Source: Candidatus Latescibacterota bacterium (GTDB taxonomy: Bacteria; Latescibacterota; UBA2968; UBA8231). From it: a stretch of 64,000 nt of DNA. A program made the position numbers and the translations under genes. The DNA is taken from the NCBI GenBank assembly GCA_965215195.1, contig CBDCDC010000002.1:4192001-4256000 (forward strand). The letters are read 5' to 3'. This document shows, piece after piece, positions 1 to 64,000 of the stretch. Under the pieces are notes generated by a model. It ran no database searches. It saw nothing but the letters and a program-made list of their open reading frames with translations, and was not told the DNA's origin. The first letter of the stretch is position 1; each line of letters starts with the position of its first letter.

Positions 1-1510
1 GCCAGCGGTCGAAGCGCTCAACCCCGGCGCGAAGCAGCCGCGAGGACACCAGCGGAATTAGCGACAACGAGACGATCATCGACACCATCACGGCGAGGCA
101 TATCGCGATCCCGGCGTCCTTCATCCACGCGGCCGAGCGGCCATCGGAGAGGAAGAAGAAGGGCACGAAGACGCAGATCGTCGTCAGGGCCGAGGCTAGC
201 ACGGCCATGCCGACTTCGCGGCTGCCCACGTGAGCGGCCTCATCGGCGTCGAGCCCGTCTTCTTGACGGCGGCGGAAGATGCTTTCTAGCACCACTACCG
301 CCGGATCGACCAACATCCCCACCGCCAGCATCAGCCCCATCATCGAGACCATATTGAGGGTGATGGTTGATTCAAAAACCTCGCGGGCGACGTACATGCC
401 GATAAAGACGCACAGCGCCGAGGTGGGGATGGCGAGGGCGATGACGATGGTCGAGCGGATGTTGCGCAGGAAGAGGAAGATGATAGTCATCGCCAAAAAC
501 GCGCCCAGCAGGGCCGAGTTGACGAGCATACCCGCTTCTTTGAGCACGGCCTCGGCGCGATTGCGGTCGATGAAAATTCCGAGTTCGCCATCGTATTCGT
601 CCTCAATCGCCTGTAACTCGGCGACGACGGCCTCGCCGACATCGACGACATTGGCGGTGGAGGCTTTGAAAATTTCTAGCTCCAGCGCATCGGTGCCGTT
701 GAGCCGCTCGTAGCGGCGCTTTTCGGGGTAGCCGTAGTTGATCTCGCCGATGTCGCTGAGGCGGAACTGACCGCCCATAAGCGGCATGGAGGCAATTTCC
801 TCAGCGCGGGTGAACTCGCCGATGGCGCGGGCCATGTAGCGCTGGTCGCCGTCCATGACCCGACCCAGCGAGATGTTGGTGTTGTTCTCGTTGAGCTGCC
901 AGCCGAGCGAGCCCAGCGATATGTTGTGGGTCTGCAAGCGCTCCTGGTCCAGCTCGACGATGAGCTGTTTTTCCTCAAAGTCGTCGATGACCACGTTGAC
1001 GACGCCATTGAGCCGCAACAGCCGTGGCTCAATGACCTTCTGGATTAGGTCGAGCAGGCGGTCGCCGTCGCCGCGCCACGCCAGATTGGCGTCTATAATG
1101 GCGCGCTGGTCGGACTGCCAGCGGCGCAGGCTGACGCGATCGACGTCTGAGGGCAGGAGGGCGCGGGCTTGGTCGAGTTTTTCGCGCATTTCCATGTTGG
1201 CCAAGTCCATGTCGGTGCCGGCCTTGAAGTCAACGCGCACCTCGCCCTGATTGCGCCCCGAGCTCGAACTGATGCGGTCGATGTTGTTGAGTGTGCCCAG
1301 CGTCTGCTCCAGCGGCAGGACTACCAAGCGCTCGATCTCTTCGGGGGAGTTGTTGTTGTACTGGACGCGGGCCGTGATCCCAGAAGAGGAAATGCTCGGC
1401 AACTGCTCTATGGGCAGGCGGTCTAAGGCGACCACACCTACTACCAAGGCGCAGACGGTAATCATCAACGTGGTCACGGGCCGTTTGAGCGAAAATTCCG
1501 ACAGGTTCAT
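1..1510 (-). CDS. RND efflux permease (AcrB/AcrD/AcrF family), runs off the window start
   Basis: ATG at 1510 with GGAGG upstream on the minus strand; MNLSEFSLKRPVTTLMITVCALVVGVVALDRLPIEQLP, later GMLVDPAVVVLESIFRRRQ; paralog of the adjacent permease. Confidence 0.9.
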   Translation of the reverse strand, partial: MNLSEFSLKRPVTTLMITVCALVVGVVALDRLPIEQLPSISSSGITARVQYNNNSPEEIERLVVLPLEQTLGTLNNIDRISSSSGRNQGEVRVDFKAGTDMDLANMEMREKLDQARALLPSDVDRVSLRRWQSDQRAIIDANLAWRGDGDRLLDLIQKVIEPRLLRLNGVVNVVIDDFEEKQLIVELDQERLQTHNISLGSLGWQLNENNTNISLGRVMDGDQRYMARAIGEFTRAEEIASMPLMGGQFRLSDIGEINYGYPEKRRYERLNGTDALELEIFKASTANVVDVGEAVVAELQAIEDEYDGELGIFIDRNRAEAVLKEAGMLVNSALLGAFLAMTIIFLFLRNIRSTIVIALAIPTSALCVFIGMYVAREVFESTITLNMVSMMGLMLAVGMLVDPAVVVLESIFRRRQEDGLDADEAAHVGSREVGMAVLASALTTICVFVPFFFLSDGRSAAWMKDAGIAICLAVMVSMIVSLSLIPLVSSRLLRAGVERFDRW

Positions 1511-1520
1511 AACCAACCTC

Positions 1521-4500
1521 CTAAGTGCTGCGATCCATCAGGGTATAGACCACGGGAATGAGCACCAAGGTCAGCAGGGTGGATACCAACAGCCCGCCGA
1601 TGACGGTAATGGCCATGGGTGCGCGGATCTCGGCCCCCTCGCCCAGCCCCAAGGCCATGGGCAACAGCCCGAGAGCGGTGGTTGAGGTCGTCATCAGAAT
1701 GGGCCGGAAGCGCACCTCGCCAGCGCGCAACACCGCGGCGAATTTTTCCATGCCCTCGTCGCGGCGCAGGCGGTTGATGTAATCGACGAGCACGATGGCG
1801 TTGTTGACGACGATGCCAGCGAGCATGATCAGGCCAATGAGCACTACTACGCTGATGGTGGTGCCGGTCGCGAGCAGGCCGAGGGCGCTGCCGATCAGGC
1901 CGAGGGGGATGGTGAACATGATGACCAGCGGGTGCAACAGCGATTCAAATTGCGAGGCCATCACCAGATAGACCAAGAATACGGCCAATAGCAGGGCGAA
2001 TTTCATGCTGTCAAAGGAGCGCACCATTTCCTCGTTCTGGCCGCCGATCGACACGGTGAAGCCCTCGGGCAGGGGCAAGTCGGCGAGGGTGGTTTCGATC
2101 TCCTCTGCTACGCCGCCGAGGTCGCGCCCATCGAGGTTGGCCGAGATGACCGCGACGCGCTCTTGGTCGAGGCGGCGGATCTCGGCGGGGCCGTCCACGG
2201 CTTGCACGTCGGCGACCGATTCGAGCGCGACCGGCACCGGGTAGGAGGCCGGGCTGACGACCATCTGCTTGAGGTCGGCGACGGTCTGGCGCTCCTCCTC
2301 GAGCGAGCGGACCCGGATATCGACCTTGCGGTCGCGGCGCGCCAGCTCGGTGGCCACGTCGCCTTGCAGTTTGTTGCGCAACAGCTCGCCGATATTCTGC
2401 ACGGTAGTGCCCAACTCGGCGACGCGCCGGCGGTCGAAGAAAATTTGGATTTCGGGTTGGCCGCCGGCCGTGCTCGAGCGGATGTCGGTCAGCCCGGGAA
2501 TGGTGTGCATGCGCTCGACCGCTTCGTCGGCCAACAGATCGAGGGTGCTTAGACTGTAGCCGCTGATTTCCACCTCTATCGGGGTGCGGAAGGAAAAATA
2601 CGTCGGCCGCGAGAATTTGAACTTCAGTTCGGGGATGCGCCCGAGGAGGCCGCGCACCGCTTCGATGGCTGCGTCTTCGCCGACTTCCGGCGCGAGCCGC
2701 ACGTGGAGGTGAGCGGTGTGTTCCTTTTTATCCGCGGCCGTGCCGCCGGCTTGGGCACTGCTGCCGACGAGGGCAAAGACCGAGGCGATGCCATCGAGAC
2801 TGCGGACCTGCCGGTCAATGGCGGCGACTTGGGCGGCGGTCTGCTCCAGCGGGGTGCCAGCGCGCCATTCCAAATCCACGAGGAATTCGCCCTGGCTCAT
2901 CTCTGGGATCAGCTCTAGCCCGAGGCCGCGCGCCCGCTCGAAAACCAAGGCCCCCAGCGCGATAAAGACGGCGAGGACCAGCAAGCGGCGGCCCAGTGCC
3001 CAGCGCAAAAGGAGCGGATACGCTTTGTTGAGCGCGTTGAAGACGAGGTCGAACAGCCAGTACAGGGGAAAAAGCAGGGTGGAGAAGACGCGACCGATGC
3101 CGCGCGCTAGGGCGCGGATCAGCCGAATGAGCAGCGCGGGGCCTTGGAGTCCGCGTTTGGGACCGATCTCTTCCCGCTCGGCAATCATGCGCTCGAGGCT
3201 CAGCGACGAGAGCATGGGGATTAGCATCAAGGCGACCACGAGGGAGGCGACCAGCGAATAGGTGACGGTCAGGGCCTGATCGCGGAAGAGCTGGCCGGCA
3301 ACGCCCTCGACGAAGACGATGGGCAAAAACACGCAGATGGTGGTGGTGGTGGCGGCGATGACGGCGCGGCCGACCTCGCTGGCACCGCGCACGGCCGCGG
3401 CTAAGACATTGAGCCCTTGGTCGCGGTAGCGCTGCACGCTTTCCAAGACCACAATGGAGTTGTCAACCAGCATTCCGACTCCCAAAGCCAGCCCGCCCAG
3501 CGACATGATGTTGAGGCTCACGTCCGAGCCGAACATCAGGAAAAAGGTCGCCACCACCGAGAGGGGGATCGAGAGGCCGATGATGGCCGTACTTTTGAGG
3601 TCGCGGAGGAAGAGGAAGAGCACGATGACGGCGAGGATGCCGCCGAGGATGGCGGTGTTGAGTACCTCGTCGACGGCCTGCTGGATAAAGGTCGCCTGAT
3701 TGAAGACCACTTCCATGCCGCTGTCTTGGAGTAGCGTGACATTCTCGGCGAGAAATTCGTCCAAGCGTTCTTGGACCGCGGTGCTGACTTGAACGGTGTT
3801 GGCGTCGCCCTCCTTGAAGACCGAGACCTCGACGCCCTCGCGCCCATTGATGCGGGTGACGAGGTCGCGCTCGCGGTGGCCGCGGAAGACGCGACCCACG
3901 TCCTTGAGCTTGATCGGCGCACGGTCGATCTGACCGACGACGATTTCGCCTATTTCGTCAATGCCTTGGAACTCGTTGAGGGTGCGGACGAGGAACTCGG
4001 CCTCGCCATCCTTGAGCATCCCGCCGGTCAGGTTGACGTTTTCCGCGGCGAGGCGACTGGTGACTTGGCTAATGGAGATGCCGAGGTAGGCGAGGCGCTG
4101 GGCTTCGACCTCGACTTGAATTTCTTCTTCTAGGCCGCCGTTGATTCGGACCGCGGCTACGCCTTCGAGGCTTTCGAGGTCGGGACGCAGCCGCTCTTCG
4201 GCGACGCGCCGCATCTCCATCAGGCTCAACTTGCCGTAAAACGCCAAGCGCATTATGGGGTCGAGTGAGGGGTCGAAGCGCAAGAGGATGGGCTTGCTGG
4301 CGTCGCGCGGGAGGTTGGACAAATCGAGCTTTTCGCGGATGTCGAGCGAAGCAAAGTCCATGTTGGTGCCCCAGCCGAACTCTACTACCACATCGGAGAT
4401 GCCCGGCCGCGAAATCGACGAGACGCGGACCACGTTGCTGACCACGCCGACCAAGCCCTCGACCGGCTCGGAAATGAGGCGCTCGATTTCGAGGGGTGCC

Positions 4501-4661
4501 ACGCCCTCGTATTCGGTGCGGACGGTGATGGTGGGATAGGTGATGTCCGGGAGGAGGTTGACTGCGAGGCGCGAAAAACCCACGCCGCCAAAGGCGATGA
4601 TCGCCACCATCAGCATCGCCACTGTGACGCGGCGGCGAGTGGAAAACTCGACTAGTTTCAC
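1521..4661 (-). CDS. RND efflux permease (AcrB/AcrD/AcrF family)
   Basis: 1046 aa; GMLVDNSIVVLE, GIVVNNAIVLVD, RFRPILMTT motifs. Confidence 0.95.
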   Translation of the reverse strand: MKLVEFSTRRRVTVAMLMVAIIAFGGVGFSRLAVNLLPDITYPTITVRTEYEGVAPLEIERLISEPVEGLVGVVSNVVRVSSISRPGISDVVVEFGWGTNMDFASLDIREKLDLSNLPRDASKPILLRFDPSLDPIMRLAFYGKLSLMEMRRVAEERLRPDLESLEGVAAVRINGGLEEEIQVEVEAQRLAYLGISISQVTSRLAAENVNLTGGMLKDGEAEFLVRTLNEFQGIDEIGEIVVGQIDRAPIKLKDVGRVFRGHRERDLVTRINGREGVEVSVFKEGDANTVQVSTAVQERLDEFLAENVTLLQDSGMEVVFNQATFIQQAVDEVLNTAILGGILAVIVLFLFLRDLKSTAIIGLSIPLSVVATFFLMFGSDVSLNIMSLGGLALGVGMLVDNSIVVLESVQRYRDQGLNVLAAAVRGASEVGRAVIAATTTTICVFLPIVFVEGVAGQLFRDQALTVTYSLVASLVVALMLIPMLSSLSLERMIAEREEIGPKRGLQGPALLIRLIRALARGIGRVFSTLLFPLYWLFDLVFNALNKAYPLLLRWALGRRLLVLAVFIALGALVFERARGLGLELIPEMSQGEFLVDLEWRAGTPLEQTAAQVAAIDRQVRSLDGIASVFALVGSSAQAGGTAADKKEHTAHLHVRLAPEVGEDAAIEAVRGLLGRIPELKFKFSRPTYFSFRTPIEVEISGYSLSTLDLLADEAVERMHTIPGLTDIRSSTAGGQPEIQIFFDRRRVAELGTTVQNIGELLRNKLQGDVATELARRDRKVDIRVRSLEEERQTVADLKQMVVSPASYPVPVALESVADVQAVDGPAEIRRLDQERVAVISANLDGRDLGGVAEEIETTLADLPLPEGFTVSIGGQNEEMVRSFDSMKFALLLAVFLVYLVMASQFESLLHPLVIMFTIPLGLIGSALGLLATGTTISVVVLIGLIMLAGIVVNNAIVLVDYINRLRRDEGMEKFAAVLRAGEVRFRPILMTTSTTALGLLPMALGLGEGAEIRAPMAITVIGGLLVSTLLTLVLIPVVYTLMDRST

Positions 4662-5944
4662 TCGCCCCTACCTTGCCAGCGCCGCGGTGGCGACCCGCCG
4701 CCCTGCTCGCGCAGTGCGCGCAGAACTTGGCGCAAGCTGTCGGGCAGGGGCTTGCCCGCACGGCGGTACTCGGCTATGACTTGGCGCAAGCTGTCGGGCA
4801 GGCCGCCCGGCCCGCCGCCCCTAGCCCCGGGCGGGCGGGCGCCTTCGCTTGGGGATGCGGCCAATTCCGCCGGAGCCGGTAGGCCCTCGCCGGCCAAGCG
4901 CACAGCCGCACCGTCCTTGAGGCCCTCGTGGCCAATGGTCACTACTTGGTCGCCTTCTTTGAGGCCAGAGACAATCTCGACTTGATCGCCCTCGACAAAG
5001 CCCAACTCCACGGCGACCCGCCGAACGGTGCCGTCCTCGATGAGGAAGACGTCGTCCTCGTCGGTTTCGAGGACTAGGGCCTTCTTGGGGATGATCAAGG
5101 TGTGGGGCCGCCGCTCGGTAATAATGCGCACCGTGGCGAACATCCCCGGTTTGAGGACGCCGGCACTGGCGACTTCGAGGGTGACCTTGACGGTGCCGCT
5201 GGCGGGATTGACCTCTGGATTAATCATGCGGATGCGGCCGCGGAAGCTCGTGTCGGGCAGGGCCTCAACCGCGATGGTCGCCTCTTGGCCGGGGTGCAAC
5301 TGGTACATGCGCTGCTCGGGCGCGAAAATTTTCACCAGCAGCGGGCTGAGGTCGGCGATGACAAAGACTTCTTGGTTGCTGCGAACTAGGTCGCCCAGTT
5401 CGACCAACCGCTCGGTGACAACGCCTGCAATCGGCGCGGCAATGTTCGCGTACGTGAGATTGAGCTGGGCTCCTTCGAGGGTCAACTTGGCATTGTCCAA
5501 GCGGAGGCGGGCCGTCTCGTATTCGGATTGGCTGACCATGCTGCGCTCGTGCAGCGCCTTGATGCGGTCGTAGTTGGTGCTGGCGTCGGCAAGAGCCTCT
5601 TCGGCTTGACGCCAGTTCAGGCTCAATTCGTCCTTGTTGAGGCGGACCATCGCTTGCCCTTGATGCACTCGGTCGCCCTCTTCGGCCGCTAGCTCCTCGA
5701 CTAGGCCAGTCGTGCGCGCCAAGACGCTGACTCGGCGCTCGGCTTCGAGGCGGGAATACGTCTCGATGTAGGCATTCATGTCGCCGCGAGTGACCTTTTC
5801 GCCTTTGACCGGAATGGCCGCTGCTTCGCGCCCGCCCCAACCGCCGCGCCCGTAGCTGGCGGGTTGCTGTGCTTCCTCCTCGCCGCAGCCTAGCGCGAGG
5901 AGCAAGACGCTGCCGATGGACAGCGCAGATTGGCGAGCGGTCAT
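4658..5944 (-). CDS. RND periplasmic adaptor (membrane fusion protein), lipoprotein
   Basis: Lipobox ALGC; IAAPIAGVV, LKPGMFATV, GLKEGDQVV; overlaps the permease start by 4 bp. Confidence 0.93.
   Translation of the reverse strand: MTARQSALSIGSVLLLALGCGEEEAQQPASYGRGGWGGREAAAIPVKGEKVTRGDMNAYIETYSRLEAERRVSVLARTTGLVEELAAEEGDRVHQGQAMVRLNKDELSLNWRQAEEALADASTNYDRIKALHERSMVSQSEYETARLRLDNAKLTLEGAQLNLTYANIAAPIAGVVTERLVELGDLVRSNQEVFVIADLSPLLVKIFAPEQRMYQLHPGQEATIAVEALPDTSFRGRIRMINPEVNPASGTVKVTLEVASAGVLKPGMFATVRIITERRPHTLIIPKKALVLETDEDDVFLIEDGTVRRVAVELGFVEGDQVEIVSGLKEGDQVVTIGHEGLKDGAAVRLAGEGLPAPAELAASPSEGARPPGARGGGPGGLPDSLRQVIAEYRRAGKPLPDSLRQVLRALREQGGGSPPRRWQGRGE
4725..4802. repeat. 24-bp exact direct repeat encoding LPDSLRQV twice in the adaptor C-terminal tail
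   Basis: acttggcgcaagctgtcgggcagg at 4725-4748 and 4779-4802. Confidence 0.9.
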
Positions 5945-6011
5945 CTGGAGCAGGCCCTAGTTGTGTGTGTTTTGTCCACGGGGTTCCTTTCTTTTGCGGG
6001 GTCGTCAAGAG

Positions 6012-6040
6012 AGTATAGAGGAGGCTTCGATCCTTGTCAA
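6012..6040 (-). promoter_or_regulatory. sigma70-type promoter of the RND operon
   Basis: Minus strand TTGACA (6040-6035), 17-bp spacer, TATACT (6017-6012). Confidence 0.8.
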
Positions 6041-6064
6041 TAAAACTGACTGGTCAGTTTTATT
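6039..6064. promoter_or_regulatory. Palindromic operator (TetR/AcrR-like) abutting the -35 box
   Basis: AATAAAACTGAC-TG-GTCAGTTTTATT, perfect 12-bp arms. Confidence 0.7.
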
Positions 6065-6149
6065 TAGCTATACTATCCATTAGACCATCGCTTGATTCTA
6101 TTCATTCCCGTGCGTTTCATTTTTTTGCCGCTGCCGCACGATGGCAGGG

Positions 6150-6313
6150 TACACGACTGCGCCGGGCGTAGTATCTAGTCGGGGATTCACTTAGGCGGGG
6201 TGTTGGGGAAGACCGGGATGACCTACGACAAACTCGCCGGTTTTTGCTTGGAGACCCAACACTACAACCAACCGAGCTTTCCGTCGGTGGTGTTGCGGCT
6301 TGGGGTGCGCTAG
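6150..6313 (+). pseudogene. galM: Decayed C-terminal fragment of aldose 1-epimerase
   Basis: YTTAPGV, then frameshift/stop, then SGIHLGGVLGKTGMTYDKLAGFCLETQHYNQPSFPSVVLRLG*; resembles the GalM motif GFCLETQHFPDSPNQPxFPSxVLRPG with PDSP missing. Confidence 0.75.
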
Positions 6314-6345
6314 CGGTCGGTGACGGGGTATAGGTTTTTGGTGAC

Positions 6346-7665
6346 TTAGGGCTGCTTTTCCAAGGCCGCCAACCGCTCTGCCAAGTCCGTAGGGACGGCG
6401 AATATCATGGGTCGGCCCTTTTTGACCATTTCGAGGACGCCGCGTTCTACGAGGTCCAACAAATCGGTTCGCGCTGTCTGGTGGACGACGGCGTGGCTTT
6501 GTTGGTGGCTGGCGATGGTATAGCGTTGTCCTGGATTGCTCAGGGCGTGGCGGATGAGTGCGACCTGCCGGTGGTTGAACAGCGCAAGTGCTTGGATATC
6601 CTGCTCTGCTTGGCGCAGTTGAGCCGCTTTTCTCTCGATGTAGCGGTGTAACTCACCTATAGCTTGGGCAATCACCTCGGTCTGGGCAACCAAAAAGTAG
6701 GTCAAGTCGTTGTCGTCCGTCTCGGTGTACAAAAACGAACGGCCGTATTTCACCGGTGCCTTGCGCAGAATAGTAGAAATCGAAATAAACTCGAAGAGCC
6801 AATAGCCGCTCCGCAGCATGGACCAGTAGAAAAGCGCCCTTGCGGTCCGCCCGTTGCCATCGACAAATGGATGGTCGTAAGCCAACCAGAAGTGCAAAAT
6901 TATGGCCCGCACAGTCGGGTGAATGAAGTGGCTAGGCGTTTCGCCATTGGCAAAATCACACATGGCGTTCATCCGCTCCGCCAGTTCACCAGCGGACGGC
7001 GGGTCGTGAAAAATTTGGCCGGAATCATCGCCGACGACGCATCGCTCATCGGGCCTGCGGAAGCGACCTGCTGCTAGGGTATCGGCGGTGATTAGACGGT
7101 GGATCTCCAACACAAGCTCCGGCGAGAGAGCCGAGGATTTTAACTCCCGGATGCGCTGCATAGTCAGATAGTTGTTCAAGATCATCTGCTCACTCGTATC
7201 GTGCGGGCGGCGGCCCGTGCGGATCATATCTTTGGCTACCTCGCGCGTAGTCGCCGCACCTTCGAGCTGACTCGAAGTGATGGCTTCTTCCATCAGTGAA
7301 CGCACCAAATAGCGGTCGCGAGTCTGAGGATTGACAATGGGTTCCGGTATGCTCACCAGCCCGCCCGTGCCCAAATCAATCTGGTGTAACTCCTGCAAGA
7401 CTCCCTCTGGCACGGCAAACTGGAACGGCCTTCCTTCCTTGTCTTTGAGGCTGATCGGTTGCAGCGCGTTGATGCGAAATATCTTCAATGCCAGCCACCA
7501 CTCGCGGTGGGAAAAGTTCTCAGGCGGCGGGCGATACCGGACTTTATCCCAATGCAGGTAGTGTCCAGCGCCAGTCCGCATACGGCGGGCAAGCTGAAGC
7601 ATCCGCTCTGGCGAGACTTCGGCTATCAGGTCTTCGAGCTTGGGAGGGGACTGAGGGAGATTCAT
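6346..7665 (-). CDS. Fic family protein with C-terminal HTH
   Basis: HPFVDGNGRTAR Fic motif; N-terminal SSQLEG inhibitory motif; C-terminal QTARTDLLDLVERGVL; likely start ATG 7665 (the longer ORF from 7749 runs through AT-rich operator DNA). Confidence 0.92.
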   Translation of the reverse strand: MNLPQSPPKLEDLIAEVSPERMLQLARRMRTGAGHYLHWDKVRYRPPPENFSHREWWLALKIFRINALQPISLKDKEGRPFQFAVPEGVLQELHQIDLGTGGLVSIPEPIVNPQTRDRYLVRSLMEEAITSSQLEGAATTREVAKDMIRTGRRPHDTSEQMILNNYLTMQRIRELKSSALSPELVLEIHRLITADTLAAGRFRRPDERCVVGDDSGQIFHDPPSAGELAERMNAMCDFANGETPSHFIHPTVRAIILHFWLAYDHPFVDGNGRTARALFYWSMLRSGYWLFEFISISTILRKAPVKYGRSFLYTETDDNDLTYFLVAQTEVIAQAIGELHRYIERKAAQLRQAEQDIQALALFNHRQVALIRHALSNPGQRYTIASHQQSHAVVHQTARTDLLDLVERGVLEMVKKGRPMIFAVPTDLAERLAALEKQP

Positions 7666-7696
7666 GGAAAAGTCAATTAAGGAACAGGTTAATACT

Positions 7697-7779
7697 AATG
7701 AATTACTAATTAATACTAAATTAGTAATAAGAAAAGAGAGCAATGTCAATGAATTACTAATTAATACTAAATTAGTAAT
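7697..7779. repeat. Duplicated 32-bp AT-rich element, each copy containing ATTACTAAT-N9-ATTAGTAAT
   Basis: aatgaattactaattaatactaaattagtaat at 7697-7728 and 7748-7779; minus-strand TTGACA at 7749-7744. Confidence 0.9.
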
Positions 7780-7835
7780 TAAACTCCCGCGATTGAGCGT
7801 ATTCGTCGACGTTGCAATCCGCGTCCCGTTCGCTT

Positions 7836-7864
7836 TTGCAGGCCGCAGCCACAGCCCCTATAAT
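7836..7864 (+). promoter_or_regulatory. sigma70-type promoter of the DUF151 gene
   Basis: TTGCAG, 17-bp spacer, TATAAT; CAGGAG RBS before ATG 7911. Confidence 0.6.
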
Positions 7865-7910
7865 TGGGCCGTGTGCAAAAAACCCAACACCGCAAAACAG
7901 GAGCGATGTC

Positions 7911-8378
7911 ATGCAACAGCTCCTCGTGGCCTTGGCGGCCCTTGCGCTGGCCGCCTGTGGCCGAGAACCCCCCGCTGATCTCATCCCCGCCCGAATTGTC
8001 GATGTGCGCGACTTCGGTGCCGATGGGGTGGCCGTCGTGCTCAAAGGGGACGACGTGCCGCCGTTGCCCATCATCATCGGCCACTGCGAGGCGCGGGCGT
8101 TGGTCGGGGCCATGCGGGACGAAGATTTCCCGCGCCCGCTCGCGTACGATCTGTTGGAAGCGATGCTGGAGAAGCTGCAAGGCGAGGTGATGCACCTCGT
8201 CGTCCACAGCATTGAGGACAACACCTTTCACGCCAACTTGTACATTGAGACCGCGGCTGGCGAGTGGGTGCTCGACTGCCGGCCCAGCGACGGCATGGTG
8301 CTGGTGACGCGCCTCGGAGCACCCATCTACTTGCGGCCGCGGCTTTTTGAACCCAAAGACCTAAGCCCACAGGTATAA
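7911..8378 (+). CDS. Bifunctional nuclease (DUF151) family protein with lipoprotein signal
   Basis: LPIIIGHCEA, PRPLAYDL, DCRPSDG motifs; N-terminus MQQLLVALAALALAAC. Confidence 0.8.
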   Translation: MQQLLVALAALALAACGREPPADLIPARIVDVRDFGADGVAVVLKGDDVPPLPIIIGHCEARALVGAMRDEDFPRPLAYDLLEAMLEKLQGEVMHLVVHSIEDNTFHANLYIETAAGEWVLDCRPSDGMVLVTRLGAPIYLRPRLFEPKDLSPQV

Positions 8379-8481
8379 TCAACGTGGTCAGTGGTCAGTC
8401 CCTGCCTCGCTCTAGGGGGTGGAACTAAGCACTGACTGCTGGCCATTCCACTAGCTAACCACCAACCGCGAGGAGGGTGCC

Positions 8482-9483
8482 GTGGCCTATCGCGTCGGCC
8501 TCGTGGGCACGGGTGGCATTGCCCGCGCCCACGGCAAGGCCTGCCAGCAGATCGCCGAAGCCGAACTCGTCGCTGTCTGCGACGTGTCCGCAGAGCAGCT
8601 AGCGCGCTACGGCGAGGAGTTCGGCGTTGCCGCGCGCTATACCGAACTCGACGCCATGCTGCACGCGGCCGAGCTGGACATTGCCATTATCTGCACTTGG
8701 GGTGCCTTTCACGCGGAGACCGGGATCCGCATCTGCGATTCGGGACGGGTAAAAGCCGTGCTCTGCGAAAAACCCTTCACCCAAAACGCCGCCCAAGCAG
8801 CGGCCTTTGCCGCGGCCGGCCGGAAAAACCGCGTCCTCGTGGCCGAGGCGTTTAAGTTTCGCCATCACCCCATGCACTTGCGGGCCAAGGCCATGATCGA
8901 CGCTGGCGCAATCGGCGACCTAGTCGGCGTGCGGAGCACGTTTTGCACCAGTGCCGGAGGCGCACTCAAAGAGCGCACACCCGAGTCGAATTGGCGCTTC
9001 AACAAGGCCAAAGGCGGCGGCAGCATGTACGACTTGGCCTGTTACAACATTCACCACGCGCGGTTTGTGTTTGGCCAAGAGCCGGAGCGGGTGTTTGCCG
9101 CACAGCAGCCGGGCTTGGAGACCGACGATGCCGCGTCGATTGTGCTCGTCTTTTCCGGGGGCCGCACCGCGCAGATCGCCGTAGGGTTTAATGCGTTCAG
9201 CTCGCAGTACGCGGAAATTTCCGGGCACCGCGGGATGCTGCGACTAGACCAAGTGTGGAACAACGAGAATCGGGCCGTGGCCATAGAGCATCGCACGCCG
9301 AGCGGGGCGGAGGTCGTCGAATTCGCGCCTTGCTTTCAGTTTGCATTGCAGTTGCAGCACCTGTGCGAATGCTTGGCCGAGGGACGGGAGCATCGGATCG
9401 CGCCGGAGCACAGCGTCGCGCAGATGCGGGTGTTAGACGCGGTGAAGGAGTCTATGGAGACCGGGCGGGCAGTGGAGTGTTAG
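8482..9483 (+). CDS. Gfo/Idh/MocA family oxidoreductase
   Basis: GLVGTGGIA, VLCEKP, GGGSMYDLACY. Confidence 0.92.
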   Translation: MAYRVGLVGTGGIARAHGKACQQIAEAELVAVCDVSAEQLARYGEEFGVAARYTELDAMLHAAELDIAIICTWGAFHAETGIRICDSGRVKAVLCEKPFTQNAAQAAAFAAAGRKNRVLVAEAFKFRHHPMHLRAKAMIDAGAIGDLVGVRSTFCTSAGGALKERTPESNWRFNKAKGGGSMYDLACYNIHHARFVFGQEPERVFAAQQPGLETDDAASIVLVFSGGRTAQIAVGFNAFSSQYAEISGHRGMLRLDQVWNNENRAVAIEHRTPSGAEVVEFAPCFQFALQLQHLCECLAEGREHRIAPEHSVAQMRVLDAVKESMETGRAVEC

Positions 9484-9517
9484 GGAATTAAAACTTTAAC
9501 CAAAGAAAGGACGAATC

Positions 9518-10606
9518 ATGCGCGTTGGCATTATTGGACACACTGGCCGCGGCCACTACGGCCACTACCTCGACATGGCGTTTGTCGGGGTAGAAGGCGC
9601 GGAGATTGTGGCGCTGGCCGATCCCGATGACGAGGGAAGAAAGGCCGCTGTCGCCAAGACCGGAGCACCCCAAGGATACGCCGATTACGTGCAGATGTTA
9701 GAGGAGCAGCAGCCGGATATTGCGGTGGTGGCCTCGCGGGAGATCGGCGATCACTTGGCGTTGGTGCTCAATTGTGTGGCGCGCGGGGCGCACGTGTACC
9801 TCGAAAAGCCAGTGGCGGCTTCGGTCGCCCAAGTTGACCAGATGATCGCAGCGTGCGATAAGGCTGGAGTAACGGTGGTGGTGGCGCATCCTTGGCGGGG
9901 GCATCCGCCCGTCCAGCGAGTGGCGATTCCGGCGATTAAGGCGGGGAAGATCGGCCAGCCGCGGCTGTGCCGGATCTATGGGATGGGCGGCGCGCACGGC
10001 GGGGATCAACTGTTTTTGGACTTGTATCCGCATTTCTTTGACTTTCTCTATCAGTTGTTTGGTGCGCCGCTGTGGTGCCATGCACATCTGACGCAAGATG
10101 GGCGCAGCGCGACGCCGGCCGATGTACAGGAAGGCGTTGAAGGGATGGGCTTGGTGGCCGGCGACGGCATCAAGGCGTACTACGAGTTCCCGGGCGGCGT
10201 GGCTGCCGATTTTGAATCCTACCGGGGCGATGGGAAGGAAAACCCCTATCGCATCGACATTCACGGTACGGAAGGGACCTTGTCGCTGCCGGGGCCGATG
10301 GTCAACTTGCCGGACATTTACTACCACCCGCTGGTCAACCCCGGGCTGATCGGCGATCCGCGCTGGGAGGTCATGCCCTCGTCGCCGCCGCCGGATGAGC
10401 ACAAGTGGCTCAACGCCCACCGCCGCATGGCGCGGTCCATGATCGACATGCTCGAAGGCCGCGACCCGCAGTGGGAGTTGGTGGAGTTGGAAAATGCGCG
10501 GCTCTATCTGGAAATGGCGATGATGGCGCATGCCTCGCACAAGGCCGGAGCGCGGGTAGGGCTGCCGCTGGCGAGCACGGCGAACCCGTTTGACGAGTGG
10601 GAGTGA
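9518..10606 (+). CDS. Gfo/Idh/MocA family oxidoreductase
   Basis: RVGIIGHTGRGHYGH, HVYLEKP. Confidence 0.9.
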   Translation: MRVGIIGHTGRGHYGHYLDMAFVGVEGAEIVALADPDDEGRKAAVAKTGAPQGYADYVQMLEEQQPDIAVVASREIGDHLALVLNCVARGAHVYLEKPVAASVAQVDQMIAACDKAGVTVVVAHPWRGHPPVQRVAIPAIKAGKIGQPRLCRIYGMGGAHGGDQLFLDLYPHFFDFLYQLFGAPLWCHAHLTQDGRSATPADVQEGVEGMGLVAGDGIKAYYEFPGGVAADFESYRGDGKENPYRIDIHGTEGTLSLPGPMVNLPDIYYHPLVNPGLIGDPRWEVMPSSPPPDEHKWLNAHRRMARSMIDMLEGRDPQWELVELENARLYLEMAMMAHASHKAGARVGLPLASTANPFDEWE

Positions 10607-10646
10607 TGGTTGCCGGGACCAACATCGTTCAAAATTCCAAGCGGCG

Positions 10647-12239
10647 ATGATGGCAGTGCGCTGGGTTTTGGTGCTGTTTTGCCTGTGGGGCGCGGCCGCG
10701 GTCGCCCAGCCTCGGTACGTGGATGTGGCCGCGGCGGCTGGCATTGAATTCGAGCACCGCAATGGGGCTAGCGGGCACAAGCAATTGCCCGAGACTATGG
10801 GGTCGGGCGTGGCCCTTTTCGACTATGACGACGACGGCTGGCTCGACCTGTATTGGGTCAATGTCGCGGGCCCGGCCGCGCTCTACCGCAACGAAGGGAA
10901 TGGCCGTTTTGCCGAGCAGACGCAAGCGGCCGGTGTGGGGAATTCCGGGTGCGGCATGGGCGCGGTGGCCGCAGACTACGACAATGACGGCGATGCAGAC
11001 CTGTACATCACCTGCTACGGCGCGAACATCCTCTACCGCAATCGCGGCGACGGCCGCTTTGCCGATGCCACGGCCACAGCCGGCGTGGGCGACGAGGGCT
11101 TCGGCACGGGCGCGGCCTTTGGCGACTGGGATCTCGATGGCGACTTGGATTTGTATGTGGCCAACTATCTAAACTTCCGCGCCGACCCAGACCGCGCCTG
11201 TTTTCGCCAAGATAGCGTCCGGGTCTATTGCGCGCCGTGGACCTATGCGCCCGAAGCGGACGCTTTCTACCGCAACGACGGCGGTCGCTTCGCCGAGGTC
11301 GGTGCGGAAGTGGGGTTTGCCGCGGGTCGAGCGCGGGAGCTGGGCGCGGTCTTTGTCGATTGGGATCTCGACGGCGACTTGGACCTATTTGCCGCGGGCG
11401 ATGGTACGCCCAATTTGCTCTACCAAAACGAGGGCGGCCACTTCGCGGAAGTGGGTTTGCTCGCCGGGGTTTCCCACAATCGGCAGGGCCAATCCGAAGC
11501 CGGCATGGGCGTGGCCGCGGGCGACTACGACAACGACGGAGCCTTTGATTTTTTCGCGACTAATTTCTACTTGGAGAGCAATACCTTGTACCGCAACGAG
11601 GGCGCGGGGTTTTTCCGCGACCAGACGACGGACGCCAAATTAGGCAAGCCCTCGCTGGCGCACCTGTCTTGGGGCACGGCTTTCTTCGACTGGGATCTCG
11701 ACGGCGACGAGGATCTCTTCGTGGCCAATGGCCACATCGACGACAACGTAGAACGCTTCGCCGAGACCACGTACGCGCAGCCCAATCAGTTGTTCCGAAA
11801 CGACGGCCCGGCTGGGTTTGCCGATGTCAGTGCCGCGGCCGGGCTGGGCGCTGTGCAGTCGAGCCGAGGGGCGGCCTTGGGCGATTGCGACAACGACGGC
11901 GATCTCGATATTGCGGTGGCCCATATCAATGCGCGCCCTTCGCTCCTGCGCAACGACATGGGGGGCGAGCGCAACTACTTGGCCGTCCGCACGGTAGGCG
12001 TGGAGAGCAACCGCGACGGCGTCGGCGCGCGCATTCGCGTGCGCACCGGACCTCGGGTGCAAGTGCGGGAGGTGCGCCGCGGCGGCAGCTATCTGTCGAG
12101 CCACGACCCGCGCGTCTTTTTTGGCCTCGGGGCCAGCGCGCAGGCCGACGCAGTGGAGATTCGCTGGCCCAGCGGCAAGGTGCAGCGGCTCGGCCGGGTG
12201 CTGGGCGGACAGGTGTTGACCGCAAAGGAGCCGCAGTAG
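10647..12239 (+). CDS. CRTAC1/ASPIC-UnbV family FG-GAP repeat secreted protein
   Basis: Repeated D(Y/W)DxDGxxDL motifs; C-terminal NRDGVGAR...GGSYLS...FGLG...WPSG; signal peptide. Confidence 0.9.
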   Translation: MMAVRWVLVLFCLWGAAAVAQPRYVDVAAAAGIEFEHRNGASGHKQLPETMGSGVALFDYDDDGWLDLYWVNVAGPAALYRNEGNGRFAEQTQAAGVGNSGCGMGAVAADYDNDGDADLYITCYGANILYRNRGDGRFADATATAGVGDEGFGTGAAFGDWDLDGDLDLYVANYLNFRADPDRACFRQDSVRVYCAPWTYAPEADAFYRNDGGRFAEVGAEVGFAAGRARELGAVFVDWDLDGDLDLFAAGDGTPNLLYQNEGGHFAEVGLLAGVSHNRQGQSEAGMGVAAGDYDNDGAFDFFATNFYLESNTLYRNEGAGFFRDQTTDAKLGKPSLAHLSWGTAFFDWDLDGDEDLFVANGHIDDNVERFAETTYAQPNQLFRNDGPAGFADVSAAAGLGAVQSSRGAALGDCDNDGDLDIAVAHINARPSLLRNDMGGERNYLAVRTVGVESNRDGVGARIRVRTGPRVQVREVRRGGSYLSSHDPRVFFGLGASAQADAVEIRWPSGKVQRLGRVLGGQVLTAKEPQ

Positions 12240-12260
12240 CCGATCCCGTGTAAGAGTACC

Positions 12261-12354
12261 CCCTTACTACACGACACCAGCCCTCAGCGAGGGCGGGACG
12301 CCCTCGATCCCGGACCCAGCGGAAACCGCAGAAAAGGCGTACTCAAAGTAAGGG
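12261..12354. repeat. REP/MITE-like element, copy 1
   Basis: Starts CCTTACT and ends AGTAAGG (inverted termini); internal GAGGGC-GGGAC-GCCCTC hairpin; near-identical to 55922-56046. Confidence 0.8.
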
Positions 12355-12444
12355 GCGCCTACTTTAGGGGTCGGGTACTAAGGAGTACCCCTACCGACGC
12401 CCTATAATATGTAAGGGCACCTCTTGTAGGGAAAATTGTCCTTT

Positions 12445-13626
12445 ATGAGATGGCTTCTAGTGATTCTGCTCATCGGCTGCAAGGAGCAGGAGTCGCCCTC
12501 GGCTGTAGGGCGCGCGCATTTTGAGCAGGGCCTTGCACACGCCCAACGCGGGCGTTTCCACGAAGCCATTGCCGCGTATAGGCAGGCGGCCGCGCAGATG
12601 CCGGACGCGCCCCAAGTCCACTACAATCTGGCCAATGCCTATTTTTCGACCGATGCCCTCGGCCAAGCCGAGGCCGCGTACCAAAAGGCCATCGCACTCA
12701 AGCCCGACTACGCGGACGCGCACTACCAACTCGGCGGCGTGTACATTCGGCAAAAAAAGTACGACGCGGCCTACGCGCCGCTCGGCAAGGCATTGGAAAG
12801 CGACCCCGGGCACGTTGCCGCGTACAATGCCTTGGGCCTGCTGCACATCCGGCAGGGCGCATACCAAGAGGCCGCCGCCCTGTACGAGCGCGCCTTGCAG
12901 GTGGATTCGACGCGCTCTGAACTCTGGTATCATCTCGGCCAAGTCGAAGTCAGGCGCGGCGAGCGCGAAGCAGCGAAAACGGCCTTTGCCCGTGCAATTC
13001 GCACGGACACGACCCAAGCGGGCGCGTACGCGGGCTTGGGTGCCCTGTATGTGGAGGAGCAACGCTACGAGGAGGCCGAGGGTTTTTTGCTGCGGGCCGT
13101 TGCGCTGCGCCCGTTTTGGGCGCGCCCCCACTACGACTTGGGGCAGGTCTATATGCGCTTGGGCGAGCGGCAAAAGGGCCGCGAGGTATTGGAGCGATTT
13201 GCGCGCCTCGAAGAAGAGGAAAAAATGATCAAGAGCTTGGAGTTTACGCTCTTGAGCGAGGCCGAGGACGCACGCCGCCACTACGACTTGGGGGTGCTCT
13301 ACGGCCAGCGTCGCCAATTCGCCAAGGCCGCGGCGCGCTACGGCCGCGCACTCGCACTCGACTCAACTTTTGCGGCGGCCTATGTGAACTTGGGCAACAT
13401 CTACTTGCGCGAGGAGCACTTTGAAGCGGCCCAGCAGCTTTTTGCCCAAGCGCTCGCCGCGGATTCGACCCACGCCAACGCGCACAATAGCCTCGGCAAC
13501 CTGCACCTGATGCGCCGGGACTTTGCGGCCGCCGCAGCCGCGTTTGCCAGCGCAGTGCGCTTGGCCCCGGATGCCCCGGGCTTCCGCGAAAATTTGGACA
13601 TCGCCCGGGGGTTGGCAGGGAAATAA
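12445..13626 (+). CDS. Tetratricopeptide repeat lipoprotein
   Basis: Lipobox LIGC; many TPR units (HYNLANAY, AYNALG, AYVNLGNIY). Confidence 0.88.
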   Translation: MRWLLVILLIGCKEQESPSAVGRAHFEQGLAHAQRGRFHEAIAAYRQAAAQMPDAPQVHYNLANAYFSTDALGQAEAAYQKAIALKPDYADAHYQLGGVYIRQKKYDAAYAPLGKALESDPGHVAAYNALGLLHIRQGAYQEAAALYERALQVDSTRSELWYHLGQVEVRRGEREAAKTAFARAIRTDTTQAGAYAGLGALYVEEQRYEEAEGFLLRAVALRPFWARPHYDLGQVYMRLGERQKGREVLERFARLEEEEKMIKSLEFTLLSEAEDARRHYDLGVLYGQRRQFAKAAARYGRALALDSTFAAAYVNLGNIYLREEHFEAAQQLFAQALAADSTHANAHNSLGNLHLMRRDFAAAAAAFASAVRLAPDAPGFRENLDIARGLAGK

Positions 13627-13796
13627 GGGGCTTCTTACTATAAATGACTAACGTTGCAGTTTTGAGGGTTGCGCACCCCGATGCGGCGGGTCGCCCCGTC
13701 GCCCGCGCCCCCGTTTTCACGGCCGCAAGCCGGCGGCTGCGCAGGACGAACAACCTTAAAGCGCGTACCACCAGTTAGTTAGTCAAAGGAGAGAAT

Positions 13797-15635
13797 ATGC
13801 CGAAAGTTAGAATGTTCACAGTGGCCGCTTGGTTGGGCATCTGCGTCGCCGGCCATGCCGCTGCGGAGGAAGGGGCGTGGGAGGTGGTGGAGAAAATTCT
13901 CATGAGTACCAAGGATATCGTCGTACTCGACGGCACCGAAAAGGTGCCGCTGCGCTACGAGGGGGGAGCAGAGCCGACCCACGGCGACTGGATGGTGCGC
14001 CACATGCTGTCCGATCCCGAAAAACTCAATCCGTACACCTCCAGCGATGCCGGTGCCAGCCGGGTGCTAGAGCTTATCTTTGAGAGCCTACTCGACACCG
14101 AGCATGAGCCGCCGTACAACCTGCGGGGTTGGGTGGCTGTCGGATATCCAGAGGTTGCGGCGGACAAACTCGCGTACACGTTTGAGTTGCGCGACGGGGT
14201 TTACTTCTCAGACGGCAAGCCGCTGACGGCCGCGGATGTCGTCTTCAGCATGAAGGTCATCCACAACCCCCAAGTGCTAGCGCCGCATCTGCGCAACTAC
14301 TATGCTACCGTCCGAGACGTGCAGATCGTGGAGGCCAATAAGGTCCGCTTCCTTTGCCGCGAGCCTTATTTCCGCAATGACCTGATCTTGGGCGGCTTCT
14401 CCATTCTGCCCAAGCATTTCTACGACCCGGAGGGGCTGATGGAGCCGGTCGAGCTCAAGAGCTTGGTGGATGGCTCTTGGGAGGAGGGGCCTCACAAGGA
14501 ACGGGTTGAGCGCTTTGCCGAACAGTTCAACCAAAATTTCAATCGCACGGCGCTTGGCTCGGGGCCGTACCGGATCGCAGATCCAGAGCGCGATTTGGTC
14601 ACCCAGCAGAAAGTCGTGCTGACGCGGAATGCAAACTACTGGGGTCGGGACGTGGAAGGGCTGCTGCCGCCCGGCTTTGTCGATAAGATCGTCTTTAACA
14701 TCATCAACAATACCGACGCGGCATTCATCGAGTTGACCAACGGCAACCTCGATTACTACGCTCTGCGCCCGTTGCAATTTAAGGAAAAGAGCTGGTCGGA
14801 AGACTTCAATCGCCGCTTCCTCAAAGGCGTCAGCTACTCCAGCGGCTATATGTACATAGGGTGGAACAACAACCATCCGATCTTCGGCGACAAGCGGGTG
14901 CGCCAAGCCATGACCTATTTGACCGACCGCGAGGGCATGGTAGAGAACTTCATGTTCGGCTTGGCCGAGACGGTAGAGGGGCCGATTAACAAGTTTCGCC
15001 CGGAGTACAACCACGACCTCGCGCCGTACCCCTACGATCCCGACCGCGCCCTCGACCTGCTCGCGGAGGCTGGCTGGGAGGACGCCGATGAGGACGGCAT
15101 TCTCGACAAGACCATCGACGGAGAGTTGGTGCCATTTCGCTTTGAGATCTTGGTCAACTCGGGCAACCAGATCCGCAAAGACATCGCCCTGACGGTCCAA
15201 TACGAGCTGCAAGATATCGGCATTGACTGCCAAGTGCGCGAGCTAGACTGGTCGATTTTCCTGCAAAAGGTCAAGAGCAAAGCTTTCGACGCCATGGTGT
15301 TGGGCTGGACCGGCAGCCTGCGCGTCGCACCCGACAGCTACCAGATCTGGCATTCTTCCCAGACCGTAGAGAACGGCTCCAACCACGTGAGCTTTATCAA
15401 CGACGAAGTTGACAACATCTTGGAGACCTATCGCCGCGAGTTCGACATGGACAAGCGCATTGAGCTCTACCGCCGCTTTCAGGAGATCCTGTACGCGGAA
15501 CAGCCGTACACCTTCATGTGGAAATCGCGCTCGCCCCAAGCCTATAGCCGGCGCTTCAGTGGCGTCACTTGGTATCCCCCCGGCGTCCGCTTGCAGGACT
15601 GGTGGGTTGCGCGGGAAGAGCAGATGTACCAATAG
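13797..15635 (+). CDS. oppA: Peptide ABC transporter substrate-binding protein (OppA/DppA family)
   Basis: FSDGKPLTAADVVFS, GSGPY, DKRVRQAM, YDPDRALDLLAEAGW; signal peptide; AAGGAG RBS. Confidence 0.9.
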   Translation: MPKVRMFTVAAWLGICVAGHAAAEEGAWEVVEKILMSTKDIVVLDGTEKVPLRYEGGAEPTHGDWMVRHMLSDPEKLNPYTSSDAGASRVLELIFESLLDTEHEPPYNLRGWVAVGYPEVAADKLAYTFELRDGVYFSDGKPLTAADVVFSMKVIHNPQVLAPHLRNYYATVRDVQIVEANKVRFLCREPYFRNDLILGGFSILPKHFYDPEGLMEPVELKSLVDGSWEEGPHKERVERFAEQFNQNFNRTALGSGPYRIADPERDLVTQQKVVLTRNANYWGRDVEGLLPPGFVDKIVFNIINNTDAAFIELTNGNLDYYALRPLQFKEKSWSEDFNRRFLKGVSYSSGYMYIGWNNNHPIFGDKRVRQAMTYLTDREGMVENFMFGLAETVEGPINKFRPEYNHDLAPYPYDPDRALDLLAEAGWEDADEDGILDKTIDGELVPFRFEILVNSGNQIRKDIALTVQYELQDIGIDCQVRELDWSIFLQKVKSKAFDAMVLGWTGSLRVAPDSYQIWHSSQTVENGSNHVSFINDEVDNILETYRREFDMDKRIELYRRFQEILYAEQPYTFMWKSRSPQAYSRRFSGVTWYPPGVRLQDWWVAREEQMYQ

Positions 15636-15644
15636 GGCGCGTCC

Positions 15645-16061
15645 GTGTCCTCCGCAGACGCCCTCCGCTGGGAGAGCCACCCCCTGCGCCGGGAGAAGCC
15701 GGCCAAGTCCATGCTACTGGTCGCGCTCATCGTCGCTTCCGCAGCGGCTGCGGCCTTTGGCTTTGAGCATTGGTTTTACGGGGTGTTTTCACTCGGAGCA
15801 TTGACCGTCTCGCTGTCGCGCTATTTCTTCCCTACGCGCTACGCGCTCAACGGCGAGGGGGTCCGCAGCGAACACCTCGGCCTTAAACAGCGCCGTTCTT
15901 GGGCGGAATTCCGTCGAGTAGAAGAGCATCGGGACGGCATTTTTTTACGTCCGTCCGTCCGCCCAAGTCGGCTGGATTCCTTTCGCGGCGTTTTTTTGCG
16001 CTGCGATCAAAACCGCACAGAGGTTGCGCGTTTCGTCCGGTGCCATGTTCCGAGTCAATAG
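15645..16061 (+). CDS. Hypothetical membrane protein (2 TM plus beta-rich soluble domain)
   Basis: 138 aa; two hydrophobic segments then YFFPTRY; tightly packed in the operon. Confidence 0.7.
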   Translation: MSSADALRWESHPLRREKPAKSMLLVALIVASAAAAAFGFEHWFYGVFSLGALTVSLSRYFFPTRYALNGEGVRSEHLGLKQRRSWAEFRRVEEHRDGIFLRPSVRPSRLDSFRGVFLRCDQNRTEVARFVRCHVPSQ

Positions 16062-16380
16062 CTTAAAAGCGCGGTGGCGGCACGCTTTTGCCCTTGAAGA
16101 TCCAGCGGCGGGTTGGTCTGAAGACGAGCGTGCGCTGGCCGAGCGGCTGGCCGAGTTTATAGTGCGCCGCCGCATGGGAGCGGCCGCGTCCATGGCGTTG
16201 GAGGCTTGCCGCCCTCTCAACTTTTTGGGCAGCCAAGCCCTGACCTTTTTGGCCCCGTTTGCCACGCTGGTTTTTTCGCGCGACGAGTACCAGCGCTTTA
16301 CGCGCATGTTGGAGCGACGCCAGTGCATAGATTTGCTCGCCGAGGCCATTGCCCGGCGCGAAAGCCAAAAGCATGGATGA
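16045..16380 (+). CDS. Hypothetical helical protein
   Basis: LAERLAEFIVRRRMGAAASMALEACRPLNFLGSQ; overlaps both neighbours. Confidence 0.7.
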   Translation: MFRVNSLKARWRHAFALEDPAAGWSEDERALAERLAEFIVRRRMGAAASMALEACRPLNFLGSQALTFLAPFATLVFSRDEYQRFTRMLERRQCIDLLAEAIARRESQKHG

Positions 16381-18154
16381 CCTCAACGTAGTTATCGCCA
16401 CGGACTGCGGCAGTACGACGACCAAGGCGATCCTGATCGAAAAGAAGGACGAAGGGTATCGCCAGACCTTTCGCGGCGAGGCCCCCACTACGGTGGAGGC
16501 CCCCTTTGAGGACGTCACCCGGGGGGTGCTCAACGCCATTCAAGAGGTTGAGGAGCTTTCCGGGCGGCAAATTCTCGCTGGCGAGCAGATCATCACTCCG
16601 GCAGACGGCGCTGTCGGGGTCGATATGTACATCTCCACGAGCAGTGCCGGCGGCGGGTTGCAGATGGTAGTGGCCGGCGTGGTCTTGGCGATGACTGGCG
16701 AGAGCGCACAGCGCTGCGCCTTGGGGGCCGGGGCAATTGTCATGGACGCGCTCGCTGCCAACGATGGGCGCTTGCCGCACGAGAAAATAGAGCGCATCCG
16801 CCAACTGCGCCCCGATATGGTGTTGCTGTCGGGCGGCACCGATGGCGGCACCGTCAGCCACGTGGTCGAGCTGGCCGAATTCATCAGCGCGGCCGATCCC
16901 AAGCCCCGCTTTGGCGCGGGCTTCAAGTTGCCGGTTATTTTTGCGGGCAATCAGAGCGCGTGCGAGGCGGTCAAAAAGGCGTTGGGAGGGAAGATGGCCC
17001 TGACCGTCGCCGAGAATATCCGCCCAGTGCTCGAAGAGGAAAACTTGGACCCGGCGCGGCGCGTCATTCACGACCTCTTCCTCGAACACGTCATGGCGCA
17101 GGCACCTGGCTACCGCAAGCTGATGGGCTGGACCGGTGCGCCGATTATGCCGACGCCCGGGGCAGTGGGCGAGATCATGCAGACTATTGCCCGCCAGCAG
17201 GAGCTCAATGTCGTTGGCGTGGATATCGGCGGGGCGACGACCGATGTATTCAGCGTCTTCGATGGCGCGTTCAACCGCACGGTCAGTGCCAATTTAGGCA
17301 TGTCCTATAGCGTCTCCAACGTGCTGGCCGAGGCCGGGCTCGACCGCATCATGCGCTGGGTTCCTTTTGACATTGAGGAAGCCGACCTCCGCGACCGGAT
17401 CAAAAACAAGATGATCCGCCCGACGACCATCCCGCAGCTCATGCAGGAACTGCAAGTTGAGCAAGCCATTGCCCGCGAGGCCCTGCGCCTGGCCTTTGAG
17501 CAACACCGGGCGTTGGCAGTGGGATTGAAGGGGGTGCAGAGCAAGCGCACGCTGGCCGATGTGTTTGAGCAGGGTGCCACCGGCGAGAGTTTAGTCGAGA
17601 TGATGGCGCTGGACATGCTGGTCGGCAGCGGCGGCGTACTCTCGCACGCGCCCCGCCGCGAGCAGAGTTGCGCCATGCTCATAGATGCCTTCCAGCCCGA
17701 AGGCGTCACTCGCTTGGCGGTCGATAGCATCTTTATGATGCCCCACTTGGGGGTGCTCTCGACCGTTGACGAGCGGGCCGCGACCGAGGTTTTTGAGCGC
17801 GATTGCCTGATCTACTTGGGCACTTGTGTAGCTCCCGTCGGCGAGGGTAAGGACGGCGAGGTTTGCCTCCAGTACGAGATAGAACTGCCCAGCGGGCGTC
17901 AAACTGGCCAAGTACAGGTCGGCCAGCTACAGTGGATGCCCTTGGCCGATGGCGAGGAGGTCGAAGTCTCACTCCAGCCGGCGCGGCGTTGGGATGTGGG
18001 TGCTGGTCCGGGGCAAGCCCTAAACGCGCGGGTGCGCGGCGGGGTTGTAGGGCTAGTGCTGGACGGTCGCGGGCGGCCCATCCAGATGGCGACAGACCGC
18101 GATCGCCAGCGGCAGATAAGCGACTGGCAGCGGGCGTTAAACCTATACGAGTAG
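16373..18154 (+). CDS. GlmL/MutL (glutamate mutase L)-like ASKHA-fold ATPase
   Basis: DCGSTTTKA (phosphate 1), SSAGGGL, LSGGTDGG, PTPGAV, DIGGATTDVFS (phosphate 2), RTVSANLGMSYS, GSGGVL. Confidence 0.85.
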   Translation: MDDLNVVIATDCGSTTTKAILIEKKDEGYRQTFRGEAPTTVEAPFEDVTRGVLNAIQEVEELSGRQILAGEQIITPADGAVGVDMYISTSSAGGGLQMVVAGVVLAMTGESAQRCALGAGAIVMDALAANDGRLPHEKIERIRQLRPDMVLLSGGTDGGTVSHVVELAEFISAADPKPRFGAGFKLPVIFAGNQSACEAVKKALGGKMALTVAENIRPVLEEENLDPARRVIHDLFLEHVMAQAPGYRKLMGWTGAPIMPTPGAVGEIMQTIARQQELNVVGVDIGGATTDVFSVFDGAFNRTVSANLGMSYSVSNVLAEAGLDRIMRWVPFDIEEADLRDRIKNKMIRPTTIPQLMQELQVEQAIAREALRLAFEQHRALAVGLKGVQSKRTLADVFEQGATGESLVEMMALDMLVGSGGVLSHAPRREQSCAMLIDAFQPEGVTRLAVDSIFMMPHLGVLSTVDERAATEVFERDCLIYLGTCVAPVGEGKDGEVCLQYEIELPSGRQTGQVQVGQLQWMPLADGEEVEVSLQPARRWDVGAGPGQALNARVRGGVVGLVLDGRGRPIQMATDRDRQRQISDWQRALNLYE

Positions 18155-18157
18155 CTC

Positions 18158-19273
18158 ATGGCCCACGCCTATACCCCTGGACTGCGCGTGACGCAACACG
18201 CAGTCGTCCACAAAGAGCGGCGTTTGCCCCTCAAAGGCGAAGTTGTCGTCGAGCGCGGCCAAGCGGTGCGGCGAAACCAAGTCGTGGCCCGCACCGAACT
18301 GCCGGGCGAGGTGGCAATCCTCAACTTGGTAAACCGCTTGGGCATCTCGCCGCAAGAGTTATCCGGCTATATGCTCAAAAAAGAGGGCGACCGCGTCGAA
18401 GCCGGCGAGCCGCTCGCCGAGACCAAGCCCTTTATTCGGTGGTTCAAGACCACGGTCGAAGCCCCGGTCAGCGGCACGGTCGAGAGCATTTCGCCGGTTA
18501 CCGGGCAGGTGATGCTGCGCCAAGCCCCTAAGCCGGTCGAAGTGCTCGCTTACGTCGATGGGGTCGTCGAGGAAGTTTTTGCCGCGGAGGGCGTGCGCGT
18601 CGCAGCGCAAGGTGCGTATATCCAGGGCATTTTCGGCGTGGGGGGCGAGTGCTGGGGTGCGCTGCACTTGGCGGTTGCAGCCCCGGACGCCATTGCCGGG
18701 CCGCTGGGCCCGGAAGTGGCGGGCAAAATCGCGGTGGTCGGTAGCCTGATTAGCGCGGAGACCGTGGAACAGGCCCGGCAGGCCGGGGCCGTGGGGTTGA
18801 TCGGCGGCGGCCTGCGCGACCGCGACTTGCGCGACCTGCTCGGCCGCGATTTGGGCGTGGCCATCACCGGGACCGAGCAAATCGGCCTGACCGTGGTAGC
18901 TACCGAGGGCTTCGGCCGCGTCGCCATGGCCCGCAAGACCTTCGACATTCTGCGCGCCTGCGCCGGCATGGATGCGTCCATGGCCGGCGCGACCCAGATC
19001 CGCGCTGGCGTATTGCGGCCGGAGATCATCGTTCCCACAGCCGCTGACAAAGAGGAAGAAGAGGTGCGGCCGAGTGCGGGCGGGTTGCAGGTGGGCGATT
19101 TGTTGCGGGTGATTCGGATGCCCTATTTTGGGCGCATTGGGCGCGTCAGCGACTTGCCGACCGAATTGTGCGCGGTGGAATCTGGGGCGCGGGTGCGGGT
19201 CTTGGCCGTGGAGTTTGAAGACGGGGAGCAGGCGGTAGTGCCGCGGGCAAATGTGGAGCTGATTGAGGAATAA
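18158..19273 (+). CDS. Hypothetical protein with barrel-sandwich-hybrid-like motifs and C-terminal KOW-like domain
   Basis: GEVVVERGQAV, KKEGDRVEAGEPLA...VEAPVSGTV; LQVGDLLRVIRMPYFGRIGRV. Confidence 0.75.
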   Translation: MAHAYTPGLRVTQHAVVHKERRLPLKGEVVVERGQAVRRNQVVARTELPGEVAILNLVNRLGISPQELSGYMLKKEGDRVEAGEPLAETKPFIRWFKTTVEAPVSGTVESISPVTGQVMLRQAPKPVEVLAYVDGVVEEVFAAEGVRVAAQGAYIQGIFGVGGECWGALHLAVAAPDAIAGPLGPEVAGKIAVVGSLISAETVEQARQAGAVGLIGGGLRDRDLRDLLGRDLGVAITGTEQIGLTVVATEGFGRVAMARKTFDILRACAGMDASMAGATQIRAGVLRPEIIVPTAADKEEEEVRPSAGGLQVGDLLRVIRMPYFGRIGRVSDLPTELCAVESGARVRVLAVEFEDGEQAVVPRANVELIEE

Positions 19274-19277
19274 AGGT

Positions 19278-20522
19278 ATGAGAGCAAAAAGCTGGCTGGC
19301 TGCATTCGTCTTGGCTTGGCCGTTGGCGAGCGCGGCGGAGAATGCGGAACAGGGGCTTGGCGCGTTGCTGGCACCCCCTAGGCCGCCGATTGAGGTGCAA
19401 GCCTTTGACACGCCCAATGACGACGGGGGCAGCATTACGCTGACTTGGCCGCGAGATCGTCAGATCAGTGAAAATGCGATGTATCAGGTCGCCATTGCCG
19501 ACTCGCCCAGCGGGCCTTTTCGCGTCGCGGCCGAGGTTGCGGCAACGGAGAATTTGATGTCCGAGGCACCGGCCCTCTTTGGGCACGGGGATGATCTGGA
19601 GAATCACCACTATGTCAACGTTGAGGAATTCGCCGGCGCGAGCGGCAAGGTGCCGTTAGAAGACGGCAAGACGTATTACTTTCACGTGGATGTGCGGTCG
19701 GCCGGGGGCGCGATCCGCGGCAAGGTGATCGTCAACGCCGAGTCGGCCGGCAATTTTTTTAATCGCGCCAAGACCAACAATCTGATGTTGTGCCTCGTGT
19801 TTTCAGGGCTAATCATGGGCTACATTGGCATCGCACGGCGGCGCGCGCTCAAAATTCGCCGCATCGCCGGACTAGAGGCGCTCGACGAGGCGCTGGGGCG
19901 GGCGACCGAGATGGGCAAGCCGGTGCTCTTCATCCACGGCCTGCGCGGCATGGACTCGATATCGACTATTGCCGCGGTCAATATCTTGGGCCGGGTCGCG
20001 CGGCGCACGGCCGAGTACGAGACCGCGCTGCGGGTGGTGGCCCCAGACCCGGTGGTCATGTCCGTGAGTCAGGAGACGATGAAGGCATCTTATGTGGAGG
20101 CCGGCCGGCCCCACGACTTCAACCCGGAGCACGTGTTCGTCGCTAGTACCGATCAGTTCAGCTATGCGGCGGCGGTTGAAGGCATCATGGTGCGCGAGCG
20201 GCCGGCGGCTCACATTATGATGGGGTACTTCTACGCTGAGTCCCTGCTGTTGGCCGAGACGGGTTCGACGACCGGGGCGATCCAGATCGCCGGTACGGAC
20301 GCCTTCACCCAACTGCCTTTTTTTATTACGACTTGCGATTATACCCTACTCGGCGAAGAGCTGTACGCGGCCAGTGCCTATCTGTCGGGTGAGCCGCGAA
20401 TGCTGGGCACGCTCAAGGGCCAGGACATGAGCAAGGCCATTATTTTGATCGTTTTGGTGGTGGGCACGATCTTAGCGACATTGGGGATGCCGCAATTCGC
20501 ACACGTGTTCGCCCCGTACTGA
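19278..20522 (+). CDS. Membrane protein: signal peptide, FnIII-like domain, DUF6754-like domain
   Basis: AFDTPNDDGGSITLTW; IRRIAGLEALDEALGRATEMGKPVLF; QLPFFITTCDYTLLGEELYAASAYLS; C-terminal TM. Confidence 0.75.
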   Translation: MRAKSWLAAFVLAWPLASAAENAEQGLGALLAPPRPPIEVQAFDTPNDDGGSITLTWPRDRQISENAMYQVAIADSPSGPFRVAAEVAATENLMSEAPALFGHGDDLENHHYVNVEEFAGASGKVPLEDGKTYYFHVDVRSAGGAIRGKVIVNAESAGNFFNRAKTNNLMLCLVFSGLIMGYIGIARRRALKIRRIAGLEALDEALGRATEMGKPVLFIHGLRGMDSISTIAAVNILGRVARRTAEYETALRVVAPDPVVMSVSQETMKASYVEAGRPHDFNPEHVFVASTDQFSYAAAVEGIMVRERPAAHIMMGYFYAESLLLAETGSTTGAIQIAGTDAFTQLPFFITTCDYTLLGEELYAASAYLSGEPRMLGTLKGQDMSKAIILIVLVVGTILATLGMPQFAHVFAPY

Positions 20523-20531
20523 GGAGATGCC

Positions 20532-21188
20532 ATGTTGTTTTTCAGCCGCACCCTACCACTGGCTGTCGCCTTTGTCTTTGGTTTGCTGGGCATTGCCATT
20601 TACTACATACCGCACAGCTATGCCCAGAGCTTTGAGCGGGAGATGTCGCTGTGGGTGCGGATCATTTTTGCTTTTTCCTACCTCCTCGGGCTGTACAGCT
20701 TACTCAACCTGCACTGGCAGCGCATCCGCCAGCAGGTCGCCGGCTGGGGGTATAGCTTCGTGGCGATTGTCAGCTTTGCGGTGATGATGGTCTTCGTGGC
20801 GTACAACGACGGGGCCGGTCCGTTTGCTCCGCAAGCCGGAGCCGGGGCCTACAAGTGGATGTTCGACTACATTCACTTCCCCTGCGCCGCCACCATGTTC
20901 TCGATCTTGGCCTTCTTCATTGCGTCGGCGGCCTACCGGACCTTCCGCGCCCGTACGCCCGAAGCCGCCTTGTTGCTCGTCGCCGCCGTGATCGTCATGT
21001 TGGGCCGGGTGCCCATTGGCCGGGAGATCTCCGAGTATTTTCCGCTGGTGAGCGAGTGGCTGATGAGCGTACCGAATTTAGCAGCCAAGCGCGGCATCCT
21101 GCTTGGGGTATCCCTAGGGGCCATTGCAACCTCGCTGCGGATCATCTTCGGTATTGAGCGTTCGTACTTGGGAGGGGGAGACAAGTGA
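20532..21188 (+). CDS. Hypothetical polytopic membrane protein
   Basis: ~6 hydrophobic helices; ATMFSILAFFIASAAYRTFRART; GIERSYLGG. Confidence 0.78.
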   Translation: MLFFSRTLPLAVAFVFGLLGIAIYYIPHSYAQSFEREMSLWVRIIFAFSYLLGLYSLLNLHWQRIRQQVAGWGYSFVAIVSFAVMMVFVAYNDGAGPFAPQAGAGAYKWMFDYIHFPCAATMFSILAFFIASAAYRTFRARTPEAALLLVAAVIVMLGRVPIGREISEYFPLVSEWLMSVPNLAAKRGILLGVSLGAIATSLRIIFGIERSYLGGGDK

Positions 21189-22003
21189 TGCAGATAGATC
21201 GCCGCATCCTCTTCGCCTTGATGTTTCTCGGAGTGGCCGTGCCGCTCTTGGTGGGGCTAGACCTGCCGATCACGCCGTCCAAGCGGGTGAGAGCGGCTTA
21301 CGACCGGATTGAGCAACTTGCCGCCGGGCAGGTCGTCTTAGTCTCCTTCTCCTACGGCGCCAGTACAGCTCCTGAGATGCAGCCCATGGCGCGGGCGATT
21401 TTGCGCCACGCCTTCCGCCGCGACCTCAAGGTGGTTGCCATTTGCCTGTGGCCGGAAGCGACCGGCTTGGCCCAGGAGGTGCTCGACGAGATGGCGGCTG
21501 AATTCGACTTGGAGTACGGGGTGGATTACACCTTTATGGGCTACAAGCCGGGCAATTTTAGCGTCATTCTCAATATGGGGCACGACATGCACGGCACCTT
21601 TCCACAGGACAATTGGGGCGCCGGTGTTGGCACTTTGGAATTGATGCGGAATTTGCGCTCGCTGAGGGATTTCGATCTCGTCTTTGACTTGGGGGCCGGA
21701 GATTCGATTGAGTTTTGGTGGATTCCCTACGGGCAGGAGAAATACGGCTTTCCCTTTGCCGCCGGCTGCACCGCGGTGATGGCCCCGGATCTCTACCCCT
21801 TCCTCGGCTCGGGCCAACTCGTGGGTCTGCTCGGGGGCTTGGCCGGTGCAGCCGACTACGAGGTCCTGATTGATCACCGCGATGAGGCGAACAAGAGCAT
21901 GTCTCCCCAGTCGGTGACGCACTTGATCATTGTCGTCTTCGTGATTTTTGGCAATATCGCCTACTTCGTCGGTCGGCGGGGCCGATCGCAGCAGGAGAGC
22001 TAA
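21185..22003 (+). CDS. Hypothetical membrane-anchored alpha/beta domain protein
   Basis: N- and C-terminal TM; GCTAVMAPDLYPFLGSGQLVGLLGGLAGAADYE; GTGATG start/stop overlap. Confidence 0.78.
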   Translation: MMQIDRRILFALMFLGVAVPLLVGLDLPITPSKRVRAAYDRIEQLAAGQVVLVSFSYGASTAPEMQPMARAILRHAFRRDLKVVAICLWPEATGLAQEVLDEMAAEFDLEYGVDYTFMGYKPGNFSVILNMGHDMHGTFPQDNWGAGVGTLELMRNLRSLRDFDLVFDLGAGDSIEFWWIPYGQEKYGFPFAAGCTAVMAPDLYPFLGSGQLVGLLGGLAGAADYEVLIDHRDEANKSMSPQSVTHLIIVVFVIFGNIAYFVGRRGRSQQES

Positions 22004-22006
22004 GCC

Positions 22007-22720
22007 GTGCGCGATACCTATATCTTTCTGGGTTTGCTCCTGCTGTTTGCGGCCGTCAACATCGGCTTAGTGGCCAGCGGCACCTTGGCGGCGGATTGGA
22101 CGGGTTTCGGCGTCATCGTCGCCGCGGGAATGACCTTGGCGCTCTACAGCTTCCTCTACAAGGACAACCCGCTCTTCAAATTTGCCGAGCACGTCTTCGT
22201 CGGCGTGGCAGCGGCCTACGTATTCGGCCAGTACTGGTATCCGACGCTTTACGGCGAGCTCATCGCCGAATGGACCGATCCGGGGGAAGGGGAGTCGCCC
22301 GATTGGTGGCTGTTGGCCCCGACGGCGCTCGGGCTTTTGATGTTGACGCGCTTTTCGCTGCGCTTTGGTTGGCTCAGCCGCTATGCTTTTGCATTTTTCG
22401 TGGGGTTGAGTGCCGGCCTGACGATTCCCCGCTATATTTCTTCTTTTATTTTGGCCCAAGTTGAACCTACATTACAACCACTAACTGGGAGCTGGGAGGG
22501 ACTCAATTTGCTGATCGTCCTAGTGGGGGTCGTCGGGGTGTTGGTTTATTTCTTCTTTTCCGTTGAGCACACTGGCGCGGCCGGCCACATCTCCAAGGTG
22601 GGGATATGGTTTTTGATGGTCTCGTTTGGGGCTTCGTTTGGTTACACTATTATGGCGAGGGTCTCGCTGTTGATCGGGCGCGCGACCTTTCTCTTAGAAG
22701 ATTGGCTGCACCTGATGTAG
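22007..22720 (+). CDS. Hypothetical polytopic membrane protein
   Basis: YSFLYKDNPLFKFAEHVFVG, YFFFSVEH, FGASFGYTIMAR; ~7 TM. Confidence 0.78.
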   Translation: MRDTYIFLGLLLLFAAVNIGLVASGTLAADWTGFGVIVAAGMTLALYSFLYKDNPLFKFAEHVFVGVAAAYVFGQYWYPTLYGELIAEWTDPGEGESPDWWLLAPTALGLLMLTRFSLRFGWLSRYAFAFFVGLSAGLTIPRYISSFILAQVEPTLQPLTGSWEGLNLLIVLVGVVGVLVYFFFSVEHTGAAGHISKVGIWFLMVSFGASFGYTIMARVSLLIGRATFLLEDWLHLM

Positions 22721-22754
22721 CGATATTGAGAACTACCCTACAAAGGAGGGATAT

Positions 22755-25700
22755 ATGACCAAGTTTGCAGGCGTTTTTCGCGCCCTGATTGCACTTGGCG
22801 TCTTGCTCGCGCTGAGCTTGGCTCCGGCCGAGGCCAGCACCGGCGGCAAGATCGCCGGTGTAGTAAAGGATGCCACCACCGGGGATGGGCTGCCCCATGC
22901 CAATGTCGTGGTGGTGGATGCCAAGCTGGGGACCACGGCGGACGAAAGGGGCCGCTTTTTTATTCTCAACGTGCCGGCGGGCACCTACACCCTCAAGGTC
23001 ACGTATATCGGCTACGCGGATTATACGGTCGAGGATGTGCGGGTTTCCGCCGACCTGACCACGAATCTCGACATCGACCTGACTTCTTCGGATATCCAAG
23101 TCGAGGAGGTGATAATTCGCGCCGAGCGGCCTATTATCGACAAGACCGCCACGAATGCGGTGCGCATTGTCGGGGCCGAGGACATAGAGATTCTGCCGTT
23201 CAGAGGCGTTGGCCAAGTCTTGTCCCTGCAGGCTGGCGTGGTCGAAGACGAGGGTGCGCTGCACATCCGCGGCTCGCGCAGCGACGAAATTGGCTATTAC
23301 GTTGATGGGGCCAGCGTCCGCAACATAATCACCGGCAGCAGTGCTGTGGCCCTGATCGACGAAGCCCTAGAGGAAATTCAGCTACAGGCCGGCGGCTTCA
23401 ACGCCGAGTACGGCGGGGCCAACGCCGGCATCGTCTTGCAGGAACTGCGCACCGGAGGCAGCGATTGGGACTTCAAGGTCGTCGCCGAGTCGGACAATTT
23501 CACTTCCGACTTTGAGGAGCGCTTCGGCTCGTACTCATACGGCTATTCCAACCAAGTGGTCACGGCCGGCGGCCCGGTCGCGGGCAACCAAAATATCCGC
23601 GCCTTTCTCGCCGGTCAGCGGTTGAGCCGGGACTACCGACCGACCTTCTGGTCGGGGTTTGAGTTCGAGGATCTGGTCGATACGGGCAACCGCCAAGGCC
23701 GCGTACATTGGGAAAAGGACGAGGAGGGCAATCCCATCCCAGACGCGGTCGAGCGGCTGGAAGTGAAACCGGGCAATATCCCGCACACCGGCAGCGAGTT
23801 CCTCGGCTTTAACAGCACCCTGCACTTCAACTACAATCCCATCCAGTTCCGGGTCACGGGCCTGCACTCCACCGGGGACCGCGATCTCAACATCAATCCC
23901 ATCAAAAACATCCTCAATCAAGAACGCCTCAACGAGCAGACGTACTCTTCGAGCTTGGTCAACGTAAAGGCCATCCACTTGCTCGACCCGAGCCTGTTCT
24001 ACGAAATGAACGTCAGCTTCTACGGTCAGGGGCGCGAGAGTTTCGACGGGGTGTTCAAAGAGCGTTGGTGGGTTTACAACGACAGCGTGGCCGTCCAGCG
24101 CGCCTTGGAAGGCGGCCTGGAGTACACCCCTTATACGGCCAACGGATCGATACCCGAGCCTTACGACCTGAGCGGGTTTCCGTTCAACCGCCCGGGGTCG
24201 CCTACCAATTCTGCGTCCGGGAACAGCACGGGCGCTTGGTACGCCAAGGAAGAGGATCGCTATTGGGGCTTGGCCGGCAGCATTACCAAGCAGACCGCGG
24301 TCCATCAACTCAAGGCCGGCTTTGACTACCAGATGTGGACGTCGCGCCGCTACGCCATCTTCAACGGATCCATTCGCTCGCGTATCGCAGCGACATATCC
24401 CAAGCTAGACGAAGTGTATCAGCGGTACTACAGCGACGCGCTCAACGAGGGCGAAATTCTCGACGAGCTGATCGAGACTGCCAAGGGCCTGCCCGATGAC
24501 GAAGGTAGCCTCGAGGACCTCAAGAAGTCCCTACGCCTCAGTTCTGGCGACTTCTATGGCTACGACGAATTCGGCCGCTCCATCGACTCGTCGGACGACC
24601 CGCTGCAAGACCCGCGCAAGCCCGTGGTCGGCTCGGCCTACGTCCAAGACAAGATCGAATACAACGATCTGATCATCAACGCCGGGCTGCGCTTGGATTA
24701 CTTTGATGCGGCGAGTTGGCGCTTTGTCGATCAATCGGCGCCGAAGATAGACAAAGACGCACGCACCATAGTAATCGCAGACACGACCGGCACGTACATG
24801 GAGAAGACGCCTACATACGCGGAGATCAGCCCGCGCTTGGGCTTTTCGTTCCCGGTGTCGGACCTGACGGTCTTCCACGTGCAGTACGGGCGCTTCTCGC
24901 AGATGCCGCGGATGCGCGATATGTTCACCGGCGGTGCGCGGCTGGCCATCGAGTTGGGTGGGCAAAACTTCATTCCCACGCCCACGGCCTTTGACGTCGA
25001 GCCGGTGCGCACGACCCAATACGAGATCGGCTTTGAGCGTCAGTTCGCCGATTTTGCCTCGTTTGACGTGACGAGTTTTTACCGCGACATCAAGGGCCAG
25101 CTCCAGATCAGGCGTCAAGATGTGTCGGCCGGGAACGCCGGTTCGTTTACGTACTTGCAGAACGGCGATTTCGCCACGACCAAGGGCATTGAGTTCCAGT
25201 TCAAGGTGCGGCGGTTCAACCGCTTGCAGGCCGAGTTGAACTACACGCTGTCCGACGCACGCGGCACGGGTTCGACCCTGATATCGGCGCAGTCGGGCGT
25301 GGAGAACGACACCACCGTGCCGACGATCATCTCCCCGCTCGACTTCAACCAGACGCACCGCGGCTCTTTGTTCTTGGACTACCGCTTTGCCGACAACGAG
25401 GCGAACCCGCTTCTCCGCAGCTTGGGGGCCAACCTGTTAGCGCGCTTTGCCAGCGGCTACAGCTTCACGCTGGTGGAGGGTTCCATCGGCCAGCGCGGGC
25501 CGGAAGAAGGCGGCATCCTCGCCAGCGACGACCCGCGCTCGCGCAAGCCGGTTGAGTCCATCAATCGCTCTTCGACGCCCTGGACTTTTCAGACGGACTT
25601 GCGGATTGACAAGGGCTTTTCGCTCATGGGGGTCAATGCCCAGATTTACACGTACGTGCAGAACCTGTTCAACCGCCAGAACGTAATTAACGTGTACGGC

Positions 25701-25904
25701 CGGACCGGCAACGACAAGGACGACGGCTTTTTGACGAACCCGGACTTGAGCCAGCAGATCGTCGAGGCCAGCGGCGGTTGGGAGTACCAGCAGCTCTACG
25801 AGGCGATCAACTTGCTCAACCGCCAGCACTACTGGTCCACCGAGGGCGGCGACATCTACGACTCACCGCGGCAGATCCGCTTCGGGCTACAATTCGACTT
25901 CTAG
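22755..25904 (+). CDS. TonB-dependent receptor with N-terminal carboxypeptidase-regulatory-like domain
   Basis: GKIAGVVKDATTGDGLPHANV, HIRGSRSDEIGYYVDG, GGFNAEYG, SPRLGFSFP, C-terminal PRQIRFGLQFDF. Confidence 0.92.
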   Translation: MTKFAGVFRALIALGVLLALSLAPAEASTGGKIAGVVKDATTGDGLPHANVVVVDAKLGTTADERGRFFILNVPAGTYTLKVTYIGYADYTVEDVRVSADLTTNLDIDLTSSDIQVEEVIIRAERPIIDKTATNAVRIVGAEDIEILPFRGVGQVLSLQAGVVEDEGALHIRGSRSDEIGYYVDGASVRNIITGSSAVALIDEALEEIQLQAGGFNAEYGGANAGIVLQELRTGGSDWDFKVVAESDNFTSDFEERFGSYSYGYSNQVVTAGGPVAGNQNIRAFLAGQRLSRDYRPTFWSGFEFEDLVDTGNRQGRVHWEKDEEGNPIPDAVERLEVKPGNIPHTGSEFLGFNSTLHFNYNPIQFRVTGLHSTGDRDLNINPIKNILNQERLNEQTYSSSLVNVKAIHLLDPSLFYEMNVSFYGQGRESFDGVFKERWWVYNDSVAVQRALEGGLEYTPYTANGSIPEPYDLSGFPFNRPGSPTNSASGNSTGAWYAKEEDRYWGLAGSITKQTAVHQLKAGFDYQMWTSRRYAIFNGSIRSRIAATYPKLDEVYQRYYSDALNEGEILDELIETAKGLPDDEGSLEDLKKSLRLSSGDFYGYDEFGRSIDSSDDPLQDPRKPVVGSAYVQDKIEYNDLIINAGLRLDYFDAASWRFVDQSAPKIDKDARTIVIADTTGTYMEKTPTYAEISPRLGFSFPVSDLTVFHVQYGRFSQMPRMRDMFTGGARLAIELGGQNFIPTPTAFDVEPVRTTQYEIGFERQFADFASFDVTSFYRDIKGQLQIRRQDVSAGNAGSFTYLQNGDFATTKGIEFQFKVRRFNRLQAELNYTLSDARGTGSTLISAQSGVENDTTVPTIISPLDFNQTHRGSLFLDYRFADNEANPLLRSLGANLLARFASGYSFTLVEGSIGQRGPEEGGILASDDPRSRKPVESINRSSTPWTFQTDLRIDKGFSLMGVNAQIYTYVQNLFNRQNVINVYGRTGNDKDDGFLTNPDLSQQIVEASGGWEYQQLYEAINLLNRQHYWSTEGGDIYDSPRQIRFGLQFDF

Positions 25905-25929
25905 CCGCTTAAAAGCGAGGAAGCACACC

Positions 25930-28900
25930 ATGCGAAAACTCATTTTTGGATATATAGCTGCGGCTGGGCTGGCAATCGGCCCGGCCGAGGCGCGCGAGCC
26001 GTTCTACGGCCGTGCAGCCAAATCCCTCCAAGAGGAGGCCGTTGAGATCTCGACCGATCGGACGATGCTCAACATCAACAACATGGCGATGTGGATTCTG
26101 AGCGATGGCGAGTCGGCTCACAACCCGATCAGCGGTAGCGCGGGCGTGACTTTTCCGCGCTCGACCGACCAAGTCATCTTTCAGGACGGACTGATTTGGG
26201 GCGGGCGGGTCATTGACGGCAACCCGCAGGAGTTGCGAGTCGGCGGCCAGACTTATGCCGTTGGCACGGTCCCGGGTGTCATTGAGTCGAGGGGGGTGGC
26301 CCAAGACCGCGATACAGCGCGCCTGTACCGAATTCGTCGCGACTATGCGACCGCTGATTTGCGGCTCGACGCCTCCGAGATCCTCAACAAGCGCCTGAGC
26401 GAAGTCACCGACGCCGATGAGGAGGCCGTGCGCACCCAATACGAGCGCGACTGGATGGAGTGGCCAGCCGAGTTGGGCGCGCCCTTTTACGATAACGACG
26501 GAAACGGGCAGTACGACCCCGCAGTTGACGAGCCGGGGCTGGCCAATGCCGACCAAGTGATCTGGTTAGCCATCAACGACTTGGACCCAGGGGCTGTCGC
26601 CAGTCTCTATGGCTCCTTACCGATTGGCATGGAGACGCAGGTGACGCTGTGGGGTTACGCCCGCACGGACGCGCTGGGCGACGCGATTTTCAAGAAGTAC
26701 AAGGTCATTTACAAGGGCACCGAGAGCACGCCGGACACGGCGCGCATTGAGGACATGTACTTGGCCCAATGGTCCGATCCCGACTTGGGCGACTTTGGCG
26801 ACGACTTTGCCGGCGCCGATGTCGATCTGAGCTTGGGCTACGTCTACAACTCGATTGACGACGACTCGCACTACGTGAATTTTGAATTGGCCCCGCCGGC
26901 CGCGGGCTACGATTTTTTGCAAGGCCCAGTCGTGCCGGTGTACCTACTCGACGAGGAGGGTAATGTCGCCGTAGATGAGGAAGGCAACTCCCTGCTCGAC
27001 GAGAGCTCGGTGGCGATCTTCAACGACGGCATGAGGCCCGGTTACAAGAACTTGCCGATGACCGCTTTCGTGTACTTCGCGGCTGGTTCGTCGATTAGTG
27101 ACCCGGACTTGAACGAGTACGACGGCACCTTGCAGTGGTACAACCTGCTGCAAGGCTTCCAGCCGCAGGCCGACATTGAAAATCCCGTGCCCTACACCAA
27201 TCCCCTGACCAACGAGGATACCAAGTTCACGCTCGACGGCGACCCAACGCGGGCCACTGGCTGGAACGACGGAATCCCATTGCCGGCCGGCGATCGGCGC
27301 ATCGTAATGGCGACCGGCCCGTTTGAGATGGCATTGGGTGACACGCAAGAAGTGGTGGTCGCACTCTTGGGCGCGAGCAGCACCGACCGCTTGCGCAGCG
27401 TCTCCAAGCTCAAGTTTACCGACCAGTTCGTGCAGGACGCGTACAACAGCTTCTTTCAGGTTCCCAAGCCGCCGGTCCGGCCCAATGTTCGCCTAATTGA
27501 GCTGGATCAGACCATCGTACTCAACTGGGGTTGGGACCCAGAGTCGGTGTCTAAGACCGAAGGCGTGGGTTCGCCCGGTTTTGATTTTGAAGGCTATAAC
27601 GTCTATCAATTGCCTTCAGCCGAGGCCACGCTGAGCCAAGGCACTAGGGTCGCCACTTTTGATTTAGTCAACGGCGTGACGACCATATTGGGGATCGCTC
27701 TCGACGAGCAGTCCGGCGTGGTGCTGGACGTGCCTTTGCAGATCGGCAATGACAGCGGCCTCCAGCGCTATATCGCCCTGAGCCACGACGCGTTGCGCGG
27801 CGGCCCGCTGGTCAACGGCCAGCAGTACTATTTCACAGTGACCGCCTACAACCGCGCCACTTCGGAAGATGCGGCCACGACCACCACCCTAGAAAGCAGC
27901 CCGCAGACCATCACTTGTGTGCCGCAAATCGCGCCGCCGGGTATCACGCGCACCCATGAGGACCCCGGGGATACGCTGTCTGTCGAACACACCAAGGGCA
28001 TCGGCGACGCCAGCGTATGGCCGCTGGTGATCGATCCTACGGCCCTGCAGCAGGCCACCTACAAGGTCACCTTCAACGACGACGCGACTTGGAGTCTGTC
28101 GCGGGACGGGGAGAGGATAGTCGACCGGGAGAGCAACATTTCCCTCGACGAGAGCTATCCCATCGTCGAAGGCCTCCAAGTGAAGGTGGGCGATCTGGTC
28201 TTCACCCATCCGACGACCTACATCCGTTCCAAAGTGACCAACGACGCCAACTTAGACGATGGCCCCCTCAGCCTTTGGGGCGACGGTACGCTCTTCGGCT
28301 TTGCCGACGGCTATGGCTCAACTTTCTGGGACGGCGGCGGCGCTGGGGACAATCGGCTGGTGCGCGATATTGAGTTCCGCTTCACCGGCGTGTGGAACGC
28401 CGATTCGACCGCAATTGCCGAGGGCGGCTCAATTGCGACCCTCGGTGGCGTCAGTGCCGGCAGCGGCGAGCGCGACATCGCGGCGCATCCCTTCAAGCCC
28501 GCCGAGGTGTCGGATTCGACCGGTGCCTTCCTCCAGCGCGTGCCCTTTGAGGTTTGGGACGTGGAGGATCCGGACAATCCGCGCCAGTTGAACGCCGTGT
28601 TTTACGACCGCGGTGCCGACGGGTCCAGAGACGAAGGCAGCGTTGTCTATCACCAGACTTACAACATGCCGGGTCGCGACTATATCACCATCGTCCACAC
28701 CGACTACGATCCGACCAAGATCCACGAGTTGACGGACGAGAACACCACGTGGGTTTACTTCTTCACGCAGGGAGGTTCTTCGGTCTGGTCGACGGGCGAC
28801 GTACTAAGGATTACCATCGGCAATACCGTAGTGGCCGGTGAGGACGAGTTTGAGTTCAAGGTGACGGCCGAGACGTACTCCGAAGCCTTGGCCAAGGAAA

Positions 28901-29220
28901 GCGTCAAAAAGATCAACGTCTTTCCCAATCCCTACCTCGGCGTCAATTCGGCCGAGACCAGCCGCTACAACCACTTCGTGACCTTCAGCCACCTGCCGCC
29001 CAAGGCGAATATCCGCATCTTCGACATGAGCGGCACGCTGGTGCGCACCATTGAGAAAGACGATCCGGCGCAATTTATGCGCTGGGATCTGCAAAACCAC
29101 AACGAACTGCCGGTGGCCAGCGGCATGTACATCGCCCATATCGAGTTGCCGGAAACCGGCATGAGTCGGATTCTCAAGCTGGCCGTCATCCAAGAGCAGC
29201 AGTTTTTGGAAAACTTCTAG
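25930..29220 (+). CDS. Large acidic secreted protein with T9SS type A-like C-terminal domain
   Basis: Signal peptide; FEGYNVY; KINVFPNPY...IRIFDMSGTLVRTI...WDLQN...VASGMYI...KLAVI. Confidence 0.82.
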   Translation: MRKLIFGYIAAAGLAIGPAEAREPFYGRAAKSLQEEAVEISTDRTMLNINNMAMWILSDGESAHNPISGSAGVTFPRSTDQVIFQDGLIWGGRVIDGNPQELRVGGQTYAVGTVPGVIESRGVAQDRDTARLYRIRRDYATADLRLDASEILNKRLSEVTDADEEAVRTQYERDWMEWPAELGAPFYDNDGNGQYDPAVDEPGLANADQVIWLAINDLDPGAVASLYGSLPIGMETQVTLWGYARTDALGDAIFKKYKVIYKGTESTPDTARIEDMYLAQWSDPDLGDFGDDFAGADVDLSLGYVYNSIDDDSHYVNFELAPPAAGYDFLQGPVVPVYLLDEEGNVAVDEEGNSLLDESSVAIFNDGMRPGYKNLPMTAFVYFAAGSSISDPDLNEYDGTLQWYNLLQGFQPQADIENPVPYTNPLTNEDTKFTLDGDPTRATGWNDGIPLPAGDRRIVMATGPFEMALGDTQEVVVALLGASSTDRLRSVSKLKFTDQFVQDAYNSFFQVPKPPVRPNVRLIELDQTIVLNWGWDPESVSKTEGVGSPGFDFEGYNVYQLPSAEATLSQGTRVATFDLVNGVTTILGIALDEQSGVVLDVPLQIGNDSGLQRYIALSHDALRGGPLVNGQQYYFTVTAYNRATSEDAATTTTLESSPQTITCVPQIAPPGITRTHEDPGDTLSVEHTKGIGDASVWPLVIDPTALQQATYKVTFNDDATWSLSRDGERIVDRESNISLDESYPIVEGLQVKVGDLVFTHPTTYIRSKVTNDANLDDGPLSLWGDGTLFGFADGYGSTFWDGGGAGDNRLVRDIEFRFTGVWNADSTAIAEGGSIATLGGVSAGSGERDIAAHPFKPAEVSDSTGAFLQRVPFEVWDVEDPDNPRQLNAVFYDRGADGSRDEGSVVYHQTYNMPGRDYITIVHTDYDPTKIHELTDENTTWVYFFTQGGSSVWSTGDVLRITIGNTVVAGEDEFEFKVTAETYSEALAKESVKKINVFPNPYLGVNSAETSRYNHFVTFSHLPPKANIRIFDMSGTLVRTIEKDDPAQFMRWDLQNHNELPVASGMYIAHIELPETGMSRILKLAVIQEQQFLENF

Positions 29221-29242
29221 GGGAGAAACAGGAGGCCATTCC

Positions 29243-30277
29243 ATGATTCGACACAAGCTTAGCATCTCGACGATCCTGCTGGCGCTGGTTTTCGCCTCGG
29301 CTGCGGCCTTTGCCGATGGCTATGATCGCGCCGGTACGGCCGCGGCCCCGGAACTGCTGATTCCGGTTGGCGCACGCGACATGGCCTTGGGCGGTGCCTC
29401 AATCGCCACCAGTTCCGGTCTGGAAGCCCTACACTGGAACCCGGCAGGTCTGTCCAAGTCCGAATCCAACGCGGGCATCATGTTCTCGACGATGTCCTAT
29501 CTGGCGGATACCCGCATCAACTATCTGGCCACCGGTGCCAACTTCAAGAACCTCGGCTCGCTGGCCCTCAACATCAAGGCCCTAGATTTCGGCGAAATCC
29601 CGGTGACAACCGAGGCCAATCCCGACGGCACCGGCGCGACCTATTCGCCGACCTTTTTCACCTTGGGCCTGACCTTCGCACGGGAACTGACCGATCGCAT
29701 CGCCGTCGGGATTACCAGCCATTATGTCGTCAACCGCATCCAGCGCGTCGAGGCCACTGCGACCTCGCTGAGTGCCGGTCTGCAATACGCCAATCTGGGC
29801 GGAATTGCCGGCTTGGACTTGGGGGTGGCGCTCAAGCACATCGGTACGCAGATGCAGTTTGAAGGGTCCGGCCTGTTGCGCCGCGGTCAGATCGACGGGT
29901 TGCGCCGCGGCCCCTCTGATTACAATGTACAGGCTAGCGCGGCCGACCTGCCCTCGACGTTTGAACTCGGTTTGAGCTACCGCTACACGCCCGCTGGTCT
30001 GGGCGCGGTCAACTTGTCCTCGGTCTTCCGGCACAACAACTTCGCCTACGACCAGTACCGGTTGGGCGCTGAGTATCTGTTGAGCGATTTCTTCGCCGTG
30101 CGCGCTGGCTTCGACTACGCGCCCAACTCGACCGACGACTACATCTACGGCACCAGCTTCGGCTTTGGTATGAATCTGGAGGCCGGGACGCTCGAGGATT
30201 TGCGCGTTGATTACGCCTACACTACGGTCGACTATTTCGACGCGCTCAATACTTTCACCTTTCAGTTCGGTTTTTGA
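29243..30277 (+). CDS. PorV/PorQ (UPF0164) family outer-membrane beta-barrel
   Basis: GTAAAPELLIPVGARDMALGG, HWNPAGL, VDYAY, C-terminal Phe. Confidence 0.85.
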   Translation: MIRHKLSISTILLALVFASAAAFADGYDRAGTAAAPELLIPVGARDMALGGASIATSSGLEALHWNPAGLSKSESNAGIMFSTMSYLADTRINYLATGANFKNLGSLALNIKALDFGEIPVTTEANPDGTGATYSPTFFTLGLTFARELTDRIAVGITSHYVVNRIQRVEATATSLSAGLQYANLGGIAGLDLGVALKHIGTQMQFEGSGLLRRGQIDGLRRGPSDYNVQASAADLPSTFELGLSYRYTPAGLGAVNLSSVFRHNNFAYDQYRLGAEYLLSDFFAVRAGFDYAPNSTDDYIYGTSFGFGMNLEAGTLEDLRVDYAYTTVDYFDALNTFTFQFGF

Positions 30278-30364
30278 AATTAGTGGTTAGTGGTCCGTTT
30301 CCCACTGCCACTCCGCGGGGATGGGTTGGGGCTGGCCACTGGCGGTCTCCAAAGGAGATTTTTT

Positions 30365-31369
30365 ATGAGGTTTGCAGGTTGGCTAGCGGTGCTCGTCGCC
30401 GTCGCCGGATTGGGATGTCAGAGTTCGACCATGACCGCGGCCAAGCTCTATATCAAGCAAGAGCAGCCGCAAAAGGCCAAAGAACAACTCGCCCTAGTCT
30501 TGCAGACCGAGCCAGAGAATTTCGAGGCTCACTTGCTCATGGGCCAGCTTTTAGGGGACGAGGGCCGCTATGGCGAAATGGCCGATCACTTGGCGCATGC
30601 CGAGCGCGAGCCCAAGTTTCAGAGCGAGGTTGAGCAAACGCGCCGCCAGTTTTGGACGCACGAGTACAATGCCGGCGTCTTCCATGCCCAAGGCGAGGTG
30701 CCGAATTACGTCATGGCGCGGCATTCGTTTCACAACGCTACCCTCATCGACGAGAGTGCGCTCGACGCTTGGCGCAACCTCGCGTACGTCTATTACCAGA
30801 TCGACAGCACGGATGCGGCCATTGCCACCTACCAGAAGATCGCGTCGGCCGATCCAGAAGACGAGCGCACCTTTTTCAGCTTGGGGTCGCTTTACTTGGG
30901 AAAAGGCGACCTTGATGCGGCCATCCGCGCCTTGTCGCAGGTGGTCAAGATCAATCCGGCAAACCTCAATGGCCTGACCAATCTCGCCATCGCCCAAGTC
31001 CAAGCCGAGGATTACGAGAGTGCCGAGGCCAATTATCGCAAGGTCATTGAGCTAAACCCCGATGATTTCAAGCCCTACTTCAACTTGGGCAACCTCTACT
31101 GGCAGCAGGAAAAATATACCGCGGCTCAGCGGGCCTATGAGCAGGCCCTCCAGCTCGAACCCGACGACGGGGACGTGCGCTACAACCTCGCCATGGTCCA
31201 CTTGGCCACCGAGGACATGGATGGCGCGTTGCCGCTCTTGGAACAGCTCGCCGAACAAACGCCAGACAATGCGTTGGTGTGGATGCACTTGGGCACGGTT
31301 TACGCCCACAAGGACTTGGTTGCAGAGAGCGAGGCGGCGTTTGCGCGGGCCGAGGAACTAGAGGAGTAA
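30365..31369 (+). CDS. Tetratricopeptide repeat lipoprotein
   Basis: AAGGAG RBS; lipobox GLGC; TPR units (YFNLGNLY, RYNLAMVH). Confidence 0.87.
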   Translation: MRFAGWLAVLVAVAGLGCQSSTMTAAKLYIKQEQPQKAKEQLALVLQTEPENFEAHLLMGQLLGDEGRYGEMADHLAHAEREPKFQSEVEQTRRQFWTHEYNAGVFHAQGEVPNYVMARHSFHNATLIDESALDAWRNLAYVYYQIDSTDAAIATYQKIASADPEDERTFFSLGSLYLGKGDLDAAIRALSQVVKINPANLNGLTNLAIAQVQAEDYESAEANYRKVIELNPDDFKPYFNLGNLYWQQEKYTAAQRAYEQALQLEPDDGDVRYNLAMVHLATEDMDGALPLLEQLAEQTPDNALVWMHLGTVYAHKDLVAESEAAFARAEELEE

Positions 31370-31391
31370 AGCGCCGGCGCTGTAACCCACC

Positions 31392-32687
31392 ATGCTGCAG
31401 TACACCATCCAGCGCATTCTGCTCGCCATCCCGACCCTCCTCGGCATCACCCTACTGACCTTTCTGATTATGCGTTTGGCACCCGGCGACCCGGTCGATC
31501 TGTTCTTGGGCGGGGCCGCCGCTGGCGAGGGGATCTCCACCGATCACCAAGCGGATATGGAGAAGACGCGCCGGGATTTGCGCCGCCAACTCGGGCTGGA
31601 CCAACCGCTGCACATCCAGTATTTGCACTGGCTTTCCAACTTGGTCTTGCGCGTAGAAGACCTAGGCGCATTCGACCGCGGGGCCTTGTTGGCCGACGCC
31701 GTGCTCGACGAGCTACCAGACGCGGCGCGGGCCGAGCTGGCCGCGCTCGAAGGCGCGGAGCGCAAGGCACGCTTCTTGGAGCACTTTCGCGGCTGGCGTC
31801 CCGGGCGCGTCGACGAGCTAGTTGAGTCGCCTTTCTGGCAGAGCCGCCTGTTCTCGCCAGTCAAAAACTACGCGTATGCCGGGTCTGGCTTGGAGCTGGT
31901 GCAGGCGGGGGACTGGCGTTTGGTGACGCTGAATCTGGGGCGTTCCTTCAAAGACCAAGAGCCGGTCATCGACCACATCCTCGACCGGCTGCCCATCACG
32001 CTGGAAATCAACCTCATCAGCCTCGTCTTTGCCTATCTAGTCGGCGTACCGCTGGGCATCGTGATCGCAGTCAAGCAAAATACCGCTATCGACCGCTTGG
32101 CTACCATCGGAACCTTCATGCTGTGGTCGATGCCTTCGTTTTGGGTCGGCATGCTGTTGATCTTGTTTTTCTGCAACAAGGAATTCTTCCACTGGTTTCC
32201 GGCCTCTGGGATCCAATCCATAGAAGCTGGGGAAGACTGGGGGTTCTGGCGGCTGCTGACCGACCACGCCCACCACATGGTGTTGCCGGTACTGGCTTCG
32301 ACCTACTCCAGCTTCGCCGGCATCTCGCGCTATATGCGCACCAGCATGCTGGAGAATTTGCGGCTGGACTACGTGCGCACCGCTCAAGCCAAGGGGTTGC
32401 GCTACCGCGTCGTGGTGCTGCGCCACGTGCTGCGCAACTCCCTGATTCCCATTGTGACGCTACTGGCCGGGCTTTTGCCGGGGATGATCGCGGGTTCGGT
32501 GTTTATCGAGACGATCTTCACCATTCCGGGCATGGGCTTTTTGGCTTTCCAGTCGGTCATCGCGCGCGACTATCCGGTGGCCATGGCGCTCTTCACGGTT
32601 GGCGCGGCCCTGTCGCTGGCGGGGATCTTGGTGGCGGATATTCTGCTCAAGGTGGCGGATCCGCGCATCGACTTTGCGAGTATGTAG
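31392..32687 (+). CDS. oppB: Peptide ABC transporter permease (OppB/DppB) with enlarged loop
   Basis: RILLAIPTLLG, LGLDQPLHIQY, DYVRTAQAKG, HVLRNSLIP, DPRI. Confidence 0.92.
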   Translation: MLQYTIQRILLAIPTLLGITLLTFLIMRLAPGDPVDLFLGGAAAGEGISTDHQADMEKTRRDLRRQLGLDQPLHIQYLHWLSNLVLRVEDLGAFDRGALLADAVLDELPDAARAELAALEGAERKARFLEHFRGWRPGRVDELVESPFWQSRLFSPVKNYAYAGSGLELVQAGDWRLVTLNLGRSFKDQEPVIDHILDRLPITLEINLISLVFAYLVGVPLGIVIAVKQNTAIDRLATIGTFMLWSMPSFWVGMLLILFFCNKEFFHWFPASGIQSIEAGEDWGFWRLLTDHAHHMVLPVLASTYSSFAGISRYMRTSMLENLRLDYVRTAQAKGLRYRVVVLRHVLRNSLIPIVTLLAGLLPGMIAGSVFIETIFTIPGMGFLAFQSVIARDYPVAMALFTVGAALSLAGILVADILLKVADPRIDFASM

Positions 32688-32688
32688 C

Positions 32689-33732
32689 ATGAACGCGAAG
32701 GCCGTTGCGCAAGGGCAATCCTACGGGCGGATCGTCTGGAGGCAGTTCAAGAAAAACAAACCCGCTCTGCTCAGTCTCTTGGGCATCGTCTTGCTGGGAA
32801 TTGTGGCCTTAAGTGCCGACTTACTGGCCGGCGACAAGCCTTACTATATGAAGTACAAGGGCGAGACCTACTTTCCGGCCTTCCGCCAGTACGCAGTCTA
32901 TCTGGGGGTAATGGACTGGCCGGCCGAATTGAAGCGCCGCCGCAACTTCAAAAAGCTCAAGACAGATGAGGCCATCTTCCCGCCGGTGCCTTATGCCCCA
33001 GGCGAAATCCGCTTGCGGGAGAAGTACCAGCCCCCCGGGGCCGAGCACTATCTGGGCACGGACCGCTTGGGCCGCGACGTGCTCTCGGGATTGATTCACG
33101 GCACGCGCTACGCCTTGACCATCGGCCTAGTGGCCGTGGGCATATCGCTGGTCATTGGCTTGGTCTTAGGGGCGTTGGCTGGCTACTTTGGAGGCTGGAT
33201 CGACTTGGCGCTCTCGCGCCTTTTCGAGCTGTGGGCCGCGATTCCCAGCTTCTTCCTGATCCTGACGGCCGCGGCGTTTTTCCCGCCGAACCTGTTCTTC
33301 GTCATGATCATTATCGGCCTTACGAGTTGGGTCGGTATCGCCCGCTTGACGCGCTCGCAGTTTTTGCAGGTGCGCAGCTACGATTACGTGGCCGCCGCTC
33401 GCAGCCTCGGGTACTCAAACGGGCGGATCATGTTCCGCCACATTTTGCCCAACGCCATCGGACCGATCCTGATCCCGGCGGCCTTCGGAGTCGCGGGTGC
33501 CATACTCGCCGAGTCGGGACTGAGCTTTTTGGGGGTGGGAGTGCCGGCAGAAGTGATCACTTGGGGTGCCCTGCTGGCTGGGGCGCGCAGCAATGCGGCG
33601 GCGTGGTGGCTGGTGGTCGTGCCGGGCGTGGCCATTTTTGCGACCGTGACCCTGTACAACCTGCTGGGCGACGGCCTGCGCGACGCGCTGGACCCGAAGC
33701 TGCGCGGATCAGGCGCGGAGGAAAGCGGGTAG
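32689..33732 (+). CDS. oppC: Peptide ABC transporter permease (OppC/DppC)
   Basis: HYLGTDRLGRDV, YVAAARSLG, HILPN, GDGLRDALDP. Confidence 0.92.
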   Translation: MNAKAVAQGQSYGRIVWRQFKKNKPALLSLLGIVLLGIVALSADLLAGDKPYYMKYKGETYFPAFRQYAVYLGVMDWPAELKRRRNFKKLKTDEAIFPPVPYAPGEIRLREKYQPPGAEHYLGTDRLGRDVLSGLIHGTRYALTIGLVAVGISLVIGLVLGALAGYFGGWIDLALSRLFELWAAIPSFFLILTAAAFFPPNLFFVMIIIGLTSWVGIARLTRSQFLQVRSYDYVAAARSLGYSNGRIMFRHILPNAIGPILIPAAFGVAGAILAESGLSFLGVGVPAEVITWGALLAGARSNAAAWWLVVVPGVAIFATVTLYNLLGDGLRDALDPKLRGSGAEESG

Positions 33733-34980
33733 GGACTCGTTGGCTACGATCTGGTCGAGGGTCTGTCGCTGGCGCAGCAGATGGAGCTCGCCGTCTGTGC
33801 CGAGCAGCACTTCGCATGCTTCCGGGAAGGAATTGTAGTTTTTGGCTGCCATGCCAGCGCAATAGGCCCCGCTGCCGCCGATAAAGACCGCGTCGCCGAT
33901 GCGCGGCTCGGTGAGTACGCGGGGTCCCAGCTCTTCGGGGTTGCCGGGTACTGGCGTGAGAATATCCCCGCTTTCACAGCAATGGCCGGCGATTAGGTAC
34001 TCGCCTTGGCCGCGCGCCTCTGGTGTGGCCGGGACCACGACGATGGGGTGTTGCGCCCCGTACAGGCTGGGACGCAGCACTTCAGTCATTCCGCTATCGA
34101 CCTTGATGAAGGAATAGCCCTGCCGGCCGGTATCGACTACGTCGACGACGCAGCACACGATGGCACCGGCGTTGCCCACCAAGAAGGTCCCAGGTTCGAT
34201 TTCGAGATGCAGTTTGCGGCCGTGCTCGCGGGCGAAGCGGTTGAATTCGTCGGCCACAGGTTGGCCAGCTTTGTGCAAGTCGGTCGATGCTTCGCCCGCC
34301 ATGCGCCCCACCCTGAAACCGCCGCCCATACTCACGCGCCGGACCTCGGGCAGCTTGGCGGCCACGCCCAGCGTCAGCCGGGCGCAGTGCTGCCACACTT
34401 CTGGGTCGCTGCCCGAGCCGATATGGCTGTGCAAGCCGGTGATGTGGAGGTCGCAGGTAGCGGCCGTTGCGAGCACTTGGTCGAGATGCTCGTGCCAGAT
34501 GCCGAAGCTCGCCGAAGGGCCGCCCGTGTTGGTGCGATTGCTGTGTCCCGAGCCTAGGCCTGGGTTGACGCGCACCGAGACCTCGCGGCCCGCAAAGAGC
34601 CGGCCGTAGGTTTCGAGCTGGTGCAGGGAGCAGGCGTTAAAGAGGACGCCTTGGCGCACTAGGTCTGCTAAATTGTCGGGTAGTTGTTGGGCCGTGAGCT
34701 GAATCTGGGCCGCGGGGACGCCAGCGCGCATGGCCCGCAGCGCTTCGTACCCACTACTGGCGTCGATGTGCAGGCCAGCGCGGTTGAGAATGCGGATCAC
34801 GCCGGCGGCCGGGCAGGCTTTCACAGCGTAGCGAACCGTCAGGCCGTGTGCATTGGGGAAGGCAAGAGCCTTTTGGGCTTGGGATTCCAACGCCTTTTGA
34901 TCATAGACAAAAGTGGGCGTCCCAAACTGGCGCTGGACGGTGCGAACTTGCTCTTCAGACAGGAGTGAAAGCCGTTCCAT
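33709..34980 (-). CDS. lysA: Diaminopimelate decarboxylase
   Basis: YAVKA (PLP Lys), HIGSG, EPG, RPSLYGA, CESGD, GAY; convergent 24-bp overlap with oppC. Confidence 0.9.
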   Translation of the reverse strand: MERLSLLSEEQVRTVQRQFGTPTFVYDQKALESQAQKALAFPNAHGLTVRYAVKACPAAGVIRILNRAGLHIDASSGYEALRAMRAGVPAAQIQLTAQQLPDNLADLVRQGVLFNACSLHQLETYGRLFAGREVSVRVNPGLGSGHSNRTNTGGPSASFGIWHEHLDQVLATAATCDLHITGLHSHIGSGSDPEVWQHCARLTLGVAAKLPEVRRVSMGGGFRVGRMAGEASTDLHKAGQPVADEFNRFAREHGRKLHLEIEPGTFLVGNAGAIVCCVVDVVDTGRQGYSFIKVDSGMTEVLRPSLYGAQHPIVVVPATPEARGQGEYLIAGHCCESGDILTPVPGNPEELGPRVLTEPRIGDAVFIGGSGAYCAGMAAKNYNSFPEACEVLLGTDGELHLLRQRQTLDQIVANESLPAFLRA

Positions 34981-35072
34981 TAAATGACCCTAACTTGATA
35001 TTTTTCAATAGAATCCATAGGTTATGAAAACTCTTTAGTATCGCTGCTACATCCCATTTTGTCAAGCTCCCT

Positions 35073-36896
35073 ATGGCCACCCACATCCTCGGCATTTCCG
35101 CGTTCTACCACGATAGCGCGGCCTGTTTGGTGCGCGACGGAGAGATCGTCGCGGCTGCGCAGGAGGAGCGATTCACGCGCGTTAAACACGATCCAGATTT
35201 TCCCGCTCGCGCCGTCGCCTACTGTCTGCGAGAAGGCGGTATTGAGGCCAAAGACCTGCACTGCGTGGGGTTTTACGACAAACCCCTGCTGACCTTTGAA
35301 CGCCTGCTAGAGACTCATCTGGGCACGGTGCCGTTGGGCCTCCGCCTCTACTGGAAGAGCATGAAGGTCTGGCTGGAAAAGAAGCTGTGGATCCCGCAGT
35401 TAATCCAAGAGCAGCTAGGCTGCGATGTACCGGTGCTGTTCGGCGACCACCACGAGTCGCACGCCGCGTCGGCCTTCTATCCGTCGCCGTATCGAGAAGC
35501 GGCAATCGCAACCTTAGACGGGGTTGGCGAGTGGACCACGACCAGCTATGGCTACGGCCGAGATGCCGAAATTCACACGCTGGCCGACCTCAAGTTTCCC
35601 CACTCGCTCGGTTTGTTCTATTCGGCCTTTACCTATTTTGCGGGCTTCAAGGTCAACTCCGGCGAGTACAAGCTGATGGGGCTGGCCCCTTACGGCGAGC
35701 CAAAATACGTCGATCTAATGCTCGAAGAGATAATCGACCTCAAGGACGACGGCTCCTTCAAGCTCAACACTCGTTATTTCAACTACTTATCCGGCCTGAC
35801 GATGACCAGTCGGGCAATGGACAAGCTCTTCGGGGGAGGGCCGCGGCGGCCGGAGACGCCGCTGACCCAGCGCGAAATGGATATCGCGCGCTCCTGTCAG
35901 GTCGTCACCGAGGAAGTCATGTTGCGCATTGCCCGCACGGTCCACAGAGAAACCAAGATCAAAAACTTGTGCATGGCCGGTGGCGTGGCACTCAATTGCG
36001 TCGGCAATGGCCGCATCTTGCGCGAGGGCCCCTTTGAAAACATCTGGATCCAGCCGGCTGCGGGCGATGCCGGCGGGGCCTTGGGCGTGGCGCTGGCGCT
36101 GTGGTATAACCACTTGGGCCACGAGCGGGTGGCAGACGGCGCAAACGACGCGATGCGGGCGTCGCTGTTAGGGCCTGAATACGGAGACGAAGAAATCCAC
36201 CAGTGCATTGAGCAGCAGGCGGGGGTGGCGCAAAAGATCGCCGCGGACGAGTTGCCGGTGCGCGTGGCCGAGCTTTTGGCTGCGGGCAAAGTCGTGGGCT
36301 TTTTTCAGGGGCGGATGGAATTTGGGCCGCGTGCGCTCGGTGCCCGCTCAATTCTCGGCGACCCGCGCTCAGCCGAGATGCAGTCGCTGATGAACCGCAA
36401 GATCAAGTTCCGCGAGAGCTTCCGCCCCTTTGCCCCGACGGTCCTGCGCGAATGCGTACGCGAGTTCTTTGAGCTGGATGCCGACTCGCCTTACATGCTG
36501 CAAGTGGCTCCACTTAAAGCGGAACGGCAGATTCCCATGAGCGAGGGCCAGCAGCGGCTGTTCGGCATTGACAAGCTAAACGTGCCGCGCTCGGATATTC
36601 CGGCCGTCACCCACGTGGACTACTCGGCGCGGGTGCAGACGCTGCGCCGGCGAGATCACCCTCGCTACTACGACGTGATTCGCGCCTTTCAGAGCCTGAC
36701 CGGATATCCAGTGGTGGTCAACACGTCCTTCAACGTGCGCGGCGAACCCATCGTCCAAAGCCCAGAAGACGCCTATCGCTGCTTCATGCGGACCGAGATG
36801 GATTTTTTGGTCCTAGGCTCTTATGTCTTGGACAAGAGGGACCAACCGCAGTGGCAGGAGGAACGGGATTGGCAAGAGGAGTTTGAGCTTGACTGA
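35073..36896 (+). CDS. O-carbamoyltransferase (NodU/CmcH family)
   Basis: YHDSAA, EERFTR, HHESHAAS, GEYKLMGLAPYG, EFGPRALG, HVDYSAR, NTSFN. Confidence 0.93.
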   Translation: MATHILGISAFYHDSAACLVRDGEIVAAAQEERFTRVKHDPDFPARAVAYCLREGGIEAKDLHCVGFYDKPLLTFERLLETHLGTVPLGLRLYWKSMKVWLEKKLWIPQLIQEQLGCDVPVLFGDHHESHAASAFYPSPYREAAIATLDGVGEWTTTSYGYGRDAEIHTLADLKFPHSLGLFYSAFTYFAGFKVNSGEYKLMGLAPYGEPKYVDLMLEEIIDLKDDGSFKLNTRYFNYLSGLTMTSRAMDKLFGGGPRRPETPLTQREMDIARSCQVVTEEVMLRIARTVHRETKIKNLCMAGGVALNCVGNGRILREGPFENIWIQPAAGDAGGALGVALALWYNHLGHERVADGANDAMRASLLGPEYGDEEIHQCIEQQAGVAQKIAADELPVRVAELLAAGKVVGFFQGRMEFGPRALGARSILGDPRSAEMQSLMNRKIKFRESFRPFAPTVLRECVREFFELDADSPYMLQVAPLKAERQIPMSEGQQRLFGIDKLNVPRSDIPAVTHVDYSARVQTLRRRDHPRYYDVIRAFQSLTGYPVVVNTSFNVRGEPIVQSPEDAYRCFMRTEMDFLVLGSYVLDKRDQPQWQEERDWQEEFELD

Positions 36897-37314
36897 GGCC
36901 AAGACCTACTGGGGGGTTGCAACTCCCACGCGCGGCGATTTGCGCCGATTTGGACTCGTGCTGGCGGCGTTGCTGGCCTTGCTAGGCGGCTATCTGTGGT
37001 ATGTGGAAGCTGTCGGCTTCGCCCAGCTTGTACACGCGGCCTCGTTGGTATTGCTCGGGGTCGGATTGGTGCTGCCCATTGCGCTGACGCCGATCTACTT
37101 TCCCTATATGTGGCTGGCCAGAATCGTGGCCTTTGTCAATATCCACCTGCTTTTAGGGCTGGTTTTCTACACACTTTTTACCCTGATCGGGCTTGGCATG
37201 CGCCTTTTGGGACGCGATCCGCTCGACCGCAAAATCGCTCCCGACGCGGAGAGTTACTGGCAGCGTCGGGCCTCTTCTCTGTTTCCCCGCGACCACTATC
37301 GCAAGCGGTTCTGA
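36889..37314 (+). CDS. SxtJ-family membrane protein
   Basis: DLRRFG...LGRDPLDRK...SYW; follows the carbamoyltransferase; TTG start after GAGGAG. Confidence 0.75.
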   Translation: MTEAKTYWGVATPTRGDLRRFGLVLAALLALLGGYLWYVEAVGFAQLVHAASLVLLGVGLVLPIALTPIYFPYMWLARIVAFVNIHLLLGLVFYTLFTLIGLGMRLLGRDPLDRKIAPDAESYWQRRASSLFPRDHYRKRF

Positions 37315-37382
37315 GCCTTGCTCTTGTTTTGGGCAGCCGTTATATTTACACCGCTTGGGAGGCCCCTTAAAAACGGCCTCAA

Positions 37383-37871
37383 ATGGAATCTACGGAAGAA
37401 CTTAGCTCATTTGCCGCAGACGGTCGTTGGATGCGCGAGGCCCTGCGCGAGGCCGAGCGAGCTGGCCGTCGTGGCGAGGTGCCCGTCGGTGCTGTCGTCG
37501 TCGGGGGCGGGCGGGTTTTGGGCCGGGCCGGCAACGCCATTGAAGCGACGCAGGATCCCACGGCTCACGCGGAGATGCTGGCTTTGCGCCAAGCTGCGGC
37601 GGCACTGGGGACGCGGCGTCTGTTGGCGACGACGCTCTACGCCACCTTGGAACCTTGCGCCATGTGCGCTGGGGCCGCAGTCTTGGCCCGGGTGCCGCGG
37701 CTGGTCTTTGGGGCCGCGGATCCCAAATCCGGTGCTTGCGGTTCGTTGCGCAATGTTGCGGAGGATCCTCGGCTCAATCATCGCTGTAAGGTCCGCGGCG
37801 GGGTGCTAGAGCGAGAATGTGCCGAGTTGCTCAAGGGTTTTTTTGCGGCCCTGCGAGCGGCCAAAAATTGA
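37383..37871 (+). CDS. tadA: tRNA adenosine(34) deaminase
   Basis: GEVPVGAV, DPTAHAE, LEPCAMCAG, DPKSGACGS. Confidence 0.93.
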   Translation: MESTEELSSFAADGRWMREALREAERAGRRGEVPVGAVVVGGGRVLGRAGNAIEATQDPTAHAEMLALRQAAAALGTRRLLATTLYATLEPCAMCAGAAVLARVPRLVFGAADPKSGACGSLRNVAEDPRLNHRCKVRGGVLERECAELLKGFFAALRAAKN

Positions 37872-37961
<90 letters not shown>

Positions 37962-37967
37962 TTTTGT

Positions 37968-38058
37968 GGAGAGATGGCCGAGTGGTCGAAGGTGCACGAC
38001 TGGAAATCGTGTGTAGGGCAACCCCCTACCGAGGGTTCGAATCCCTCTCTCTCCGCCA
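37968..38058 (+). tRNA. tRNA-Ser(GGA)
   Basis: CACGA-CT-GGA-AA-TCGTG; long variable arm; GTTCGAATC; CCA end. Confidence 0.95.
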
Positions 38059-38072
38059 TTATTGATCCGGAT

Positions 38073-38148
38073 GGGGCAGTAGCTCAGCTGGGAGAGCGCC
38101 AGGTTCGCAATCTGGAGGTCGTGGGTTCGATCCCCATCTGCTCCACCA
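38073..38148 (+). tRNA. tRNA-Ala(CGC)
   Basis: GGGGCAG acceptor with G3:U70; CCAGG-TT-CGC-AA-TCTGG; GTTCGATC; CCA end. Confidence 0.95.
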
Positions 38149-38185
38149 TTTTTTCCGGATACTCGCTGGTAAAATGCAGTGTTTT

Positions 38186-38458
38186 AGGTCGTGCTAGATG
38201 GGGAGATAGCGGTGCCCTGTACCCGCAATCCGCTATAGCGGGATTGAATTCCCATCGAGAGGCTTTCGCACCTCTTGTTCGACCGGAGCAAAGTGGCGCT
38301 GAAGACCGGATTCTGCGCAATCAAGAGCTTCTGAACCCCGTCAGGACCGGAAGGTAGCAGCGGTAGGAATGTCTCTTGGTGTGCCGTAGAGCTGTCCGGT
38401 TGGAGCTAACTGGCACTGGGCAGACCTGAGGACGGGGTCGAAGATGGGTGCACGGCCT
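38186..38458 (+). ncRNA. ffs: Large bacterial SRP RNA (Alu plus S domain)
   Basis: TCAGGACCGGAAGGTAGCAGC helix 8; 5' CGTGCTAGATGGGGAGATAGCGGTGCCCTGTACCCGCAATCCGCT Alu-like segment; termini AGGTCGTGC/GCACGGCCT pair; upstream TG-G-TAAAAT. Confidence 0.9.
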
Positions 38459-38507
38459 TCTAATTTTTTGTTTACTCCCTTCATCTTAGCTGTGTCGAGC
38501 AACGCAA

Positions 38508-40121
38508 ATGGCCTATCAGGTAACAGCGCGCAAGTGGCGTCCTCGCCAATTCGACGAAGTAGTAGGGCAGGAGCACATCACTACCACCTTAAAGAATGCC
38601 GTCTATTCCGGGCGCATTGCGCAGTGCTACCTGTTTTGCGGCCCCCGCGGCGTGGGCAAGACCACGACCGCGCGAATCCTCGCCAAGGTCCTCAACTGCG
38701 CCGCTCGCCGCGACGGCAATCCCTGCGGGGCGTGCGATTCCTGCAAGAGCATTGCCGCCTCCACCAGCATGAACGTGCTGGAGATCGACGGGGCCTCCAA
38801 CAACAGCGTCGATGACATCCGCGAGTTGCGCGAAGTCGTGCGCTACGCCGCGACCGCAGGCGTCTATAAAATTTACATCATCGACGAGGTTCACATGCTC
38901 TCAACCGCGGCGTTCAATGCGCTGTTGAAGACGCTGGAGGAGCCGCCGGAGCACGTGGTTTTCATCTTCGCCACCACCGAGGTGCAGTCGGTCCCCGACA
39001 CCATTCTCTCGCGCTGTCAGCGCTTCAATTTTCGCCGCATCTCAAGCGGACAGATCGCCGCCCACCTCGGCATCATTGCCCAAGCCGAGGGCATCGCAGT
39101 CGAAGAGGGGGCACTCCACCTGCTGGCCAGCCGCGCAGATGGTGCTTTGCGCGACGCCGAGAGCCTACTCGATCAAGTGGCCTCCTTGGGCGCGGAGGTA
39201 TCGCAGCAAGCCGTGGTGCAGGTGTTGGGTCTCGTCGATCGCGGCCTCTACTTTGAATTGCTCGACGCCATGCGCGAAGCGGCGCCCGCACGGGTGCTGG
39301 ACATCGTCGCCCAAGCCATCGACGAAGGGGCCGACATCGAGGAGTTCGTCTATGGCCTAGTCGAGCTTTTGCGCCACCTGCTCTTCGCCAAGATACAGGG
39401 TGGGACCGACGAGCTGGATATGGCCGAAGATGCCCGCCGCCGCTGTGGCGAGCTCGCGGCCGTTATGGAGGTCGAGGACCTGCTCCGCATGATGCAGTCG
39501 CTCTTGGATTTAGAAGCGGATATAAAGCGCTCGGTACAGCCGCGCTTTCGCGTGGAAATCGCCTTGGTGCATCTGGCGCTGATGGGCCGGTCGGTCGATG
39601 TGGGCGAGCTGCTCCGCCGCTTGCAGTCGCTCGAAAGTGCCGCGCCACCTCCAAGCAGGGGTCGCAGCGAACAAGTCGTGCGTCCGTCTCCAAGTAGTCT
39701 CAATAAACAGGCCGCGCCGCCGCCCCCGGCCCCGCAGCAAGCCGCCGCCCCGGCGGTGCCGAGCAATGCCGCTGCTGGCCTGAGCTTTGATCAGGTGCGC
39801 ACCACTTGGGCCGAGCTAGTCCATGCCGTGCGAGCCGCCAAGCCGTCGCTGGCCCACTTTCTCAATGGGGCGGCCTTAGTCGGCTTGGAGGGCCACGTGC
39901 TCAAGCTGAGCTTTGGTGCTGCCGACCGCTTTGCTAAGGACTACGTGCTCAACAACCGAGAAAGCGTAGAGGCCATAGCCGAGGAGAAATACGGGCGGCG
40001 GCTGCGCTTAGAGGCCGTAGTAAAGAAGGGCGACCAGCCAGCCCCGCAGGCGGCGAGCCAGCCCGAGTCCGACCCCACCCTGCGCTCGGTGCTCGACACT
40101 TTTGACGGCGAGTTAGTCTGA
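38508..40121 (+). CDS. dnaX: DNA polymerase III gamma/tau subunit
   Basis: ARKWRP, GPRGVGKTT, EIDGASN, DEVHML, SRC. Confidence 0.96.
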   Translation: MAYQVTARKWRPRQFDEVVGQEHITTTLKNAVYSGRIAQCYLFCGPRGVGKTTTARILAKVLNCAARRDGNPCGACDSCKSIAASTSMNVLEIDGASNNSVDDIRELREVVRYAATAGVYKIYIIDEVHMLSTAAFNALLKTLEEPPEHVVFIFATTEVQSVPDTILSRCQRFNFRRISSGQIAAHLGIIAQAEGIAVEEGALHLLASRADGALRDAESLLDQVASLGAEVSQQAVVQVLGLVDRGLYFELLDAMREAAPARVLDIVAQAIDEGADIEEFVYGLVELLRHLLFAKIQGGTDELDMAEDARRRCGELAAVMEVEDLLRMMQSLLDLEADIKRSVQPRFRVEIALVHLALMGRSVDVGELLRRLQSLESAAPPPSRGRSEQVVRPSPSSLNKQAAPPPPAPQQAAAPAVPSNAAAGLSFDQVRTTWAELVHAVRAAKPSLAHFLNGAALVGLEGHVLKLSFGAADRFAKDYVLNNRESVEAIAEEKYGRRLRLEAVVKKGDQPAPQAASQPESDPTLRSVLDTFDGELV

Positions 40122-40129
40122 GAGAGCCC

Positions 40130-40726
40130 ATGGAACCCCTAGCCCTCGAAGACTTGATCGTCGCATTTGCCAAGCTGCCCGGTATTGGCCGCAAGACAGC
40201 CCAGCGCTTGGCGCTCTATGTGGTCAAGAGGCCGCGCGAGGAAGCCGAGCTGCTCGCCAAGGCGCTCGTTGCCGCCAAAGACCAGATCGAACACTGCGCC
40301 ACCTGCCGCAATTTCACCCAAAAGGGCGAGCCCCTATGCGAAGTCTGCCGCGACCCCCGGCGCGACCAGCAGTTCCTCTGCGTAGTGGCCGAAGCCAGCG
40401 ATGTGCTGGCCTTTGAGATGAGTCAGTTTTACTCCGGGGCGTATCACGTGCTCGGCGGGGTGCTTTCCCCGCAAGACGGCGTACTGCCCGAGGATTTGCA
40501 CATCGACTCCTTGGTCGAGCGCGTGCGCCAGCAGGGCGTACAGGAGGTACTGCTCGCGCTCAATGCCAACGCCGAGGGCGATGCCACCGCTCACTTCATC
40601 GCTCAGCAACTCGTGCCGCTGACCAAGGTGTCGAGGCTGGCGCGCGGCCTGCCGGTGGGCGCGGATTTGGACTTGGCCGACAGCGTCACCCTCTCGCTGG
40701 CCTTTGCCGGCCGGTCTTCGCTGTAA
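40130..40726 (+). CDS. recR: Recombination mediator RecR
   Basis: LPGIGRKTAQRLA, C4 zinc finger, YHVLGG, EGDATA. Confidence 0.95.
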   Translation: MEPLALEDLIVAFAKLPGIGRKTAQRLALYVVKRPREEAELLAKALVAAKDQIEHCATCRNFTQKGEPLCEVCRDPRRDQQFLCVVAEASDVLAFEMSQFYSGAYHVLGGVLSPQDGVLPEDLHIDSLVERVRQQGVQEVLLALNANAEGDATAHFIAQQLVPLTKVSRLARGLPVGADLDLADSVTLSLAFAGRSSL

Positions 40727-40733
40727 GGTAGAA

Positions 40734-41336
40734 ATGGAGCGGCGCGATATCTTTAATTTGCCCAATGGGCTGACCGCACTCAGGATCGGCTTGACGCCGC
40801 TGTTTTTGCTGCTGCTCTTCACCGATACTTGGTATTGGAAAAGCCTTGCCTTCGTGGTCTTCAGCGCGGCCTCGCTGACCGATTTCTACGATGGCAAACT
40901 AGCGCGCGCCGGCAATCAAGTAACGCCGCTGGGGCGCTTCTTGGACCCGTTGGCCGACAAGATCTTGGTGACGTCGGCACTCGTCGCCCTAGCGTTGGAC
41001 GAAATGGTCAATTTTTGGCTGGTCTTGCCCATCGTCGGGCGCGACATCCTGATCACGGGCATGCGCCTCTACGGGCTGTACCGGGGCCGTCCCATGGTCA
41101 CTTCGCGCTTGGCCAAGTGGAAGACCGCAGTCCAGCTTTTCACGGTTATCTTCATACTTTTCGTCATTGGCCTCGAGGAGGCGATGGGGCGTTTTGCCGC
41201 AGGTCATCTCTTCTTTCTCGACGACCAGCTAATCCAGCTTTTGGCCAATGCACTGTTGGCGGGGGTGCTGTTGCTGACGCTGCTGTCGGGTTTCCACTAC
41301 CTGTTCCGCGCGACCTCTTCCTACAAGGAATCCTGA
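40734..41336 (+). CDS. pgsA: CDP-diacylglycerol--glycerol-3-phosphate 3-phosphatidyltransferase
   Basis: NLPNGLTALR, TDFYDGKLAR...GRFLDPLADK, KWKTAVQ. Confidence 0.92.
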   Translation: MERRDIFNLPNGLTALRIGLTPLFLLLLFTDTWYWKSLAFVVFSAASLTDFYDGKLARAGNQVTPLGRFLDPLADKILVTSALVALALDEMVNFWLVLPIVGRDILITGMRLYGLYRGRPMVTSRLAKWKTAVQLFTVIFILFVIGLEEAMGRFAAGHLFFLDDQLIQLLANALLAGVLLLTLLSGFHYLFRATSSYKES

Positions 41337-41362
41337 GCGCGGCATAGAGGAACGCGTTTCTT

Positions 41363-41827
41363 CTGAACCGACTGATCGCCACGCTCTTTTTCGTCGGCTA
41401 TGCCCCGTGGGCACCCGGTACGGCTGGTACCGCGCTCGTCGCCCTGTTATATTGGCTATTTTTTCCTCGTTTGGATTTGGGGATGCTGGAGTGGCTCGGT
41501 GTGCTTTTGGTCGCCTCGGCCATTGGGGTGTACAGCGCGGGCCGGGCGGCCCCGGAATGGGGCGAGGACCCCGGGCAGGTCGTCGTTGACGAGGGGGTGG
41601 GCTTTCTCTTTGCAGTGGCACTTTTGCCTCCGGGCGCAGGGACGGCCATCGCCGGCTTCTTCGTCTTTCGCGCCCTCGATATTGTCAAGCCGCCCCCGGC
41701 GCGGCAGCTAGAAGCCCTGCCGCGGGGATGGGGCATTGTGGCCGACGACGTGGTCGCCGGTCTGTACAGCAACGCGGTCATTCGCTCGTCGTCCTATTTG
41801 ATCGAGTGGGCGCGATACCACACTTAA
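41363..41827 (+). CDS. pgpA: Phosphatidylglycerophosphatase A (probable CTG start)
   Basis: LNRLIATLFFVGYAPWAPGTAGT, DPGQVVVDE, FRALDIVKP, GIVADDVVAG. Confidence 0.88.
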   Translation: MNRLIATLFFVGYAPWAPGTAGTALVALLYWLFFPRLDLGMLEWLGVLLVASAIGVYSAGRAAPEWGEDPGQVVVDEGVGFLFAVALLPPGAGTAIAGFFVFRALDIVKPPPARQLEALPRGWGIVADDVVAGLYSNAVIRSSSYLIEWARYHT

Positions 41828-41839
41828 GAGGGGATTTCC

Positions 41840-42904
41840 ATGGCCAAAGCGAACGGACGCAGCCCAGCCGGCAACAAGGTTAGGGCGCTGGAACTGGCGA
41901 TGTCGCAGATTGAAAAGCAGTACGGCAAGGGGTCGATCATGCGCCTCGGCGATGAGGGTGGGGTGCAAGAAGTGGAGGCAATTTCTACTGGGTCGCTGGC
42001 TGTAGATGCCGCGCTGGGCATCGGCGGCTTGCCCAAGGGGCGAATCGTCGAAATATCCGGTCCAGAGGGGGCGGGCAAGACCATGCTCTCGCTGCACGCG
42101 ATCCGCGAGTCGCAGAAGCAGAACGGCACGGCGGCCTTTATCGACGCCGAACACGCCCTCGACGTCAGCTTTGCCCGGCGCATTGGCGTCGATGTAGAAA
42201 ACCTAATCATATCGCAGCCGGATTCGGGCGAGCAGGCCCTCGAAATCGTCGATACCTTGGTGCGCAGCGGTGCCTTCGATATCATCGTGGTCGATTCGGT
42301 GGCCGCGCTGGTGCCCCAGGCCGAGCTGGAGGGCGACATGGGCGATTCGCACGTGGGCTTGCACGCGCGGCTGATGTCCCAAGCCCTGCGCAAACTCGCT
42401 GGCTCGATCAACCGCTCGCACACCTGTCTGATTTTTCTCAACCAGTTGAGGATGAAAATTGGCGTGATGTTCGGCAACCCAGAGACCACCACCGGCGGCC
42501 GCGCCCTGCCCTTCTACTCCTCGGTGCGCATCGACATCCGCCGCATCGCCCGCGTCAAAGACGGAGACCTCGATATCGGCAATCGCACTCGGGTCAAGGT
42601 CGTCAAAAACAAGGTGGCCCCCCCCTTTCGCGAGGCCGAATTCGACCTGATTTTCCACGGCGACCAGATCGGCATTTCCCATGAGGGCGACCTGCTCGAT
42701 ATCGGCGTCGCCAAAGGGCTTGTCGACAAGAGCGGGGCGTGGTTCTCCTACAATGGCGCGCGATTGGGGCAGGGCCGAGACAATGCCCGGGTCTTTCTGC
42801 GCGAAAATCCAACAGTAGCCGCAGAGATAGAGCACAAGCTGCGCGTCGAGTTGGGCCTCAAGGTCGCGGCAGGCCAAGACGAAGCCAGCGAGGCAGGCGA
42901 ATAG
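41840..42904 (+). CDS. recA: Recombinase RecA
   Basis: [30 protein letters not shown]. Confidence 0.98.
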
Positions 42905-43393
42905 GTGGAAGACCAACTGCAAAAGGCCAAGGATGCGGCCTATCGCTATCTCAGCTATAGGGCGCGGTCCACAGCGGAGGTGCGCGACAAGCTGCGGGAG
43001 AAGGAGTTTGCCGCCGAGGTCGTCGCCGAGGTCGTCGCCGACTTGCAGCGCCAGAAGCTCCTCGACGACCGCGAGTTCGCCCGGCGCTGGGTTGAGGCGC
43101 GATTGCCGCGGGCTTATGGCGCACGTAAACTAGTCCAAGATCTCAGGCACAAAGGCGTGGCCGCCGGCGTAGTGGACGAGGTCCTCGCCGAATACGCCTC
43201 AGCGCTCAATTCGGGCGAGCGGGCGGTCCAACTGCTGAGCAAGCAGGCTTGGCGCTACCGGGGGTTAGCACCCGACAAGGCCAAGCGTCGGATGCTGGGC
43301 TTTTTGGCCCGGCGCGGTTGCGATCAGGAAATGGCCAGAGCAGCGGTTGAACAGGTATGGCAGGAGTTAGCCAATGAAGTCGAGGGAAATTAG
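42905..43393 (+). CDS. recX: Regulatory protein RecX
   Basis: YLSYRARSTAEV, LDDREFA, FLARRG; directly after recA. Confidence 0.9.
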   Translation: MEDQLQKAKDAAYRYLSYRARSTAEVRDKLREKEFAAEVVAEVVADLQRQKLLDDREFARRWVEARLPRAYGARKLVQDLRHKGVAAGVVDEVLAEYASALNSGERAVQLLSKQAWRYRGLAPDKAKRRMLGFLARRGCDQEMARAAVEQVWQELANEVEGN

Positions 43394-45983
43394 GGAGACG
43401 TTCCTCCATTTTTTTGAGGGTAAGGGCCACGTGCGCGTACCGAGTGCGCCGGTCGTACCGCAGGACGACCCCACGCTCTATTTTACCAACGCCGGCATGA
43501 ATCAGTTCAAGGACGTCTTCTTGGGCTTGGGCCGGCGCGACTACACCCGAGCGGTCGATACGCAGAAGATCTTGCGGGTGTCGGGCAAGCACAACGACCT
43601 CGACGAAGTCGGCTACAGCCCTTGGCACCACACCTTCTTTGAGATGCTGGGCAACTGGTCCTTTGGCGATTACTTCAAAAAAGAGGCCATTGAGTGGGGC
43701 TGGGAGTTAATTACCGAGCACTTTGGCCTCGAAAAGGAGCGGCTCTGGGCCACCGTCTTTGCTGGCGGCGACCGCCTCGAAGCCGACGCCGAGGCCGAGG
43801 CGCTGTGGTACGAATGCACCGACCTGCGGCCGGGCCGCGTCGTGCGCCTGCCGGCCAAGGAAAACTTCTGGGAAATGGGCGCGACCGGCCCCTGCGGCCC
43901 CTGTTCCGAGATTCACTACTACTTAGGCGACGATCTGGCCGCGCAGGACAGCCGCATGCTCATCGACGATACCGGCGATCTGGTTGAAATATGGAACTTG
44001 GTCTTCATCCAGTACAACCGCGACGATACGGGTGCGCTACAGCCGCTGCCCGAGAAGCACGTGGATACCGGCATGGGCTTTGAGCGGATGTGCAGCCTGT
44101 TACAGGGGGCCGCGAGCAACTACGAGACCGATGTCTTTCAGCCGCTCATCGGCCGCATCGCCGAGCTAACGGGCAAAGAGTACGGCCGCGAGCACCGCAT
44201 CCCCATGCAGGTCGTCGCCGACCACGTCCGCGCCCTCAGCTTCGCCATGGCCGACGGCGCAATGCCCTCCAACGAGGGCCGTGGCTACGTCCTGCGCCGC
44301 ATCCTGCGCCGCGCCGCGCGCTACGCCCGCCAGCTCGATCAGCACGACCCCTTCATTCATCAGTTAGTTGGCACGGTGGGCGAAACCATGGGCCACGTCT
44401 TCCCGGAGGTCGCCGCTAGGAAGGACCACAGCGCCCGAGTCATCCACTCCGAGGAGGAGGGTTTTGGCAAGACCCTCGACCGCGGCTTGGACATCTTCGC
44501 GCGGTTCGCCGCCAAGGGGCAGATCACCGGCGGCGATGCCTTCCAGCTCTACGACACCTACGGCTTTCCACAGGACCTGACCGAGCTGATGGCCCGCGAG
44601 CAGGGGATCCCGCTGGTCGAGCAGGGGGAATTCGACCGCGCACTCGCCGCTCAGAGGCAGCGGGCGCGCCAAGCTACCCGCGCACAGTTTAGTGCCACCG
44701 AAGGCGTCGGCCATACCTTGGAGGGAGCGCATTCGCTCTTCGTAGGCTACGACGAATTGGAAATAGACGCTCAGGTGATACGTGCCGAAGGAGGCAAAGA
44801 TAGCCGGGTGTGGCTCGTGTTAGATCGAACTCCTTTCTACGCCGAGGCAGGGGGGCAAGTCGGCGATCGAGGACGGATTGAGGGCAACGGTTTTGTCGTC
44901 GAAGTCCAAGACGTGCAGAAAGCGCGCGGCGGCATCGTCCACAAAGGTTGCTTAGTGGAAGGTGATACCCAAGCGTTGACAGGTCCAGTAGTAGCCCGCG
45001 TTGATGGCCAAGCTCGCATTGACGCCGAGCGCAACCACACCGCAACTCATCTGTTGCACGAGTCGCTGCGGCGGACCCTCGGCGATCACGTAGGGCAGAT
45101 GGGTTCGCTGGTTGCGCCGGACCGCTTGCGCTTTGACTTTTCGCATTTTGCCGCGGTTGCGCCCGAGCCGTTGCGCGAAATTGAGGAGCGGGTCAACGAG
45201 CAGATTCGCGCCGATCTAGAAGTGAGCACCTTTCAAGAGGAATTGGAAAAGGCCAAGGCCATGGGGGCGCAGGCGCTCTTCGGCGAAAAATACGAGGACC
45301 GAGTGCGCGTGGTGCGGATCGGCGGCTTCAGCTTAGAGCTGTGCGGCGGGACCCACGTGCGCTCAACCGGCGAGATCGGTGCTTTCGATTTGGTCTCCGA
45401 AAGCGGCATTGCCGCTGGCGTCCGCCGCAGCGAGGCATTGACCGGCGCAGGGGCCGAGTGCGCCGCACGCCAGCGACGGCAGGTATTGGCGGGCTTGGGC
45501 ACTCGGCTCAACGCCGCGCCCGAAGAGTTAGCAGACAAAATCGAGGCGCTCTTGGGGCGCAATCGCCAGTTGGAGCGAACCCTCGACGAGTTGCGACGTA
45601 GGGTTGCGGCGCTAGAGACGAGCGATCTAGCGAGTGGAGCGCGCCAAGTGAAAGGGGTTGCGGTCGTGGCGCGCCGCACCCAAGCGGAGGACGTGCCCAG
45701 CCTGCGGGCCATGGCCGACGGACTGCGCGAGAGCCTCGGCTCGGGCGTCGCCGTCTTGGGGGCGGATATCGGCGGCAAGGTTTCCTTTGTCGCCGTTGTT
45801 ACCGACGACCTAATCAAGGGCCGCGGGCTGAAGGCCGGCGACATTGTGCGCGGCGTGGCCCAGCTAGCCGGCGGCTCGGGCGGCGGCAAGGCGCACTTGG
45901 CCCAGGCTGGCGGCCGCGACCGGGGCAAACTCGACGAAGCACTAGGGCAAGTGGCGCACATCGTCGAGCAGCAGCTAAAATAG
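43374..45983 (+). CDS. alaS: Alanine--tRNA ligase
   Basis: FTNAGMNQFK, HHTFFEMLGNWSFGDYFK, HTATHLLH, ELCGGTH, GGSGGG. Confidence 0.98.
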   Translation: MKSREIRETFLHFFEGKGHVRVPSAPVVPQDDPTLYFTNAGMNQFKDVFLGLGRRDYTRAVDTQKILRVSGKHNDLDEVGYSPWHHTFFEMLGNWSFGDYFKKEAIEWGWELITEHFGLEKERLWATVFAGGDRLEADAEAEALWYECTDLRPGRVVRLPAKENFWEMGATGPCGPCSEIHYYLGDDLAAQDSRMLIDDTGDLVEIWNLVFIQYNRDDTGALQPLPEKHVDTGMGFERMCSLLQGAASNYETDVFQPLIGRIAELTGKEYGREHRIPMQVVADHVRALSFAMADGAMPSNEGRGYVLRRILRRAARYARQLDQHDPFIHQLVGTVGETMGHVFPEVAARKDHSARVIHSEEEGFGKTLDRGLDIFARFAAKGQITGGDAFQLYDTYGFPQDLTELMAREQGIPLVEQGEFDRALAAQRQRARQATRAQFSATEGVGHTLEGAHSLFVGYDELEIDAQVIRAEGGKDSRVWLVLDRTPFYAEAGGQVGDRGRIEGNGFVVEVQDVQKARGGIVHKGCLVEGDTQALTGPVVARVDGQARIDAERNHTATHLLHESLRRTLGDHVGQMGSLVAPDRLRFDFSHFAAVAPEPLREIEERVNEQIRADLEVSTFQEELEKAKAMGAQALFGEKYEDRVRVVRIGGFSLELCGGTHVRSTGEIGAFDLVSESGIAAGVRRSEALTGAGAECAARQRRQVLAGLGTRLNAAPEELADKIEALLGRNRQLERTLDELRRRVAALETSDLASGARQVKGVAVVARRTQAEDVPSLRAMADGLRESLGSGVAVLGADIGGKVSFVAVVTDDLIKGRGLKAGDIVRGVAQLAGGSGGGKAHLAQAGGRDRGKLDEALGQVAHIVEQQLK

Positions 45984-45995
45984 GCGAGCTGGTTC

Positions 45996-46751
45996 GTGAC
46001 TAGCAGTGTACTGCAACACCTATTAGACATCCGCCACCGCCGCGGTGCTGGCTACCTGCCCTTGCTAGATCCAGATCGGTTGACCCCAGACGAATTGGAG
46101 ACTCGCGCCCAGTGCTGCGTTGCGGCCGGGGCCGACGCCATCCTCATCGGCACGAGCCTGATGTTCTCGTCTCGCACCGCGGTCTGTTTCGAGCGCGTGC
46201 GGGCCAAGGTCGATGTGCCGGTGATCAGCTTCCCCGGGAGCTGGGGCCAAGTGGTGCCTACGGCCGATGCGATCCTCTTCCTGTCGCTGGTCAGCGGGCG
46301 CAATCCCGAGCTCTTGATCGGCGAGCACGTCAAGGCCGCCCCCTTGATCCGCGAGTACGGCATTGAGGTCATCCCCACCGGATATATGCTGGTCGAGTCC
46401 GGGACCCTGACCTCCGTGGAATTTATGAGCGATACCCGGCCCATTCCGCGCGATAAGATCGACATTGCCATGGCCCACGCCTTGGCGGCCGAGTACTTGG
46501 GCATGCGCCTCATTTACCTAGAGACCGGCAGCGGCGCGTGCGCTGCTGTGCCCGACGAAATGGTCAGCGCGGTAGCCGATTGCGTGTCGGTGCCGGTCGT
46601 GGTCGGCGGCGGCATCCGCGATCCAGGGGTGGCGCAGGCCAAGGTAGAGGCCGGCGCGGGTTTCGTGGTCACCGGCAGCGTCGTCGAAGACGATCAGCAG
46701 CGCTTGTGCGCCCTGAGCCGAGCAGTACACGCAAAAGAACGACAGGAGTAG
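45996..46751 (+). CDS. Geranylgeranylglyceryl/heptaprenylglyceryl phosphate synthase (group II-like)
   Basis: LLDPD, ADAILFLSLVSGRNPELLIG, PTGYMLVESG, YLETGSG, VGGGIR. Confidence 0.9.
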   Translation: MTSSVLQHLLDIRHRRGAGYLPLLDPDRLTPDELETRAQCCVAAGADAILIGTSLMFSSRTAVCFERVRAKVDVPVISFPGSWGQVVPTADAILFLSLVSGRNPELLIGEHVKAAPLIREYGIEVIPTGYMLVESGTLTSVEFMSDTRPIPRDKIDIAMAHALAAEYLGMRLIYLETGSGACAAVPDEMVSAVADCVSVPVVVGGGIRDPGVAQAKVEAGAGFVVTGSVVEDDQQRLCALSRAVHAKERQE

Positions 46752-46760
46752 CAATGGGCC

Positions 46761-47033
46761 ATGGTTGAAAAGACGGCCACGATCAACAATCCGCTGGGCA
46801 TTCACGCTCGTCCGGCCGCGCTCTTGGTGCAGATGGCGGCGCAGTTCAAGGCCGACATTTACCTCTCCAAAGGCGACGTCGATGGGGTCAACGGCAAGAG
46901 CATCATGGGCGTGATGATGCTGGCGGCCGAGCAAGGGGCCCAAGTCGCCGTCCGGGCCGAGGGCGAGGACGCGGCCGCGGCCGTTGCGGCCATGGTCTCA
47001 CTGCTGGAAAGCACATTTGAGGGGCAGTGTTGA
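46761..47033 (+). CDS. ptsH: Phosphocarrier protein HPr
   Basis: GIHARPAA (His15), NGKSIMGVM (Ser46). Confidence 0.95.
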   Translation: MVEKTATINNPLGIHARPAALLVQMAAQFKADIYLSKGDVDGVNGKSIMGVMMLAAEQGAQVAVRAEGEDAAAAVAAMVSLLESTFEGQC

Positions 47034-48796
47034 GCACGGCGAGCGCACATCGAGTTTTCGCTGGGATATGCGTCTCCCCCGGCATTGGCATTGGCCGGGC
47101 TTTCGCGTACCACAAGCGGGCCCCGGTCATCACCCGCCGGCGCGTAGCGCAGCACTTGGTTGGGGAGGAGGTCGAGCGCTTTCGCAACATACTCCACCAG
47201 GCCGGGGACGAGATTCGGCGCACTCGCCGCTGGGTCGCCAGCGAGCAAGGAGAGGAACTAGCGCAGATATTCGACGCCCAGCTAGCCATGCTAGAGGATC
47301 CGTCCATCAAAGAGCGCACCGAGGCCTTGATCCGCGAAAAGCACTATTCGGCCGAGCGGGCGTACGCCGAGGAGCTGGAGAAAGTCAAAGAGGCCTTCGG
47401 CAACATTGAGAACGAATACCTGCGGGCGCGGATAAGCGACGTAGCGGATATCGAAAATCAGGTGTTGATGCGGTTAGCCGGAGGCGAGGTCAAGGCGCTC
47501 GATTCGCTCCGCGCCAACACAATTGTCCTCGCCCACGACTTGCTGCCCTCCGAGATGGTGCGCCTAGAGCGCCGCCGGATCAAAGGCGTGGTGCTCGACA
47601 TCGGCGGCGCGGCTTCGCACGCGGCCATCATCGCCCGCTCGTTGCAGCTACCCACGGTCGTCGGCACTGGCGACTGTTCGCGGCAAGTGGCAGACGGCGA
47701 CTTGGTGGTCGTCGATGGCAACGAAGGCTGGGTCCACGTGCGGCCCGATGCCCCCGACGAGCGGCGCTATCGGGCGCGTCGCCGGCGTCAGCTCCGGCGC
47801 GAGCGCAACCTAGAGGCGCGGCGCAACTTGCCCGCCATTACCCGAGACGGGCGGGAAATCGCATTGATGGCCAACGTCGATGTGCCAACCGAAGTGCAGA
47901 CGGCACTCGACCACGGTGCCCGCGGCGTGGGCATGTACCGCACCGAATTCCTGTATCTCAACTACCGCTTGCCCTCCGAGGAGGAGCAGCTCAGGGTCTA
48001 TTCTACCCTTGTCAAATCGCTGGCCCCGCATCCCGTAGTGATCCGCAGCATGGACTTGGGCGGCGACAAGCTGTCCCATGTCTTGGAGGTGCCGCCCGAG
48101 GCCAATCCCTTCTTGGGGTGGCGCGGCATCCGCATTTGCCTCGATACCCCAGACCTGTTTAAGACGCAGTTGCGCGCCCTGCTGCGGGCCGGAGTACAGG
48201 GCGAGGTTCACATTTTGTTGCCGATGATCTCTAGCCTGAACGAGCTGCGGTGCGCCCAAGCGCTAGTGGAGGAAGCCAAAGACGAGCTGCGGGCGGCGGG
48301 GCGGCCCTTTGCCGATCATTGCAAGCTGGGCATCATGGTCGAAGTGCCGTCCGTGGCCTTGATGGCCGATCACTTTGCCGGCGAAGTAGATTTTTTTAGC
48401 CTCGGCACCAACGACCTGACCCAGTACGCGTTGGCCGTGGATCGCGGCATGAGCAAAGTGGCTTGGCTCTACGACCCGTTTCATCCGGCGGTCTTGCGCT
48501 TGATCGAGATGGTCGCCGACAGCGGCCAGCGCACGAACACGCCCGTGAGCATCTGCGGCGAGATGGCCGGCGACCCCTTGGCCACGACGCTCTTGCTCGG
48601 GCTCGGGCTGGATTGTCTGAGCCTAAGCCCGGGTCTCATCCCGGAAGTCAAGGAGGTCATTCGCGCCATCCGCGCTGAAAAGGCGCGGCAGATCGCCAGC
48701 GAATGCTTGGCTATGGACACGGGTGCTGAGGTGCGCCAGCACTTGGAGGATGCCGTTGGCGAGTACGTACCTTTCTGGCGTCAGAGGCATCGCTGA
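47027..48796 (+). CDS. ptsI: PEP-protein phosphotransferase (PTS enzyme I)
   Basis: [42 protein letters not shown]. Confidence 0.95.
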
Positions 48797-48815
48797 AGGA
48801 GCTCGAGAATACACC

Positions 48816-49982
<1,167 letters not shown>

Positions 49983-50002
49983 GGTCTTGAACAGGCTAGC
50001 AG

Positions 50003-51574
50003 ATGAATGCCGTACCATGCCGATGGCTGAGCGCACTCCTAGGGGCCGGGGTGCTGGCGAGCTGCAAGGTAAACGCCCCCCAAATTCCCAGCACTAATTT
50101 CCAGATCAGCATCCCGGTCGCCGACGACCGGACGACGGTGCAGGACTTGGCCGGCGAGCGCACCGATTTCCTCAAGATCGACGACGAGGGCCTGCTCGCG
50201 GTCGATTTTACAGCGGACTTCAACCACCGCGAAGAAGTCGGCGATCGCCTGCGCGTCGCGCCCGTTTCTGCGGCCTTTGCGGTGCCGATTGGATCGGCTG
50301 ACGCTGCCATTGCCAAGACCGAGGCCCTCGCCTTTGCCGACGACCGCATCCAAATCGCGCACGCGGTCATCGCCGAGGGCGGCCTGACCCTCAAGGCGAC
50401 CAACCAGACCGCGATTCCCTTGCAGATCGAGCTGATCTTGGACGACGTCACAAGGCCGGACGGTACGCCCCACGCCTTCCGCATGGACGCGCTCGCCCCC
50501 GGCCAGAGCGAGGCCGTGCCCTTTGACTTGGCCGGCAGCGAATTGGCCCCGCAGACCCCCCTCGAATTGCGGTTTTCATACCGAGTGCAAGGCGAGTTCG
50601 CAGCGGCTGACGCCACCGACGAACTCCTGCTAGAGGTCGAGACCGAGGATTTGCTCCTCGGCCGCGTCGAAGGGGTGCTCAATGAGGTCATCCTTCCGGT
50701 CGCCCCGGTCGCTCGCACAGTTGATTTTCCCGCCGGCTTAGACCAGATCGCCTTCAGCGCAGCCGCCCTAGAAGTCGGCCTGACGTCGGGCGTTGGTTTC
50801 CGCAGCCGCATCGACCTCCACATCGAGGGCTCCAACGGCCACGGCGAGCGGGATGCCCTGACCATTTCCGCCATGTTCCAGCGCGGCGACCCAGACCACC
50901 CGGTGTCCCTCGCCTTGTCGCTGGCCTCGGCCGAGCTGACCGAGTTTCTCAACCTGTTGCCGACCCAAGTCGCGGTCGCGCCGACCGTGCGCATCGGCGA
51001 CGGCGAGGCCGTGGAGGTGATCGACGCTAGCCATTGGGTGCAGATCGACCAAGTGCGCTTTGCCACACAGGGCCACTTTCAGCTAGAGGAAGACACCCGC
51101 ATTGAGTTCGACCCGATCTTCCGCCGCCTACAGGACGACGATGCCCGTCGCCGCATCCGCGCCGGGCTCGACAGTGCGGCCGTACTTACCGCGATTGAAA
51201 ATCACCTGCCCACCGCGATCCGCGTCAGCCTGTGGGTCGCGCCGAGGGCCGAAGATGTGTACGGCCGCGAAGACCTGTTCGCCGACAACGAGGCCAACGG
51301 CTATCTGCGGATTCCCAAGCAGGGTTCCTTTGCGGTGGGGGCCGGCGAGGTCGGCCCCGCAGGACAGGTTGTGGCGAGTGCATTCAGCCACCAACGGATC
51401 GCGCTCTCGGACGAAGATGTAGAGGTCTTTCTGCAGGAGAAGGGCGTCTATACGGGCATGTTGATCGAGCTGGACGAGACGCCGCGCGAGGTCGTGATGC
51501 GGGGGAGCGACTTTGTCGCAGTGGAGGCTGGGGCGGTGATTTTCATGGAGTTCAACGAGGGCGTGGTCGAGTAG
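50003..51574 (+). CDS. Hypothetical beta-rich lipoprotein
   Basis: Lipobox LASC; 523 aa, acidic and beta-strand rich. Confidence 0.72.
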   Translation: MNAVPCRWLSALLGAGVLASCKVNAPQIPSTNFQISIPVADDRTTVQDLAGERTDFLKIDDEGLLAVDFTADFNHREEVGDRLRVAPVSAAFAVPIGSADAAIAKTEALAFADDRIQIAHAVIAEGGLTLKATNQTAIPLQIELILDDVTRPDGTPHAFRMDALAPGQSEAVPFDLAGSELAPQTPLELRFSYRVQGEFAAADATDELLLEVETEDLLLGRVEGVLNEVILPVAPVARTVDFPAGLDQIAFSAAALEVGLTSGVGFRSRIDLHIEGSNGHGERDALTISAMFQRGDPDHPVSLALSLASAELTEFLNLLPTQVAVAPTVRIGDGEAVEVIDASHWVQIDQVRFATQGHFQLEEDTRIEFDPIFRRLQDDDARRRIRAGLDSAAVLTAIENHLPTAIRVSLWVAPRAEDVYGREDLFADNEANGYLRIPKQGSFAVGAGEVGPAGQVVASAFSHQRIALSDEDVEVFLQEKGVYTGMLIELDETPREVVMRGSDFVAVEAGAVIFMEFNEGVVE

Positions 51575-53017
51575 GTGCAAGGCAAGGGATTGATCGTTGT
51601 AGCGGCCCTGCTCGGCGCCGGGGCCTACGGGCCGGTGGCCGCTGTCCCGGGCGACGCCAGCCCGCGGGCCGTGGCGCTGGGCCAAGCCTATACGGCCTTG
51701 GCTCGGGGGCCGGAAGCCGTCTTCTGGAATCCGGCGAATTTAGCGCTGGCGGGCAGCCGCAAGTTTTCTTGGGACCTGCTCGGCGCGGGCCTTTGCGTGG
51801 CTGCGGAAAACAACAGTTTTTCGGTCGCTACGTACAACGCCCACTTTACGGCCGCCAACCACAACGTATCGCCCAACGGCAGCCCGTACTACATCAGCCC
51901 GGTGACCAAAAAGAAACTGCTCGCCGACATCCCAGACGCCGGCCTGCGCCTGAACGGGCACATTGAGCCGACGCTCGCCGCCGGCCTCCCGCTCAACGGG
52001 GGCATAGCCTTTGCCATCGGGGAAACGCGCTCGGCCATTGCCGTGGGGTTTACCAGCGGGGTCGAGAGCGAAATCCCCAAGGACGTATTAGAGCTTTTCT
52101 TTTTTGGCAACGAATTTGCAGAGGCCCGCTTGGCGGGCGGCAAGGGCGAAGGGTACGACATCAGCGACTGGAATGGAGCGGGATGGGCCGTGGGCACACT
52201 CAATGTCGCCGTTGCAAAGCCCGCCCTGCCAGTGCGTTTTGCGCCTTATCTAAGCGAGTTCACAGTCGGCAGTACGCTCAAGCTCTCGATGGGCACGTAC
52301 GGAGAAATTATCGAATCCGGCGGCACCGGGCTCGTGGCCCGCGTCGGCGGTGCTGAGGCGGATGCTTGGCTGATTGCCCAGTACGCCAAAATGGGCGTCG
52401 GCGTTGGCATTGACGTTGGCATTGCTGGCCGAGCCAAAAATCGCAAGACGACCTTCAGCTTGAGTGTGCTCAACTTGCTCGACACCTTCTCTTGGAATGA
52501 GGGGGTGCGCCAAGATTCCATTTTCCTCGCGGCCAACGAGCTGCGTATTTCCCGCTTTTTGGACGCGGACTCGCGGTCCATCGAGGACGTGTTCGACAAC
52601 CCGGATTTCGATGGCGACGGCGATCCAGAATTCAACAAGCAGATCGGCCAGAAGCCCTTCTCGCGCTCGCTGCCGGCCGTGCTGCGGCTCGGGGTGGCCT
52701 ATCAGGCCAAGCCTCAGCTAACAGTGGTTGGCAATTGGGACCAGGCGTTTAGTTCTACGTTTGGGATGCGGACTCGGCCGCGGCTGGCCAGCGGGGTCGA
52801 GTACTGGCTGGCGGACTGGCTGCCGGCCCGCATCGGCCTGTCGCTGGGCGGGCGGAGCAACAGCTCGGCGGTCGGCTTTGCCTTTGGCCCGTTTGTGCTG
52901 TCGTCCATGCAGCTCCGCTTCTTGGAGACCAGCCTCGCCATGCGCGGCGGCCTCTTTCCGGGCAAGGCGAAGGGCACGGCCATTTCCGTGATGCTCTTTC
53001 GCTTGAGTCTGGTCTGA
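51575..53017 (+). CDS. Outer-membrane beta-barrel (PorV-like N-terminus, DUF5723-like)
   Basis: PRAVALGQAYTALARGPEAVFWNPANLA, GVGIDVG, LPAVLRLG, GVEY. Confidence 0.72.
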   Translation: MQGKGLIVVAALLGAGAYGPVAAVPGDASPRAVALGQAYTALARGPEAVFWNPANLALAGSRKFSWDLLGAGLCVAAENNSFSVATYNAHFTAANHNVSPNGSPYYISPVTKKKLLADIPDAGLRLNGHIEPTLAAGLPLNGGIAFAIGETRSAIAVGFTSGVESEIPKDVLELFFFGNEFAEARLAGGKGEGYDISDWNGAGWAVGTLNVAVAKPALPVRFAPYLSEFTVGSTLKLSMGTYGEIIESGGTGLVARVGGAEADAWLIAQYAKMGVGVGIDVGIAGRAKNRKTTFSLSVLNLLDTFSWNEGVRQDSIFLAANELRISRFLDADSRSIEDVFDNPDFDGDGDPEFNKQIGQKPFSRSLPAVLRLGVAYQAKPQLTVVGNWDQAFSSTFGMRTRPRLASGVEYWLADWLPARIGLSLGGRSNSSAVGFAFGPFVLSSMQLRFLETSLAMRGGLFPGKAKGTAISVMLFRLSLV

Positions 53018-53170
53018 GCGGCCTTAGGTCTTTTTTGTCCATTCCAACGAGTGCTACAATGTCCCATTCGATGGGTTGGATGTGTCAAAAAGAGGCATAT
53101 CGGCGCTGGTACGGTATTTGCGTTTGCAATCATTCGGATAGGCAAAACCGACTTCTGAGAGGGAATCGAC

Positions 53171-55759
<2,589 letters not shown>

Positions 55760-55921
55760 CCGGGGGTCAATGGTCAGCCCCCGCCTCCATAGGGCGCGGT
55801 GCGGAGACGAGTTTAGTTAAGCGAACAATGCGTGGCGCGCCCTCTTTTGCCCCGTCATTGGCCGTTTGCATCCCTTCGACAGGCGCATACCCCTTGTACT
55901 GGCGCGTACTAAGGAACGCTT

Positions 55922-56046
55922 CCTTACTACACGACACCAGCCCTCAGCCGGCCAAGGATCGAGGGCATCTTGCCCTCGGCGAGGGCGGGACGCCCTCGAT
56001 CCCGCACCCAGCGGAAACAGCAGAAAAGGCGTACTCAAAGTAAGGG
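55922..56046. repeat. REP/MITE-like element, copy 2 (longer)
   Basis: Same as copy 1 plus ~32-bp extra segment with a second inverted hairpin; flanked by direct repeat GTACTAAGGAACGCTTC (55906 and 56051). Confidence 0.8.
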
Positions 56047-56159
56047 TCGTGTACTAAGGAACGCTTCTAAGGCGGGAACCGCGATTTAGTGCTTGTCGTC
56101 TTTTTTGTGAACATTGAAAATTATCCGTACTTTCACACTCTTTTTCAGAGAGGAAATCC

Positions 56160-57548
56160 ATGAGAACGTTGCGCTTTTCCCTGCTCATTTTGAGCCTCGC
56201 CGTGGCTGGCAATGCCCAAGCCAGCGAGAACATGCAGCTCCTGCGCGAGATGAGCGATGGCTTCGCCGAACTCGCCGCGCAGGTCAAGCCCGGCGTCGTA
56301 AAAATCACTACAGAGGGCACCGAGGAGGGCCGCGTATTTGACCTTCCGTGGAGAAGGCCCTTCCGCGTCCCGGACCAGCCGCGCCAAGGCCAAGGCTCGG
56401 GCGTGATCGCTGAATTTGACGGCTATCAGTACATCATCACCAACAACCACGTGATTCGCCACGCCGACGACATTCGCGTAGAAGTGACGGATTCGCGTTT
56501 CTTCGAAGCCGAGGTGGTCGGCCGCGATTCGTTGAGCGATGTCGCCGTGCTGAAAATTGACGCCGAAGATCTACCCACCTTGCCATTGGGCGACTCAAAC
56601 CAGTTACGCGAGGGCGAGTGGGTGATGGCCATAGGCAATCCCTTGGGCTTTGCCCACTCGGTGACGATGGGCACGGTCAGTGCGCTGGGGCGGGATCGTT
56701 TCGGCCCCCGAGAGTACGGCTCTTTCATCCAGACCGACGCGGCCCTCAATAAGGGCAATAGCGGCGGTGCCCTAGTCAATTTGCGCGGGGAGCTCGTGGG
56801 CATCAACACCGCCATCACCAGCAACGATGGCGGCAATATAGGCATTGGTTTTGCCATTCCGATCAATTTGGTCCAGCACGTGACCGAGCAACTTATTGAG
56901 CACGGCGAGGTGCGGCGCGGCCTACTCGGCGTGCGTATCAGCGACTTGGAGCCGCTGTTGGCCGAAGCCATGGGGCTGGACAACACCCACGGCGTGTTGA
57001 TCAATAGCGTCAGCCCCGGGCGAGCGGCCGATAAGGCCGGCGTCAAAAGGGACGACATCGTGCTGGAGGTTGATGGCCAGTCCGTGCGTAACGCGGTTGA
57101 GCTGAAGAGTCGGATCGGGCGCACGGCCCCCGGCGTGGAGGTTGAGTTGCTGGTGTTGCGCGATGGCAAGAGGAAGCGCATCGAGGTTGAGCTGGAGGCC
57201 CTGACCGAGGAGGTCCTTGCTGCCACAGCCGGTGCCCGCGATTCCAAGGAGGCTCGGGGGCCGTTGGGAATCAGGGTGGAGGACCTAAAGGAGGAATGGG
57301 CGGAAAGCTTGGGGTACGAAGACGAATCTGGGGTGGTGATCGTGCGGGTGGCCAGAGGCAGTGAGGCGGCGAAGCGGGGTTTGCGCCGAGGGATGCTCAT
57401 TCAGGAAATCAACGGCGAACAGGTGGAAACCGTGGAAGATTACGAGGATGTGTTAGAAGAAATTGAGCCTGGGAGCGCGTTTATGATGCGGGTGCTGGGA
57501 GAGCGAGGGACGCCGCGGCTGGTAGGGATGCGGATGCCCGTAAATTGA
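56160..57548 (+). CDS. HtrA/DegP (Do) serine endopeptidase with two PDZ domains
   Basis: TNNHV, SDVAVLKI, GNSGGAL; signal peptide. Confidence 0.94.
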   Translation: MRTLRFSLLILSLAVAGNAQASENMQLLREMSDGFAELAAQVKPGVVKITTEGTEEGRVFDLPWRRPFRVPDQPRQGQGSGVIAEFDGYQYIITNNHVIRHADDIRVEVTDSRFFEAEVVGRDSLSDVAVLKIDAEDLPTLPLGDSNQLREGEWVMAIGNPLGFAHSVTMGTVSALGRDRFGPREYGSFIQTDAALNKGNSGGALVNLRGELVGINTAITSNDGGNIGIGFAIPINLVQHVTEQLIEHGEVRRGLLGVRISDLEPLLAEAMGLDNTHGVLINSVSPGRAADKAGVKRDDIVLEVDGQSVRNAVELKSRIGRTAPGVEVELLVLRDGKRKRIEVELEALTEEVLAATAGARDSKEARGPLGIRVEDLKEEWAESLGYEDESGVVIVRVARGSEAAKRGLRRGMLIQEINGEQVETVEDYEDVLEEIEPGSAFMMRVLGERGTPRLVGMRMPVN

Positions 57549-57550
57549 GT

Positions 57551-59653
57551 ATGCGCTCGCAAGCTATATGGCACCCGGCCGCGCTGGCCGTGTACATCCG
57601 CCTCGAATTCCACCTGACCGGCGCAGCAGCCAAAGGGCTGCTGCGCTGTGCTGCGAGTGGGCCATACGAGGTGTACTTGAACGGCGAGCGAGTGGGTAGG
57701 GGATTGGGGCCAGCGGTGGCCGAGGTTGCGGTATGGGAGCAATTCGCGTTGGACGCCGCCCTGCGGGAGGGCGAAAATGTGCTGTTGGTTTTTGCCATAG
57801 GCTGCGGCACAGCAGATTGGTTCCGCGCCGAGGGAAAAATCGAGCGCAGCGATGGGGCCGAGCAGGTGCTGTACAGCGGCGCACCTTGGCAGGTGCAGCC
57901 GGCCGATGCTTGGCAGGGCGCGGCTGGCTATGCAGCCGTGTTGGCACCGGCTGAGTGGGCCGAAGGGCGGTTTGCGGGATGGCGGGAAGCGGCCGTGGTG
58001 GCTGGGGCCGAGCCGAGGGCTTGGTCGCCGTTGCCGGCAGTGGAAAGCATGGTGTGGGCGCGGGAGGTGGTGGCTTTTGGCGAGGTAGCTAGCGAGGGTG
58101 CGCTCGAATGGGTTGCCCACCCCGAGCCCATGCAGACCGCCAAATGCGTGCGGCGGGAAGCGTGCCTGACAGCCGGTAAGACCCACTCCTTGGTACAGAC
58201 AGCAGACGCAGCTCGGGCCGCGTACCTAGTTTTGGACTTCGGGCGGTTGCTGTGCGGATTCCCCCATCTGCGGCTGCGGGGCCGGGCCGGTGCGGTAATT
58301 GACCTAGGTTTTGCGCGAGCGGCCGGCGCGGTGGAATCGCGCTTGCGCTACGTGTGCCGCGACGGGTTGCAGGAGTGGACAGCTCCGCAGTTGGCGATGT
58401 GCCGCTACCTAGCGGTGCGGATCGGATCGTGTCCAGAGGCCGTGGAAATAGACAGTGTCTCGTTGGTGGAGCGGCGCGTGGTCGTTGCGGCGCACGGGCG
58501 CTTTACAACCGTGGGCGAAGGCTGGGAGCGGTTGTGGCGGACCGGAGCGCAAACCTTAGCCGCTAGCCGCCAAGAGGGGTACGTTCTCGGCGAGGAACGG
58601 CTCAGCTGGGACCAGCTCTACGTTTGGGCCATGAACGATTTGTACGCGACTGGCTGCGTGGATACGGCGTGCGCCGTGCTGGCCGGCAGCGAGGCACCGC
58701 TGGGCCGAGTACAGGCCTGTTTCCACGCGCTGTTCGTCGAGCTGGTACAGCGCCACGACGGCACCCGATTGACTACCGAGCGGCTAGCGAACCTAGTGAA
58801 CAGCTTGCAAACAGCCGAGGATGAGGCCGCGCCGGCGACCGCTGCTGTCGCCCTGCGAGCCGGAGCGTGGCAAGCGGTCGCGGCCTTGTGCCGGAGTGCC
58901 GGCGATCGCCAGCAAGCCGCCCAATGCGAGCGCGCCTATCACCGAGCGCGCAAGGGATTGCAAGCTGCGTGGAGCGAAGAGCAAGGGCTTTTTGCCGATG
59001 CCGCCGGGTCCGCTGATGGCAGCCGCTGGGCGAATGCCTTAGTGCTCTACTTTGCTTTGGCTAACCCGAGGCAGCAGGTGCGGGTCGCGCAGCACCTAGC
59101 CAGCAGCTTGGCGTCAGAAGGCGATTTGTGGCAGGCGTTTTTCGTGGCCGGGGCCCTGTGGCGGGCGGGTGCCGCTGCGGCGGCCTTGGCGTACGTCCAG
59201 AGAAAATGGGGCCGCTTGCTGGTGCGCCCGGGCCGGACGTGGGGCGAGAAGGCCGGATCGTTGGCCGCGCAACCCGGGCCGGAGAGCTTGCTGGCGGCGC
59301 ACGTGCTCGGGGTTGTGCCCAAGGCCGAGGGGATCTTGGAGATTCGGCCGCAGTTGTCCGGGCTCGAACGCGCCGAGGGCGTCGTGCCCACGCCACACGG
59401 CCAGGTCGAGATCGCTTGGGGGGCCTATGGCGGCGGCTTTTCCGCGCGCCTTTCCGTGCCGCACGACGGCGAAACGCACCTGTCCGTCCCCCGCCGCGAC
59501 AAGCGCTTCCCCCAAATTGAGATCAACGGCGAGACCGTGTGGCGCAACGAGAAGGCCCACCCCAATTTCCACGTGCAGGAGCTGATCAGCCAAGAGGAGC
59601 GGGTGGTGATGGTGTTGCGGCGGGCCGGGCAGTACGAGATTTTGGTGGAGTAG
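57551..59653 (+). CDS. Divergent GH78 alpha-L-rhamnosidase-like protein
   Basis: YEVYLNGERVG, LREGENVL, VLDFGR, C-terminal PQLSGLERAEGVVPTPHGQVEIAW; catalytic motifs not recognisable. Confidence 0.65.
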   Translation: MRSQAIWHPAALAVYIRLEFHLTGAAAKGLLRCAASGPYEVYLNGERVGRGLGPAVAEVAVWEQFALDAALREGENVLLVFAIGCGTADWFRAEGKIERSDGAEQVLYSGAPWQVQPADAWQGAAGYAAVLAPAEWAEGRFAGWREAAVVAGAEPRAWSPLPAVESMVWAREVVAFGEVASEGALEWVAHPEPMQTAKCVRREACLTAGKTHSLVQTADAARAAYLVLDFGRLLCGFPHLRLRGRAGAVIDLGFARAAGAVESRLRYVCRDGLQEWTAPQLAMCRYLAVRIGSCPEAVEIDSVSLVERRVVVAAHGRFTTVGEGWERLWRTGAQTLAASRQEGYVLGEERLSWDQLYVWAMNDLYATGCVDTACAVLAGSEAPLGRVQACFHALFVELVQRHDGTRLTTERLANLVNSLQTAEDEAAPATAAVALRAGAWQAVAALCRSAGDRQQAAQCERAYHRARKGLQAAWSEEQGLFADAAGSADGSRWANALVLYFALANPRQQVRVAQHLASSLASEGDLWQAFFVAGALWRAGAAAAALAYVQRKWGRLLVRPGRTWGEKAGSLAAQPGPESLLAAHVLGVVPKAEGILEIRPQLSGLERAEGVVPTPHGQVEIAWGAYGGGFSARLSVPHDGETHLSVPRRDKRFPQIEINGETVWRNEKAHPNFHVQELISQEERVVMVLRRAGQYEILVE

Positions 59654-59660
59654 CGGCGAC

Positions 59661-60311
59661 ATGACCACAGCACCTCTCTACCACGTCTTATACAAGTCGC
59701 CCGACGCGCCCCCCGAAGGTGCGCCGCTGCTCCTGCTTTTGCACGGCTATGGTGCCAATGAAGAAGACCTGCTGGGCTTGGTGCCGCACTTGGATGCGCG
59801 GCTCCTTTGCGCGAGTGCCCGCGCACCCTACGCGCTCGATTTCGGCGGCTTTGCATGGTTTAATATCGAGATAGGTTCGGAGGGGGTGCGCTTTGATTTT
59901 GCCGAGGCCGAAGAACCGCTAGTGCAGGTCTTAGCCTTAGTAGAAGCGCTGCGGCGAACGCATCGGCCAGCTCGCATCTTCATCGCGGGGTTCAGCCAAG
60001 GGGCGAGCATGGCACTGGCGGCCGCGCTAAAGCGGCCTCGGGACTTCGCCGGGGTCATTGCATTGAGCGGGTTGTGCTGTCCAGAGATGTTGCCGCAGGA
60101 TGTGGCGTCGGTGCGGGGCCTGAAGGTTTTTATGTCGCACGGGCGGTTTGATCCGGTCATCCCCATTGCCCAAGCCCGCGCTTCTAGAGACTTGCTCGCT
60201 CCCCTCGGCCTGGACCTGCTGGACAAAGAATACGACATGCCCCACGCGATTGCCCAGCCGTGCTTAGAGGACTTAGCCTCTTGGCTGCGGGCGCGGCTGG
60301 ACACCCCTTAG
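59661..60311 (+). CDS. Phospholipase/carboxylesterase (alpha/beta hydrolase)
   Basis: LHGYGANE, GFSQG, HGRFDPVIP, MPHAI. Confidence 0.9.
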   Translation: MTTAPLYHVLYKSPDAPPEGAPLLLLLHGYGANEEDLLGLVPHLDARLLCASARAPYALDFGGFAWFNIEIGSEGVRFDFAEAEEPLVQVLALVEALRRTHRPARIFIAGFSQGASMALAAALKRPRDFAGVIALSGLCCPEMLPQDVASVRGLKVFMSHGRFDPVIPIAQARASRDLLAPLGLDLLDKEYDMPHAIAQPCLEDLASWLRARLDTP

Positions 60312-60316
60312 AAAAT

Positions 60317-61426
60317 TCAGGAAAGCAGAGAGTTGACCCGCGCTGGCGTGAGCCGGTGGCCGAAAAGCGGCTGCGAGCGGGTGTGGGTTGAGCACTGCCA
60401 AGTGGCGAAAAGCCCGCCGTCTGCTTCTGTCAGCACGGATGCGTAGCGCGAGCAGCCCGTGCCTTCTGGCGAGACGAAGAGCGGCTGGAGGCGGCTGAGG
60501 CGGTGGAGGCGCGGAAACTGGCGATCGAAGCCATAGGCCAAGCCGCCCAATTCCTCGCAGGAATAACCGCGCGGCCGGGCGACCCCCTTTGCATGCGCTT
60601 TGAGCGGGTGCATGGACTCGGCCCCGTCGTAGAAATAGAGCGAGAGCGAGGGCAAACAAGCAAACGCGCCCACTTTGGGCACAGGCAGGCGGCAGGTGAC
60701 GCGCAAGGCCGCCACATCCCAGGTCGGGCCGCGGGGAAAGAAGTCGTGGCCGTGGCTCTCGCACGAATCAGCCGCGAGCACGGCGCGGCCCGAAGTGCTG
60801 GCAGACCAAGTGTACGGATGGGCGCAGTAAAGCAGCAGGGGCTGCCGGCCCATTCCGGCCGAGAGGTTGGGGTCTTTGAGGTGCAGATAGGCTGGATCAT
60901 CGCTCGTCAGCAGGGGGGCAATTGACTCCTGCGGGTCGAGCCGGTCGATGCGGGTGGCGGCAAAGGCGTCGATGCTCCAGACGCCGGTGCCCGGCTTCTG
61001 AAAAGCGGCGACGGGCCGTGGGTAAAGGCGCACTTTTTCGGTGGAGACTAGCACTTGAACGCGGCGCTTGTTGAGGCGCAGAGCGCTGCCCTCAATGCTG
61101 AGCACGGCCGAGCCGCAGTAGAGGTCGGATTTGTCCCAAGTGCGCACCTCGGCAAAGCTCCGTCCATGGTCGGTTGAGCGAAAGATGGCTAGGGCGCGGC
61201 CTCGGGAGCCGGCCGTCAGCCCGCTGCGGCTGTCGCCAGCGTCGCGGTAGCGCCCAATGAGCAAGAGGCTGCCGTCGCGGGGGTCGCGGACCGAGTTGCC
61301 GCCGCCGAACCAGAAGCCATCGCGGTCCTCGGTCGGCTCGACGAGGCGGCGGCCGCGCTTTGGGTCGATGAGACGAGTGCCGAGGCGGATGAGTTTGCGT
61401 TCCAGCGCGAGGGGTAGCTTGTCCAT
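60317..61426 (-). CDS. Hypothetical beta-propeller (Asp-box/sialidase-like) protein
   Basis: FRSTDHGRSF Asp-box, HLKDP, SRYASV; start likely MDKLP at 61426. Confidence 0.55.
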   Translation of the reverse strand: MDKLPLALERKLIRLGTRLIDPKRGRRLVEPTEDRDGFWFGGGNSVRDPRDGSLLLIGRYRDAGDSRSGLTAGSRGRALAIFRSTDHGRSFAEVRTWDKSDLYCGSAVLSIEGSALRLNKRRVQVLVSTEKVRLYPRPVAAFQKPGTGVWSIDAFAATRIDRLDPQESIAPLLTSDDPAYLHLKDPNLSAGMGRQPLLLYCAHPYTWSASTSGRAVLAADSCESHGHDFFPRGPTWDVAALRVTCRLPVPKVGAFACLPSLSLYFYDGAESMHPLKAHAKGVARPRGYSCEELGGLAYGFDRQFPRLHRLSRLQPLFVSPEGTGCSRYASVLTEADGGLFATWQCSTHTRSQPLFGHRLTPARVNSLLS

Positions 61427-61488
61427 AAGCAGTCGCGCTAAGTATGACAAAAAAGACACAAAAGTGTCAAGCAAATGACACATGGCCG

Positions 61489-62505
61489 TCAGGCATCCCA
61501 GCCGGCCAGTTCTTGGCGGGCGATGGCTGCCATGGCGTCGAGCCAAGCCGGGTGGTCGTTGAGGCAGGGCACTAGGTGGAATTGGTGGCCGCCCCCGCGG
61601 GCAAACTGCTCGGCCCCTTCGCGGCCAATCTCGTCGAGCGTCTCGAGGCAGTCGGCCGTGAAGCCGGGGCAGATGGCAACTAAGCGCCGCACGCCCTGCC
61701 CCCCAAGACGCGCCAGCACGTCCTCGGTATAAGGCTCTAGCCAAGGCTCTTTGCCGAAGCGCGACTGAAAGCCGCTGACCCACTCGTCGTCTGCAAGGCC
61801 AAGGGCTGTGGCTAATCGGCGTGCGGTTTCCTCGCAGTGGCGGCGGTAAGGGTCGCCTTCATGGACGTAGCGCTGGGGAATGCCGTGGAAGGTGATTAGG
61901 TAGCGGTCGGGCGTCCAACTGAGGCGGGCGACCGCTGTGGCGACCGACTGTTTGAGCGCATTGATGTACGCGGGGTGGTCTGGGTAGGGCGGGACGAAGC
62001 GCAGGGCCGGCATCTGGCGTTTGCGGTCGAAAAACCAAGGGCAGCGCCGGCCCAAGGCCGCGCGATTGACCGCGTCGTAGATCGAGCCGGTGGTGGCGCA
62101 GGAAAACTGCGGGTACATGGGAAAGACGAGGATGCGCTCAACGCCTTTTCGCTCTAGGGACTGGACGGCGCGGGCGATGCTCGGCTCGCCGTAGCGCATG
62201 CCGAGCACAACCCTATACGCCGCGCCCAACCGCTCTTGCAAGCCGCGAGTCTGGGCTTGGGAATGGACCATGAGGGGCGAGCCTTCGTCGGTCCAGATAT
62301 TGGCGTACAGGGCGGCCGAGCGCGCGGGTCGGCGGGTGAGGACAAACAGATAGAGAATGGGATACCACCTGAGCGGGTGGAGGTCGATGACGCGCGGGTC
62401 GGAGAGAAATTGGCGCAGATAGGGCCGCAGGGCGCGGGCGGTGGGTGCTTGCGGCGTGCCGAGCTGGGCGACGAGGACGCCAATTTTGGCCGAGCTAGCG
62501 GGCAT
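61489..62505 (-). CDS. hemH: Ferrochelatase
   Basis: QLGTP, FLSDPRVI, PMYPQFS, FHGIP, FQSRFGKEPWLEP, DCLETLDEI. Confidence 0.95.
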   Translation of the reverse strand: MPASSAKIGVLVAQLGTPQAPTARALRPYLRQFLSDPRVIDLHPLRWYPILYLFVLTRRPARSAALYANIWTDEGSPLMVHSQAQTRGLQERLGAAYRVVLGMRYGEPSIARAVQSLERKGVERILVFPMYPQFSCATTGSIYDAVNRAALGRRCPWFFDRKRQMPALRFVPPYPDHPAYINALKQSVATAVARLSWTPDRYLITFHGIPQRYVHEGDPYRRHCEETARRLATALGLADDEWVSGFQSRFGKEPWLEPYTEDVLARLGGQGVRRLVAICPGFTADCLETLDEIGREGAEQFARGGGHQFHLVPCLNDHPAWLDAMAAIARQELAGWDA

Positions 62506-62595
62506 GAGCGGGCGTTTGCTGGAGGGTGGGCGGCGACTTACTTTTGACAATATATCCGAGAACGCCGTCTTGAAAAGCCCGAAGGGAGACTAGGA

Positions 62596-63312
62596 ATGCG
62601 CAGTATTTTCGCAGGCATTGAATACGCGGGGAAAAGCACGCTGGCCACCATGCTCGGGGAGTACTATCGGCACCGCCGAGTCCCCATTCACGGCGACGAT
62701 CACTTCACCCTCCCCGACGCCTCGCTCAGCCCGGCGTCGCGCAAGATCTTGGTCGGCCTGCCCAACGACATGAAGGAGCGCGGGCAGCGGATGCAGATCC
62801 ACTACCACGTTGACATTATTAAAAAGTACGCCTGTCCCCTGATCGTCGGCTGGCACTTAGAGGAAGCCGTGTACACCCGCTTTTACGGCGACGACCCGGA
62901 CAGCTTTTACTACCCGAACTTTCACTACGGCTTCCAGCGGCTCTACGAATCGCTGGTGCTAGAGGCCCATCTGCCCGATGTGGTGCTATTCCACGTAACG
63001 GCCTCGGACGAAGAGATCGCTCAGCGGATGCAGGACCGCCCGCACGAATATCCGGTCGTGCGCCGAGAACATATTGCCGAGGTCAAAGCGCACTTTGAGG
63101 AAGAGATCGCCGCGTCTCTGTTTAGCCACCAGAACCGCACAATCGTCTTAGACACCACCGGCAAGACGCCCGAAGAGTCGTTCGACGAGCTGCTCTTGAA
63201 GTCTGAGCCGCTGGTGACGATGGGCGAATTGGCCGTGCGCGCCATGCAGGTGCCGGAGGGCGAGTACGAAGTGGTGTACGAGCGCGGTGTGCGGAAGATG
63301 GTGCGAGATTGA
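62596..63312 (+). CDS. Hypothetical P-loop nucleotide-kinase-like protein
   Basis: FAGIEYAGKST Walker A; VLDTTGKTPEE C-terminus. Confidence 0.65.
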   Translation: MRSIFAGIEYAGKSTLATMLGEYYRHRRVPIHGDDHFTLPDASLSPASRKILVGLPNDMKERGQRMQIHYHVDIIKKYACPLIVGWHLEEAVYTRFYGDDPDSFYYPNFHYGFQRLYESLVLEAHLPDVVLFHVTASDEEIAQRMQDRPHEYPVVRREHIAEVKAHFEEEIAASLFSHQNRTIVLDTTGKTPEESFDELLLKSEPLVTMGELAVRAMQVPEGEYEVVYERGVRKMVRD

Positions 63313-63403
63313 CCCATGACCGAACAAGCCGAACTGGGGCAGGATATCACCGACATAAACCGCTGGCTAGCGCGGCAAGCCAGTTGAAGATATTGAGCTA
63401 ACT

Positions 63404-63778
63404 TTGCTCGTGCGCTGTGTTTGGTCAGTCGTCGATTTGCGCAAGCCCTCCGTAACCACGTCTCTATCCCTGCTGCTGGCCCTCGCCTGTAGCGGCTTGC
63501 AGGTTCTCTGTGCTCCGTGTGTCGCAGAGGCCGCCCCCATGCCCTGCCACGTCGCCAATGCCTGCGGCGGCGAGGGCCTGCAAGCGGGTTGTTGCTGTCT
63601 GCGCGCAGACCGCAAGTTCGTCCCCCCAGCCGAGCAGCCCTCCGTCTCAACGCCCTTGGTCGGAATGGTTGCGTCTGCCTCTGCGCCGCCTCGCTCGTCT
63701 GCGCTGCGGTCGCGTCCCAGCCGCGTCCCCCAGCCGCATCCCCCACTTTTCCAACTATACTGTTCCTTTCTGATCTAA
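63404..63778 (+). CDS. Small Cys/His-rich protein preceding a TolC-like gene
   Basis: CAPC, PMPCH, GCCC, ends PHPPLFQLYCSFLI; start uncertain. Confidence 0.5.
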   Translation: MLVRCVWSVVDLRKPSVTTSLSLLLALACSGLQVLCAPCVAEAAPMPCHVANACGGEGLQAGCCCLRADRKFVPPAEQPSVSTPLVGMVASASAPPRSSALRSRPSRVPQPHPPLFQLYCSFLI

Positions 63779-63872
63779 TCCTCGTTGCATTGCGGTGCCC
63801 AGTGCCCAGTCCCAACCCGTCCGTTGGGACTAACCACTAACCACTATTGCCGTCGCGGCGAGGAGTATTTGC

Positions 63873-64000
63873 ATGTACAAAAGTAGAACGGCCCTGCTGC
63901 TGGCCGGTCTGGTTGCAGGCCCGGTCTGGTCGCAGGAAGAAGTGCCCAGTACGCTCGCGGAGTATGCGCGCTACGCCGAACAGCACAACCCCAAGCTCAA
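63873..64000 (+). CDS. TolC-family outer-membrane protein, 5' part
   Basis: GAGGAG RBS; signal peptide then TLAEYARYAEQHNPKL, typical of a TolC N-terminus. Confidence 0.55.
   Translation, partial: MYKSRTALLLAGLVAGPVWSQEEVPSTLAEYARYAEQHNPKL

Follow-up and report, generated by a model that had tools for sequence, protein, structure and literature searches.

A widespread gene module that pairs a MutL/GlmL-family ATPase with a DUF6754 membrane cassette in Candidatus Latescibacterota

In this study, a stretch of 64,000 nt from a Candidatus Latescibacterota bacterium (GTDB lineage Bacteria; Latescibacterota; UBA2968; UBA8231) was analyzed, comprising positions 4,192,001–4,256,000 of the forward strand of contig CBDCDC010000002.1 (assembly GCA_965215195.1); this whole stretch is referred to as the window. 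At window positions 15645–22720 lies a block of eight genes, g1–g8 (Table 1). All eight co-directional open reading frames (ORFs) of the initial annotation were present, and its description of their products as two small proteins, an ATPase, a barrel-sandwich/KOW protein, an FnIII-DUF6754 protein and three more membrane proteins also holds; the MutL/GlmL family is represented by the ATPase g3, while barrel-sandwich, swivel and KOW domains are found in its partner g4. Using the longest-ORF starts, the junctions from g1 to g8 measure −38, −32, +3, −11, +9, −4 and +3 bp. Thus, the gaps are at most 9 bp as annotated, but two overlaps are longer than this unless translation begins at internal ATG codons. 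The GC3 of the block (0.68–0.79) is similar to that of the adjoining genes, and locally the block starts earlier, as the SBP_bac_5 gene ends just 9 bp before g1. Weak evidence comes from a relative with ~91% identity, in which an 8,884-nt contig from an RNA library runs from the binding-protein gene through g1–g8. Besides the hydrophobic segments listed in Table 1 for g1, g6 and g8, Kyte-Doolittle analysis yielded two each for g5 and g7 and none for g2. No Pfam family was found for g1, g2, g6, g7 and g8. Homologues of all eight genes recur in this order elsewhere among the genomes searched, and this arrangement is far above chance expectation.

Table 1. Genes of the block and its two adjoining context genes (window positions).
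Feature	Position	Strand	Evidence
Family-5 solute-binding protein (peptide/nickel type), context gene	13797..15635	+	PF00496, E 6.2e-75
g1, small protein, 138 aa, lineage-restricted accessory	15645..16061	+	≥1 hydrophobic segment; no Pfam/NCBIfam match
g2, small conserved protein, 118 aa, accompanies ATPase	16024..16380	+	no family match
g3, ASKHA (actin/Hsp70-fold) ATPase, 601 aa, module subtype	16349..18154	+	PF13941 MutL, 423.9 bits, E 9.4e-127
g4, soluble three-domain partner, 371 aa	18158..19273	+	RnfC_N E 1e-6; Biotin_lipoyl E 3e-6
g5, FnIII-DUF6754 membrane protein, 419 aa	19263..20522	+	DUF6754 PF20539, E 5.2e-111
g6, polytopic membrane protein, 218 aa	20532..21188	+	6 hydrophobic segments
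g7, bitopic membrane protein, 272 aa	21185..22003	+	N- and C-terminal TM helices
g8, polytopic membrane protein, 237 aa	22007..22720	+	≥3 hydrophobic segments
TonB-dependent-receptor-like outer-membrane protein, context gene	22755..25904	+	CarbopepD_reg_2 + Plug domains; 34 bp downstream of g8

At least 593 confirmed stretches of the module were detected in species genomes, and the g2–g8 unit is conserved across many phyla. Since g1 occurs only in some lineages, the conserved core consists of seven genes rather than the eight proposed at first. The core is collinear in 43 of 80 loci; g6–g8 follow g5 in all 66 loci with at least 3 kb of downstream sequence, and g3 and g4 precede g5 in 48 of the 62 loci whose upstream sequence extends for at least 4 kb. 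Co-occurrence of the ATPase with DUF6754 was confirmed in a phylum sample of 151 genomes, with 123 containing both, three DUF6754 only, two the ATPase only and 23 neither. For the unlinked cases, a module-type ATPase was located elsewhere in three of five genomes; two possibly incomplete WOR-3 genomes contain the cassette, and the ATPase was not detected in them. These data are best explained if the block is a single copy of a two-part system that is widespread and so far undescribed. In agreement with the initial annotation, which knew of no functional description, literature searches on DUF6754 and the module gave no relevant paper among the results listed.

Custom hidden Markov models placed g2 directly before g3 in 59 of 92 loci and detected g1 in 25, always immediately upstream of g2. 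Where the cluster is split, g1 stays with g2 and g3; in one locus (L095), g1 and g2 sit directly before g5. The groups [g1 g2 g3] and [g4–g8] are 7.5 kb apart in one genome (G007) and 110 kb apart in another (G052), and because split loci separate them in this way, g4 is assigned to the membrane unit. A natural g3-g4 fusion was found in 38 clusters, among 42 longer relatives of g4, which supports the proposed pairing of the ATPase with its soluble partner.

The ATPase g3 is present as a single copy in its genome, and module ATPases from different phyla are 60–95% identical to it. It belongs to the same Pfam family as GlmL/MutL and the Or-4 relative of ornithine degradation (PF13941; NF040745, NF040744, TIGR01319) and shares their invariant nucleotide-binding motifs; the intact phosphate motifs noted earlier were invariant in an alignment including two true GlmL proteins. 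However, g3 has ~130 aa more, carries internal insertions as well as a C-terminal extension of ~110 aa that true GlmL lacks in the alignment, and is linked to g2, g4 and the membrane cassette instead of a mutase. Its designation as an orphan was corroborated, as it scores 229.7 bits against an NCBIfam GlmL cut-off of 475 and falls below every NCBIfam GlmL-type cut-off. Identity to the true GlmL paralogues of related genomes is ~30% (34% over the motif alignment). No mutase or B12-binding domain occurs in the scanned ORFs of the window, as had been stated, glutamate mutase E (GlmE; PF06368) was not found in the whole 6.13-Mb assembly (95% complete), and among the 92 module-bearing loci examined a mutase never adjoins the module ATPase. 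In related genomes, a separate true GlmL paralogue adjoins a B12-binding gene or GlmE, while the module ATPase in the same genomes lies next to DUF6754. Because it is true GlmL, and not the module ATPase, that adjoins the B12-mutase genes, g3 is not a mutase helper, and the system is not an accessory of a B12-dependent mutase.

An AlphaFold2 model of g4 (pLDDT 87.8) comprises an RnfC/NqrA-like barrel-sandwich (residues ~1–150), a swivelling beta/beta/alpha domain (152–294) and a KOW/SH3-like domain (309–371). With VIA-align, the middle domain matched the phosphohistidine swivel domain of PTS Enzyme I (2wqd; Z 10.0, rmsd 2.5 over 105 residues) and that of rifampin phosphotransferase (5hv1; Z 9.2), but the PF00391 match of PEP-utilising enzymes is absent in g4. 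No histidine is conserved at ≥90% in the swivel domain, and the position that we take to be that of the phospho-histidine motif is Met in 41 of 44 sequences (manual motif alignment). A candidate carrier lysine, K90, is present in 32 of 44 sequences and thus not conserved. The barrel-sandwich matched the N-terminus of NqrA/RnfC (Z 7.8–7.9; PF13375 29.1 bits, above cut-off; 27% identity over 64 residues) and the third domain the KOW domain of NusG/Spt5 (Z 7–8). In the Rnf and Na+-NQR membrane complexes, RnfC and NqrA are peripheral subunits and, as cytoplasmic caps, can be likened to g4. Yet the remainder of these proteins is missing from g4 (rnfC model 14.9 bits, cut-off 245.95), and the Rnf/Nqr membrane subunit families are not matched by the module's membrane proteins.

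The membrane protein g5 (AlphaFold2 model, pLDDT 86.5) consists of a signal peptide, a periplasmic FnIII domain, a TM helix, a conserved cytoplasmic Rossmann-like DUF6754 domain and a second TM helix. The annotated FnIII domain in g5 (Z ~10) and KOW domain in g4 were thereby confirmed on models, while the Rossmann-like part gave generic fold matches alone (Z ~10). This part has a mean top-residue frequency of 0.76 vs. 0.39 for FnIII, with many invariant polar residues. Among the 150 listed of 2259 representatives, nearly all DUF6754 proteins carry the domain near the C-terminus and lengths are mostly 322–1276 aa, with one 169-aa fragment lacking the domain. Five of 35 long forms have BamB-like propellers and 30 contain nothing in Pfam. 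For g6, which lies next to g5 and is present in 77 of 80 loci, as well as for g7 (74 of 80 loci), no relative was found in Pfam or the PDB. By the positive-inside rule, the ~210-aa domain between the two TM helices of g7 is probably periplasmic. The protein g8 has near-invariant acidic residues (D53, E61, E187) and belongs to no named family; 25 of 48 relatives weakly match DUF3704 (best E 0.012), and no PDB relative was found. Its search returned 5330 clusters at E ≤ 0.001, the 120 listed being 'hypothetical protein' or nameless. In 11 of 80 loci, the entire g5–g8 cassette occurs in two to three tandem diverged copies, alongside a single ATPase pair or with no such pair close by. Between such paralogues the cytoplasmic domain is 55–67% identical, vs. 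25–49% for FnIII, which can also be wholly lost.

No non-module neighbour is conserved across phyla, and Opp, binding-protein and TonB-receptor neighbours are limited to few lineages. A binding-protein homologue adjoins the module in seven of 80 loci; six of these are titled Latescibacterota, and the seventh (L037) is titled Gemmatimonadota. By tblastn, they share 56–95% identity with the binding protein and module genes of the window. In two loci (L042, L044) a binding-protein gene lies between g3 and g4, in L044 together with OppB/OppC permeases; an anammox locus has OppD/F-like genes downstream of g8, and a TonB-type receptor homologue follows the module in L033–L037, L088 and L119. The neighbours in the window genome, i.e., a peptide-type binding protein, an Opp-type permease, a TonB-dependent receptor and a secreted surface protein, suggest uptake of peptide- or protein-derived nutrients in this organism.

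We tentatively favor the view that the module encodes an ATP-driven machine of the inner membrane, for transport or mechanotransmission, whose specificity cassettes can be exchanged. Its first part would be a cytoplasmic engine made of the ATPase g3, its companion g2 (joined in some lineages by g1) and the adaptor g4, whose middle domain has the swivel fold known from mobile domains of phosphotransfer enzymes. The second part would be the inner-membrane cassette g5–g8, four proteins with ~16 predicted membrane helices, in which the cytoplasmic Rossmann-like domain of g5 is highly conserved and the presumably periplasm-facing domains of g5 and g7 differ between lineages and paralogous cassettes. 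ATP binding and hydrolysis by g3 may move g4, which would dock on the cytoplasmic face of the cassette, and the resulting conformational change could drive the movement of a substrate across the inner membrane or its handling there; a single engine might serve several cassettes of differing specificity. The genes match no studied system, and if the proposal is true, this would be a hitherto undescribed kind of ATP-driven membrane machine. The initial annotation had likewise proposed an ATPase co-opted for an inner-membrane complex, with which orphan status, DUF6754 co-occurrence and gene order agree, although its eight-gene unit becomes seven plus one. As a working analogy, ECF-type transporters combine a shared energising module with several substrate-specific membrane components, and the module likewise has one engine for several diverged cassettes per genome; however, the ABC ATPase, EcfT and S-component families are absent from the eight genes, and each cassette has four proteins.

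This reading is supported by the conserved unit, the g3-g4 fusions, the diverged tandem cassettes, the invariant ATP motifs and the swivel fold of g4, and also by the Opp interleaving, the OppD/F-like genes and the downstream TonB-type receptors. On the other side, an ATPase that keeps 60–70% identity between phyla would be expected in a core machine more than in a nutrient importer, and FnIII domains and beta-propellers are protein-interaction folds equally apt for mechanotransmission to a periplasmic partner. By sequence, no membrane protein of the module resembles a known transporter (g6–g8 searches, Pfam/PDB), uptake-type neighbours occur in few lineages, and the WOR-3 genomes have the cassette with no ATPase detected.

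It is somewhat unlikely that nothing crosses the inner membrane and that ATP-driven motion is instead transmitted via the cassette to periplasmic domains, which would activate, assemble or extract a hydrolase, lipoprotein, lipid or outer-membrane component; FtsEX and MacB-type systems would be the analogues. The protein-interaction folds of the outward domains (FnIII; BamB-like propellers in some long forms) and the very high conservation of the engine fit such a function, as do envelope genes (AsmA/YhdP, PlsY, LpxK and SIS-CBS isomerase) near some Nitrospirota and anammox loci. These neighbours are lineage-specific, though, and could be ordinary housekeeping genes, and tandem diverged cassettes and Opp interleaving fit substrate specificity at least as well.

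Rather unlikely is a membrane-anchored enzyme with its own ATP-dependent chaperone, in which the Rossmann-like domain of g5 would be catalytic or cofactor-binding and g3-g4, like B12-enzyme reactivases, would use ATP to open g5 so that a cofactor or intermediate could be loaded, exchanged or reset, in a pathway tied to amino-acid or lipoyl-enzyme metabolism. The family of g3 includes presumed mutase reactivases, and an ASKHA domain with a swivel domain is the make-up of the diol/glycerol dehydratase reactivase DdrA-DdrB, which sets an example of a partner being pried open at the expense of ATP. However, the Pfam scan gave no match to that family, in the module the swivel belongs to a partner protein, separate or fused, that also has barrel-sandwich and KOW domains, and a membrane complex rather than a B12 enzyme is presumed to be the client. 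The invariant polar residues of g5 are numerous, and in three lineages the genes immediately before the module are lipoyl-linked: PDH E1-E2-LipA runs 4 bp into g2 in three of the five Nitrospirota loci carrying it (L071, L054, L103), an LplA-like ligase gene precedes g1 in Latescibacterota loci, and GcvPB does so in L088 and L106; branched-chain aminotransferase and sarcosine-oxidase-like genes are close by in other loci. Against this, LipA does not track the module, being present in 12 of 13 genomes of a family without it (f10) and in none of three of a family with it (f13), and in the window genome LipA and LplA-like genes are 0.4–1 Mb distant. The generic fold matches of the Rossmann-like domain, the variable K90 and the swivel domain without conserved histidine also argue against such an enzyme, which would leave two polytopic subunits and the periplasmic domains unexplained.

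A transmembrane signalling or gating device is improbable. Here, the ectodomains would sense periplasmic ligands or partners and the ATPase pair would act as output or reset, e.g., by gating an ion path through g6/g8. The variable ectodomain above a conserved cytoplasmic domain is receptor-like, g8 offers its acidic residues, and the Rossmann-like domain generically resembles RCK/KTN regulatory domains (KtrC, Z 10.2); yet Pfam and NCBIfam scans gave no known signalling output domain in the eight proteins, no conserved regulator adjoins the module, and a sensor would hardly need four membrane subunits and an ATPase of its own. Finally, that g3 is an ordinary GlmL, reactivating a B12 mutase encoded elsewhere next to unrelated membrane genes, is highly improbable and, despite the strong PF13941 match and the name 'glutamate mutase L' given to relatives in public records, already contradicted by the missed cut-offs, the lack of a GlmE match in the genome, the coexistence of true GlmL paralogues and module ATPases with their own neighbours, and a gene order with the membrane genes that is kept across many phyla.

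All eight open reading frames (ORFs) of the block described in the initial annotation were recovered on the plus strand. They encode two small proteins (g1, g2), an ATPase of the MutL/GlmL family (g3), a soluble protein with barrel-sandwich, swivel and KOW domains (g4), a membrane protein with FnIII and DUF6754 domains (g5) and three further membrane proteins (g6, g7, g8). With the starts of the longest ORFs, the junctions from g1 to g8 are −38, −32, +3, −11, +9, −4 and +3 bp, and the GC3 of 0.68–0.79 is comparable to that of the adjacent genes. Kyte-Doolittle analysis gave six hydrophobic segments for g6, two each for g5 and g7, at least three for g8 and at least one for g1. In Pfam, g5 matched DUF6754 (PF20539; 370.3 bits vs a gathering score of 27, E 5.2e-111) and g3 matched PF13941 over model positions 1–450 of 450 (423.9 bits vs a cut-off of 27, E 9.4e-127); for g4, Pfam indicated a barrel-sandwich of the RnfC_N and biotin/lipoyl type; the Pfam and NCBIfam scans assigned no family to g1, g2, g6, g7 or g8. 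The host assembly (6.13 Mb, 95% complete) holds a single MutL-family gene and a single DUF6754 gene, and loci with 84–88% identity to g5 are likewise labelled Candidatus Latescibacterota. Neither in the window nor in seven diverse loci were Rfam families, riboswitches included, found near the module, and a promoter/terminator scan gave no higher signal than shuffled sequence. One metatranscriptome library contained an 8,884-nt contig of a ~91% identical relative, reaching from the start of the gene for a family-5 solute-binding protein (SBP) into g8, and two further studies contained pieces; contigs of this kind do not establish that the genes are transcribed, or that one transcript spans them. 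RNA runs covered small shares of the stretch only. The coordinates of the features are compiled in the table, where homologous loci bear L-numbers and sampled genomes G-numbers.

Features of the window and of related loci discussed in the text
Feature	Sequence	Positions	Strand	Remarks
SBP gene (peptide type)	window	13797-15635	+	9 bp upstream of the block; all co-directional
Genes g1 to g8	window	15645-22720	+	
Outer-membrane genes after the module	window	22755-31369	+	CarboxypepD_reg+Plug TonB-type receptor, 1096-aa protein with T9SS tail, PorV-like barrel, TPR protein
OppB-like (Opp-type) permease gene	window	31392-32687	+	last of the run after the module
Three tRNA genes, then large bacterial SRP RNA	window	37872-38455		SRP RNA: RF01854, 169 bits
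PTS Enzyme I gene	window	46761-48796		PEP-utilisers N, mobile and C domains; a 90-aa ORF overlaps its start
Second, diverged g5-g8 cassette	L117 (G045:C16), Latescibacterota	1297-4641		separate contig
Canonical GlmL gene	L120 (G136)	7435-9293		region with the GlmL gene directly after a gene for a B12-binding domain
Canonical GlmL gene	G051, C4	287978-290774		region with the GlmL gene beside a GlmE gene
PDH and LipA genes running into g2	L071, Nitrospirota	1377-6767		4-bp overlaps
RACo-type gene	L095, Sumerlaeota	21-1910	-	two genes away, opposite strand

In a phylum sample of 151 genomes, with MutL-family matches counted as strong at E < 1e-90, DUF6754 was found in 126 genomes and a strong MutL-family match in 125. 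Both occurred together in 123 genomes, DUF6754 alone in 3 (all fragmentary assemblies), the ATPase alone in 2 and neither in 23, 12 of which show weak hits (~1e-6) in unrelated proteins of ~940 aa. DUF6754 was present in none of 14 control genomes. A search with a g5 profile and one genome per species yielded at least 593 confirmed stretches, the best 80 of which come from records labelled Latescibacterota, Gemmatimonadota, Brocadiaceae, Scalindua, Anammoxibacter, Phycisphaerae, Planctomycetaceae, Nitrospirota, Nitrospira, Methylomirabilis, Ignavibacteria, Zixiibacteriota, Myxococcales, WOR-3, Stahlbacteria, Edwardsbacteria, Sumerlaeota and Eisenbacteria. A library of 1.84 billion proteins contains 2259 relatives of g5 at E <= 0.001, 751 of them at E <= 1e-30.

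Using tblastn with the window proteins, the best 80 loci gave matches to g5 in 80, g6 in 77, g7 in 74, g8 in 71, g4 in 56, g3 in 54, g2 in 50 and g1 in 19 cases, raw counts which are depressed because many of the 80 contigs end early. When only loci whose contigs extend 3 kb or more past g5 are counted, all 66 contain g6, g7 and g8; of the 62 that have 4 kb or more upstream, 48 contain g3 and g4. In 43 of the 80, g2 to g8 are collinear. Among 92 loci searched with our own HMMs, g2 was detected in 59 and g1 in 25, so that the core is made up of seven genes, with g1 as an accessory in some lineages. Thus, of the eight-gene module proposed initially, the unit itself is conserved across phyla, with g2 to g8 as its core and g1 lineage-restricted. 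All-against-all clustering of flanking ORFs (longest picked greedily, at least 70 aa, some antisense shadows included) revealed no other gene family common to the flanks across phyla. The genes form a widespread and highly conserved seven-gene system of two parts, an ATPase pair (g3 and g4) with g2 and a membrane cassette (g5 to g8).

Fusions and breaks outline these parts. In 38 of 42 longer g4 relatives, g3 and g4 form a single polypeptide of 989–1022 aa, in the order g3, linker, g4 in the two sequences inspected; records name some of the carriers as Neomarinimicrobiota and Planctomycetota. Natural fusions of g4 with g5 were not found: apparent long frames are not fusions, and the only read-through, P0001 (707 aa), is a singleton and truncated. 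Split clusters place g1, g2 and g3 7.5 kb (G007) or 110 kb (G052) apart from g4 to g8, and two loci (L042, L044) have transporter genes inserted between g3 and g4. Broken clusters part between g3 and g4, and g4 therefore goes with the membrane unit and g1 and g2 go with the ATPase. Of five genomes with a cassette and no ATPase within 10 kb, three encode a module-type ATPase elsewhere; none was found in two cassette-carrying WOR-3 genomes of unknown completeness.

Two or three whole cassettes, each ordered g5-g6-g7-g8, stand in tandem at 11 of 80 loci (L068, L075, L082, L087, L088, L089, L096, L098, L102, L105, L111), accompanied by a single ATPase pair or by none in the vicinity. Compared at three of these loci, L068, L075 and L098, the copies are 55–67% identical in the g5 cytoplasmic domain, 36–49% in the middle domain of g7 and 25–49% in the FnIII domain, if this is not lost; the tandem copies are old. 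The diverged second cassette in L117 (36–49% identity) has no adjoining ATPase pair, and its DUF6754 match lies in an open frame of 995 aa. Five Nitrospirota loci (L054, L056, L060, L064, L071) carry a second, longer g8-like gene (~415–440 aa) directly after g8.

Searching the PDB with g3, g4, g5, g6, g7 and g8, both by sequence and by profile, returned nothing significant. For g4, an AlphaFold2 model (44 sequences, pLDDT 87.8) shows three domains, which were compared against 48,161 chains using VIA-align. Residues 152–294 adopt a swivelling beta/beta/alpha fold matching PTS Enzyme I (2wqd; Z 10.0, rmsd 2.5, 105 aligned), rifampin phosphotransferase (5hv1; Z 9.2), RraA (8.8), aconitase X (8.3), the C-terminal domain of pyruvate kinase (8.2) and 5t12 (8.2). 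Residues 51–123 match the N-terminal domains of NqrA/RnfC (Z 7.8–7.9, 27% identity), and residues 309–371 match KOW/SH3-like domains (Z ~7–8). Foldseek, run on the g4 and g5 models, gave local domain matches only, for g4 the same as VIA-align.

The swivel fold is shared with the PEP-utilising mobile domain, but g4 has no PF00391 match at E <= 0.01, and no His occupies a position of 152–294 that is invariant or conserved at 90%. It matches the biotinyl/lipoyl carrier family (PF00364, 27.3 bits vs 22.1; BCCP 2d5d, Z 7.2), but its candidate carrier lysine, K90, is not invariant, with Lys in 32 of 44 sequences, Arg in 7, Gln in 2 and Ser in 2. In the model, the hairpin loop is 10 residues long and includes a short helix. 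Because the swivel lacks a conserved His and K90 varies, g4 is neither a phosphohistidine nor a lipoyl/biotinyl carrier of the known kinds. The likeness to RnfC/NqrA is confined to the N-terminal domain (TIGR01945, 14.9 bits vs 245.95). The window encodes another swivel domain of this fold, in the PTS Enzyme I gene.

The module and the outer-membrane genes lie in the 16 kb that separate the SBP gene of the window from its OppB-like permease gene; no OppC, OppD or OppF genes were seen in the window. In L044, the genes of a complete Opp set alternate with those of the module (g1, g2, g3; SBP, OppB, OppC; g4 to g8; OppD, OppF and a peptidase-like protein with PD40 repeats), and OppD/F-like genes follow g8 in an Anammoxibacter locus.

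For g5, the model (71 sequences, pLDDT 86.5) comprises a signal-peptide-like helix, an FnIII domain (Z ~10), a transmembrane segment, a Rossmann-like domain (200–375) and a final transmembrane segment. The Rossmann-like domain gave generic matches only (sirtuins, PGK, SDR, KtrC and GT-B halves; Z ~10). By the positive-inside rule, it is predicted to be cytoplasmic and the middle domain of g7 periplasmic. The cytoplasmic domain is the best conserved part of g5, with a mean top-residue frequency of 0.76 vs 0.39 in FnIII. The cassette has a conserved cytoplasmic and a variable outer face. In nearly all of 150 relatives listed out of the 2259, mostly 322–1276 aa long, DUF6754 lies near the C-terminus; one 169-aa fragment, which lacks this domain, matches the N-terminal part of g5 only. 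Among 35 long forms, five carry BamB-like beta-propellers and 30 have no Pfam-known domain ahead. Pfam scans of 49 g6, 57 g7 and 48 g8 relatives revealed no consistent family, hhalign showed no relation of g6 to g8 or of g5 to g7, and a protein Atlas returned unnamed clusters of the same families only.

We tentatively favor an inner-membrane machine driven by ATP, whose most likely task is to move or handle a substrate, here probably in a locus for uptake of peptide- or protein-derived nutrients. The ATPase would work via g4 on the cassette, which would set specificity. Less assuredly, the system may represent a new class of primary-active membrane machine, in which an actin/Hsp70-fold ATPase takes the place of an ABC, P-type, V/F-type or AAA+ motor and a fused or paired ATPase and swivel adaptor drives interchangeable four-protein cassettes, with variable periplasmic domains that determine what is taken up or handled. 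It differs from an ABC transporter in that g1 to g8 contain neither an ABC_tran ATPase nor a known permease family; the Opp genes near some modules are separate. The very conserved ATPase pair and ectodomains of the protein-interaction type speak against simple nutrient transport, whereas the Opp-type genes near some modules would fit uptake. Mechanotransmission to a periplasmic client, which would accord with such a pair and such ectodomains, is a somewhat unlikely alternative. A membrane-anchored enzyme with a reactivase-like chaperone would suit the MutL/GlmL affiliation of g3, and the Rossmann-like domain of g5 points to no particular enzyme; we regard this as improbable. A signalling or gating device, which would also make use of the two faces of the cassette, is very unlikely.

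That g3 is an ordinary GlmL, a helper of glutamate mutase, has next to no probability: it misses the NCBIfam cut-offs (NF040745 GlmL, 229.7 vs 475; NF040744 Or-4, 212.2 vs 600; TIGR01319, 157.7 vs 204.05), PF06368 (glutamate mutase E) was not found in the 95%-complete genome, and in genomes of the same class a true GlmL paralogue stands separately beside mutase genes. As noted initially for the 64 kb, no GlmS/GlmE-type gene was present among the window ORFs scanned. In an alignment of eight module ATPases and two true GlmL proteins, the columns of the ASKHA nucleotide-binding motifs are invariant, while the module ATPases differ by several insertions and a C-terminal extension of ~110 aa. This paralogue, a second MutL-family gene, has a 470-aa product that reaches 532 bits against Pfam and shares ~30% identity with g3 (34% over the alignment). 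G136 and G051, both with canonical GlmL, also encode a module-type ATPase near DUF6754. Since canonical GlmL adjoins a B12-binding gene or GlmE in such genomes, the phylum has glutamate-mutase-type chemistry apart from the module. Public records name the module ATPase 'glutamate mutase L', which misdirects metabolic reconstructions of its carriers.

No known kind of system combines an ASKHA ATPase with a swivel adaptor and a four-protein cassette. A literature search for DUF6754, a family without a described function, found no paper using the name, and searches on GlmL, on glutamate mutase with the carrier taxa and on ASKHA proteins with membrane complexes, made without full text and in one glmL search swamped by unrelated uses, gave nothing relevant, in agreement with the initial annotation, which knew of no functional description. 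If our favored reading of an ATP-driven machine is true, hundreds of species, including nitrite oxidisers, anammox bacteria, Gemmatimonadota, Latescibacterota and many uncultured phyla, carry a membrane system absent from textbooks and from the control model bacteria. The defined set of seven proteins, together with natural fusions and multi-cassette variants, can guide experiments.

A link to lipoate was also considered. Genes of lipoyl-dependent metabolism adjoin the module upstream: those for PDH E1-alpha, E1-beta, E2 and LipA do so in five loci of a Nitrospirota sublineage (L071, L054, L078, L090, L103), with LipA overlapping or abutting g2 in L071, L054 and L103; in other phyla, an LplA-like ligase gene precedes g1 in L042, L046 and L124, and GcvPB does so in L088 and L106. 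The adjacency is real in three lineages, but is backed neither by a conserved g4 lysine nor by the phyletic pattern, LipA being present in 141 of 151 genomes, in 12 of 13 of a family without the module and in none of three of a family with it. Since LipA does not track the module and, like the LplA-like gene, lies far from it in the window genome, the link is treated as a lead only. In a single case, Sumerlaeota locus L095, where g3 and g4 are missing and g1 and g2 immediately precede g5, g7 and g8, the gene for a RACo-type protein, an ASKHA reductive activator of corrinoid proteins, lies two genes away on the opposite strand.
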